Shown here one piece after another: positions 1-64,000 of a stretch of DNA of 64,000 nucleotides. The first letter of the stretch is position 1; each line of letters opens with the position of its first letter. Where the stretch lies: assembly GCA_040954595.2 (NCBI GenBank), contig CM082577.2:15693903-15757902 (forward strand), given 5' to 3'. The position numbers were made by a program, and so were the translations under genes. The stretch is from Balanoglossus misakiensis. Its lineage: Eukaryota > Animalia > Hemichordata. The notes under the pieces are model-generated. The model made no database searches. It saw only the letters and a list, made by a program, of their open reading frames with translations, and was not told the origin of the DNA.

Positions 1-4
1 TAAC

Positions 5-1051
5 ATGTTGAGTTTACTGTCTGAAGCAGATAGGAAAGCGGTTGCACAGGCCATATCACCTGCTCCACTGAAACCAATCGTATCAACCCCTATGCCACAG
101 CCGATTCCATTTCCAGCATTTCCAGTACCAACTTCAGTTGCAGATTCTTCACCATTTATTATGTCTTCACCTGCCCAAGCAGCTGCTGCACAGCCAGCCA
201 CAGCTACTACTGCTTTTCACTCGGTGGAATTCCCAAGAATAGTCGTCTTCTCTGGCAAAGGTGATGTCACTTATGAAATGTGGCGATATGAAGTTCGAGC
301 ACTACAGAGGGAGAATGTGTTTCCGGAGACCATAATTATGCAGGCTGTTCGGAAATCCCTACGAGCGTCCGCTGCTGAAGTCCTACTACATATGGGAGAA
401 GACATCACAGTGTCCCGATTGATGGCGAAGATGGACATGGTCTTTGGGAAAGTATTGCCACCGGAAGCAGTTTTGGAAAAATTCTATACAGCACGACAAA
501 CGAAGACAGAAAAGGTAGCAGAATGGGCCTGTCGCATCGAAGGACTTTTGGATGAACTCAGATCAGGTCAGTCCATCTCTAGTAATTCAGAAGAAACCAT
601 GCTTCGAACCAAATTCTTTTCTGGCCTGTCAGATGAGCACATTAAGAATGCAATCAGACACCGATATGATACGGGAGAAGATTATTCAGGATTGTTGCTA
701 GCCGCAAGAAAGCTTGAAGTAAATAGGGAGACCACTACCAGGGTTCACCAAGCAACTGTTGCTGACAAGACGATGATAACCAAATTGGAGGAACTTACCA
801 AAGGTCTGAAGAACTTAGCTGAGAAGGTTGCTGAACTAGAGAAGCGAACTTCAACATCATCAACTCCAGAGTCTACTTTTCGCCGACGTGTCAACAATGA
901 AAATGGCCGGGATCGGCGTGGCAACGATGGAACTCGCCAACCCAAACAAGTTTTCCCAGGCAACTGCTTCAAGTGTGGTGAACATGGACACAAAAAGACA
1001 GACTGTCCTTTAAATGGGGAGCGACCAGGCATCCGGAGGGACATGCGCTAG
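5..1051 (+). CDS. gag: Gypsy Gag (PNMA-like capsid plus CCHC zinc knuckle); may start upstream of the window
   Basis: FSGKGDVTYEMWRYEV capsid-like motif, LRTKFFSGL, C-terminal CFKCGEHGHKKTDC. Confidence 0.92.
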   Translation: MLSLLSEADRKAVAQAISPAPLKPIVSTPMPQPIPFPAFPVPTSVADSSPFIMSSPAQAAAAQPATATTAFHSVEFPRIVVFSGKGDVTYEMWRYEVRALQRENVFPETIIMQAVRKSLRASAAEVLLHMGEDITVSRLMAKMDMVFGKVLPPEAVLEKFYTARQTKTEKVAEWACRIEGLLDELRSGQSISSNSEETMLRTKFFSGLSDEHIKNAIRHRYDTGEDYSGLLLAARKLEVNRETTTRVHQATVADKTMITKLEELTKGLKNLAEKVAELEKRTSTSSTPESTFRRRVNNENGRDRRGNDGTRQPKQVFPGNCFKCGEHGHKKTDCPLNGERPGIRRDMR

Positions 1052-1055
1052 GTCG
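1009..1055 (+). promoter_or_regulatory. -1 ribosomal frameshift signal between gag and pol
   Basis: T TTA AAT heptamer in gag frame at 1009-1015; the -1 frame is open into pol; downstream CGACC..GCAT..ATGC..GGTCG hairpin. Confidence 0.75.
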
Positions 1056-1119
1056 GAACGGTAACAGTCCCTCTAATGTTATTGATTCTTTAATAGGCCA
1101 CGCCAATGAAACTGAGATT

Positions 1120-4100
1120 GTGTTGGAAGGATCCTCGTGTATTGCGCTGATAGACACCGGGTCCATGGTATCTACTGTTGCTGACACTTTTAACAGAGAG
1201 AAGCTACAGAAACCAATTCATGACCTGAACAACTTGGTGAAGGTAGAAGGGGCTAGTGGTACAGAAGTTCCTTACCTTGGTTATATTGAAGTTGAAGTGA
1301 AATTCCCAGATAGCCATGGACAAGAGATGTCTAAAGATATATTATTGCTTGTTGTTGAAGACACGGAATATAATCAGATGGTTCCAGTTGTGATAGGCAC
1401 AAATGTTCTCCAACATTTTGTGGATGAAGATACACAGTACAGTACAGACCTATCCTCAGTATGGAGACTAGCATACCAAGCGACTATCCACCGGCAGAGG
1501 GCCGAAGGTAGGACATTTACAGTTACCACTACTAAACCCACAACCATTGGACCATACGAACGCACAGTCATCCATGGATTTTGCAGAGTGGACCTAAGAA
1601 ATTGTCAATCAGTAGTTGTGGTGGAACCAGAAAATGACAGACTTTTACCTGGTGGTTTACTTGTTACTCCAGCCGTGTTGAAGTTAGAGCCTCGTGGTAA
1701 TTCGTGTCGAATCCCAGTAATGGTGACCAACTATGGAGCACGTGCTGTCACAGTTCCCCCTAAAAGCACCCTATGTAACATGAACTTAGCATCTAATGTC
1801 TCACAGCCTTTAGATCCATATGGAGATGATATTGATACAAACTCAGATGGGACCACCTCACCAAAAGTACCCGATTGGCTGATAAAAGACCTGGGATTAC
1901 AAGAAGCAGATACAGAATTAACAGAAATCCAGAAAGACCAAGCCTTGGCTACCATTGGTAAATGGCAAACCGTGTTCTCTACAGGTGAGAGAGATTTGGG
2001 ACACACAACATTGGTAACACATTCGATAAAGTTAACGGATGAAACCCCCGTTAAAGATAAATACCGTCGAATCCCTATGGGTATGTACGAAGAATTGCAA
2101 CAGTACCTGCAAGATATGCTACAGAGTGGTGTGATTAGAGAATCAAACAGCCCGTGGTCCTCAAATGTTGTATGTGTCAGAAAACCTGATGGGAAGCTGA
2201 GGGTGTGTATTGATTATAGACGTCTCAACGCCAAAACCATTAAAGACGCTTACGCATTACCCCGGGTATTGGATACGCTTGATAACCTTAGTGACGCCGA
2301 GTGGTTTTCATCGCTTGATCTACGGTCTGGATATTACCAAGTAGAGATGGCGGAAGACGACAAAGCGAAGACAGCTTTCACGGTGGGAAACTTCGGCTTA
2401 TTTGAATTCAACCGTATGTCTATGGGTCTGACCAACGCACCTGCAACTTTCCAGCGTCTCATGGAGAAGTGTTTTGGAGAATTGGCGTTCAGAGAATGTT
2501 GTGTGTATTTAGATGACATCATAGTATTTTCGAAGACTTTTGAAGACCACCTCAATAGATTGGAGCGGGTATTCCAGCGGCTGGCATCACATGGATTAAA
2601 GTTGAAGGCAACGAAATGTGTTTTATTCCAGAAGAAGGTGAAATATCTTGGACACGTGGTATCAGCCGACGGAATTACAACGGACCCAGACAAGGTAGCA
2701 GCTCTGAAGGAATGGCCAATACCCACTACTGTAACAGAACTGAGAAGATTTCTTGGATTTGCAGGGTATTACAGGAGATTTATCCAAAGCTACAGTAATA
2801 TTGCCAAGCCACTTAACGACTTGCTGTGTGGACGTCAGTCAAGGAATAAGGCGGGAAAATTTGAAAAACTCCAGTGGGGACAACAGGAACAACAAGCTTT
2901 CGACACTCTGAGGAAGAGCCTAATGTCGTCACCAATACTAGCCTTTGCTGACTACTCACTTCCATTTGAAATACATACTGATGCAAGTTCCACAGGTCTG
3001 GGAGCAGTGCTGTATCAACGCCAGAAAGGTATTCTCAGAGTAATTGCCTATGCAAGTAGAGGACTCACCAAGTCTGAAAGTAATTATCCAGCTCATAAAT
3101 TAGAATTTTTGGCACTGAAATGGGCCGTCACCAAGAAGTTCAACGACTACCTGTATGGAAGCAAATTCACTGTGTTTACAGACAACAACCCTTTGACGTA
3201 TGTGTTAACTTCTGCGAAACTGGATGCGGTGGGACACAGATGGTTGTCAGACTTGTCATTGTACGACTTCTCTATTGTTTACCGGAGTGGTAAGAAGAAT
3301 ATAGAGGCTGACGCTTTGTCTAGGATTCCATGGAATAGAGAGAATCCAGAGACGGAAACCAATCTGGGAGCCGATGTAGTCCAGGCGCTTTGTCGAGCAA
3401 CAGAAGGTCCATACGTAACTTCATTCGGAATGGTAGCAGATGAGGACAGACCTGCAGTAGTTCAAGGTGGGGATGATGTGTTCTGGAAGACGGAGCAGTC
3501 CAAAGATTCAACAATACGGTATGTGACTGATCAGCTTGAAAAGGACCACAAACCACTTATGAGAGATCATACAGGAGATATCAGACTACTTATACGAGAT
3601 TGGAAACGCCTTGTTCTGAAGAATGGAGTCCTATACAGGAAATGCTTCATCGATGATATACAATATTTGCAACTTGTCTTACCAGTACACCATAGAAAAG
3701 ATGTCCTGGAGGAACTACATGATAAACTTGGACACTTTGGCCAAGATAAAATCCTGGATCTGGTACGACGAAGATTCTACTGGCCTAGGATGTCGATGGA
3801 TGTTCAAAAGAAAGTGGAACATTGTTTACCATGCATTCGCAGGAAAAGTTCAACTTCATTACCCAGAACTCCCTTGGTTAATATTCACACATCACAACCG
3901 ATGGAAATGGTGTGCATCGACTTTCTCCATATACCAACACCAGATCAAGGATATAGCAACATATTAGTGATGACGGACCATTTCACTCGATACGCTATAG
4001 CAGTACCTACAAAGAACCAGTCTGCCAAAACAACTGCCAAAGCATTGTTTGAACATTTGATTTTGCATTATGGGTTCCCAGGACGATTACACAGTGACCA

Positions 4101-5268
4101 GGGGCGAAACTTTGAGTCGTCTACAATTCAGGAACTTTGCCGAATAGCAAATATTAAGAAGTCCAGGACCACTCCATACCACCCCCAGGGAAATGGAATG
4201 TGCGAACGATTTAATAAGACGTTATTACAGATGCTTGGAACTATGAATAAAGACAACAAGACAAGATGGGCTTCACATGTCAATACGATGGTTCATGCCT
4301 ATAATTCTACAAAGCATGAAAGCACCGGATATTCACCTTTCTTTTTGATGTTTGGTCGTGAACCAAGACTGCCTATAGATGTATCTGGACATGCAGACCA
4401 GACCAACCTAGAATATGGTGGAACAGTTTCAGATTATGTGACGAAACTTGCCGAACGGTTGGATTACGCCTATAAAGTAGCAACGGAACGGTCTGTTAAG
4501 TCTGGTGAACGGCAGAAGAAGTCATATGATAGAAAAGTGAAGGTGGCCATAATACAACCTGGTGATACTGTGTTGGTGAAGAATACAGGACCTAAAGACA
4601 ATTACAAATTGGCAGACCAATGGGAAAAGGATCCATATACAGTGATTTCACAGCCCATAGAAGACATTCCAGTATACGTGGTACAAAAACAAGTTAAGGG
4701 TGGAAGGAAGCGGACACTACATAGAAATTTGCTACTCCCAATACCAATAATTCCGGACGAACTGGATGACGATGTTAACACCAAGATGACGCAGCGTGAT
4801 GTTAAGCAGAGTGTACCGGGTGTTATCAACGATGCTACCCAGGATGCAGTGGACGAAGAGGATGACGGCATTGGTAAATTGCAATTCGTGTCAACTATCA
4901 ACTTGCCAACAGAACACAATGCTCTTAATCCTACTGCTGCAGAATTCATCCCATCCAGAAGAGAAAGTTCCCTGATGGACAACCCCACAAGTATGGTTAA
5001 TCCGGATGGACCTTCTCAAGTACTTACCTCAGATTTCTCGAATCATATTTTGCAAAGTACGGATGGTTGGTCATCGAGCGATCCAGATGGTATCACTCCT
5101 GCTACAACCAACATCAGTCCTGACTCCAGTAGTAGTACTCAACCTGAACCACGCTATCCTACACGACAGAGACGACCTCCAGATAGATATAGTCCCGAAC
5201 AATGGAATCTAAAACAGTTTGCTCATACGACTTTATCTTCTATACCATTTATTAATTGCCACTATTAA
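1120..5268 (+). CDS. pol: Gypsy Pol (protease, RT, RNase H, integrase); frame is open from 1009, probably entered by -1 frameshift
   Basis: LIDTGS (PR), YLDD (RT), HTDAS (RNase H), HDKLGH...CLPC zinc finger and DDE core (IDF, SDQG, CERFN); 1382 aa with no stop. Confidence 0.96.
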   Translation: MLEGSSCIALIDTGSMVSTVADTFNREKLQKPIHDLNNLVKVEGASGTEVPYLGYIEVEVKFPDSHGQEMSKDILLLVVEDTEYNQMVPVVIGTNVLQHFVDEDTQYSTDLSSVWRLAYQATIHRQRAEGRTFTVTTTKPTTIGPYERTVIHGFCRVDLRNCQSVVVVEPENDRLLPGGLLVTPAVLKLEPRGNSCRIPVMVTNYGARAVTVPPKSTLCNMNLASNVSQPLDPYGDDIDTNSDGTTSPKVPDWLIKDLGLQEADTELTEIQKDQALATIGKWQTVFSTGERDLGHTTLVTHSIKLTDETPVKDKYRRIPMGMYEELQQYLQDMLQSGVIRESNSPWSSNVVCVRKPDGKLRVCIDYRRLNAKTIKDAYALPRVLDTLDNLSDAEWFSSLDLRSGYYQVEMAEDDKAKTAFTVGNFGLFEFNRMSMGLTNAPATFQRLMEKCFGELAFRECCVYLDDIIVFSKTFEDHLNRLERVFQRLASHGLKLKATKCVLFQKKVKYLGHVVSADGITTDPDKVAALKEWPIPTTVTELRRFLGFAGYYRRFIQSYSNIAKPLNDLLCGRQSRNKAGKFEKLQWGQQEQQAFDTLRKSLMSSPILAFADYSLPFEIHTDASSTGLGAVLYQRQKGILRVIAYASRGLTKSESNYPAHKLEFLALKWAVTKKFNDYLYGSKFTVFTDNNPLTYVLTSAKLDAVGHRWLSDLSLYDFSIVYRSGKKNIEADALSRIPWNRENPETETNLGADVVQALCRATEGPYVTSFGMVADEDRPAVVQGGDDVFWKTEQSKDSTIRYVTDQLEKDHKPLMRDHTGDIRLLIRDWKRLVLKNGVLYRKCFIDDIQYLQLVLPVHHRKDVLEELHDKLGHFGQDKILDLVRRRFYWPRMSMDVQKKVEHCLPCIRRKSSTSLPRTPLVNIHTSQPMEMVCIDFLHIPTPDQGYSNILVMTDHFTRYAIAVPTKNQSAKTTAKALFEHLILHYGFPGRLHSDQGRNFESSTIQELCRIANIKKSRTTPYHPQGNGMCERFNKTLLQMLGTMNKDNKTRWASHVNTMVHAYNSTKHESTGYSPFFLMFGREPRLPIDVSGHADQTNLEYGGTVSDYVTKLAERLDYAYKVATERSVKSGERQKKSYDRKVKVAIIQPGDTVLVKNTGPKDNYKLADQWEKDPYTVISQPIEDIPVYVVQKQVKGGRKRTLHRNLLLPIPIIPDELDDDVNTKMTQRDVKQSVPGVINDATQDAVDEEDDGIGKLQFVSTINLPTEHNALNPTAAEFIPSRRESSLMDNPTSMVNPDGPSQVLTSDFSNHILQSTDGWSSSDPDGITPATTNISPDSSSSTQPEPRYPTRQRRPPDRYSPEQWNLKQFAHTTLSSIPFINCHY

Positions 5269-5327
5269 TCAAATATCTTTAACTTACTTTAAATGACGAG
5301 GACGCCATTTCTCATCGCAGGGGTGCG

Positions 5328-5971
5328 TGTAACGGCCTTGTTGATCCATTGAATTTGTATACATGTATATCTGTATGTATGTTATACCTGTATCTTATAG
5401 TAATTAGTTATTCAATTATTCATATGACGTAATAGTACTTACCTTCAATTGGTTGATCTTAATTATATGCAAACCACCTGGAAGTTTCATTTGACCAATG
5501 AACACAAGCTAATCTGGCACTATGATGTAATTGCTGATATAAAAGGACATGGTGCATAAAATTGGTCAGTTCACCTCTGTAGCCAGACCGGCCACACACG
5601 TTGTGGAACTGACATGTATTTGTTCCATTTCAGGTTAGTTTCCTTGTACCTTACCTGTTGCTTGAAGCTTTGTATTTTGGTGCATTCTACCGACTCATTT
5701 CAGCACAAGTAATTGGTGTCTTTAACTTGCGTCAATTTTCCAATTGTATGTCTATATTTTTCACTTGCATGAATTTTGGTGTATTCTGTTGGAGGTGAAC
5801 TCCCATACATGTGTGTAATTTAGCAGTTCACCTCTGTAGCCAGACCGGCCACACACGTTGGAACTGACATGTATTTGTTCCATTTCAGTTATTAAATGTA
5901 AGGCCTATGTCTTTGTTACCCGTAACCTGTTTGGTGTGAATATGTTGGAATGAACGGCGACAACCGTGACA
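5328..5971 (+). repeat. 3' LTR (~644 bp) of the Gypsy element
   Basis: TG...CA ends with an 8-bp imperfect inverted repeat (TGTAACGG / CCGTGACA), directly after a G-rich tract; ATTAAA at 5891; partner LTR not in the window. Confidence 0.8.
5495..5571 (+). promoter_or_regulatory. LTR Pol II core promoter (CCAAT, TATA, Inr)
   Basis: CCAAT 5495-5499, TATAAAA 5538-5544, TCAGTT initiator 5566-5571 about 30 bp from the TATA. Confidence 0.6.
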
Positions 5972-5987
5972 TATTCATAGTCTCTTT

Positions 5988-8900
5988 CCTGGAAATTTCC
6001 GGCCACTGACTATCAGTGCTTGGAAATTTCCAGGCTCTCACATTCCCTTGGTGCCTGGAAATTTCCGGCCACTGACTGTCAGTGCTTGGAAATTTCCAGG
6101 CTCTCGCATTCCCTGAGTGCCTGGAAATTTCCGGCCACTGACTGTCAGTGCTTGGAAATTTCCAGGCTCTCGCATTCCCTTGGTGCCTGGAAATTTCCGG
6201 CCACTGACTGTCAGTGCTTGGAAATTTCCAGGCTCTCGCATTCCCTTGGTGCCTGGAAATTTCCGGCCACTGACTGTCAGTGCTTGGAAATTTCCAGGCT
6301 CTCGCATTCCCTTGGTGCCTGGAAATTTCCGGCCACTGACTGTCAGTGCTTGGAAATTTCCAGGCTCTCGCATTCCCTGAGTGCCTGGAAATTTCCGGCC
6401 ACTGACTGTCAGTGCTTGGAAATTTCCAGGCTCTCGCATTCCCTTGGTGCCTGGAAATTTCCGGCCACTGACTGTCAGTGCTTGGAAATTTCCAGGCTCT
6501 CGCATTCCCTGAGTGCCTGGAAATTTCCGGCCACTGACTGTCAGTGCTTGGAAATTTCCAGGCTCTCGCATTCCCTGAGTGCCTGGAAATTTCCGGCCAC
6601 TGACTGTCAGTGCTTGGACATTTCCAGGTTCTCGCATTCCCTGAGTGTCTGGAAATTTCCGGCCACTGACTGTCAGTGCTTGGAAATTTCCAGGTTCTCG
6701 CATTCCCTGAGTGTCTGGAAATTTCCGGCCACTGACTGTCAGTGCTTGGAAATTTCCAGGCTCTCGCATTCCCTTGGTGCCTGGAAATTTCCGGCCACTG
6801 ACTGTCAGTGCTTGGAAATTTCCAGGCTCTCGCATTCCCTGAGTGCCTGGAAATTTCCGGCCACTGACTGTCAGTGCTTGGACATTTCCAGGCTCTCGCA
6901 TTGCCTGAGTGCCTGGAAATTTCCGGCCACTGACTGTCAGTGCTTGGAAATTTCCAGGTTCTCGCATTCCCTGAGTGTCTGGAAATTTCCGGCCACTGAC
7001 TGTCAGTGCTTGGAAATTTCCAGGCTCTCGCATTCCCTTGGTGCCTGGAAATTTCCGGCCACTGACTGTCAGTGCTTGGACATTTCCAGGCTCTCACATT
7101 CCCCCGAGTGCCTGGAAATTTCCGGCCACTGACTGTCAGTGCTTGGAAATTTCCAGGCTCTCGCATTCCCTGAGTGCCTGGAAATTTCCGGCCACTGACT
7201 GTCAGTGCTTGGAAATTTCCAGGCTCTCGCATTCCCTGAGTGCCTGGAAATTTCCGGCCACTGACTGTCAGTGCTTGGACATTTCCAGGCTCTCGCATTC
7301 CCTGAGTGCCTGGAAATTTCCGGCCACTGACTGTCAGTGCTTGGACATTTCCAGGCTCTCGCATTCCCTGAGTGCCTGGAAATTTCCGGCCACTGACTGT
7401 CAGTGCTTGGAAATTTCCAGGGTCTCGCATTCCCTGAGTGCCTGGAAATTTCCGGCCACTGACTGTCAGTGCTTGGAAATTTCCAGGCTCTCGCATTCCC
7501 TGAGTGCCTGGAAATTTTCGGCCACTGACTGTCAGTGCTTGGAAATTTCCAGGCTCTCGCATTCCTCCGAGTGCCTGGAAATTTCCGGCCACTGACTGTC
7601 AGTGCTTGGAAATTTCCAGGCTCTCGCATTCCTCCGAGTGCCTGGAAATTTCCGGCCACTGACTGTCAGTGCTTGGAAATTTCCAGGCTCTCGCATTCCC
7701 TGAGTGCCTGGAATTTCCGGCCACTGACTGTCAGTGCTTGGAAATTTCCAGGCTCTCGCATTCCCTGAGTGCCTGGAAATTTCCGGCCACTGACTGTCAG
7801 TGCTTGGACATTTCCAGGCTCTCGCATTCCTCCGAGTGCCTGGAAATTTCCGGCCACTGACTGTCAGTGCTTGGAAATTTCCAGGCTCTCGCATTCCCTG
7901 AGTGCCTGGAAATTTCCGGCCACTGACTGTCAGTGCTTGGAAATTTCCAGGCTCTCGCATTCCCTGAGTGCCTGGAAATTTCCGGCCACTGACTGTCAGT
8001 GCTTGGAAATTTCCAGGCTCTCACATTCCCTGAGTGTCTGGAAATTTCCGGCCACTGACTGTCAGTGCTTGGAAATTTCCAGGCTCTCGCATTCCCTTGG
8101 TGCCTGGAAATTTCCGGCCACTGACTGTCAGTGCTTGGAAATTTCCAGGCTCTCACATTCCCTGAGTGCCTGGAAATTTCTGGCCACTGACTGTCAGTGC
8201 TTGGAAATTTCCACGCTCTCACATTCCCTGAGTGTCTGGAAATTTCTGGCCAATGACTGTCAGTGCTTGGAAATTTCCAGGCTCTCGCATTCCCTGAGTG
8301 CCTGGAAATTTCCGGCCACTGACTGTCAGTGCTTGGAAATTTCCAGGCTCTCGCATTCCCTTGGTGCCCTGAAATTTCCGGCCACTGACTGTCAGTGCTT
8401 GGAAATTTCCAGGCTCTCGCATTCCCTTGGTGCCTGGAAATTTCCGGCCACTGACTGTCAGTGCTTGGAAATTTCCCGGCTCTCACATTCCCTTGGTGCC
8501 TGGAAATTTCCGGCCACTGACTGTCAGTGCTTGGAAATTTCCAGGCTCTCGCATTCCCTGAGTGCCTGGAAATTTCCGGCCACTGACTGTCAGTGCTTGG
8601 AAATTTCCAGGCTCTCACATTCCCTTGGTGCCTGGAAATTTCCGGCCACTGACTGTCAGTGCTTGGAAATTTCCAGGCTCTCGCATTCCCTGAGTGCCTG
8701 GAAATTTCCGGCCACTGACTGTCAGTGCTTGGAAATTTCCAGGCTCTCGCATTCCCTTGGTGCCTGGAAATTTCCGGCCACTGACTGTCAGTGCTTGGAA
8801 ATTTCCAGGCTCTCGCATTCCCTTGGTGCCTGGAAATTTCCGGCCACTGACTGTCAGTGCTTGGAAATTTCCAGGCTCTCGCATTCCCTTGGTGCCTGGA

Positions 8901-11300
8901 AATTTCCGGCCACTGACTGTCAGTGCTTGGAAATTTCCAGGCTCTCGCATTCCCTGAGTGCCTGGAAATTTCCGGCCACTGACTGTCAGTGCTTGGAAAT
9001 TTCCAGGCTCTCGCATTCCCTTGGTGCCTGGAAATTTCCGGCCACTGACTGTCAGTGCTTGGAAATTTCCAGGCTCTCGCATTCCCTGAGTGCCTGGAAA
9101 TTTCCGGCCACTGACTGTCAGTGCTTGGAAATTTCCAGGCTCTCGCATTCCCTGAGTGCCTGGAAATTTCCGGCCACTGACTGTCAGTGCTTGGACATTT
9201 CCAGGTTCTCGCATTCCCTGAGTGTCTGGAAATTTCCGGCCACTGACTGTCAGTGCTTGGAAATTTCCAGGTTCTCGCATTCCCTGAGTGTCTGGAAATT
9301 TCCGGCCACTGACTGTCAGTGCTTGGAAATTTCCAGGCTCTCGCATTCCCTTGGTGCCTGGAAATTTCCGGCCACTGACTGTCAGTGCTTGGAAATTTCC
9401 AGGCTCTCGCATTCCCTGAGTGCCTGGAAATTTCCGGCCACTGACTGTCAGTGCTTGGACATTTCCAGGCTCTCGCATTGCCTGAGTGCCTGGAAATTTC
9501 CGGCCACTGACTGTCAGTGCTTGGAAATTTCCAGGTTCTCGCATTCCCTGAGTGTCTGGAAATTTCCGGCCACTGACTGTCAGTGCTTGGAAATTTCCAG
9601 GCTCTCGCATTCCCTTGGTGCCTGGAAATTTCCGGCCACTGACTGTCAGTGCTTGGACATTTCCAGGCTCTCACATTCCCCCGAGTGCCTGGAAATTTCC
9701 GGCCACTGACTGTCAGTGCTTGGAAATTTCCAGGCTCTCGCATTCCCTGAGTGCCTGGAAATTTCCGGCCACTGACTGTCAGTGCTTGGAAATTTCCAGG
9801 CTCTCGCATTCCCTGAGTGCCTGGAAATTTCCGGCCACTGACTGTCAGTGCTTGGACATTTCCAGGCTCTCGCATTCCCTGAGTGCCTGGAAATTTCCGG
9901 CCACTGACTGTCAGTGCTTGGACATTTCCAGGCTCTCGCATTCCCTGAGTGCCTGGAAATTTCCGGCCACTGACTGTCAGTGCTTGGAAATTTCCAGGGT
10001 CTCGCATTCCCTGAGTGCCTGGAAATTTCCGGCCACTGACTGTCAGTGCTTGGAAATTTCCAGGCTCTCGCATTCCCTGAGTGCCTGGAAATTTTCGGCC
10101 ACTGACTGTCAGTGCTTGGAAATTTCCAGGCTCTCGCATTCCTCCGAGTGCCTGGAAATTTCCGGCCACTGACTGTCAGTGCTTGGAAATTTCCAGGCTC
10201 TCGCATTCCTCCGAGTGCCTGGAAATTTCCGGCCACTGACTGTCAGTGCTTGGAAATTTCCAGGCTCTCGCATTCCCTGAGTGCCTGGAATTTCCGGCCA
10301 CTGACTGTCAGTGCTTGGAAATTTCCAGGCTCTCGCATTCCCTGAGTGCCTGGAAATTTCCGGCCACTGACTGTCAGTGCTTGGACATTTCCAGGCTCTC
10401 GCATTCCTCCGAGTGCCTGGAAATTTCCGGCCACTGACTGTCAGTGCTTGGAAATTTCCAGGCTCTCGCATTCCCTGAGTGCCTGGAAATTTCCGGCCAC
10501 TGACTGTCAGTGCTTGGAAATTTCCAGGCTCTCGCATTCCCTGAGTGCCTGGAAATTTCCGGCCACTGACTGTCAGTGCTTGGAAATTTCCAGGCTCTCA
10601 CATTCCCTGAGTGTCTGGAAATTTCCGGCCACTGACTGTCAGTGCTTGGAAATTTCCAGGCTCTCGCATTCCCTTGGTGCCTGGAAATTTCCGGCCACTG
10701 ACTGTCAGTGCTTGGAAATTTCCAGGCTCTCACATTCCCTGAGTGCCTGGAAATTTCTGGCCACTGACTGTCAGTGCTTGGAAATTTCCACGCTCTCACA
10801 TTCCCTGAGTGTCTGGAAATTTCTGGCCAATGACTGTCAGTGCTTGGAAATTTCCAGGCTCTCGCATTCCCTGAGTGCCTGGAAATTTCCGGCCACTGAC
10901 TGTCAGTGCTTGGAAATTTCCAGGCTCTCGCATTCCCTTGGTGCCCTGAAATTTCCGGCCACTGACTGTCAGTGCTTGGAAATTTCCAGGCTCTCGCATT
11001 CCCTTGGTGCCTGGAAATTTCCGGCCACTGACTGTCAGTGCTTGGAAATTTCCCGGCTCTCGCATTCCCTGAGTGCCTGGAAATTTCCGGCCACTGACTG
11101 TCAGTGCTTGGAAATTTCCACGCTCTCACATTACCTGAGTGCCTGGAAATTTCCGGCCAATGACTGTCAGTGCTTGGCAATTTCCAGGCTCTCGCATTCC
11201 CTGAGTGCCTGGAAATTTCCGGCCACTGACTGTCAGTGCTTGGAAATTTCCACGCTCTCACATTTCCAAGCACTGACTCTTCTTGAGTGCCTAGAAATTT
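5988..11300. repeat. 66-bp tandem satellite, ~80 copies, internally palindromic
   Basis: Unit CCTGGAAATTTCCGGCCACTGACTGTCAGTGCTTGGAAATTTCCAGGCTCTCGCATTCCCTGAGTG with few variants; all ORFs here are artefacts of the 22-codon period. Confidence 0.98.
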
Positions 11301-13123
11301 TTGCAAATTGTAGTATAAATTGAATTCATGACTCATTTATTAGTTTTTTTAATGAAATATTCAAATCCATACAACCCAAAGATGGCTCCTTCATTATTTC
11401 AGTGGAAATTTCACAGTTTATTCTTTATTTTCTACACACTCGCAAACATCTTGAAAATTATCACAGAAAAATATCGAAATCTATTGTACTGTGAAAAAAA
11501 CAATAATTTCCTTGAATAAAGTTTTAAAAATGGCTACTTTTCGGAAATTGGAAAATGTTTTCTATACTGTTATATATATTATCTCATTTTGGCGGGTACT
11601 GTATTGGAAAAGCCACTTACGTTTTGAGCGTACATCATGTACATTAGGGTATCGCGATAATTTGTTTATGTCCGGCGCCGGCGCTCTACCAGCGTCGGAC
11701 TTTCATCTGACTCTTGCAATCATTCCGCTTTAGGCAGAACATGTTTCAATTACATCGCATTCGGTATGTAAGAATTCAGAAGTGTGGCAACTGTTCCTCA
11801 GAAACCCCATGTTCTAATTGAAATTGATTGAGTCAAAATCGTATGACGTATTTTCCGTTTATCGACCGGCCGCACTGTCTTTGTACGTGTAGAAAATTTG
11901 TATGTTCGATATCATGGGCGATGTTCGGGTGCGCTCACGCGGTCTTGTGGCACGTAAATAAGTCACACAAATATCACTGTTTTGACCCACCACTTGTTTC
12001 AGACACTCAATTCATGTGTTCGTTTCTCTGAGAATTGCATAATTGTGTATTACAATCTCAGTTTTTCTCTACGACGTGTTTGACACCAGACAGGCCTGAG
12101 CTGAAGGTCGACACACGCGCGCAATCATTATCGGCGTTGCGTCACGTCAGTGACGGTGACCGTTCGTCCGTGTAGGAATTTCTATGTTCTTCCTCAAATT
12201 CTTCCACAGAGCACATATTTGAACCATTTTGGAAATAGAATTCATGAGCGCAGCGAGCTCATTAAACTTGCCCCAAACCGTGTCTCCCGTCCCTGCTCAA
12301 CGAATTCGTCTAAAATCGATCTTTTCAAATGATGCGCAGTTCACTGAATACTCCCTCCAGTGTTACAAATGTCGGCCGACCGCCTATAAAATTCTGTCGA
12401 CGACTACCTCATCCAAGCGATCTGATCTGAACGGGTTACAGTAGATAAGCCATTGGTTGTGTGTAACATAGATACGCACCGTCAGTAATTTGTGACGTGT
12501 ACCTGCCACATCATGATTTATTTGCATAGTACTGATAGTCAGTGTTGCAGCCAGGAATTTTATAACAAGGGACACTGTGTCCCCCACTATTTATTTTTGG
12601 GGACATTTTGCATATTTTGGGGACAACATAACCCATGGACAAACATGTATGTCCATGCATAAACGTTACACGTACACATACATATACAATGACATACCAC
12701 ATTAAAATTGTATATGTAATTTGATGTTTTTTTTAACAGTCAAGATTTGATCACTGATAATTAAAGTCACTGCCGATTACTGTTTATGCGTCTTTGTTTT
12801 ACTTTTCTGATTTTGATTACATTCAAGATCTTTTAAATCTGCTTCATTTCTAAATTTAGAGTTTTTACCAAAATATCAGAAAGATGAATAATCCCCCTTT
12901 TTGTACAAATAAGGATGAAAAACAGACTTGTTATTGACAAGAATCCTGGCCTTATTCCAAATAACCTGCTCAGCTGGAGGCGTGGAGGAAAAATGACTAA
13001 TTAAAATTCTTTCAAGTCCTTTATTATTTTAGGAGTAAATTTGAGAAAACTTGTTTCCCGTTATATAAAATCTATAGGGTATTTCTAAAAGCTAGGGAAA
13101 TCATTCCAAGATCAACTGTTGTC

Positions 13124-14002
13124 TACGATGGCCCCCTCATGTCACGCCTAAAATATTATTTTGAAAGTTAAACTTTCAAAATTATAGACAATATCTTCTC
13201 CCAAAAGTAAACTTAAGTTTTGGTGAAGGCAACTTTAATTTTGACGCCCACAATTTCAATTTCAGTGGAGTAAACTTTTTAATTTTGACAATAAAACTTT
13301 AATTTTACTTTACACAACTCTTATTTTAGAGAACAAAAGTTTAATTTCCGAAAGCCAATTTTATTTTTTCCGAGACTAAAATTTTAAGATTATTTTTCCA
13401 AAAAAAACTTCTAACACTTGAGATAAAATTATCTATACTACATAGAATTATTTTATTTTCGGAAAGAAATATTTAATTTTGTAAAACTTTTTTTAAGTAA
13501 CATTACTTTTGGCGGGTGAAAATTTTATTTTACAGATGTAAATATATTTTTATCTAATTTCTAGTTACACAACTTATGGGGGCGCTCTTTCTATTGCTAC
13601 TGACAAACTTTTTCATGGGGGCGCAATTCAGGTTTCGGCGTGCGAATTTCTTTTACATACATGACAAAATATATTTTCAGAAAGCAAAATATTTATTTCT
13701 TCGCGGCGGAAATGAAGCTATCCCACAATTCCCGTACATGAGGACGTTACAGGAGTACATAAATCCAACAAACAAACAGATGAGATGGCTATCTATTCAC
13801 AGTGCAATGTTTACAGATTGTATCTACTACGGCCGGAGCAGACAAATCCGGACAATTTCGCCGACGTATCGTAGACCTTTGAATGACGCTGTCGATCAAA
13901 TTGAATACAAGATCTAGGGGAGTCGGTCCGTGGGAGAAATCGGCCAGGTGCGAACTCGGCTCGTAAAATCATTGAAATTAAAGTTCTTTAAATCATGTTT
14001 CG
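13124..14002 (+). repeat. Left long TIR of the IS3EU-like element
   Basis: Reverse complement of 39333-40306; near-identical in the inner ~350 bp, diverged in the AT-rich outer part. Confidence 0.9.
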
Positions 14003-16112
14003 ATTAACCGGCTGTCCCTTCCAATTTCGGGTGTTTCACGTCGAGGACGGACTGAAGCAGCTCCACGCGACCACTTTGGAAAGCTCCCCGGTGACCTCAT
14101 AAGCGGCAGCGCGTCCATCTACGTGATCGTTGAATTCGAGGCACGGTCCCTAGGGACCATGTCTGAGGTCATGTTTTCTAGAGCGGCTATCTATAACTCA
14201 GCGTGGCCAGTCGGCCGCGGTGGGTTCGATAATCAGCGCGAAAGTCAATCATCATATGGAAATTGTTTGCCGTCGATGTCCAAGTAAACAATAGCGTGTA
14301 AGGTGAACATGTGTGGGTGGGATCGACCATTTTACCCTAAACGGAACAGCCGGTTAAGGTGGCATTGCATGAAACCGTCGAGACTTTTTCAGAGGCCTAT
14401 TTCTCATCAAAGACAACGTTAAAACCCCCATAAACCATATATATTCTGGAAGCTGAGTTTTTGAACTTTTGTTTGGGTTGCAAATATTATCGATCCCCGG
14501 AAATGGTGGCGATTTTGGGTGAAAAAAAACATTTTTTGATATTATGTCATTAAATTTAAATTAGGTAAAAAAGTTGACCATGCATCATGCATGTTAATAT
14601 GTCATTCGAAACTAGAGTACACGTGCAAAAAACGGTAATTTTGTTTTGCGTTATCTGCTTCCATTGAGGAGTAACAGCGTTTGAAAGTTAGATTTTTAGT
14701 AAAATTTGATCAAATTCACGGTGAGTTGTATTGAATCAGAGTTTATTCCCGCCAGGGACACTTTATCGACAAACAAAACTAGCGTTTTGTTGGATGGGTC
14801 ATACACAATCCCCTGTTAAAATTTGAGCAAATTGGCCAATGCAGAGCGAAGCTATTTTAGTCTGAAGTTGTCAAGAGCAGCGAAAATGCAAACTGAGAAA
14901 AACGGCCATTTGCATTGTTGACACCTATTTGTTAAGCTGTGAACTCATTCAGAAAAGTGCTATTTTGGGGTGATTATGCACCATTTCCGCCAAGACGTAT
15001 TAGTCAGGATGTGGGTTAGTAGAGAGATTAAGATAGCATACGTAGCGAGAACGTAACGTAGAACACCGATCGCGTTCCGTTTGGCGCAAGACCTGTAATT
15101 CATTTCCCATAGACGACAATGGTAGCGTTGAGCTAAATATTCCTATTTTATAACGTTCAGCGAGCTGAATCCCATTAACTGCAGTCAGAACATGGTCTGT
15201 TTGTGCACAGGCTAAATTTTCGTGCAGGCAAGTCCATGGATTTTTTTCGGGAGAGGTCACAATAGCGCCCCCAGTGGTAATTTTGAAAAAAAATTATGCC
15301 AAAGTGCACAGTCGCCTCATCTTGCATTACTGCGCTGTGTACAACAACATTACACCACATTCTCTCACACCAGTGGGAATTTTGAATGCATCTCAAAATG
15401 CTCTCTCAAAAAATGCTACATATCCATGGTAAATCCTATTGAGCATCAATTCAGGTCTCAAAATATTAGGCAATGCACAACTTTTTTTACGGACGAACCA
15501 GGAAGTGAATTACAGGTCTTGTGACAATATAGGGAAGTCAAAATTAACAAAAATGCTAAATTTTACTACCAGTGAAAAGACAGACTGTCCCAATAAATAA
15601 TGTTAAAATATAAAAATCCCTTGCCAAGTACTTCTGCTGATGGGTCAGTTTGAAACCATACATGTGTAGTAGTGACACATGTCATTTTAATTTTCAAAAA
15701 AATAAGCTGTGACACATGAAATCATACCACTAGAAAAAAATCTTGCAGCCCCAGAACATAGATCCTACAAGTTTTGCACTTGTCAAAGACTGGCTCTCTC
15801 ATAACTGTTGTACTCATTGCAGAAATTTGAAATACAACGTAAAACTTTGCTAATTTTCAATGGCAATGCAATATTACTGGTATTTTTGCTCAAATTTCTG
15901 AAAATAAACATCTCTCTCAGAAAAACCAATGAGGGGATTTGCACAAATTTAACATATGAAAACACTTGACACTCCTGTGTGGCAAGAAAGATGTTGATGT
16001 ATTATTCGTCATTGTTTACAAAAAACTTCATAGTTATTTCACTAAAAATACTATAAAAAAAAGAAATGGAATACTACACTTTTTAAATCTATTTTTCTTT
16101 CCAAAATTACAG

Positions 16113-17407
16113 ATTTGCAAAGCAGGACCTGATCCGCTTACATGATGCACTCTCTCTTCCGGAAAAGATAGTTGGTTATAATGGATCCACAGCAACAAGC
16201 ATGGAGGCATTACTTATTCTTCTGCGCCGACTCTCATATCCTAAACACTGGTGTGATTTAGTACATTTCTTTCAAAGAGACGAGCCAGAATTGAGTATAA
16301 TTTTCAATACGGTATGTGATTTTGTTGTTAATGTATCATTTTTTATATTTTTAATACATGTTATGTGTTCCTGCAAATGTTGTACTACATAATCAGTACA
16401 TAGTAATTTCTTATCAGTAGAATGACATATTTACAATCTGTATGTAAAAAGACAATCTAAAGAATGACACTGGATCGAATAACAAATTGCCAGGACGTAT
16501 GTATGTGTTGTTTAACACTAAGGTTAAATATGTGACTTCAGAGACTTATTTCAAATCTGTTTGGGTGTGTTGTTTAATGCAGATTGCAGAACATATCCAT
16601 AGAGAGTTTGGTCACCTCCTTACAAATCTAGACTTGGCGTGGATTGATCCAGTGGCATTTTCTGCTCAATCATTAACAAGCGAGCCCCACTGGATAATTG
16701 TTGGGGATTTAATGATGGGACCACCAGACCTATTTCCAGACCACGTCATGGCCAAAAAGTTGTGTTTTCTGGCCATAAAAGAACTCACTGTCTTAAATTT
16801 CAGGTAAGGAATATCCTTTTCTCTATCCAGGGAGTATTTGACTATTTGAACTGAATTCTGACCCAGTCTGTTTTGCATTAGTCAAGGGTTGAATATTGAT
16901 GGCTTCATTCATAACTGAAAGATATTGTCCTTTATTCCTTTGCAGTCGATTCAAACCCCCTGCGGACATGTCGCCCATATGTTTGGGCCGATTGAGGGAA
17001 GTCGGCACGATGCATACATGCTGGCAGAGAGTGGAGTGCTACCAGGGTTAGAGCAGATCCAACACAATGGTGTAGTGATGTGTGTATATGGCGATCCTGC
17101 ATATCCTCTTCGGCCTGAGTTAATGGGACCATTTAAGGGGGCAAATTTAATTGAACAACAAAAGAATTTAAATAAAGCAATGTCTGAAGTTCGTACTTGT
17201 GTTGAATGGGGGTTTGGGAAAATAGTGTCTTTGTTTGCGTTTCTTGATTTTAAGAAAAATCAGAAGCTTTATTTACAACCGGTGGGGGTTTATTTTCTTG
17301 TTGCAACCATTTTATGTAATTGTCATACCTGTCTCTATGGCAGTGAAACAGGCATTCATTTTGACCTGGAACCTCCTACTCTGGAAAATTACCTTGGTAA
17401 CCATTGA
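16113..17407 (+). pseudogene. Harbinger/HARBI1-like (DDE_Tnp_4) transposase; exons 16113-16311, 16583-16803, 16946-17407; frameshift near 16667; first exon not found
   Basis: LLRRLSYP, NCWGFNDGT, FSGHKRTHCLKFQ, YGDPAYP, MSEVRTCVEWGFG; GT-AG introns join the frames; 1-nt loss in the middle exon. Confidence 0.88.
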
Positions 17408-17827
17408 AGCGTTGAAGTGTTTTGAAGTTGTGTTAGAGTTGAATAATAAAGATTGACAATTTTAATATCCTCTTTCAACTATGTTGCTTTATTTGAGTTC
17501 TAATTCTCCCTTGTAGCACACTCATAAACAAAACACGATCTCATTCACTAAAGCACATTGAAGTAAATGAACAGTAAATTTTAATTTTTCATTGGACTTT
17601 TTCTAAAATTGTAGAAATTTACAACTGTACTGAATTAATACTATAAGGCAACATTGTTTATATGGTGGGTGATTAGAAAATTATTTTGTTAAAATTTAAA
17701 TATACAACAAATTTCTGTTAAAACAACAATATTTTGGTAAAATTTAAATATACAACAAATTTCTGTTAAAACAACAATATTAAACTGTGAACAAAATTAT
17801 AAACTGTTTCGAATAAAATACATGTAT

Positions 17828-19626
17828 TTAATTTCTTTTGGCAAGCTGCTCTAGCATTTTCATTTGGATTTCTAACTGTCTTTACAACACTACATGTGAC
17901 CATACTCTTTGTTCTCTTGGGACATTATCTATGATAATGCACTGGTACCAGTGCAATATCTGGATATTGCACTGCACCTGGCATAATAAGATTCACTACA
18001 ACAAACAAGATAGCTTTGACAGGAGGTACTTTAATTCATGCAAAAAATACAAAGCAAATTAGTTGTTTTCCATTTTGAAGGATATGCTGCCTCCGGCGGG
18101 GAGAACTGCTTTCACACACGGATTCACCTGAAAGCTTGATTTTTTTCGACGTACCAAAAATTCCTTGAAGCACTTTGCTGACTTCGAACTGTTGCTCGAG
18201 ACTTGTACGCTGAAAAGAGAGCTGCTACTTACAGAAGAGGATGTGTGCAGTGGGGGCTGCATTTTCGCCAAGTCACTTTCCGTGACCGTTGGGTTATGTA
18301 CGCTATCTTCGACGAGGCTATCAAAATCTTGGAAAATCCAGTCCATATCGCCACCGTCATCACCTTCGCTTTCGCTTGGGTGTCGGAACGTGCTCTGGGT
18401 AATGAAAAGCTCGTGCTCGTCGCTACTTTCGGCCATGGTGTTTGTCTGTCGAAGGTTGAGTTCCGAATGATGATGGAAACGTGGCACCTCAATGACCACG
18501 TGACAAATGCCCTGGCTGACAAGTATCCAATCGAAATGAGTCATACACCAGGTGTATTTTGCGACGCCTGTGATTGGTTGATGTGATTGAGAAGTTGTTT
18601 AGCATATATCTAGATCACAGATGTTGCGACGTGTTGTAAGCCGGATAATGTACTCGTGTCGTGCAATCGTTCAGATATTGGACGACACTCGGGCCTGCGG
18701 CCCTCGTGTCGTTCAATATCTGAACGATTGCAGTCCACTCGTACATTATCCATTACTTCCTGTAGGGCAATCCGTCTCTTCTCAACCTCCAGTGCATCCT
18801 GCTTATATTTAATTTCCGCCTCGTGCTTTTGTTGAAGGTATGTGAATAGATCTGCCTTGGATGTTCTGTTGGCTTTTCGTCTTTTCTCTATATTAGACAA
18901 TTAAAGAAATGAAATACTGTAAAAAATGTGAACAAATTTGGAATCAAGTCTGTAATCAGTAAATATTTCATTGTTGTGTGACGCTGGTGTACAGGTTTAT
19001 ATCATGTGCCTTGGAAATCAGACGTGTTAAATGGTCTGCTTTTTTATTTACACACAAATATGTCCATATTCATTGCTCTAATTTTTTCTGAAAATGTTAT
19101 TACGCTGAAATCTTGCAAAAAAATTCAAAGCCTGCATCAGACCTGGTAAATTCAACACTGACACATCACTGTTCATACACCAGTGTTTCAGTGTTGTCTT
19201 CACAGCAATAGATGCTGTCATATAAACATCACTGTATACACACCTGTGATAACAGGCTTGATTCAGACCTGTCCATACATGTCACTCTCTGATATCTGAC
19301 CAATTTTGCAGGTCCTGCAATAGAGGTCATTACTCAGAGACTGTTACAGATCTGATCAGACCTGTTATAGGCATGTTCTGAAATTTGCCTGTGGATTTCT
19401 AGCTGTGGTCCTGATGACCTTAGTATTACCTTCTGGATCCTTATTATCTGCTAGTGTCATTCTTTTCATGGCAGTTTCCCTGATGGCAAGTGCTTGCTGT
19501 CTTTGTTCGTGTTTTTTCTTTGATGCAACAGCCTCATTTGTTGTACTTGCTGAATTGCTTTCAACATAGGACACAATTTCTTGACACAATTGTTGCAATT
19601 CATTGTATTGCTCTTCCGTACCAGAT
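17828..19626 (-). pseudogene. Myb/SANT-like gene, downstream exons (19626-19430; 18887-18757 plus 17881-17828); last exon split by a Crypton-like insert
   Basis: SGTEEQYNELQQLCQEI, then coiled coil LEVEKRRIALQE / RQLEIQMKMLEQLAKRN*, contiguous once the insert is removed; further small exons possible. Confidence 0.72.
17884..18756 (-). mobile_element. Non-autonomous Crypton-like element with an ORF remnant
   Basis: No TIR, only TT shared at the junctions; 71-bp subterminal hairpin 18662-18732 centred on GGGCCTGCGGCCC; acidic remnant MAESSDEHELFITQSTF; no recombinase present. Confidence 0.6.
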
Positions 19627-19633
19627 CTGTGAA

Positions 19634-19673
19634 GAATGAATGAATGAATGAATGAATGAATGAATGAATGAAT
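19634..19673. repeat. (GAAT)10 microsatellite at the intron acceptor
   Basis: Direct reading. Confidence 0.95.
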
Positions 19674-19781
19674 AACAGAAAACATTAAATTCTAAGCTCA
19701 ATTAGCTATAACGTTTTATTTCTTTTTTTTCATCTGTAATTTAAAGGGGCACATTTAAACTTCACTATTAATGCTTCATCA

Positions 19782-19952
19782 TGTTGTGATTGCCGATGTC
19801 TCACCTGAGTGCGTCTAATCTACGGTTTCTAAAGGTCTTTTGGGAGGTCAGTCAAAGGCATGCTGCTCAATCTGAAGCATAGCAGAAAGAGAACGAACTA
19901 CTTCCGCCCAGGGGTGGGTAGGGTCAGTGACGTCATGGGCAGATTCACAACA
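19782..19952 (-). repeat. 3' LTR (171 bp)
   Basis: Identical to 38025-38195; preceded on the minus strand by PPT GGTGGATGAAGAG (19953-19965). Confidence 0.95.
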
Positions 19953-20149
19953 CTCTTCATCACCACATTTTGAAGGGCTTCGTCTTCTTCCCCCAAAACA
20001 CCGGGGGATAACACAACATTGAACACAACAATAACAAAAATAGAATGTCCAGCTGGGCTTTACTGGGTATGCCCCACTGGTCGGCCTGTTTGTTTCTTTT
20101 CTGGTGCCTCTTCCAACAGCTGTTGGAGGGCTTCCTCCTGTTGGTTTCT

Positions 20150-21418
20150 TTATCTTTTTGGGGTGAAGCCCGACCGCCACGTTCCACCCCGGCTCCCTAA
20201 GCAGGAAGTGGTGACACCTTCGCTTCGGTGAGCCTGGGCTCTCATGCGGTCCGAGTGGAAGTGGGTATCTATAGCCTGGGATAGTCCCCTGGCTGGTGAC
20301 GCCGCACTGGGTCGTCTCCCTTCTGGGCTTCCGGCGCTTGCTTGGGACTGTGGTCGTGGTGCCGCTGGGGCTTCCACTGCTGATTTCTTTCCAGATGGGG
20401 GCCCTTCCACTGTCCCCGAGAGGTCAGGTGGCCTCTCTGGGCTTGCTTTCTCGGGTGGCCTCCCCTGCTCATCCTGTGGCGGCCTTTTCTCTACCCTCTC
20501 CACCGATGCCGACTCCACTCGAGGGCGGGATCCCGCAGATTTCCAGCGCCTGCTCGAACGGCTTCTCTTCCTCCTGCTGCACCTGATGGTGGCTGTCGAG
20601 GACGCAGTGCGAGTCGGGTTTGGTAGATGTCTCGCTGGCCTTACGATCAGTCGTCTGGGCAATGTAACTTTTGCCACTTTCCCTTTCGTCCCTTGCCGAC
20701 CATATGTCATGTGTACACTTTCCCCGTCAAACCACAACTGATTTCTTCGCATATCTAGAATCACTCTCCTTGTCCGCATAAAGTCTGCCCCTAGCAACAT
20801 GTCATCATCTATCGGTGCTACATACACATCCTCTGTGAATTTGGTCCTTCCCAACTTCAGGCGCAAAGGCCCTACTTTATGGGCTTTCATTTCCATTTCA
20901 CGCCCTGCAGTTTGCATGATGGTGGTTTTGAGTACTGGGGGGCGGTTCCCAAGACGGCTATAGAGACGGTCTGAAATGATGGTGACTTCTGCTGCCGTGT
21001 CTACTACTGCCTGTACTTTAATCCCTTCAACTAAAATGGGCACACTGTACATATACCCTGACACTAATTGACATAAAGTTATGGGCTGGGTGTCATCACC
21101 GCTGGGGGATTCATTCGCTGTGGATTCATCAGTGTCCGAATTCGGGGAATCATACTCCTGTTCGTCCAAAGAATCCCCTGACGAGTTGTACTGTTCGTCG
21201 GTTCGTGCATCCCTAGGGTGTAGATAGAACCCGTGCCTTCGCAATATATTGTCAGTGTGGGTATCTAAAGTGGCCTGACACACTGACCCCTCTTCTCGGA
21301 TTTTGGCACAACCCTTGGTGTCAGTGCGTGTTGTCACCCTGTCAATTCCATTTCCTCCCTCCTTCACTTTGGGATCATCTCTTCCGAGTATTGGGCCCTT
21401 TGGTGGCTCCTGGGTCAA
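20150..21418 (-). pseudogene. Truncated pol: retroviral-type aspartic protease only, no RT/RH/IN
   Basis: VQAVVDTAAEVTII and DMLLGADFM motifs, then a low-complexity tail. Confidence 0.85.
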
Positions 21419-23701
21419 ACTGGTCTGACCCTTTCCCGCTGCTCAGCGAATGTTACCCGTTTCTCCCCGGAATCTGAGGTTACTCTTTCCCTTCCCTTGG
21501 GGCATTCCCTACGGAAGTGTCCAGATTCCCCACAGTTAAAGCATTCCCGTCCCCTAGGGGAGGGTGACCGAGACCGGCCTGCCTCGCGTGGGGATAGGGC
21601 AACCACTGTCTTTCTCAAACTCTCTAAAGCTCCGGCCACTTCAGTCATTTGTTCTCTAAGGGTATTTATCCCGCGACTTGGACTCGGGTTACGTGGGGTT
21701 CGAAACCTCTCCCGCGAGCCTGTTCCGCCGTCGGTGGGTGATAAATCGCGATCTCTGGGGGGTCGCTCCCAAGTGGCTGATCGCACGCGTATGGACTCGC
21801 CGTCGCTATCTGTCTCAGATGTTACTCGTTTTACTTCCCGACGCGAGGTTCGGCGGCCGAAGATTTCGCGATTGTTATATTGGAACCAACGTATTTGGTC
21901 TATGGCCTCTTCCATGGAGGATGCGCGTTGGTTAGCAACGTAAAGCCCTGCCTCGCGATCGGAGCATCGCTGACAAAACCTCATTATTGCCTGACGGTCC
22001 ATAGCGTGTTCCGTCAGATCGGGGAAAGCGTTTGTCGCGAGGGACAGGATTCGATCAGCCCATTTTTCGAGTGACTCCCCCTCTTTCTGATGGGACTGCT
22101 GAAATCTAATCTGCGCGGTCTCTGGCAGTTCTCGGCGCCCAAAACGCTTGTCTAGCTTACTGACCAGCCGCTGGTAGCTGATATTTCGCTCGCGCCTCGC
22201 TCGAGCAGTGTCGAGTGAAATTCGCTGGCGTCGCCGTCTAAACAAAAGCACAAGCAACATCCGCGCGTTCGTAAGGGCTGGCTGGGAGCGGTGTGAACCC
22301 CATCAGATATGGTGGCGGTGGGGTAAAATACCTTGGGAAGTTGTCTGGTGGATACGGTGGAGACACCCCAACCTGGTTCCCTGGGTAACCCCTTTGCTCT
22401 GTTGTGTGAAAATTATCCCTGTCTCGGGGTCCCCTGCAGTACTCACTTGCTGTGGGAGGGTAACCCCAACTATCCAATTCTCGATGTTGGCCAATTTTCT
22501 CCCCTCCCCTGGGATATGGGGTTGTCTTGGGCCCTGTACTATTTCCCCTCCCATACTCCAGTGATGACTGATCACTTTTGCTAGCCCGCTCTGAAACTGG
22601 GATTTCGGGTGGCCCCTGGAATTTCCCCGTTTTGCGTGTATTTCTGCAGGTCGGTGTTTGCCGGTCCTCATCACTACTACTACTTAGAGAATAATGAACG
22701 CCCCAAAGACCCATAATGGACGAAAGCACACATTGTGCGTCATAATATACGAGGCGAAGCCGAGTATATTATGGAGCACAATGTGTGCTTGAGTCCATTA
22801 TGGGTCTTTGGGGCGTTCATTATTCTCATTATTTTATAGTTTTGTCAATGCCAGTGAATTTGCAGACTTCAAAAAGTATAGGTGCAAACAATTCAGACTC
22901 GGACATCGAGAACAGAGCAATGGCGTACGCGTAAACAAAAGGTCACCTGATCGTGGTGTGTCAGTGTACTGTACATTTCTAGTATCATATTCAAACATCA
23001 GGAAATAAATAATGAAGGTTTATTTACGCATGTGAAAATTCATTTAAGGGTTCTGCTGAAATATATCTGAAATAGTTTCGATTTTGGTGTAATCTTGGGG
23101 AGGATTTGGGGAATATTTGAATTCGTTTGCGTTCTCAGGAAAGTTCACGTATACGGGCGCTCGGAAGGTTGCAATACATAAACAAACTCGCCCTCGATCG
23201 ACCCTCCGTACCGCGTAGACATCATGACACTTGCGGCATATTTTTTTTACGTATAGCTTCGTTGACATGACTGCTTGGTACATGGTACACGGTATGTATG
23301 GTGAACGAATGTCAAATCCAGCATCATGGAGAGGTTTGCTTTACGTGCGTGAGCGAGCCATGTTGACTGCGCGTGATTCAAGAGCAGACGACATGTACTG
23401 CAGCCGTAGGAAGAAAAAATAAACAAAACGCCAGTCGAGGACAGATTTGGAAATTAATAAATATCGCCGTATTTATTCTGTGTACGTTTGCATTTCTTTT
23501 TTAGCCCTTAAAATGTTCTCATTGTTTGAAATCCTCCGTTATTCAGTCGGAAATTGTACACGTCCACTGGTTCTTGGGCGCGTCGCGCGTCCATCGAATA
23601 ACACGATACATTATCAGTAATAATGTATAGCTATGACGTCACAAAATTCACTGGTATTGATAAAGCTATAATATAATGTACCTTATTTCATAGGACACCA
23701 T
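21415..23701 (-). pseudogene. gag: Gag of the nested LTR element, interrupted by a Crypton-like insert and frameshifted
   Basis: MVSYEI|SSSSDEDR rejoined across 22687-23681; LDKRFGRRELPETAQIRFQQSHQKEGESLEKWADRI; CFNCGESGHFRREC. Confidence 0.85.
22687..23681. mobile_element. Non-autonomous Crypton-like element (~1 kb)
   Basis: CTTA repeated at both junctions (22683-22686, 23682-23685), no TIR; ~140-bp terminal hairpin 22687-22828 centred on CGAGGCGAAGCCGAG; removing it restores gag. Confidence 0.65.
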
Positions 23702-23831
23702 TTTGTGAAATTCAGGTGTGGGCCTGAGATGAGGGATTTCCCCTAATATTTCTTTTGAGACCCTCCCGTATCTATTTCTGGCTCTCAAGATTGCCTTTAC
23801 CACTTTTTTACCTACCCCTGGCAAAGTCTTA

Positions 23832-25459
23832 AGGCCGAGTTACACGAGGCAACTCGGCAGGCAACTCGGTGGGCAACTCGACGCGCAACCCGAGTCGCGA
23901 CGCTACATCGAACGGTTACACGGGGCGACTCGACTGGCAACTAATTGGGCGTAAACAGCGGCTGCGCATGTGCACCCGCCTCAAAAGCCGATCTTCAATT
24001 TGATCTTTATCCGATCAATTTGGTGGTTATTCTGGCAACAGCATGCATATATTATACTTATCAATTAGCTGATCAAACTGGTCATCTGACCAGGTATTTT
24101 TTCTTGAAAACAACACAGTTTGCGAATTTGAACTGCATACAATACGTACACTTTATCCATTATGTTTACTATTTACATAATAAACTAACTAGTATTGCAC
24201 TTCAACAGTATCCTAATCAATGAAAACAATGGTTTTTTTCACAGTTAGCACGTGATATGCAAGTCTATATGAGTAAAGAAAAAAATACTAGCTTGGGTGC
24301 TTAATTTGATTAATACGGAATTTTTAACCGTGATACCAAATTGGACAAAATTTAAAGTTAATAAATATTTGTTTTAATAAAAAAGGAGTAACTTAAGTTT
24401 CATTACAAAAACATTGACTTATTTTATTTAAAATGTACTTGAAACCAGGTATATTTTTTGTTATAAAAGATCAACCGGCGAGTTTAAATCCTCGTAAGAC
24501 AGGGGAGAAGATTATGGGGAAATTGAAGACTGTTGCGCAATGTAACATTAAGATTACTGAATTATCAAACTGCACATCATACAAATGTGTCAAAAAATGC
24601 GGAGCGAAAGTCGTGCCAATCTGTAAAAACGTTATCGATAATAAACTAAATCCGTGTTTCGAAATACAGTGAAAGTAATAACAAAGCAAGTGGGACTTTT
24701 CATTGTAGAATAACGAAGTATATTTTTTAAAGAAGAAATATATTGCTTGATAGATTTGTTTGTATGTAAAATTATACAAATAGAACTATATTTGTATTTA
24801 TAAGTTGACATGACCGGGCGAAATAGACACGTGTTTTGCCCAAAAAGATATATGATGTACACTGGCTGTGTAAGAACTCTTGAACTGTGGGCGATAATCA
24901 TAAGCTGGCGTTTTATTATTCTGAAATTCGGTTACGATTTTTGGTTACGGTACCCCCAAAATCGGAAACGCAATCAGTGTCGAGTCAATCATCATAACCA
25001 TTTTCGCGGAACTGAATAGTAGTTTATTGTTTATACCATCACTGGCAAGATAATTAGTTAAAAGTTTCTTTAACAAAACTTGAGTTTACATGGAAATATT
25101 AAACTATAAACACATACAAATATCCGATTTCATAGCAAATACTTATTCCCCAATATTTTCGGAAGTCTACAGGTCTACAGTCTGTAGTTCCTGGTTCGGA
25201 AAATAACAAATAAACATCATTTTCGCATGTGCAGATGTCAACATTTATTCGAGACAAAGTGGTAACGCGGGGCAACCGATTGCGCGTCAGGCAACTCGTC
25301 GCCCGAAAATCCAACATGACGGATTTTGAGGCGACGTCGCCAGACGCGTTCCATTGAGGCGACTTCATCATACACACGAGGCAACTCGGTAGGCAACTCG
25401 GGTTGCGCGTCGAGTTGCCTACCGAGTTGCCTGCCGAGTTGCCTCGTGTAACTCGGCCT
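23832..25459. mobile_element. Non-autonomous PIF/Harbinger element
   Basis: ~55-bp TIRs AGGCCGAGTTACACGAGGCAACTCGG with GGCAACTCG subrepeats; 3-bp TSD TTA (23829-23831, 25460-25462). Confidence 0.9.
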
Positions 25460-25972
25460 TTAAGGGTCATGAGGTCACATGTGTTGATATAAACTGGACC
25501 CCTGGAGGTCCTCATGATGTGATCTATTAGCCCTTTAAACACACTAATTATTAACTATACACTCCCTCACACTCGAGACAACACGTAGGGTTTACTAAGT
25601 GAACCCTTTAAAGAATAATCTCAATCACACAAAAGCTCACTCCCACACAAAAAGAAACTTCTACGCGTACAGAGAAAAGTTCTACGCATGCGCCGACCGA
25701 TACAGAAGCCCAGGGGTGTGTGTTGCACTGACCTGCGTTAACAGATCCCGTGAGGAGTACGGTGCCCAGAGTGCTAACACATCCCTAAACTTCGTTGGCC
25801 TCTTTTGCACACAACAAAATAAGCACGACTTAGATCTTGCGATCGGTGACCGGCTACACCCCAAACACGTTTTTTGGAATGAGGACCCTAAACAAAGGAA
25901 AAAAGCCCTACTATACGTGCCAAGATGGCGGCCGAATTTCCGCCCACGCGGTAGTGGGGAAAAAACACAGAA

Positions 25973-26295
25973 CAGTCGCATCGATGACCCATATTAGGAG
26001 TTGCTTATTAGCATAAAAATTAACATATCGTTAATATGTAGAACGCGATCTGACCAATGACGTGCCCGGAAAGCCGCGCCTCTCACCCATTTCCCCGCCC
26101 TTTGTTATGAAAATCATGACCCTTTCTTTTCAAATGTAAATTTTGGGGTCAAATACGCTGTTTGGGGATATCCCGTCAATTAAAAACAAGAAAGTACGAG
26201 TCAAACTTGCTTCCGCGTCAATAAGAAAAATTTTCACCAGTGCTTTTGTGAAATAATAAATTTTGATTTCGGCGCCTACACTAGTTTTGACGACA
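25973..26295 (+). repeat. Left TIR of the Academ-like element
   Basis: Reverse complement of 37430-37744 with one diverged, indel-bearing segment. Confidence 0.93.
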
Positions 26296-29200
26296 TGGTA
26301 GTGCCCGAGCGCGAGCTAGCGGTAAAAGCTGACGGTGCTCGCGCGACAAGACGTAGCGACAGACGACAGCACAAATCAGAAACGATGGAGAAACAAACAG
26401 GACGTTACGTCCCAAAGTGCCGGTGTCCTCGACATGACGAATGGGGCAGTCTAGCGGCCCCGTTGTTCCAATACGTCAAATTGCCAGCCTATGCAAAAAA
26501 ATATATGGCTGGATTTCGAACACGGGGATCCGTCTGTGCAGACTGCCTCAAACAAATGGTAAGTCACTCTTTTGTAACTTTTTTGTTATTCTGAAGACGT
26601 TACCTGCACAAAAAAACTATCGGTCAATGCTAGTGCTATTGATTCACGTTTAATATACGTAGCGTATTTGTTTATTTTGCAGAATTTACCCATGAAGTTA
26701 TGCATTTTATAGAATTAATGCAGGAACATATCTCCTTGTGCAAAAAATAAGAATTTAACAAAAAAGTAGAAAAAGAAAAAACGGAACTGAGTAGTGTGAT
26801 CAAATGACAACCTTCTGTAAAACTATTTGAATAATAATTACCAGCATGAACTATTGTTGTGTTTATCAACAATTATTCAAGTTTTGAAAGATTTTGACAT
26901 AAAAGTTCACAAGGAACAGACAGGTGCTACAATAAACGCAGGTGTGGGATATACAATGTCAATAATTCAATAACCATAAAATAACTGTAGACACTAAATT
27001 ATTTTTCAGTCATTCTTGAAAAAAAAATCGCACGCTGCGACTTGGAGGACACCGGCAGCGATTCCTGAAGAACCAAAGGTAAATGAAAAACTGTGCTGCA
27101 TGTATTTTCAACTCTGACAAAATATTTGAGGACCACACAGGAACACAGTATACACATCTTTTTTATTGTGAAGAAATTATTCTGATTTATATGCCACACA
27201 AAGACAACAACAATGCACAGGTAGTTATGTGTGTATGTATGATACATATCTGATTAAAATGCATGGTAGTCAGGCCAGTATTTTATTTTGATGTAAGTCA
27301 TGTTTATTCTTATTGTGTGTTTTTTGTGCCTATTAATTTACTTGATTCATCATCAAAACACACAAAACAAGCAACTATGGAAAAAAAGACAAACCATAAG
27401 CATTAATTGTATTGTATTTTTATTTGTATTTACAGTCATGTTTAGCCACGGAGGCCGCTGGGTCATGCCAGCCTCATACAATGGAGGTGAACTGTTACGT
27501 AAGTTTCCTACGTATTGTAAACCCTTGAAATTTTGGTTAGCTTGCAATAGCCAAATTTAAGTAGATTTTTGTTTAAATTGTTCTTCTGGTCTAACTTACA
27601 TGAGTGAATAATAATTTAATGCTTTAAATCTTGCATTTATTTCAGGAGTGTGAACATCGACAAAATCAAAAGAAGACTGGTGAAGAGGAAGACAGAAGCA
27701 AGGTAATTGAAATGGTCTACAATCAATGCAAAGAAAATGCTGTCAGTTTGGGCCTTGAAATGATTAAAATGGTATTTCTGAATAAAATGTGTATTTTATT
27801 TTTATTTTATTTTCAGGACAAAGAGAAAATAAAAGAGTTGGAGGAAGAAATTGAGAGGCTGAAAAGGGAAATCGGGGGGAGGTTTAGCACAAGGGATAAG
27901 AGGGTGGAAGCAATTAGGGAAATTGGTAAATTGGTAAATTAGAAAATTTAGAAATTTACAGGCATGCAGATCTCCTCTGCCAAAACCAAGACAGGTATTC
28001 CGTTCAAAATTTATCAGACATAGATTTACATAATCTATTGTCAGAACGGAATCCTGTCTTGGTTTCCTTTCTTGAGGAGATCTGTATGCCAAATACTGGA
28101 ATCCCAAATAACACTCAATATCTTGCCCATGCCGTTGAACTTGTTTAAACTGCCAGGAATCCTAAGTTTGTGAGTAGTTTTATTTCTGCAATTCAAGTTA
28201 TTTTATTTAGTTTGACAAGAAGTCGCCTGGCAGTTGATCTCATGGGCCACGTAACAGCAGGCCCATGTTATGATGTTATTAACAATATTCATTTTAAAGG
28301 TAATTTTGATTTTCCAGATGCACCTGAGGGGTTAGTTGAATTTTCTTTTGATAATGAACAACGTCTTTCCAAAAATTACATTAACAGAAATGGTAATTCA
28401 GTTACTTTGGATATTTTTACTAACATTATTGCTTCTCAGCTGGACCCAGAATCATCACTGCAATATGATTCTGGGTTGAAGCCAAGTCAGTGGCAGAAGG
28501 TTTCAGAGACAGATGTTTCCAATACAGAGGACAGCAAGTATGATGAGTTTGATTCAGTTGTCAAAGAGTCCATTGCTTCTTATGTTGATAATTTAATTTT
28601 ATCTTCTGTAGCCACTATCAATGTAGATAATGCACCACAGACTGACTATATTGACACATACTTACAACAAAAACAACAGACTGACAGCATCGAGATTTGC
28701 CCTAAGTGCGGTTTCACCCACACGAAGGGCAAATCGAGAATTGCCAAGTGTCGAGGTTGTGGCATTTGGATGGGTAAGTATAGAAAGGAGATGAAAAGAG
28801 AGAAGACATCAACTTTTATTTCACCGGGCAGAAGACAAATTAAAAAGAAGAAGAAGGGAACCATCTTGCATGAGTGTGTTGGTGAAGTAAAAGTTGATCA
28901 CATGGGTAAGCAAACTACCAGAATTGTTAAAAAGCCCCCAAAACAAGCAAATAAAGCAAATATTTCTGTTATGTCCCCTATTTTTGTAAATCCTAATTGT
29001 GTTGAATCAGTGAAAGAAATTCTTAATCACATTGGTAAACTTGCAAAAATCAAACAATATTTTAATCATGGTGAGGGAAATGGAGATTATTGTACATATA
29101 GGGAATGGGTTATAATCAGGTGTGATGGCTTGCCATATGTAATTATCCGTAAAATTTTATCAGAAGATCATGAGGGAATATTTTCATGGGTTGTTTTAAG

Positions 29201-30377
29201 GACGGGTCTTTTACATGAAGAAATCAATGCAGTCAAATCATTTGTTTCTATGTATTGGGATGTAATTTACAGGGACTTTGCTCTATCTCAGGGATTCTCC
29301 TCAGGCAGATATCTAGAATTTGTGAAGAAGTGTTCTGATCATCACATTTCATTTGACCTTCTTTGCAAATTCAGAGATTGTCTGTGGAGCGAATTGCTAC
29401 ATGAATTTCATGTGAGTAATCCCACTGCTGATGCATCCACCAGTTTGTTTCTTGGCTGGTTGAATGCAGCAGCAGTGACAGACTCTCACATGAATTTCAT
29501 TTACAATATTCTTCTACAACATTTACATGGAATTTTCCTCTTTCGACAGGGCACGCGCTTCAATTCACCCACTTACCTACGGGCTGGGCGGCGTCTCCTT
29601 CGCACCTTGTGGCACGGTCGGAATCACCCCACTTACCAAATGATTGATGTCTATGACGAGACCGACCGTGCCCGGTATCCACCAGTACTTCTCCAAACTC
29701 TGGAGAAGTACGAGGCCATTTCAAGATCTGGCAGGCCTGATGCCCATCAAGGTGCGGACGCCGTCCTGGAGGAGTACAACAAAAACATCAAGGCCTGGGC
29801 TCCTCCAGTGCCCGATTCGGGTAAGTGGGTTGTCATCTGTAGCAGGCATGATGCCCTGGCCAGTCTGAGAAAGACAGTCTTCTCAGTCGTTAGCCTTGTA
29901 AACCCCGAGTCGTTGGAATGTAGCCGCCCAGGCTACTCTAACGACTTGACGGGTTTCAGGGGACGACTGAGACAGACATCTTATGTCAAGTATCAGGCTG
30001 GTCGGTCTTCTATTACCATCTCAGGAGATGCTATGGATAGACACATTGGCAATTATAACATCAATGCCGAAGAAAGAAGACGTGCCCTGGTAAGTATCAT
30101 CTGCCAAGGTAAGTATCCAGGCACTGGCAAAAAAAAAATACTATTCGTAACAGAAAACGAGAGAGAAGAAAGTGAAAGAGAAGAAAATAAAACAAATGCC
30201 ACACTTCGACACGAATGCAACGACATAATTCAGACACTACGGTTGACAGACAGAACATCACTGCATACACAACTACGACGGGCAACAAACAAAGCCAAGC
30301 TCCTGGAATTACTGCACAGTTTGCATGATTTACAAGGGGCTATTACAGAAGTGTTTGAATTTGAAATGCAACAGTAA
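26295..30377 (+). pseudogene. Large DDE transposase (Academ/DUF6589-like): small 5' exons plus long last exon 27817-30377; ORF 28170-30377 is the open part
   Basis: Candidate catalytic motifs FSFDNEQ, RCDGLPY, GLLHEEIN, GADAVLEEYNK; CPKC..CRGC zinc ribbon; exon 1 with CRCPRH..CADC ends ATG|GTAAGT at 26558; lesions are an 8-bp duplication at 27921-27936 and an in-frame TAA at 28146-28148. Confidence 0.7.
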
Positions 30378-30958
30378 AATTATCAGTGTATTTCAAATTC
30401 AAACACCCATTCCCCTTGTCTATCATATTAACTGTGCACAAAACACAGGAGTCTTGGCAAAAACAGACATACACAACACAGTACACAATTTATTAAACCA
30501 CACAAAACTCAATCAGACTTTGGTGTCAGGGAGGCTTTATTACACTACAGCATCTTAGCACTAACTATAAAACTACATCTACTGCCCCCATACTAAATGT
30601 ATACAAAAGGCCAAAGACAGGCAAAGATACAAACAAGTCATGAAAGATGACGTTTTACAAAGTCAAGCAACTACGGTACAAGGCAGAGGGATGGGAGGGT
30701 GGGTGAAAAGCAAATCGCTATGACAATGTGAAAGCAGCGTGTGTACGAGCAGTGCCGCCTGTAAAAGTACTGAGCCAAGACGCTGACAGTGGCCTTCCCT
30801 GATTGGCTGAAAGTTGGTCATGTGAGGGTCTCGGAGCTTGCGTGATTTAAACACCGCTAAAAGAGCTAGTACTTAAACCACACAAAACTCAATCAGACTT
30901 TGGTGTCAGGGAGGCTTTATTACACTACAGCATCTTAGCACTAACTATAAAACTACAT

Positions 30959-31960
30959 CTACTGCCCCAAACTCCAAAAGGATTTACTAGAGAGTAGAAC
31001 ATCCAGTAGAGGGTAAACATTTAGCAAACACTTGTAAAGAGTTAACCTTAAAGTCAATGGCAAGGTCAAATATTGCAAATAAGCATCGCTTTTCCAATCA
31101 CCCATGATTTTGATAACATCACTGGGAATACCACACTGCAGCGCCCAGGAAGCACCCCCTCTACGTAGGCTGTGGGCTGAATAAAGGTGTGGCTGCACAC
31201 CTGACTTGCTTAAGTGAAGGCGGAGCTTAGAGCTAAATTTCCCTGGTAACAAAGGGTGGAAAGAACCATCTATCTCAGGTAGCACAAATGCTGGGCCATC
31301 TTTGGGTGCTGCAAGGGAATAGGAAAATGCGCGCAGCACCGCTGTGACAGGGCACAGCGGATGTTTAGGGATAGCAGGAAGAGGGACTAACAACTTCCTA
31401 TCACGAGTCTGGATAGTCTTGGTCCAATGCAAGGTGATTGAGAGCCCCCAGTTGTGAACCACAAAAGAACTGCGAGAGAGATGTTTGGTGCTATCAAAAC
31501 CCTTGACAGAGGGGGCTAAAAAATTTGAACGTCTAAGGAGCCCAAAAAACCCTACCAAGCAGGCTGCCCAGAACACTGAATCAAACGCGCTACTGAAATC
31601 TAACTGGCGATAAACTGCAAGCAGTAAGGGCGGTGTGATGGGTAGCTTCCTGGCAACTGCCGTTCCCTTCTCCCTAGCGATTCCCTTTAAAACTAGTGAC
31701 AAAAACCAATTGTCTTGCAATGGGTTGGTAAACCCATACTCTAAATGCAAAATGCGAACAATGTTCAAATACTGTCTAACAGATGAAAACTTAAGTCTAC
31801 GAGCAAGAAATGCAGCATATCTGCAAACCATTTCTGCAGAGGCTGGAACAGGTGGATAACCCATTAAAATACAAAATTCTAAATAAGACTTCCAGTGGGT
31901 ACTGTATGTACGCTTTGTATTGGTGGCAAATGCACTGGATCTGTATCTGGTAACTTCCAA
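30959..31960 (-). CDS. Ngaro tyrosine recombinase
   Basis: GLLRRSN (R), WTKT (K), HSLRRGGA (HxxR), GDWKSDAY (W, Y); overlaps the RT ORF end. Confidence 0.95.
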   Translation of the reverse strand: MEVTRYRSSAFATNTKRTYSTHWKSYLEFCILMGYPPVPASAEMVCRYAAFLARRLKFSSVRQYLNIVRILHLEYGFTNPLQDNWFLSLVLKGIAREKGTAVARKLPITPPLLLAVYRQLDFSSAFDSVFWAACLVGFFGLLRRSNFLAPSVKGFDSTKHLSRSSFVVHNWGLSITLHWTKTIQTRDRKLLVPLPAIPKHPLCPVTAVLRAFSYSLAAPKDGPAFVLPEIDGSFHPLLPGKFSSKLRLHLSKSGVQPHLYSAHSLRRGGASWALQCGIPSDVIKIMGDWKSDAYLQYLTLPLTLRLTLYKCLLNVYPLLDVLLSSKSFWSLGQ

Positions 31961-33636
31961 GTCAAGCTGTGCTTCCAGCTGCTGGACTTCTGGATCTGTG
32001 GGATAAGGGCCAGCAAAGCCATTTTAGACATATGAGCAGGTAATGAATTGTAAGTACAGATAGGGTGATAAACACCCCCTGGATCAAACAGTGAATGCAA
32101 ACGTAACAGCTGACCCGGCTCATGTAGTCTAGAAATCGCATCTGGAATATTGTTCAGTTTGCCAGGAACATACACTGCTTGCACAGAGAAATTGAAAACA
32201 GCAGATAACCAAAACAGTGAACGCAGGCTATCCATAATTACAGCATGTTTTGAAATTCCTTTGTTTATTATATGCATGGCTGTAATATTGTCAGTATGAA
32301 GTATCACCTTGTGATTAGCCCAGTAAGGGGCCCACCTGAGAGCAGCTAATAAGAGAACCAAGGTCTCCTTGTAATTAATATGCAAATTAGCAGCTTTAGG
32401 CCACTCACACCATGGAAAGTAAAGCCAGTCATTTTTAAACCAAGCACCAGCAGCTTTACCAGATGCATCTGTATGGACATCAGTAATCGGTGCACGATTT
32501 AGAAACCTGACACTACCATTAAACTGTGGTAAGAAAGCAATCCACCAGTCTAAATCTGCAAAAAAGTCACTACACAATAAAATTTTGTGTGTGGGTTTGT
32601 TAAGCTTGCCTATGCAATCTATTATTCTCCGGAGGAAAGTTCTACCTCCATAAATAACTTGACAGGCCCAATTTAGCTTCCCAGCAAGGGACTGCAGCTG
32701 GCGGCTTGATGCACGTTTTTTGTTGCGAAACGAGAGCAGCAGGCGGAAGAATTCATGCAATTTAGCAGGCGGCAAAGACAGTGTAAGATTCACACTGTCA
32801 ATAAGGACTCCCAGAAAAACCAAACGTTGGGTAGGGCCCTCCACTTTGTGCCATGCAATGGCAAAACCCAATTTGCGGAGAAGTTTAATGAGGATATTCA
32901 ATGCTTTTTGACATTCCTCATATGTGTCAGCAACAATTAAGAAATCATCTAAATATACTACAACACTATCTATACCTTGACGAGCAAGCATTCTGCGGAC
33001 AGCTTGAGTTATGCGGTGGAAAATCATGGGAGCTCTTTTTGCCCCAAAAGGTAACCTTGTATCATACATATATGTCGGCCCGTTAGAGTCAGAGAAAGCC
33101 CATTTAAGACCAGTAAACTCGTAATTTGACGGGTGGATGCGCACTGACCTATATGCAGACTTGAGGTCTACCTTGGCCATGAAAGAGCCGGGTTTAATAA
33201 GATTGATGGCATCTTGTAAGGTTTGATACGAGAAAGAAGGTGCATCAGCAAAATCATTGATAGTCGACCCTGGGGAACGACTACAATCGTGTATGAGGCG
33301 AACACCATTAGACTGTGGCTTAGGTATTGCTCCTATAGCACTAACAATGTGAGGCTTAGCAGGGGTAACAACATAACGCCCTTCCCTAATTTCATCCATA
33401 ATTTGGGATTCCACTGTACAACAATTCCCTTCAGCAGTAGCAGACCGATAATTATCCACCTCCACACGAGACCCAACAGAATTACAATCTAAAATATGAA
33501 AGCCGTTGTTTATACCATCAAGGAGAAAATCCTTGTCAGGGTCATCAGGAGCAATCTCAGAGACCCAAGCATCGTAATTTAAACTATGAGGGTTGGGTGG
33601 AGGGGGAGGCAGACGGTCTACTTTTGCTCGTTTTTT
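31879..33636 (-). CDS. Ngaro reverse transcriptase / RNase H
   Basis: RLIHDCS, KVDLKSAY, LPFG, YLDDFL, HTDASG, HTDN, PDAISR; frame open upstream to an A AAA AAC heptamer overlapping the ORF1 end. Confidence 0.93.
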   Translation of the reverse strand, partial: KKRAKVDRLPPPPPNPHSLNYDAWVSEIAPDDPDKDFLLDGINNGFHILDCNSVGSRVEVDNYRSATAEGNCCTVESQIMDEIREGRYVVTPAKPHIVSAIGAIPKPQSNGVRLIHDCSRSPGSTINDFADAPSFSYQTLQDAINLIKPGSFMAKVDLKSAYRSVRIHPSNYEFTGLKWAFSDSNGPTYMYDTRLPFGAKRAPMIFHRITQAVRRMLARQGIDSVVVYLDDFLIVADTYEECQKALNILIKLLRKLGFAIAWHKVEGPTQRLVFLGVLIDSVNLTLSLPPAKLHEFFRLLLSFRNKKRASSRQLQSLAGKLNWACQVIYGGRTFLRRIIDCIGKLNKPTHKILLCSDFFADLDWWIAFLPQFNGSVRFLNRAPITDVHTDASGKAAGAWFKNDWLYFPWCEWPKAANLHINYKETLVLLLAALRWAPYWANHKVILHTDNITAMHIINKGISKHAVIMDSLRSLFWLSAVFNFSVQAVYVPGKLNNIPDAISRLHEPGQLLRLHSLFDPGGVYHPICTYNSLPAHMSKMALLALIPQIQKSSSWKHSLTWKLPDTDPVHLPPIQSVHTVPTGSLI

Positions 33637-34859
33637 GCCTCGTTTGCTACCCTTGATTCATCTTTAAGATGAGATGACTTTGGGTGCTGCTTGCGACACT
33701 CCAAACAGATGTGAGCATATGTGCACCTATTACCAAATGTACAATTACCTTTGTTGAAACCAATGCATATTGGTCTACCTGTTTTTGCATCTAATGGTGC
33801 AGGCAAAACACCTTTTCCCTTGCTAATATACCCACTAGGGCTAGGGGCACCCTTGCCAGCAACTTTGTTTGCTATAAATTTCTCCCTCAAGTGTACCGAT
33901 GACAAATGTTGGGACTCCGTACCCCAAGGGAAATGATAGGCTGCCTGCAACATCCGATACTCCCTGTCATACACTAGGACAGACGCCCACTCATATCTAT
34001 CAGCCAACTGTGATACTTTCACAGTGTACGCTAGGTATTGTTTGATTTGAATAATATCAAACGAATGATTAATGATCAGTTCGTATAAAATGCGCGCGTT
34101 CGCCGCTGTCCATTGTTGTGGTGTGACAGAGTTCAGCTTAGGTTTGGCGGGACCGGATTCCAATATCAGCTTACTGCCGCTGTCGCCGACCGACAGGACC
34201 TGTTGTTCAACTTTCGTTGTGAAGGAACCGGGGACAAAGTCAACAATATCCAAGTGTTTCTGACCTTTAGTCTTGGGTTTTAGGTAAACCAGTGGGTCTA
34301 AATCCATACGATCAGGTGTAGCGGACTTTGGCGGCACGTCCGCGATGGGATTTGCAGCTGCTGGTTCTGGAGCCAACGCCTTCAGCAAGGTGTCCAGGTT
34401 GAAGCTTGCGGGAGACGTTTCTTCGCCTTTCAATGTAGATACGGGAGGAGCACTGCGGTCAGAAGAGGTCACGTCTTTACGACAGTCCGCGCCACTGGAG
34501 AAACTTGACACATTCCCTGCAACAGTCGGGGCCGCCATCTTGGAAGTCATGTTTTTGGCGGGACTGGCTTGACCCTGGCCGGGTCCCATCAGCGCAATTA
34601 TTGCCGCTTCTAACTGTCTGAGCTGGCCCAATGGACTGATTTTCATACTGACCATGTCTTCAGGCTTGATCAGTTTGACAGCATCCAATGAAACGAAGCC
34701 GTGCATACCAAGAACCGACAGTGTGTCCAAAGAAATACCGTATTTTTCTGCCCACAGTTGCATCTCCAAACAGGGTGTCATGGACGATAACAGGCTTGCT
34801 GTGTCGACGGTATGGTCTACATGACCAGTCGCAGCCGAGTCGACGCTGAGCTTATCCAT
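33618..34859 (-). CDS. Ngaro ORF1 (Gag-like, CCCH zinc finger)
   Basis: First ATG MDKLSV at 34859; WASVLVYDREYRMLQA and CIGFNKGNCTFGNRCTYAHICLEC motifs. Confidence 0.85.
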   Translation of the reverse strand: MDKLSVDSAATGHVDHTVDTASLLSSMTPCLEMQLWAEKYGISLDTLSVLGMHGFVSLDAVKLIKPEDMVSMKISPLGQLRQLEAAIIALMGPGQGQASPAKNMTSKMAAPTVAGNVSSFSSGADCRKDVTSSDRSAPPVSTLKGEETSPASFNLDTLLKALAPEPAAANPIADVPPKSATPDRMDLDPLVYLKPKTKGQKHLDIVDFVPGSFTTKVEQQVLSVGDSGSKLILESGPAKPKLNSVTPQQWTAANARILYELIINHSFDIIQIKQYLAYTVKVSQLADRYEWASVLVYDREYRMLQAAYHFPWGTESQHLSSVHLREKFIANKVAGKGAPSPSGYISKGKGVLPAPLDAKTGRPICIGFNKGNCTFGNRCTYAHICLECRKQHPKSSHLKDESRVANEAKNEQK

Positions 34860-36193
34860 CACTACCACTACGTCTGTCGGTGACAGATAGTTAAACCGAA
34901 ACGTAACTGTAAAAGCCGACTTAACAGCGTACGCTCGATATTGCTTGAAAAGCAAATCGCTATGACAATGTGAAAGCAGCGTGTGTACGAGCAGTGCCGC
35001 CTGTAAAAGTACTGAGCCAAGACGCTGACAGTGGCCTTCCCTGATTGGCTGAAAGTTGGTCATGTGAGGGTCTCGGAGCTTGCGTGATTTAAACACCGCT
35101 CAAAGAGCTAGTACATTACAGTGGCTACAGATTTTATTGATTTATATATTTATAATCTTTTTTTGGTCTTATTTCACAGTTTATCTATTAGTTTACCATG
35201 TATCTCTATTCTTTTTTTTTTACTTTCCATGATTTAATCTCTTTTTTGTGTGTATCTTTTTTTTCAATTATGTTTAGTCCTCTTGAGGAGCAGATGTTAC
35301 TGAAAATCACTGCCACTGTACTTGCTGACCAGCTGAGGAGCTTAATGTTAATATTATTTTTATTATTGATTTTCTTTTTCTAATCAACAGAATTTATATA
35401 TTTTTTTAATTATATTTTTATTGTAAATTTATTTGAAGGTTTCTAAATAGGAATGAAACAAATTAATTACTTTTGATATTATAACCCAACATTAAAACAT
35501 TATTTCCAGTCAATCATGTGATAAAAATTCAAATTATGATCATTTCCGAATTTTATTTATTTTAAAATCATGACACAATTTTTTTTTCCTATTTAGAAAC
35601 CTATTCTACTAACACTTCAGGTGCAATGGTTTACTTTTATTTTATGCTTTAATTACATTTTTAATATCTTTTAGGTTTATTTATTCTTTTACGATTAATT
35701 TTCATTTGTGGGCAAAATATTGAGTGTCATTTACATTTTTTTAATAAACTTGGTTTCATATATTATTTAAATACAGCAATCATTTCTTTCGCCAAATTGG
35801 ATTCCAGTATTATTTTCTTTTATCATTATTTATAAATTATGGGAATTGATTTGTTAATGGTTATGGGGTTGGATTGGGTGGGTTCGGGGTTGATAAAGTT
35901 AAGAGAGATTTTTGTGCATTGTTATAATAATCATGAATTGAATGTAAATTTATATGAATTTTTTAGTTCTTTGTAATAAAAATCTGTTAATCTCAAATAG
36001 TGGTCAGTTGTGAGGAGTCGTTTATTTCAATTTCATGCCATCTTATTTTAGCTTTTTGACATTTGGAAGTTTACAAAATTATGCATTTATACAATTAAAA
36101 CAAATTTTCAAAAATACAGTCATTTCAATAAAACAAATTACGAAAGTGGAAACATCATGCAATGTAATTTTAATTTCTTGACAGTAGAAACAT

Positions 36194-36333
36194 CAGTGCT
36201 TCATCTAGGGGGGAGGGGGATTCACCCCCTTGTTGACATGATAGCACCCCCTAGGAATTTGTCAAGGGGGGACCAATATTCTTGCAATGGGGGACATATC
36301 CCCCCTGTTGATGCCATCCTAAATGAAACACTG
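36194..36333. mobile_element. 140-bp MITE with hAT-like CAG termini
   Basis: CAGTGCTTCATCTAGG ... CCTAAATGAAACACTG (14/16 match); no TSD recognisable. Confidence 0.5.
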
Positions 36334-36862
36334 AAGTATGAGTTAAGACAATGAACTATACTCGGTGACTGAAGATATAACAGTATAACATCAAGAACAC
36401 CATGTGTACATGACAGATGTCCGGAATATCATTTGTAAACCTACCACAATATAAAGCTCTTCGACCGTGTAGGGGAATTCAATTTGTAAACAGTAAACAT
36501 CACCGGCGGTTCAAGTTGCAGAATTTCCATTTGATTTCACCGTTTTACTGTCAGGTTATCTGGCCGATTCCCCCGATCCTTCTAGATCAATAAGTAATTC
36601 ATACACAAATACTAATTGTTCCCTACCTTGATAAAAAAAAAAAACGTTTAAAAAATCCCGACTCCATCATGACGAAGTACATGTGTCCAAGAGCATAAGC
36701 CAAAGGTCATTTGAGGTTAATTAATGCTGATGACCTCAAACCACAAACGCGAAACCCGTTCGTATGCGATAACAAACAGTTGAAAGAACAACAAAATAAA
36801 TTTAAAAAATAATAAAATAATTACATCAAAACATCAAGTGATTTTTTTTTCAAACGGTATAT

Positions 36863-36903
36863 GTCTTTCTGGAGGATGTGTGGCCCTGAAAAGGGCCGTT
36901 TGG
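36863..36903 (-). terminator. Replication-dependent histone mRNA 3' stem-loop plus histone downstream element
   Basis: Minus strand CCAAAC GGCCCT TTTC AGGGCC ACACA TCCTC CAGAAAGAC; stem-loop 36882-36897, 53 nt after the HIRAN stop. Confidence 0.85.
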
Positions 36904-36950
36904 TTTGGTTGCGGTGTGTACCGCCAGGCGTAGACGGTGTCACCAGTAAT

Positions 36951-37342
36951 TCAGGCGATCACCGTCACATTGAAGCCCTTGCTCTCCACGAACGCCTTCA
37001 CTCTTTGTAGGTCGCCTTCTTTCAGGTGAAATCCAACATTACACACCTGAACGACGCCGCATCGCCGAGAATGAAAGAAGGGACTTTCTTTTGGTTTGAG
37101 GAAATATACGGAATTTGGAGATAGAGCCGCATCGATCACTCTTGCGAGCACTTGAGCGGCATCCCTCTTCAAATGTCCGTATATTCGCGGGCGCCTTCTT
37201 CATTGTCGACGATTGCGACGGCGTTCTGGTCGTATGGGTAGGATTTCTCCCGCAGAAGGCGATACCCAGCACCGACAGTAAGTGCACCTTTATAGCGGTG
37301 CATCCCCACTGCCAGTACTTGGTGTACGATAAGTGAAGGCAT
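36951..37342 (-). pseudogene. Intronless stand-alone HIRAN-domain protein (~130 aa) with a single frameshift near 37187
   Basis: VLAVGMHRY..YRLLREKSYPYDQNAVAIV../RIYGHLKRDAAQVLARVID fits the HIRAN pattern (L.rE..N.yD.nAv.v..Gyl.r..a..la); joins ORFs 37169-37462 and 36951-37172. Confidence 0.75.
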
Positions 37343-37429
37343 TCTCTGTATTGTGACACGATGACTTGGTGATGCATGTGATGTGTTCGCTCGCCTGCTT
37401 TTTCGGTTGTGCGGGGCTTGTAGTGTCGC

Positions 37430-37744
37430 TGTCGTCAAAACTAGTGTAGGCGCCGAAATCAAAATTTATTATTTCACAAAAGCACTGGTGAAAATTTTTC
37501 TTATTGACGCGGAAGCAAGTTTGACTCGTACTTTTTTGTTTTTAATTGACGGGATATCCCCAAACAGCGTATTTGACCCCAAAATTTACATTTGAAAAAA
37601 AAGGTCGTGATTTTCATATTAAACAAAGAGCGGGAAAAGACGTATTTCCGGGCACGTCATTGGTCAGATCGCGTTCTACATATTAACGATATGTTAATTT
37701 TTATGCTAATAAGCAACTCCTAATATGGGTCATCGATGCGACTG
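37430..37744 (-). repeat. Right TIR of the Academ-like element
   Basis: Ends ...GGGTCATCGATGCGACTG followed by CAGAA. Confidence 0.93.
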
Positions 37745-38010
37745 CAGAAAATTGACTCAAACTACCTCCGAAACCCCGGTACCTACCCAGTACCGTCCCT
37801 AAACTTCGCTAAAAAATCCCTGCGGTCCCCGAGAGTTTGCCCAGTGTCTTCTGGCCCCGACAATCCCCGATATCCCGTTTTTCCTATGCCCAGAAAAACC
37901 CCACGTCGCACCCGGACGCAATCGCTGAATTCCGGCCACACAGAAACACCACTCTCCCTCCCCCGCGTATCAAAAAAAAAAGCGTTTCCCCGCACTAGGC
38001 TCGAACACAG

Positions 38011-38023
38011 GCTCGCAGCGCCA
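38011..38023 (-). promoter_or_regulatory. Primer-binding site, probably tRNA-Ser
   Basis: TGGCGCTGCGAGC 1 nt inside the 5' LTR; resembles the complement of metazoan tRNA-Ser(CGA/TGA) 3' ends. Confidence 0.7.
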
Positions 38024-38024
38024 A

Positions 38025-38195
38025 TGTTGTGATTGCCGATGTCTCACCTGAGTGCGTCTAATCTACGGTTTCTAAAGGTCTTTTGGGAGGTCAGTCAAAG
38101 GCATGCTGCTCAATCTGAAGCATAGCAGAAAGAGAACGAACTACTTCCGCCCAGGGGTGGGTAGGGTCAGTGACGTCATGGGCAGATTCACAACA
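38025..38195 (-). repeat. 5' LTR (171 bp)
   Basis: Identical to 19782-19952; followed on the minus strand by the PBS. Confidence 0.95.
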
Positions 38196-38204
38196 ATCAC
38201 TTAC

Positions 38205-38431
38205 TTTTTCATTACCTTCTTGTCATTTTCCTTGAACTTTGTTAGCAGCAAGTCTGCATGCTCCCTGACCGCTCTGGTTGTTATTTTTTGCCTGCCATCC
38301 TCCCAACTCCAATGTGTCATTAGAGTGTTTGCAATTTCTTGCCACTCAGCTGTAGTATCAGGCCTACGTGCCACCACCTCTTTCAACAAATCAACAGACC
38401 AACGTAAAACAGTTCTCTTTGGTGCTGTCAT
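38205..38431 (-). pseudogene. Myb/SANT-like DNA-binding partner of the Harbinger-like element, exon 1
   Basis: RWSVDLLKEVV..EWQEIANTL..RAVREHADLLLTKFK; ends AA|GTAAGT and joins in phase to ag|ATCTGGT (K-S-G-T) at 19626. Confidence 0.75.
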
Positions 38432-39332
38432 CTCTTGCTGATTACACTACAATTAATAGTAAAAGATCACAGTTTGGAATGTATTATCAATCTAGTATCA
38501 GATTGCGCGCTTTGTAATCTTTTTGTAACGTTGTTATTTTTTATTGCTAGAATGACGAACCACACACAGTGAAAAGGTAGTGGTCCATGGCACACAAAAA
38601 AATACGATGGTCCCGGACCTCGCAGAAAAGATAGAAACTAAAAATCTGTCAAACACAGCTATAAATTAAACAGCATGCATAGTTAAAACAATTTAGGCTG
38701 GTGACTGTGTGTGTAATGGCTTATTTCTGCTGGTCGTGAATGTTGCTTCCGTGTTCGACCGGCGGTGGCAACAACATCCAGTGCAAAGATGCCCGCGCCC
38801 GGCCGATAGGTCGGCCGCTACGCTGGTGATGAATTTGTGTTATTTTTAGGTAAAATGTTTCAAATATCAGTCAACAAATGACACCAGTTCGTCAAGCGAT
38901 ACAAAAAGCAAGAAATAGGACCACACACTTTGAGGTTACTGTTAAAATAAAACTAAGAATTGTTCTCGGAATCGACATACGAGAGACTTACCTGTTTCAC
39001 GTACAAAACGACTGGCAGACGACAGGCGAACGTGTGATGTCATCGAATTACGGGATAGGCACGCAAAAAATGATGACGTATCCGTATACATTCCGTTCAC
39101 GTACGCAATCTTAATCTCTCCAGTATTAGGCCTACCGATTTATGTAAAAAAGTAAAATTTGGCAAAAATCACAAGTTTTCATGCAATGCCACCTTAATGG
39201 GGATGTTTTGTCTGCGCCCATGGTGTCCTGATTAAACGGCGGCGACTGTACCACGGTCACTCCACAAACTGCCTAGGGACAGGGACAGAGCAGCACTGTG
39301 GTTTACTGTACACGTAAAATGTGAAGCATACA

Positions 39333-40306
39333 CGAAACATAATTTAAAGGACTTTAATTTAAACGATCCTACGAGCCAAGTTCGCACCTGGCCGATTTCT
39401 CCCACGGACCGACTCCCCTAGATCTTGTATTCGATTTGATCGACAGCGTCATTCAAAGGTCTACAATACGTCGGCGAAATTGTCCGGATTTGTCTGCTCC
39501 GGCCGTAGTAGATACAATCTGTAAACATTGTACTGTGGATAGATAGCCATCTCATCTGTTTGTTGGATTTGTGTACTCCTGTAACGTCCTCATGTACGGG
39601 AATTGTGGGATAGCTTCATTTCCGCCGCGAAGAAAAAAATATTTTGCTTTCTGAAAATATATTTTGTCATGCATGTAAAAGAAATGCGCACGCCGAAACG
39701 CCCCCATAAGTTGTGTTACTAGAAATCAGATTAAATTTACCCCTGTAAAATAAAATTTTCACCCGGGAAAAATAATTTGTTACTTAAGAAATTTTTTTTT
39801 TTTCTTAAGCAATAAAAACATTTTGTTTTAAAAAGTTAAATAATTCCATTGAATACAGATAATTTTATCTCGATTGTTATTTAAATGTTAACTAAAATTT
39901 AACTCCGTAAAATATTCTCACCTGGGAAAAATAATTTGTTATTTTACAAAATAAACTTTTTCTTTAAAAATTAAAACATTTCTTTTTGAAAAAAAAAATC
40001 CACGTAGTATGAATAAGTTTATCTCAAGTTGTTACTGTTTATTTTGGACAAAATAAATCTTTATTAAAATATTATTCTTGGAAACAATAAAATTTGCTTT
40101 CGACAAATAAAATTTGGTTCTCTAAAATAAAATTTGTGATAAGTAAAATTAAAGTTTTACTGTCAAAATCAAAAAGTTTTGTCCATCAATATTAGTTGCC
40201 GCCACCAAAATTAAAGTTTACTTCTTGGGAAAAGATATTGTCTATCTAAAATTAAAGTTTAACTTTCAAAATAATAAATTAAAATTGACGTGTAGGGGCC
40301 ACGATA
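39333..40306 (-). repeat. Right long TIR of the IS3EU-like element
   Basis: e.g. AGTTCGCACCTGGCCGATTTCTCCCACGGACCGACTCCCCTAGATC is the reverse complement of ~13910-13956. Confidence 0.9.
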
Positions 40307-41360
40307 GTTGTCTGGCTAGGGGTCCTAAAGCATGTAATAAAGAGAATACTCTCAACTCTGTCTTTTTGGAGTCTTATCCAAGAAATTAGCAGTTGAATCT
40401 ACATTAAAATTTCTATGGGAGGGTTTTCAACAAAACTGAGACTGCTGATACTCATGGACGGAGTTGGTTTCAGAAGCAATTGGAGTCACGGTGGTTCACT
40501 ACCTGCACAGCTGAGTCCGATATATAGGCGTGATATCGCAGTGTATTACTTACAATTCCCAAGAGTGTGGCAGCGTGTACGTAAACTGTATCAAATTCAA
40601 CAATAAACCAAGTTTGCTACAACTTTGCTATGAAGGTGTTATCAGTATCGATTACAGGTCGTAAGGTCATAAACTGTGACAAGTGAATCTCTTTGTACGC
40701 GTACACCCATCAGTTATCAGGAATTATATTATACCAGTATATTGATGGTGTAAATCACGCTATTTGATTGGTCGAGACACGACACGTGACCGTGATATAT
40801 TAGCCATATACCACAGTCATATATCATAGTCAAAGAAAATGCCTTTTTAAAATGTTTTATGCAAAGTTTCAATATACTGGCATAATATAATAGCAATAAA
40901 ACACCCCCAGCCAATATGTGTTTTGTAAGTATTTGTAACACACCGATCATCCACAGCCATGTATATGAACTCACAATACACAAAGTGAGCGTGCATCTTT
41001 TTCTGGAACTGATGTCCAACGGGCAACAGCATATAAAAAAAGAACGCATACCACCTGGCTATCAATTAACGAATGAGAAAACATTCTGTGGATGAGGTAT
41101 GTTACAATGTGAAATGCTTAGTATTTGTTTTTATTCAACCAAGCCCCAGAGTGCACAGTCATCGTTATTGTTTTAAAACTGTATTCAAAGTCTGGACTTG
41201 ATTGTGTTTGTCAACAATAAAATTGATTGGTACACGTAACTTGTTGACAGACAGAAAACTGGGAATGTTGTGAAACTGTAGTGAGGACAATGGCATGCAG
41301 TTGAAACACAAATTAAAATACAAAAAAATGTGTTACTAATAGGTACAGTGTACTAGCCTT

Positions 41361-43637
41361 TTAATCATAATGACATCGGTGCGTGATAGTTTTTGATACA
41401 TGTGTAAGTGTAGCAGCAGCATAAGGTGATGTTATGCCTTTACCTTTACGTGCCATTTTCATGAGTTCTTTTTTCTCGTCATCATCTTTTTCGTCAAGCC
41501 AGGTGAATGTTTGGTTCAGCTTATTTATCAGTACAGTGGAATGATGCTTGAGTGTTGCATTTGGTTTCTGGTGACAGTCATAGTCATAGTGCCCAAAGTC
41601 ATTCTCACTGACCAGATTCTCTTTCCTCGTGTGCTCTGTGTTTTCTCGATCTTCTGCTGTTAGCTGCGTGTATTTTCCACCTGGCAAGTAATCCCCTAGT
41701 TGTTTGACGGTAATGTATTTGCTGCTGGCTGACAACACTTCCATGAATTCAGCTGTCATGATATTCATGTTGGTGGTGTGGGTGTTATCAAAAACTGAGT
41801 TGAACACTTCATCTCTCTCAGTTGCATATCTCTCTCCGAAGGTTGGCTCAATGTCAGGTGACAGAGGGCAGGTACCATCTTCACACCATTTGCTGAATGT
41901 GTCATACATGTTGGTGAACGGGACATGCAAATCCAGTACATGCATGTTACCATTTATGAGTTTCCACAAAGGGCAAGTGATGTGACTGTAGAGGATTCCA
42001 AGGGCTCTCAGTCCAGCAAGCAGTGGTGGTGATTGAATATCCGCAGCGATGGATTCCAGCAACTTATTGGACTGACGATAGCCTCCACGAAGAAAGCTGA
42101 GGATATCATGTCTGTGATGGTATACACATGCTGCTCCAAGGAACATATTATTAAACCTGTTCCCTCTGTAGTTTGGTATATATGACTTCTTACCATGTAG
42201 GTTGAGGTAAGCCAACCAATCAGCTCTACATCCGGACTTCTGATCACCACGGGGACCACATGCTGAGCATGCAGTTCGTACAATACTAAGAACAGCTGAT
42301 TCTGAACAATTCCAGAAACGAAACTCTGGTAGCGCATCTCTTCCAAGCTTACCGTTCACCATTTCTAAGGTCTTCTGGTATTCTTGCAGTGCCTTTTCTG
42401 CTTGGGAACTAAGACCCAGTAGAAAATGAGCATTGCAGTAGAAGTAATTGAGATTGATTACTTTGTCTTGAGAAGCATCTTTCAGTTGATCCTTTCTCCA
42501 TTCACTCAGTAATTCATGGTACTTTCTCATAACACTTGATCGATCACTAACAACATTGCTCATCTTTGAGATAATAGTATTCAGTGCCTCTTTGCTGTTG
42601 GCATCTAAATAGCTTGAGAGTTCTTCCAGGAGCGATTGTGTAGCCTGCAGCACACTCTCCGAGTTCTCCTCAGCTATTGGCAGGAACCCACAACTTAGTG
42701 TTTTCTTTGTATTCAAAGTAACTTCAAAGTCGAGGACCTTTTTACCATCTCTGCTAGTGCCGTCAGAATGCAGATCCCATTTAGATGATGATAATAGCTT
42801 GTCTGCAATATGTCGTTTCCCCAAAAAGTGACCTTCATCAGCCATGTAGCTAGCTGCACTTTTCTGTGGTAGATCTTCCTTTTTGAGATTCACATTAAAT
42901 ACATTTCTTGTCACAATTTCAATTACATCTGCCACTTTGTTTGATGCAACTTGTTTGGCTTGTAACTCCATCACAGTTTGCCTCACATTATCAGTGAAAG
43001 CGGCTTGCGGGTGATCACCAACTCTTGTTTTAACGTTAACAGGATCACTTTCAAGAAGTTTCTTTTCTTGTTCTCTTATTTCATCCTGTAGCTGTGCATT
43101 TTTCTGTTTCTCATGTTTTAGACTGGTTTGAAGTTCTTGTATTTTTTTCTTCTCTTTCAGTGACTGCCTGTGTACATTTGAAAGCCCTGTTTGCAGATGC
43201 TTCTTTTGCTTTCTCAGCTCAACAATTTCTTTTTTCAAGACGTTCATCTGCTTGGTAGAATTATCATGTATGCGTTTTATTTCTAGTTTTGCATGTTTCA
43301 TCCTCCGTCTTATCTTTTCTACTTTGGACTTCTGTGCCTGGTGCATTACATGAAATTTAACTTCCTGTCTCTTTAATCTTCTGTAATAGTTTGAATATTT
43401 TATCCTCTTAATTTGTCTTTCTTGCTCTTTACATTTTCTTTTCAGGCTGCTGTGTAGTTTGGCTGAGACACATTCCTTTTGCTGTTTGTAATAACTCTGG
43501 TTTTGTCCATCTATTACTTCATACAGTGCATCTTTCTCATTCTTTAGTTCATTCACTTCATCTTTCAATTCAGCATTGCATCTTCTCAAATTTCTCATCT
43601 CACCTTCAGTGTATCTTTGGTTGCATTTATGGTTATT
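41361..43637 (-). pseudogene. hAT-like DDE transposase with N-terminal coiled coil; 5' end cut by the Helentron cluster, 3' end probably truncated
   Basis: LHSDGTS, VVSDRS, YCNAH (CxxH), GNRFN, NLVSENDFG motifs; frame stays open upstream of ATG 43598 up to the cluster junction. Confidence 0.65.
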
Positions 43638-46600
43638 GGGGGCACAAGCGCCCTCAGGCGGCTTGTGCCCCCATTGGTATTGTTGGAATATTTAGGGCCC
43701 AAGCGCAAGCAAGCCCTTGGGCCCTATTGGTTTCGTTGGAATTTTTAGGGCCCAAGCGCACGCAAGCGCTTGGGCCCTATTGGTATCGTTGGAATTTTTC
43801 TTTCTTGCTGTCTTTCTTTCTTTCTTTCTTTATTCTTGTGTCAATTCTTCGGCCAACTAAATCTCTGAAACTACTGCAGGTACACTGCTCAAACTTGCTA
43901 CAGTGGTCAAGGTCTATGAGTAGATGTGCAGTGACTTGTGAATACTTAATTAGTCACGTGACCTGGCGGCCATATTGGATTTTCTGAAAAAATTCAAATC
44001 TCAGATCTCAGAAACTACAAGTCAGATCGACTTCAAATTTGGCATGCAGGTAGACTACCTTCTACCCATCATTTTTGTAATTGGAAATTTTGCTACAGTG
44101 TTGCAGTTTTTTTGCTACAATTTTTTTTCTGAAATCTGGCTTAAATTTCAAAAATCTTCTTCTCCAGAACCGGTGATAACCGAGACACGGGGTTTGGGGT
44201 ATGTGGTCACCTAACTGATGTCTATCAAGTTTGCGAAGATCATTGTGATTGGTCGAAGATTATGGCGGCCATATTGGATTTTAGAAAAACCATAGTTAAA
44301 CTCCAAAAATCTTCTTCTCCAGAACGGGCGATGACTGAGTCGCAAGATTCGGGGAGTATGGTCACTACACTGATGTCTATCAAGTTTGCAAAGAACATTG
44401 TGATTGGTCGAAGATTATGGCGGCCATATTGGATTTTGTAAAAAGCAGTGAAAAATTGAAATTCCTTCTTCTAGTCTAAAAATTGATAGCATACAAATTC
44501 TTTTTATGGATATCAATCGTCATGTGACTAAAATATGCTACAATTTTTTGGCGATTTTTCACATGACCTTTGACCTACTTATCACGCGTTATTATTTCTG
44601 CATATCTAATTCCAGGCTAACCTATAGGGCTAGACGTTTGGTTTTTGATGAATGTGGATTAGTGTGTGATCAAAATATTTTGCTACTTTTCATGACCCCT
44701 TTTGACCTCTGGTGACCTCATTAATTATGTGCATAGCTAATTACAGGCGAACCAATAGAGCTAGAGGTTTGGTTTTTGTTGGACATGGACCAGTATGGGA
44801 TCAAAATTTTTTGCCCAAATGTTGGGTGACCTCTGGTGACCTTTGATCTACTTTCGCATATCTCAGCATCCAGAGCAGATACAGCCATGGCATTTGGTAG
44901 GATGGGACCAAAATGTAAAGTCACATTTTTGGGTCACCTGTAACACCTGCTGACCTCATTAAATATGCACATACCTAATTACAGGCGAACCAATAGAGCT
45001 AGACTTTTGGTTTTTGTTGGTCATGGACCAGTATGGGTAAAAAAAATTGCCCAAATTCTGGGTGACCTCAGGTGACCTTTGACCTACTTCACCCTATTTC
45101 AGCAGCAAAAATACACACATCCTTGTTATGTCATGAGATAATACATCCGATAGAAAATTCAGTTTCATCTCATTCATACTGTGCATATATAATTCAAGAT
45201 CAGCGCTTGGGCCCGACAATGCTGCTCGCAGCTTTAATTAGGGCCCAAGCGCAAGCCAGCGCTTGGGCCCTATTGGTTTCGTTGGGGTTTTTCTGTCTTT
45301 CCTTCTTTAGGGCCCAAGCGCATACCAGCGCTTGGGCCCTATTGGTTTCGTTGGGGTTTTTAGGGCCCAAGCGCAAGCCAGCGCTTGGGCCCTATTGGTT
45401 TCGTTGGGGTTTTTTAGGGCCCAAGCGCATACCAGCGCTTGGGCCCTATTGGTTTCGTTGGGGTTTTTCTTTCTTCTTTCTTTCTTTCTTTATTCTTGTG
45501 TCAATTCTTTGTCGCTCTAGATCTCAGACACCGCTGCAGGTACACTTCTGAAACTTGCTACAGTGGTCAAGGTCAATGAGTAGTCGTGCATTGAACCTGT
45601 GAATTTTTAATTAGTCACGTGACCTGGCGGCCATATTGGATTTTCTGAAAAAATGCAAATCTCAGATCTCAGAAACTACAAGTCAGATCGACTTCAAATT
45701 TGGTGTGCAGGTAGTCTACCTTCTACCCATCATTTTTGTAATTGGATATTTTGCTGTAAATGTTGCAGTTTTTTTGCTACAATTTTTTTTTCTGAAATCT
45801 GGCTTAAATTTCAAAAATCTTCTTCTCCAGAACCGGTGATAACTGAGTCACGCGGTTTGGGGTATGTGGTCACCTAACTGATGTCTATCAAGTTTGCGAA
45901 GATCATTGTGATTGGTCGAAGATTATGGCGGCCATATTGGATTTTCGAAAAACCATAGTAAAACTTCAAAAATCTTCTTCTCAAGAACGAGCGATAACCG
46001 AGTCACAAGATTTTGTGTGTGTGGTCATTAAACAGGTGTCTATCAAATTTGCGAAGGGGAATGTGATTGGTCGAAGATTATGGCGGCCATATTGGATTTT
46101 GTGAAAAACGATTAAAAAGTAAAAATTCCTTTTCTAGCCTAAAAATTGATAGCACAGAAATTCTTTTTATGGATATGAATCATCATATGACAAGAATAAG
46201 CTATAAATATTTTGGTAATTTTGGCAATGACCTTTGACCTACTTTTGACGCATCATTTTTCTGCATATCTAATTCCAGGCTTACCAATAGGGCTATAAGT
46301 TTGGTTTTTGATGTATGTGGATTTGTATGTGATCAAAAAATGTTGCTACTTTTCATGACCCCTTTGACCTCTGGTGACCTCATTAAATATGCGCATACCT
46401 AATTAATGATGAACCAATAGACCTAGAGGTTTTGTTTTTGTTATACATGGACCAGTATGGGGTCAAAATATTTTGCCCAAATGTTGGGTGACCTCGGGTG
46501 ACCTTTGACCTACTTTTGCATATCTCGACATCCACAGCAGATACAACCTTGGCGTTTGGAGGTATGGGGCCATAATGAAAAGCCAAAGTTTTGGGTCACC

Positions 46601-49600
46601 TTTGACACCTGCTTAACTCATTATTTATGTGCATACCTAATTCCGGGCTAACCAAAAGGGCTAGAGGTCTGGTTTTTGTTGGACATGGACCACTATGGAT
46701 CAAAATTTTCTGCCCAAATTGTGGGTGACCTCTGGGTGACCTTTGACCTACTTAACACTATATCAACACCAAACATAGATATAACCTTGATATTTCATGG
46801 GATAAAACACAGCATTATGTTTCTACTCATTAATTATGTGCATATCTAATAATCTGATCAGATAATAGAGCTTGGGCCCGGACAATGCTGCTTGCAGCTT
46901 TAATCTTTCTTTCTTCTTTCTTTATTCTTGTGTCAATTCTTTGTCGCTCTAGATCTCAGACACCACTGCAGGTACACTTCTGAAACTTGCTACAGTGGTC
47001 AAGGTCAATGAGTAGTCGTGCATTGAACCCTTGAATTTCTAATTAGTCACATGACCTGGCAGCCATCTTGGATTTTCTGAAAATATGCAAATCTCAGATC
47101 TCAGAAACTACAAGTCAGATCGACTTCAAATTTGGCGTGCAGGTAGACTACCTTCTGCTTATCATTTTTGTAATTGGAAATTATGCTGAAAAAGTTGCAG
47201 TTTTTTTGCTACAATTTTTTTTCTGAAATCTGGCTTAAATTTCAAAAATCTTCTTCTCCAGAACCGGTGATAACCGAGACACTGGGTTTGGGGTATGTGG
47301 TCACCAAACTGAGGTCTATCAAGTTTGCGAAGATCATTGTGATTGGTCGAAGATTTTGGCGGCCATATTGGATTTTGTGAACAACGATTAAAAAGTAAAA
47401 ATTCCGTTTCTAGCCTAAAAATTGATAGCACAGAAATTCTTTTTATGGATATGAATCATCATATGACAAGAATAAGCTATAAATATTTTGGTAATTTTGG
47501 CAATGACCTTTGACCTACTTTTGACGCGTCATTTTTCTGCATATCTAATTCCTGGCTAACCAATAGGGCTATAAGTTTGGTTTTTGATGTATGTGGATTT
47601 GTATGTGATCAACAAATTTTGCTACTTTTCATGACCCCTTTGACCTCTGCTGACCTCATTAAATATGCACATACCTAATTACAGATGAACCAATAGACCT
47701 AGAGGTTTTGTTTTTGCTATACATGGACCACTATGGGTCAAAATTTTCTACCCAAATTTTGGGTGACCTCAGATGACCTTTGACCTACTTTTGCATATCT
47801 CAGCATCCAAAGCAGGTACAACCTTGGCGTTTGGAGGTATGGGGCCATAATGAAAAGCCAAAGTTGTGGGGTCACCTGTGACACCTGCTTTACGCATTAT
47901 TTATGTGAATACCTAATTCCGGGTTAACCAAAAGGGCTAGAGGTCTGGTTTTTGTTGGACATTGACCACTATGGGTCAAAATATTCTGCCCAAATTGTGG
48001 GTGACCCCTGGGTGACCTTTGACCTACTTAACACTATATCAGCACCAAACATAGATATAACCTTGATATTTCATGGGATAAAACACTGCATTATGTTTCT
48101 ACTCATTAATTATGTGCATATCTAATAATCAGATCAGATAATAGAGCTTGGGCCCGGACAATGCTGCTTGCAGCTTTAATTCTGTCTTTCCTTCTTTCTT
48201 CTTTCTTCTTTCTTTATTCTTGTGTCAATTCTTTGTCGCTCTAGATCTCAGACACCACTGCAGGTACACTTCTCAAACTTGCTACAGTGGTCAAGGTCAA
48301 TGAGTAGATGTGCATTGAACCCTTGAATTTTTAATTAGTCACGTGACATGGCGGCCATATTGGATTTTCTGAAAAAATGCAAATCTCAGATCTCAGAAAC
48401 TACAAGTCAGATCGAGTTCAGATTTGGCGTGCTGGTAGTATACCCTCTGCCCATCATTTTTGTAATTGGATATTTTGCTGTCAATGTTGCAGTTTTTTTG
48501 CTACAGTTGTTTTTCTGAAATCTGGTCAAAATTTCAAAAATCTTCTTCTCCAGAACCGGCGATAACCGAGTCACGCCGTTTGGGGTATGTGGTCACCTAA
48601 CTGATGTCTATCAAGTTTGCGAAGATCATTGTGATTGGTCGAAGATTATGGCGGCCATATTGGATTTTCGAAAAACCATAGTAAAACTTCAAAAATCTTC
48701 TTCTCCAGAACGGGCGATAACCGAGTCACAAGATTTGGTGTGTGTGGTCATTAAACAGATGTCTATCAAGTTTGCGAAGGGGAATGTGATTGGTCGAAGA
48801 TTATGGCGGCCATATTGGATTTTGTGAAAAACGATTAAAAAGTAAAAATTCCTTTTCTAGCCAAAAAATTGATAGCACAGAAATTCTTTTTATGGATATG
48901 AATCATCATATGACAAGAATAACCTATAAATATTTTGGTAATTTTGGCAATGACCTTTGACCTACTTTTGACGCATCATTTTTCTGCATATCTAATTCCA
49001 GGCTAACCAATAGGGCTATAAGTTTGGTTTTTGATGTATGTGGATTAGTGTGTGATCAAAATATTTTGCTACTTTTCACGACCCCTTTGACCCCTGCTGA
49101 CCTCATTAATTATGTGCATAGCTAATTACAGGCGAACCAATAGACCTAGAGGTTTTGTTTTTGTTGGACAGGACCAGTATGGGGTCAAATGTTTTTACCC
49201 AAATGTTGGGTGACCTCTGGTGACCTTTGACCTACTTTCGCAAATCTCAGCATCCATAGCAGATACAGCCTTGGCGTTTGGAGGTATGGGGCCATAATGA
49301 AAAGCTAAAGTTTTGGGTCACCTGTGACACCTGCTTAACTCATTATTTATGTGCATACCTAATTCCGGGCTAACCAAAGGGGCTAGAGGTCTGGTTTTTG
49401 TTGGACATGGACCACTATGGGTCAAAATTTTCTGCCCAAATTGTGGGTGACCTCTGGGTGACCTTTGACCTACTTAACACTATATCAGCACTAAACATAG
49501 ATATAATCTTGATATTTCATGGGATAAAACACAACATTATGTTTCTACTCATTAATTATGTGCATATCTAATAATCAGATCAGATAATAGAGCTTGGGCC

Positions 49601-52600
49601 CGGACAATGCTGCTTGCAGCTTTAATTCTTTCTTTCTTTCTTCTTTCTTTATTCTTCTGTCAATTCTTTGTCGCTCTAGATCTCAGACACCACTGCAGGT
49701 ACAGTTCTCAAACTTGCTACAGTGGTCAAGGTCAATGAGTAGTCGTGCATTGAACCCATGAATTTTTAATTAGTCACATGACCTGGCGGCCATCTTGGAT
49801 TTTCTGAAAAAATGCAAATCTCAGATCTCAGAAACTACAAGTCAGATCAACTTCAAATTTGGCGTGCAGGTAGACTACCTTCTGTCAATCATTTTTGTAA
49901 TTGGAAATTATGCTGACAAAGTTGCAGTTTTTTTGCTACAATTTTTTTTCTGAAATCTGGCTTAAATTTCAAAAATCTTCTTCTCCAGAACCGGTGATAA
50001 CCGAGACACGGGGTTTGGGGTATGTGGTCACCTAACTGATGTCTATCAAGTTTGCGAAGATCATTGTGATTGGTCGAAGATTATGGCGGCCATATTGGAT
50101 TTTCGAAAAACCCTAGTAAAATTTCAAAAATCTTCTTCTCAAGAACCGGCGATAACCGAGTCACAAGATTTGGTGTGTGTGGTCATTAAACAGATATCTA
50201 TCAATTTTGCAAAGAGCATTGTGATTGGTCGAAGATTATGGCGGCCATATTGGATTTTGTGAAAAACGATTAAAAAGTAAAAATTCCCTTTCTAGCCTAA
50301 AAATTGTTAGCACAGAAATTCTTTTTATGGATATGAATCATCATATGACTACAATGTGCTATAAATATTTTGGTAATTTTGGCAATGACCTTTGACCTAC
50401 TTTTGACGCATCATTTTTCTGCATATCTAATTCCAGGCTAACCAATAGGGCTATAAGTTTGGTCTTTGATGTATGTGGATTAGTGTGTGATCAAAATATT
50501 TTGCTACTTTTCATGACCCCTTTGACCCCTGCTGACCTCATTATTTATGTGCATAGCTAATTACAGGCGAACCAATAGACCTAGAGGTTTTGTTTTTGTT
50601 ATAAATGGACCAGTATGGGGTCAAAATATTTTGCCCAAATGTTGGGTGACCTCGGGTGACCTTTGACCTACTTTTGCATATCTCGACATCCACAGCAGAT
50701 ACAACCTTGGCGTTTGGAGGTATGGGGCCATAATGAAAAGCCAAAGTTTTGGGTCACCTTTGACACCTGCTTAACTCATTATTTATGTGCATACCTAATT
50801 CCGGGCTAACCAAAAGGGCTAGAGATCTGGTTTTTGTTGGACATGGACCACTATGGGTCAAAATTTTCTGCCCAAATTGTGGGTGACCTCTGGGTGACCT
50901 TTGACCTACTTAACACTATATCAACACCAAACATAGATATAACCTTGATATTTCATGGGATAAAACACAGCATTATGTTTCTACTCATTAATTATGTGCA
51001 TATCTAATAATCTGATCAGATAATAGAGCTTGGGCCCGGACAATGCTGCTTGCAGCTTTAATTACGGGCCCAAGCCAAGCCAGGCTTGGGCCCGTATTGG
51101 TTTCGTTGGAATTTTTAGGGCCCAAGCGCATAGCAGCGCTTGGGCCCTATTGGTTTCGTTGGGGTTTTTCTTTCTTTCTTTCTTTCTTTCTTTATTCTTG
51201 GTTCACTTCTTTGTCGCTCTAGATCTCAGACACCACTGCAGGTACAGTTTTCAAACTTGCTACAGTGGTCAAGGTCAATGAGTAGTCGTGCATTGAACCC
51301 TTGAATTTTTAATTAGTCACGTGACCTGGCGGCCATATTGGATTTTCTGAAAAAATGCAAATCTTAGATCTCAGAAACTACAAGTCAGATCGACTTCAAA
51401 TTTGACATGCAGGTAGACTACTTTCTACCCATCATTTTTGTAATTGGAAATTTTGCTGTCAATGTTGCAGTTTTTTTGCTACAATTTTTTTTCTGAAATC
51501 TGGCTTAAATTTCAAAAATCTTCTTCTCCAGAACCGGTGATAACCGAGACACGTGGTTTGGGGTATGTGGTCACCTAACTGATGTCTATCAAGTTTGATA
51601 AGAAGCATTGTGATTGGTCGAAGATTATGGCGGCCATATTGGATTTTCGAAAAACCATAGTTAAACTCCAAAAATTTCCTTCTCCAGAACGGGCGATGAC
51701 TGAGTCGCAAGATTCGGGGAGTATCGTCACTACACTGATGTCTATCAAGTTTGCAAAGAGCATTGTGATTGGTCGAAGATTATGGCGGCCATATTGGATT
51801 TTGTAAAAAGCAGTGAAAAATTGAAATTCTTTTTTCTAGTCTAAAAATTGATAGCATACAAATTCTTTTTATGGATATCAATCGTCATGTGACTAAAATA
51901 TGTTACAATTTTTTGGCGATTTTTCACATGACCTTTGACCTACTTATCACGCGTTATTATTTCTGCATATCCAATTCCAGGCTAACCTATAGGGCTAGAC
52001 GTTTGGTTTTTGATGAATGTGGATTAGTGTGTGATCAAAATATTTTGCTACTTTTCATGACCCCCTTTGATCTCTGCTGACCTCATTAATTATGCGCATA
52101 GCTAATTACAGGCGAACCAATAGAGCTAGAGGTTGGGTTTTTGTTGGACATGGACCAGTATGGGATCAAATTTTTTTGCCCAAATGTTGCGTGACCTCTG
52201 GTGACCGTTGACCTACTTTTGCATATCTCATCATCCAGAGCAGATACAGCCATGGCATTTGGTAGGATGGGACCAAAATGTAAAGCCACATTTTTGGGTC
52301 ACCTGTGACACCTGTTGACCTCATTAAATATGCACATACCTAATTACAGGCGAACCAATAGAGCTAGAGTTTTGTTTTTTGTTGGACATGGACCAGTATG
52401 GGTAAAAAAAAAATTGCCCAAATGTTGGGTGACCTCAGGTGACCTTTGACCTACTTCACCCTATTTCAGCAGCAAGAATACACACATCCTTGTTATGTCA
52501 TGAGATAATACATACGATAGAAAATTCTGTTTCTTCTCATTCATACTGTGCATATATAATTCAAGATCAGCGCTTGGGCCCGACAATGCTGCTTGCAGCT

Positions 52601-55581
52601 TTAATTAGGGCACAAGCCCAGCAGGCTTGTGCCCTATTGTTTTTACTGGAGTTTTTAGGGCCCAAGCCCAGCAGGCTTGGGCCCTATTGTTTTTACTGGA
52701 GTTTTTCTTCTTCTTCTTCTTCTTCTTGTGCCGTTTTTTTCGTCAAGTAGATCTTGAAATCGGCTGAACCTACAAATCTGAAACTTGGCACAATGGTGCA
52801 GGCCTATGAGAGCTTGAGCTGTACCCTTGTGAATGTTTAATTAGTCATGTGACCTGATGACCATATATGGGCAAAATTTTCAAATCGGCCTTATTTGCAT
52901 ATGCATGAAGATATCAAAATTCTTTTAGCAACTTTTGTGGACCATGTGGTCAGGGTTCTACATGCCAAATGTCAGGGCCATAGGCCATGTCAATTTTGAG
53001 AAGAAGATTTTTAAGTATTATTTTTCATATTTTTCACCCAAGCCATGGGCCTATACTTTACATAGTACAGCTATGACCACATATTATTTTGGATAAATAT
53101 GCATACATATCTCAAAATCTGTTAGGCCGATCATCTCCAACTTTGCTGTGCAGCTAGCCTAGCATTTGTCAATCATTTTATAATATGAAAAATCGACCGA
53201 TTTTTTTAATTTTTTTTTTTTAAATTAAATTTATACCTTTACTTATACCTCTATAGTTAAGCTATGTACACGTCTTAGTGTGGAATTCTGGTCTGTGCAA
53301 GGTCCTGTACAGTGACTGTCGTCTATTGGGCAGTGAGCACAATGGGACCAAAATAACAGGCAAAATTTTGGGCTCACCTGTAACACCTGCTTAACTAATG
53401 AATTATGAGCATACCTAATTCCAGGCTAACAAATAGGGCTATAGGTTTGGTTTTTGTTGAACATGGGCCAGTATAGGGTCAAAATGTCTTGCCCAAATGT
53501 TGCATGACCTCAAGTGACCTTTGACCTACTTTACCATTTCTTGGCATCCAGAGCAGGTACAGAATTGGCGTTTGGAGGGTTGGGACTAAAATTGAAAAGC
53601 CAAAATTGGGGGTCACCTGTGACACCTGCATATCTCATTAATTATGCGCATACCTAATTCCAGGCTAACCAATAGGGCTATAGGTTTGGTTTTTGTTGAA
53701 CATGGACCAGTATAGGGTCAAAATTTCTTTCCCAAAGTTTGTATGACCTCAGGTGACCTTTGACCTACTTTACCAGATCTTGGCATCCAGAGCAGGTACA
53801 GACTTGGCGTTTGGAGGGTTGGGACTAAAATTGAAAAGGCAAAATTGGGGATCACCTGTGACACCTGCCTACCTCATTAATTGTGTGCATACCTAATTCC
53901 AGGCTAACCAATAGGGCTATAGGTTTGGTTTTTGTTGAACATGGACCAGTATAGGGTCAAAATTTCTTGCCCAAATTTTTCATGACCTCAGGTGACCTTT
54001 GACCTACTTTACCATATCTTGGCATCCAGAGCAGATATGCTTATTGCTATGTTGCTAATTTTTTTTATTAAATTTATACCTTTACTTATACCTCCATGGT
54101 TAAGCTATGTCCATGTCTTATTGTGGAATTCTGACCTGTGCAATAGTCCTGTACAGTGACTGTCTATTGGTGTGTGAGCACAATGGCTCCAAAATAAAAG
54201 GCACAATTTTAGGCTCACCTGTAACACCTGCTTAACTCATTTATTATGTGCATACCTAATTCTGGGCTAACTAAGAGGGCTAGAGGTTTTGTTCTTGTGG
54301 GACATGGACCAGTATAGGGTCAAAATTTCTTGCCCAAATTTTGGGTGACCTCAGGTGACCTTTGACCTACTTTCCTATATCTCGGCATCCAGAGCAGGTA
54401 CAGACTTGGCGTTTGGAGGGTTGGGACTAAAATTAAAAAGCCAAATTGGGGGTCACCTGTGACACCTGCATATCTCATTAATTATGTGCATACCTATTTC
54501 CAGGGTAACCAATAGGGCTATAGGTTTGGTTTTTGTTGAACATGGACCAGTATAGGGTAAAGATTTCTTGCCCAAATTTTGCATGACCTCAGGTGACCTT
54601 TGACCTACTTTACCAGATCTTGGCATCCAGAGCAGATACAGAATTGGCGTTTGGATGGTTGGGACTAAAATTGAAAAGCCAAATTGGGGGGTCACCTGTG
54701 ACACCTGCCTACCTCATTAATTATGTGCATACCTAATTCCAGGCTAACCAATAGGGCTATAGGTTTGGTTTTTGATGAACATGGACCAGTATAGGGTCAA
54801 AATTTCTCGCCCAAATTTTGCATGACCTCAGGTGACCTTTGACCTACTTTTCCATATCTTGGCATCCAGAGAAGATATGCTTATTGCTATGTTGCTATGT
54901 TGGCTTGGGCCCGCCATTGCTGCTTGCAGCTATATTTAGGGCCCAAGCCCAGCAGGCTTGGGCCCTATTGGTATTACTGGCTTTTTTCTTCTACTTCTTC
55001 TTCTTCTTCTTGTGTCGTTTTATCGGCCAGCTAGATCTGGAAAATGGCTGAACCCACAAATCTCAAATTTGGCACAATGGTGCAGGCCAATGACAGCTGG
55101 TGCAGTACCATTGTGAATGTTTAATTAGTCATGTGACCTGATGACCATATATGGGCAAAATTTTGAAATCGGCCTTATTAGCATATGCATGGAGATATCA
55201 AAATTCTTTTAGCAACCTTTGTGGACCATGAGGTCAGCGTTCTACATGCCAAATGTCAAGGCCATAGGCCTTGTCAATTTTGAGAAGAAGATTTTTAAGT
55301 ATTATTTTTCATATTTTTCGCCCAAGCCATCGGCCTATACTATACATAGCTTTGACTATACAAGCTTTGACCACATATTATTTTGGATGAATATGCAGTC
55401 ATATCTAAACATCGGTTGGGCCGATCAACTCCAACTTTGGTGTGCAGGTAGCCTAGCATTTGCCAATAATTTTAAGCGAAAAAAATTAATATGAAAAATC
55501 GACCGATTTTTTTATATTAATTTTTTAATGAAATTTATACCATTACTTATACCTCTATGGTTAAGCTATGTCCACGTCTTA

Positions 55582-55979
55582 CTACCGTTGTCATTTAAGC
55601 ACCCCGAAACACTGATAAGAACTCCAATATAATTAGCCAGAGTAAACTGAGATTGTTATGCTGAAGTCGGCATCTGGTTACGTTCGTTTTGATCATTAGA
55701 ACTGATTAGAGCAGTTCTGTATCAACACACTCTGGGGGTGTCCTGCTTCGAACATGTCTAAAACACATGTGTACACATTTGTAAAGAGATTTTACACAGT
55801 GTCAGTTTTGAAGCAGGATGCCCCCTGTGGTACATGTTGATACAGAGCTATGTAATCAGTCATAATGATCATTGCAAATGTAACCATATGCCGACTTCAG
55901 CATAAAAATCTCAGTTTACTCTGGCTAATTATATTGGAGTTCGTATCAGCGTTTCGGGGTGCTTAAATGACAACGGTAG
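55582..55979. mobile_element. ~400-bp fold-back MITE with TA target duplication (Tc1/mariner-type)
   Basis: CTACCGTTGTCATTTAAGCACCCCGAAAC... inverted almost to the centre; sister units read CACGTCTTA-(G/T)TGTGG at the empty site. Confidence 0.85.
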
Positions 55980-58900
55980 TATTGTAGAATTCTGGCCTGT
56001 GCAATGGTCCTGTACAGTGACTGTCAATTGGCCCGTGTGCAGAATGGGACCAAAATAAAAGGCACAATTTTGGGCTCACCTGTAACACCTGCTTAACTCA
56101 TTAATTATGTGCATACCTAATTCCGGGGAAACTAATAGGGCTAGAGGTGTGACATGGACTAGTATGGGGTCAGAAATTTTTGCCCAAATTTTGGGTGACC
56201 TCAGGTGACCTTTGACCTACTTTCCTATATCTCGGCATCCAGAGCAGGTACAGACTTGCAGTTTCGAGGGTTGGGACTGAAATTGAAAAGCCAAAACTGG
56301 GGTCACCTGTGACACCTGCCTACCTCATTAATTATGTGCATACCTAATTCCGGGCTAACAAAGAGGGCTAGAGGTTTTGTTCTTGTAAGACATGGACCAG
56401 TATAGGGTCAAAAAAGTTTTGCCCAAATTTTGGGTGACCTCAGGTGACCTTTGACCTACTTTCCTATATCTCGGCATCCAGATCAGGTACAGACTTTGCA
56501 TTCAGAGGGATGGAACTCCCAATGGAGTCTTACACTTTACCTCATTAATTATGTGCATACCTAATTCAAGGCTAACCAATAGGGTTATAGGTTTGGTTTT
56601 TGTTGAACATGGACCAGTATAGGGTCAAAATTTCTTGCCCAAATTTTGTATAACCTCAGATGACCTTTGACCTACTTTACCAGATCTTGGCATCCAGAGC
56701 AGGTACAGACTTGGCGTTTGGAGGGTTGGGACTAAAATTGAAAAGGCAAAATTGGGGGTCAACTGTGACACCTGCATATCTGATTAATTATGTGCATACC
56801 TAATTCCAGACTAACCAATAGGGCTATAGGTTTGGTTTTTATTGAACATGGACCAGTATAAGGTCAAAATTTCTTGCCCAAATTTTGCATGAACTGAGGT
56901 GACCTTTGACCTACTTTACCAGATCTTGGCATCCAGAGCAGGTACAGAATTGGCGTTTGGAGGGTTGGTACTAAAATTGAAAAGCCAAAATTGGGGGTCA
57001 CCTGTGACACCTGCCTACCTCGTTAATTATGTGCATACCTAATTCCAGGCTAACCAATAGGGCTATAGGTTTGGTTTTTGTTGAGCATGGACCAGTATAG
57101 GGTCAAAATTTCTTGCCCAAATTTTGCATGACCTCAGGTGACCTTTGACCTACTTTTCCATATCTTGGCATCCAGAGCAGATATGCTTATTGCTATGTTG
57201 CTATGTGCTATGTTGGCTTGGGCCCGCTATTGCTGCTTGCAGCTATATTCTTCTACTTCTTCTTCTTCTTTTTCTTCTTCTGTCATTTTCTTTGGCGAGG
57301 TAGATCTGGAAAACTGCTAAACCTACCAATTTCAAACTTGGCACAATTGTGCAGGCCAATGAGAGCTAGTGCAGTACCCTTGTGAATGTTTAATTAGTCA
57401 CGTGACCTGATGACCATATATGGGCAAAATTTCCACATCGGCCTTATTTGCATATGAATGGAGATATCAAAATTCTTTTAGCAACTTTTGCGGACCATGT
57501 GGTCAGTGTCCTACTTGCCAAATGTCAAGGCCATTGGCCATGCCAATTTTGAGAAGAAGATTTTTAAGTATTATTTTTCATATTTTTTGACCAAGCCATG
57601 GGCCTATACTTTCCATAGTAAAGCTATGACCACATAATATTTTGGATAAATATGCATACATATCTCAAAATCTGTCAGGCCAATCATCTCCAACTTTGGT
57701 GTGCAGCTAGACTAGCATTTGTCAATAATTTTAAGCGAAAAAAAATAATATGAAAAATCGACGGATTTTTTTATATTAATTTTTTAAATAAATTTATACC
57801 TTTACTTATACCTCTATGTCCATGTCTTATTGTGGAATTCTGGTCAGTGCAATAGTCCTGTACAGTGAGTGTCTATTGGTCAGTGAGCACAATGGCACCA
57901 AAATAAAAGGCAGAATTTTAGGCTCACCTGTAACACCTGCTTAACTCAGTAATTATGTGCATACCTAATTCTGGGCTAACTAAGAGGGCTAGAGGTTTCG
58001 TTCTTGTGGGACATGGACCAGTATAGGGTCAAAATTTCTTGTCCAAATTTGGGGTGACCTCAGGTGACCTTTGACCTACTTTCCTATATCTCGGCATCCA
58101 GAGCAGGTACAGACTTGGCGTTTGGAGGGTTGGGACTAAAGTTGAAAAGCCAAAATAGGGGTCACCTGTGACACCTGCATATCTCATTAATTATGTGCAT
58201 ACCTAATTCCAGGCTAACCAATAGGGCTATAGGTTTGGTTTTTGTTGAACGTGGACCAGTATAGGGTCAAAATTTATTGCCCAAATTTTGCATGACCTCA
58301 GGTGACCTTTGACCTACTTTACCATATCTTGGCATCCAGAGCAGATACAGAATTGGCGTTTGGATGGTTGGGACTAAAATTGAAAAGCCAAATTGGGGGG
58401 TCACCTGTGACACCTGCCTACCTCATTAATTATGTGCATACCTAATTCCAGGCTAACCAATAGGGCTATAGGTTTGGTTTTTGATGAACATGGACCAGTA
58501 TAGGGTCAAAATTTCTCGCCCAAATTTTGCATGACCTCAGGTGACCTTTGACCTACTTTTCCATATCTTGGCATCCAGAGCAGATATGCTTATTGCTATG
58601 TTGCTATGTGCTATGTTGGCTTGGGCCCGCCATTGCTGCTTGCAGCTATATTTCTTCTTCTTCTTCTTGTGCCGTTTTTTTCGTCAAGTACATCTTGAAA
58701 ACGGCTGAACCTACAAATCTCAAACTTGGCACAATGGTGCAGGCCAATAAGAGCATGAGCTGTACCCTTGTGAATGTTTAATAAGTCATGTGACCTGATG
58801 ACCATATTTGGGCAAAATTTTCAAATCGGCCTTATTTGCATATGCATGGAGATATCAAAATTCTTTTAGCAACTTTTGCTGACCATGGGGTCATTGTCCT

Positions 58901-59181
58901 ACATGCCAAATTTCAAGGCCATAGGCCATGTCAATTTTGAGAAGAAGATTTTTAAGTATTATTTTTCATATTTTTCGCCCAAGCCATGGGCCTATACGTT
59001 ACAAGCTATGACCACATATTATTTTGGATAAATATGCATACATATCTCAAAATCATCTCAAACTTTGGTGTGCAGCTAGCCTAGCATTTGTCAATCATTT
59101 TAAGCGAAAAAAAATAATATGAAAAATCGACCGATTTTTTTATATTAATGTTTTAAATTAAATTTATACCTTTTTACTTAA

Positions 59182-59355
59182 AGGTATACGGTCACCTCCA
59201 ATTTACATATCGCCATATATAGTTGAAATGGCGTATTTGAGTGTTCTAAAGAACGCTTTATTTTCGCGTGTGCCACCCACTGAAAATCTGTGATTGGTTA
59301 GATCTCGATTTACCATGGTAAATGTGGCTAAATTTGTATAGGTGACCGTATACCT
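59182..59355. mobile_element. 174-bp MITE flanked by TTAA (Kolobok-like)
   Basis: TTAA AGGTATACGGTCACCT ... AGGTGACCGTATACCT TTAA; absent from sister units. Confidence 0.8.
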
Positions 59356-62300
59356 TTAATATACCTCTATAGTTAAGCTATGTACACGTCTTAGTGTGGA
59401 ATTCTGGTCTGTGCAACGGTCCTGTACAGTGACTGTCTATTGGGCAGTGAGCACAATGGGACCAAAATAACAGGCAAATTTTTGGGCTCACCTGTAACAC
59501 CTGCTTAACTAATGAATTATGTGCATACCTAATTCCGGGCTAACTAATAGGCCTAGAGGTTTTGTTCTTGTGGGACATGGACCAGTATGGGGTCAAAATT
59601 TCTTGCCCAAATTTTGGGTGACCTCAGGTGACCTTTCACCTACTTTACCATATCTTGGCATCCAGAGCAGGTACAAACTTGGCGCTTGCAGGGTTGGGAC
59701 TAAAATTGAAAAGCCAGAATGGGGGTCACCTGTGACACCTGCATATCTCATTAATTATGCGCATACCTAATTCCAGGCTAACAAATAGGGCTATAGGTTT
59801 GTTTTTTGTTGAACATGGACCAGTATGGGGTCAAAATTTCTTGCCCAAATTTTGGGTGACCTCAGGTGACCTTTCACCTACTTTACCATATCTTGGCATC
59901 CAGAGCAGGTACAAACTTGGCGCTTGCAGGGTTGGGACTAAAATTGAAAAGCCAGAATGGGGGTCACCTGTGACACCTGCATATCTCATTAATTATGCAC
60001 ATACCTAATTCCAGGCTAACAAATAAGGCTATAGGTTTGGTTTTTGTTGAACATGGACCAGTATAGGGTCAAAATTTCTTGCCCAAATGTTGCATGACCT
60101 AAAGTGACCTTTGACCTACTTTACCATATCTTGGCATCCAGAGCAGGTACAGACTTGGCGTTTGGAGGGTTGGGATTAAAATTGAAAAGCCGAATTGGCG
60201 CTCACCTGTGACACCTGCATATCTCATTAATTATGTGCATACCTAATTCCAGGCTAACCAATAGAGCTATAGGTTTGGTTTTTGTTGAACATGGACCAGT
60301 ATAGGGTCAAAATTTCTTGCCCAAATTTTGCATGACCTCAGGTGACCTTTGACCTACTATCATATATCTCGGAATCCAGAGCAAGTACAGACTTGGCGTT
60401 TGGAGGGTTGGGACTGAAAGTGAAATGCCAAAATTGGGGGTCACCTGTGGCACCTGCATATCTCATTAATTATGTGCATACCTAATTCCAGGCTAACCAA
60501 TAGGGCTATAGGTTTGGTTTAAGTTGAACATGGACCAGTATATGGTAAAAATTTCTTTCCCAAATTTAACATGACCTCAGGTGACCTTTGACCTACTTTA
60601 CCATATCTTGGCATCCAGAGCAGATATGCCTGTTCCTATGTTGCTATGTGCTATGTTGGCTTGTGCCCGCTATTGCTGCTTGGCAGCTATATTTAGGGCC
60701 CAAGCGCACGCAAGCGCTTGGGCCCTATTGGTTTCGTTGGGGTTTTTTAGGGCCCAAGCGCATACCAGCGCTTGGGCCCTATTGGTTTCGTTGGGGTTTT
60801 TCAGTCTTTCTTTCTTTCCTTCTTTATTCTTGGTTCCATTTTTCGGCCACCTAAATCTCAAAAACTGCAGCACCAACCAGGCTGAAACTTGGTAGGCAGA
60901 TAGGGGCCAATGAGTAGATGTGCAGTGGCTCGTGAATATTTAATTAGTCACGTGACCTGGCGGCCATATTGGATTTTCTGAAAAAATGCAAATCTCAGAT
61001 CTCAGAAACTACAAGTCAGATTGACTTCAAATTTGGTGTGCAGCTAGTATACCTTATGCCCATCATTTTTGTAATTGGATATTTTGCTGTCAATGTTGCA
61101 GTTTTTTTGCTACAGTTGTTTTTCTGAAATCTGGTCAAATTTTCTAAAATCTTCTTCTCCAGAACCGGCGATAACCGAGTCACGCCATTTGAGGTATGTG
61201 GTCACCTAACTGATGTCTATCAAGTTTGCGAAGATCATTGTGATTGGTCGAAGATTATGGCGGCCATATTGGATTTTCGAAAAACCATAGTAAAACTTCA
61301 AAAATCTTCTTCTCCAGAACGGGCGATAACCGAGTCACAAGATTTGGTGTGTGTGGTCATTAAACAGATGTCTATCAAGTTTGCGAAAGGGAATGTGATT
61401 GGTCGAAGATTATGGCGGCCATATTGAATTTTGTGAAAAGCGATTAAAAAGTAAAAATTCCCTTTCTAGCCTAAACATTGATAGCACAGAAATTCTTTTT
61501 ATGGATATGAATCATCATATGACAAGAATTAGCTATAAATATTTTGGTAATTTTGGCAATGACCTTTGACCTACTTTTGACGCTTCATTTTTCTGCATAT
61601 CTAATTCCAGGCTAACCAATAGGGCTATAAGTTTGGTTTTTGATGTATGTGGATTTGTATGTGATCAAAAAATTTCGCTACTTTTCATGACCCCTTTGAC
61701 CTCTGCTGACCTCATTAAATATGCGCATACCTAATTACAGATGCACCAATAGACCTAGAGGTTTGGTTTTTGTTGGACATGGACCAGTATAACTATTGGG
61801 TCAAAATTTTTTGCTCAAATGTTGGGTGACCTTGGGTGACCTTTGAGTTACTTTTGCATATGTCGACATCCACAGCAGATACAGCTTGGAGTTTGGAGGT
61901 ATGGGGCCATAATGAAAAGCCAAAGTTTTGGGTCACCTGTGACCCCTGCTCAATTCATTATTTATGTGCATACCTAATTCCGTGCTAACCAAAAGGCCAA
62001 GAGGTCTGGTTTTTGTTGGACATGGACCACTATGGGTCAAAATTTTCTGCCCAAATTGTGGGTGACCTCTGGGTGACCTTTGACCTACTTAACACTATAT
62101 CAGCACCAAACATAGTTATAACCTTGATATTTCATGGGATAAACACAGCATTATGTTTCTTCTCATTAATTATGTGCATATCTAATATCAGATCAGATAA
62201 TAGAGCTTGGGCCCGGACAATGCTGCTTGCAGCTTTAATCTTTCTTTCTTTTTTCTTGTGTCAATTTCTTCGGCCAACGAGATCTCTGAAACTACTGCAG

Positions 62301-64000
62301 GTACACTTCTCAAACTTGATACAGTGGTCAAGGTCAATGAGTAGATGTGCAGTGACTTGTGAATAAGTAATTAGTCACGTGACCTGGCGGCCATATTGGA
62401 TTTTCTGAAAAAATTCAAATCTCAGATCTCAGAAACTACAAGTCAGATCGACTTCAAATTTGGCATGCAGGTAGACTACCTTCTACCCATCATTTTTGTA
62501 ATTGGAAATTTTGCTGTCAATGTTGCAGTTTTTTTGCTACAATTTTTTTTCTGAAATCTGGCTTAAATTTCAAAAATCTTCTTCTCCAGAACCAGTGATA
62601 ACCGAGACACGGGGTTTGGGGTATGTGGTCACCTAACTGATGTCTATCAAGTTTGCGAAGATCATTGTGATTGGTCGAAGATTATGGCGGCCATATTGGA
62701 TTTTAGAAAAACCATTGTTAAACTCCAAAAATCTTCCTCTCCAGAACGGGCGATGACTGAGTCGCAAGATTCGGGGAGTATGGTCACTACACTGATGTCT
62801 ATCAAGTTTGCAAAGAGCATTGTGATTGGTCGAAGATTATGGCGGCCATATTGGATTTTGTAAAAAGCAGTGAAAAATTGAAATTCCTTTTTCTAGTCTA
62901 AAAATTGATAGCATACAAATTCTTTTTATGGATATCAATCGTCATGTGACTAAAATATGTTACAATTTTTTGGCGATTTTTCACATGACCTTTGACCTAC
63001 TTATCACGCGTTATTATTTCTGCATATCTAATTCCAGGCTAACCTATAGGGCTAGACGTTTGGTTTTTGATGAATGTGGATTAGTGTGTGATCAAAATAT
63101 TTTGCTACTTTTCATGACCCCTTTGACCTCTGCTGACCTCATTAATTATGTGCATAGCTAATTACAGGCGAACCAATAGAGCTAGAGGTTTGGTTTTTGT
63201 TGGACACAGACCAGTATGGGATCAAAATGTTTTGCCCAAATGTTGCGTGACCTCTGGTGACCTTTGACCTACTTTCGCATATCTCAGCATCCAGAGCAGA
63301 TACAGCCATGGCATTTGGTAGGATGGGACCAAAATGTAAAGCCACATTTTTGGGTCACCTGTGACACCTGCTGACCTCATTAAATATGCACATACCTAAT
63401 TACAGGCGAACCAATAGAGCTAGAGTTTTGGTTTTTGTTGGACATGGACCAGTATGGGTCAAAAAAAAATTGCCCAAATGTTGGGTGACCTCAGGTGACC
63501 TTTGACCTACTTCACCCTATTTAAGCAGCAAAAATACACACGTCCTTGATATGTCATGAGATAATACATCCGATAGAAAATTCTGTTTCTTCTCATTCAT
63601 ACTGTGCATATATAATTCGAGATCAGCGCTTGGGCCCGACAATGCTGCTCGCAGCTTTAATTACGGGCCCAAGCCAAGCCAGGCTTGGGCCCGTATTGGT
63701 TTCGTTGGGGTTTTTCTTTCTTTATTCTTGGCTCACTTCTTTGTCGCTCTAGATCTCAGACACCACTGCAGGTACAGTTCTCAAACTTGCTACAGTGGTC
63801 AAGGTCAATGAGTAGTAGTGCATTGAACCCATGAATTTTTAATTAGTCACATGACCTGGCGGCCATCTTGGATTTTCTGAAAAAATGCAAATCTCAGATC
63901 TCAGAAACTACAAGTCAGATCGACTTCAAATTTGGCGTGCAGGTAGACTACCTTCTGGCAATCATTTTTGTAATTGGAAATTATGCTGTCAATGTTGCAG

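Follow-up and report, generated by a model that had tools for sequence, protein, structure and literature searches.

A gene for a standalone HIRAN-domain protein, carried by a DNA transposon in the window (the whole 64-kb stretch of DNA that was analysed), is followed by a histone-type stem-loop and a purine-rich element of the kind that directs the 3' processing of histone mRNAs. Judged from the sequence, this arrangement is a real one that probably functions in this lineage, and from it we infer a possible timing of HIRAN expression to S phase. The features concerned are the following:

25968..25972: left target-site duplication CAGAA, 5 bp
25973..26295, plus strand: left terminal inverted repeat (TIR), starting with CAG, likely an inward promoter
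26295..30377, plus strand: DUF6589-like transposase gene, main open frame 28149-30377
30493..35114, minus strand: tyrosine-recombinase retrotransposon, inserted here, whose split direct repeats measure 169 bp (99%) and 96 bp (100%)
36871-36864, minus strand: purine-rich HDE-like element CAGAAAGA, 10 nt 3' of the stem
36877..36881, minus strand: ACACA directly 3' of the stem; the mRNA is predicted to end at about 36877
36897-36882, minus strand: histone-type stem-loop GGCCCT-TTTC-AGGGCC with 6 Watson-Crick pairs, a UUUC loop and an A/C-rich 5' flank
36951..37342, minus strand: standalone HIRAN gene of 130 codons, ATG at 37342, coding part without intron, frameshift near 37185
37430..37744, minus strand: right TIR, likely the promoter of the HIRAN gene
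37745..37749: right target-site duplication CAGAA

The 3' ends of metazoan replication-dependent histone mRNAs are formed with the participation of SLBP, the U7 snRNP and CPSF73 (PMC5435866, PMC4604434, PMC13525598, bioRxiv 10.64898/2026.10.14.759114). One of these sources describes histone mRNAs as the only known non-polyadenylated cellular mRNAs and reports that SLBP in HeLa cells bound histone mRNAs only (PMC4604434). In the window, the spacing between the HIRAN gene's stop codon (TGA, 36953-36951) and the stem is 53 nt, which lies inside the range of 25-60 nt quoted for histone genes (bioRxiv 10.64898/2026.10.14.759114). The hairpin shows the consensus 6-bp stem and 4-nt loop, a G-C pair at position 2, a U at loop position 3 and A/C-rich flanks, and it is present in both the MFE and the centroid folds. 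The Rfam Histone3 model (RF00032) matched positions 36858-36902 with 33.7 bits and an E-value of 1.1e-6, just below the gathering score of 34; a scan of the window at the gathering level returned 0 matches, because the Histone3 score falls 0.3 bit short of this threshold. When the stem-loop pattern was searched in the window with at most one mismatch, the hairpin was the sole match (shuffle mean 0.07), and the chance expectation for the canonical 16-mer with all pairs perfect is about 1e-6 per 100 nt. CAGAAAGA contains 7 purines in 8 positions and begins 10 nt after the stem, while the best purine runs at control histone loci lie 9-17 nt after the stem. No histone coding sequence was detected in the window at E<=1 in tblastn searches with six histone queries. 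The stem-loop, the purine-rich element downstream and the absence of a histone gene nearby had all been proposed in an earlier note on this DNA, and each of these proposals is borne out by the present searches.

[quoted passage not shown] The gene as a whole also resembles histone genes in its short, uninterrupted coding sequence and in having no poly(A) signal nearby, the nearest poly(A) hexamer being located 777 nt downstream. The window gene has no YAG acceptor before its ATG. It differs from histone genes in that its product is a HIRAN protein, not a histone, and in that it lies in a transposon.

The N-terminal frame of the window HIRAN gene matched the Pfam HIRAN family (PF08797) with 21.7 bits (E 1.8e-4), which is below the cut-off of 24.7. 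P0001, an intact relative of 130 aa that is 68-70% identical to the window protein on each side of the frameshift near 37185, scored 36.2 bits (E 5e-9), which is above this cut-off, and it matches HLTF in the PDB by sequence. The best PDB fold matches of its structure model (pLDDT 95.4) are the HIRAN domains of HLTF (E 9e-7, TM 0.73); P0001 as modelled has the beta-barrel fold of the HLTF HIRAN domain. The identification of the product as HIRAN, which had been made from the letters of the sequence, is thereby confirmed on an intact relative, and the minus-strand, intronless reading frame of about 130 aa that had been described was recovered with its one frameshift. In HLTF, D94 reads the 3'-OH and Y72 and Y93 pinch the last bases (PMC5773155), and N90-N91 are required for function (PMC11237066). 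Across 116 family rows, the equivalent of D94 is D in 97%, that of N91 is N in 94%, that of Y72 is H in 92%, and that of Y93 is Y, H or F in 76%. The window copy is changed at pocket positions 16 and 35, where the H and N of the family are replaced by R and Y, and it has kept the D and the Y. Having lost the pocket N and H, this copy of HIRAN is decaying.

In a full profile-free search, 97 relatives were found at E<=0.001, most of them standalone proteins of 110-140 aa; named members of the family belong to Mytilus and Mactra. One protein, P0048, looks like a predicted fusion of HIRAN and a transposase. The transposon family is like HLTF and Rad5 HIRAN (PF08797) in its fold (TM 0.73) and in the equivalents of D94, N91 and the aromatic Y72 and Y93. 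Unlike HLTF and Rad5, the transposon HIRAN proteins are standalone, with 120-135 aa and without helicase or RING, and are carried by DNA transposons; they also have their own VGMHH motif and a C-terminal Q-x-C motif. Standalone HIRAN proteins from bacteria and phages are among the known HIRAN systems (PMC5773155, PMC11237066, PMC6511057). An isolated HIRAN domain has been reported to be dominant-negative on HLTF in vitro, blocking the HLTF-driven removal of Cas9 and end resection (PMC11237066), and inhibits the work of HLTF rather than doing it. HLTF is also reported to restrict HIV-1, for which the relevant section credits the HIRAN domain (PMC6511057).

Conservation of the hairpin was assessed by means of family proteins that have lost their stop codon and therefore read into their own 3' UTR, and 123 proteins were searched for a peptide that a canonical hairpin can encode. 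The only such peptide is located in P0004, at residues 139-144 just past the domain end; shuffles lead one to expect 0.24 such peptides anywhere. Residues 138-144 of P0004 fit the hairpin DNA of the window at 21 of 21 bases, a value reached by 0 of 2000 shuffles, and flanking 7-residue segments of P0004 away from the hairpin fit at 14-17 of 21 bases, which is the background. P0004 and the window protein share 51% identity. The inferred distance from stop to stem in P0004 is about 16 nt, as compared to 53 nt in the window, and so falls below the range of 25-60 nt. As judged by eye, the residues past the hairpin can encode a purine run like the one behind a histone H2B gene (locus L036). In a quick tree of rows of 105-180 aa, from which seven proteins that were long or unrelated, the last-fetched cluster members and three broken loci had been dropped, P0004 and the window protein are found at opposite ends of a set of six rows (support 98), and the path between them amounts to 0.75 changes per site. 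Neutral DNA of that age should therefore not survive letter for letter. Eight other read-through tails contain no stem-loop peptide; they carry little information, because most of them end too early or are unrelated fusions. From the P0004 translation alone, we infer that the hairpin would be common to the six-member subclade and kept by selection, and the simplest reading would be one gain of the hairpin at the base of the subclade, followed by selection on the hairpin alone. Searches for the close subfamily, including the DNA of the intact P0001, P0110 and P0111, confirmed 0 of 42 candidates in viral contigs and 0 of 14 in prokaryote genomes; none of 15 candidates for the broader family pattern was confirmed in viral contigs, in which the stem-loop patterns gave 0 sites.

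Distant relatives were sampled by a metagenome scan, which yielded 16 loci from 138 candidates, with identities of 31-42%. The scan motif was that of the distant family, [AV]VGMHH[YHW]G, which is not matched by the window subclade, and the scan was therefore unable to return close relatives. It should be noted that the 16 loci are not independent, since one element accounts for four of them and one assembly for five. The stem-loop was found in 0 of the 16 loci, either with Histone3 at E<=1 or with a relaxed pattern, two loci ending before the 3' region. Conservation of the stem-loop in homologs, a point that the earlier note put up for checking, is supported indirectly for P0004, at 51% identity, and is absent at the distant loci. 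An AG acceptor-like site, preceded by a pyrimidine-rich tract, was observed 0-3 nt before the ATG in 13 of the 16 loci, and a poly(A) hexamer within 250 nt in 12 of the 14 loci with sequence there, both counts referring to AT-rich DNA and having no shuffle control. The genes of the distant relatives thus look spliced and polyadenylated, which would be the opposite design to that of the window gene.

Ten of the 16 distant loci are transposon-linked, six being located beside pogo-type frames and four in a small TIR element, which argues that standalone HIRAN is a recurrent transposon cargo. At the six pogo-type loci (L007, L009, L010, L011, L014 and L015), HIRAN adjoins HTH_psq or DDE_1 frames, one of which falls slightly short of the cut-off (60 of 110 frames scanned). 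At L007, PHD is also present beside HIRAN, and at five of the six loci both ORFs have, by eye, an acceptor-like site before the ATG, as if they were alternatively spliced from one leader. The coordinates of the small element are:

L004:312-1711 and L005:679-2026, with partial copies in L006 and L012: small TIR element of 1.35-1.4 kb with 27-30-bp TIRs, TAG...CTA

No gene besides HIRAN and no evident target duplication were found in this element at the four loci. As the stem-loop is not family-wide (0 of 16), HIRAN-carrying transposons work without the hairpin, and it is likely, on the evidence of these sequences, that one HIRAN subclade switched to histone-type 3' ends.

The transposon that carries the window gene is a cut-and-paste DNA element of 11.8 kb with TIRs of about 320 bp and a 5-bp target duplication, CAGAA. 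The TIRs are 93% alike, their outer 100 bp are identical and the ends read CAG...CTG; the claim that a TIR element surrounds the HIRAN gene is thus upheld. The left TIR contains what we take to be CCAAT-, CRE- and ETS-like words. The right TIR contains one presumably E2F-like word, TTTCCCGC at about 37630-37637, for which there is no chance control and which has no counterpart in the left TIR; nothing here is argued from this word. The transposase gene would include upstream exons starting from the ATG at 26295, and an in-frame stop (28146-28148) directly precedes its main frame. Among 7991 candidates scored, its sole match was an uncharacterised Ptychodera flava protein (P0002) with 65% identity over 27930-29528, which makes a marine invertebrate the likely host; the Ptychodera flava transposase XP_070559926.1 is 63-65% identical. 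Its score against DUF6589 was 15.7 bits, below the cut-off of 27, its Atlas look-alikes (0.85-0.86) are DUF6589 clusters that serve as leads only, and its structure model had a pLDDT of 33, which is too low to use. The inserted retrotransposon at 30493..35114 has open gag (a CCCH gag-like ORF), RT/RNase H and recombinase frames, with a weak phage-integrase match, and is presumably of the Ngaro/DIRS type. Its split repeats are 99-100% identical, and this insertion nested in the DNA transposon looks young. The window transposon is a dead copy. The earlier note had attributed one frameshift to it; this frameshift is present, but the damage is greater than was claimed and extends to two pocket residues, the transposase stop and the retrotransposon in the middle of the element.

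Several further features were observed elsewhere in the window. Second, larger inverted repeats at 13266-14002 and 39333-40185, which are 81-97% alike, bracket the whole element and possibly belong to an outer transposon; they also enclose a Gypsy-like gag/protease region (19848-22768). A Gypsy-type pol frame of 1428 aa is located at 982-5268 on the plus strand, a 66-bp tandem array with inverted segments at 5853-11336, a 776-aa frame with a weak Peptidase_M43 match at 41361-43691 on the minus strand, and a long complex repeat array at 43640-64000. An Rfam match to MIR1223 at 30333-30418 (34.5 bits, cut-off 77) corresponds to an AT-rich palindrome and was not accepted.

The element had been called Academ-like. 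The Academ superfamily was reportedly defined by Kapitonov and Jurka in 2010, and AcademH and AcademX are said to have been described by Kojima in 2020. Academ elements have YAG-type TIR ends and duplicate 3-4 bp of target, or 9-10 bp in AcademH; a RecQ-like helicase is a feature of AcademH and an XPG nuclease is a feature of AcademX. DUF6589 is taken here as the link to the Academ transposase. The window element shares with Academ the long TIRs and the YAG ends (CAG...CTG); as a possible further likeness, its DUF6589-like transposase has, by eye, D..D..GxxH..E-like motifs. It differs from Academ, with its 3-4 or 9-10 bp, in duplicating 5 bp, as read from one insertion, and it has the HIRAN gene in place of the Academ helicase or XPG gene, neither a RecQ-like helicase nor an XPG nuclease having a Pfam match in the nine element frames scanned. 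Since a duplication of 5 bp and the lack of a helicase or XPG gene disagree with these definitions, the element was not filed as Academ. Academ is the nearest label, weakly supported and with membership unproven. The superfamily was compared by way of PMC5751038, PMC4455052, PMC10799480 and PMC10045372.

Histone-type stem-loops behind other non-histone genes were encountered in 596 Gb of prokaryote genome records, in which the stem-loop pattern matched 56 loci representing 41 distinct sites. Of these sites, 21 follow histone genes on contaminating animal contigs, 14 have no eukaryote-like gene, and 6 follow non-histone ORFs, which end 19-27 nt before the stem-loop (one MADF, one RING, one RING-like, two Cys-rich copies and one orphan). 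Among the loci L017-L072, at least 21 are ends of animal histone genes, located on contigs that contaminate prokaryote genome records. Five of these records were searched whole, which gave 21 Histone3 matches, and examination of 14 stretches revealed further non-histone ORFs with a canonical hairpin 19-30 nt after their end, among them two MADF genes and one tandem pair. The main examples are:

L073:9554 and 10052; L075:7503 and 8001 (minus strand): Polinton-like elements, each with two tandem non-histone ORFs that each have a stem-loop
L083, L084, L085: three genes with MADF domains, each stopping 19-25 nt short of a canonical stem-loop and followed downstream by a purine-rich element
L076, L077, L078, L079, L086: RING, RING-like, Cys-rich and orphan ORFs, 19-27 nt before stem-loops

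L073 and L075 encode a DNA polymerase B of the protein-primed type (DNA_pol_B_2), to which L073 adds the packaging ATPase Pox_A32, and the same word follows each of their stem-loops. MADF genes are typical partners of Harbinger transposons. At L086, the downstream word recurs behind histone genes of the same record set; at L077, a frame with a TnpB/Cas12f-like TNB domain is also present. On this sequence evidence, putative histone-type ends on non-histone genes are recurrent, often in mobile DNA. This recurrence makes a function of the arrangement in the window more probable, and the arrangement itself less unique.

Literature searches that covered mostly openly available papers brought up no account of a histone-type end on a transposon gene or of transposons that carry HIRAN; the HIRAN ORF may already be mentioned in a Repbase entry. 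A literature search with CAAGAAAGA returned primer noise only, and the words 'non-histone' and 'transpos' are absent from a 2026 survey of the pathway (bioRxiv 10.64898/2026.10.14.759114). The view that the arrangement was undescribed thus stands as far as this literature is concerned, but public contigs contain other non-histone genes with such ends.

The following course of events may be proposed for intact copies. The right TIR would drive a short unspliced HIRAN message, which SLBP and the U7 snRNP would cut 5 nt after the stem, the position at which histone pre-mRNAs are cleaved (bioRxiv 10.64898/2026.10.14.759114), so that it would end near 36877. It would not be polyadenylated and would probably accumulate in replicating or early-embryonic cells, or be stored for cleavage. 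As the pattern search of the window revealed no stem-loop at the transposase gene, only the HIRAN helper would be timed. The protein would bind 3'-OH DNA ends, which may be transposon ends, a donor break or nascent strands, and would most likely cap these ends and keep host HLTF and resection away during DNA replication. A capping or shielding role for the transpososome or the donor break is plausible because isolated HIRAN blocks HLTF in vitro. When an element is excised from one chromatid during replication, repair from the sister can restore it and raise the copy number. Tn7 and maize Ac are replication-coupled in a manner that resembles the proposal for the window transposon: Tn7 TnsE recognises 3' recessed ends at forks, and Ac gains copies by moving in S phase. 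Neither of them is known to rely on a HIRAN domain or on the processing of histone mRNAs. We consider it quite probable that the histone-type 3' end functions in intact copies, and we regard the whole chain, including the replication-linked timing, as evenly balanced between right and wrong.

A functional end need not imply timing. The hairpin might be a compact and precise terminator, export or stability signal, or serve storage in the oocyte, and might avoid long antisense read-through towards the transposase gene, any timing being incidental. Whatever in the sequence speaks for a functional end speaks for this explanation as well, which also fits the convergent orientation of the transposase and HIRAN genes, only the latter of which has the signal, and for the varied products of the non-histone genes with such ends (MADF, RING, Cys-rich orphans), which are not only replication-related. 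However, a poly(A) hexamer would be shorter and is evidently enough in the distant relatives, and the SLBP/U7 pathway is described as itself bringing S-phase-linked turnover (bioRxiv 10.64898/2026.10.14.759114, PMC4604434). We hold this explanation to be rather unlikely, though it is the strongest of the alternatives.

It is less likely still that part of a host histone 3' UTR was picked up on a single occasion, for instance during gap repair, and travels as a passenger behind a gene that is read through or silent. Both hairpin-bearing sequences, P0004 and the window gene, are broken copies, as such a passenger would allow, and the spacer after the window stem resembles, by eye, the sequence that P0004 can encode if one base is inserted. 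However, the window contains no histone coding remnant, and the hairpin is correctly placed after the stop codon, correctly oriented and correctly spaced. Moreover, it is in the hairpin only that P0004 matches, while half of the protein residues, and the UTR lengths, are different. That the hairpin is a chance match can be regarded as essentially refuted: 14 of the 41 pattern sites in the prokaryote records have no eukaryotic-looking gene and the Rfam score is below its cut-off, but these points are outweighed by the expectation of about 1e-6 per 100 nt, the Histone3 E-value of 1.1e-6 and the presence of the same word behind a second member of the family.

If a replication-timed HIRAN helper with a histone-type 3' end is indeed what these transposons encode, histone mRNAs would not be the sole non-polyadenylated mRNAs of animals, and the textbook rule on the stem-loop and U7 would be broken. 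Ordinary poly(A) RNA-seq would miss transcripts with such ends, and a cut-and-paste transposon would have a concrete route for coupling itself to replication. Only tentatively, and with somewhat less than even confidence, do we suggest that mobile elements of invertebrates have repeatedly linked accessory genes that do not encode histones to the SLBP/U7 pathway, and that here a HIRAN protein that antagonises HLTF and caps 3' ends may tie transposition to S phase or early cleavage at the post-transcriptional level. Standalone HIRAN can also be seen as a recurring accessory of transposons and, possibly, as a natural antagonist of HLTF.
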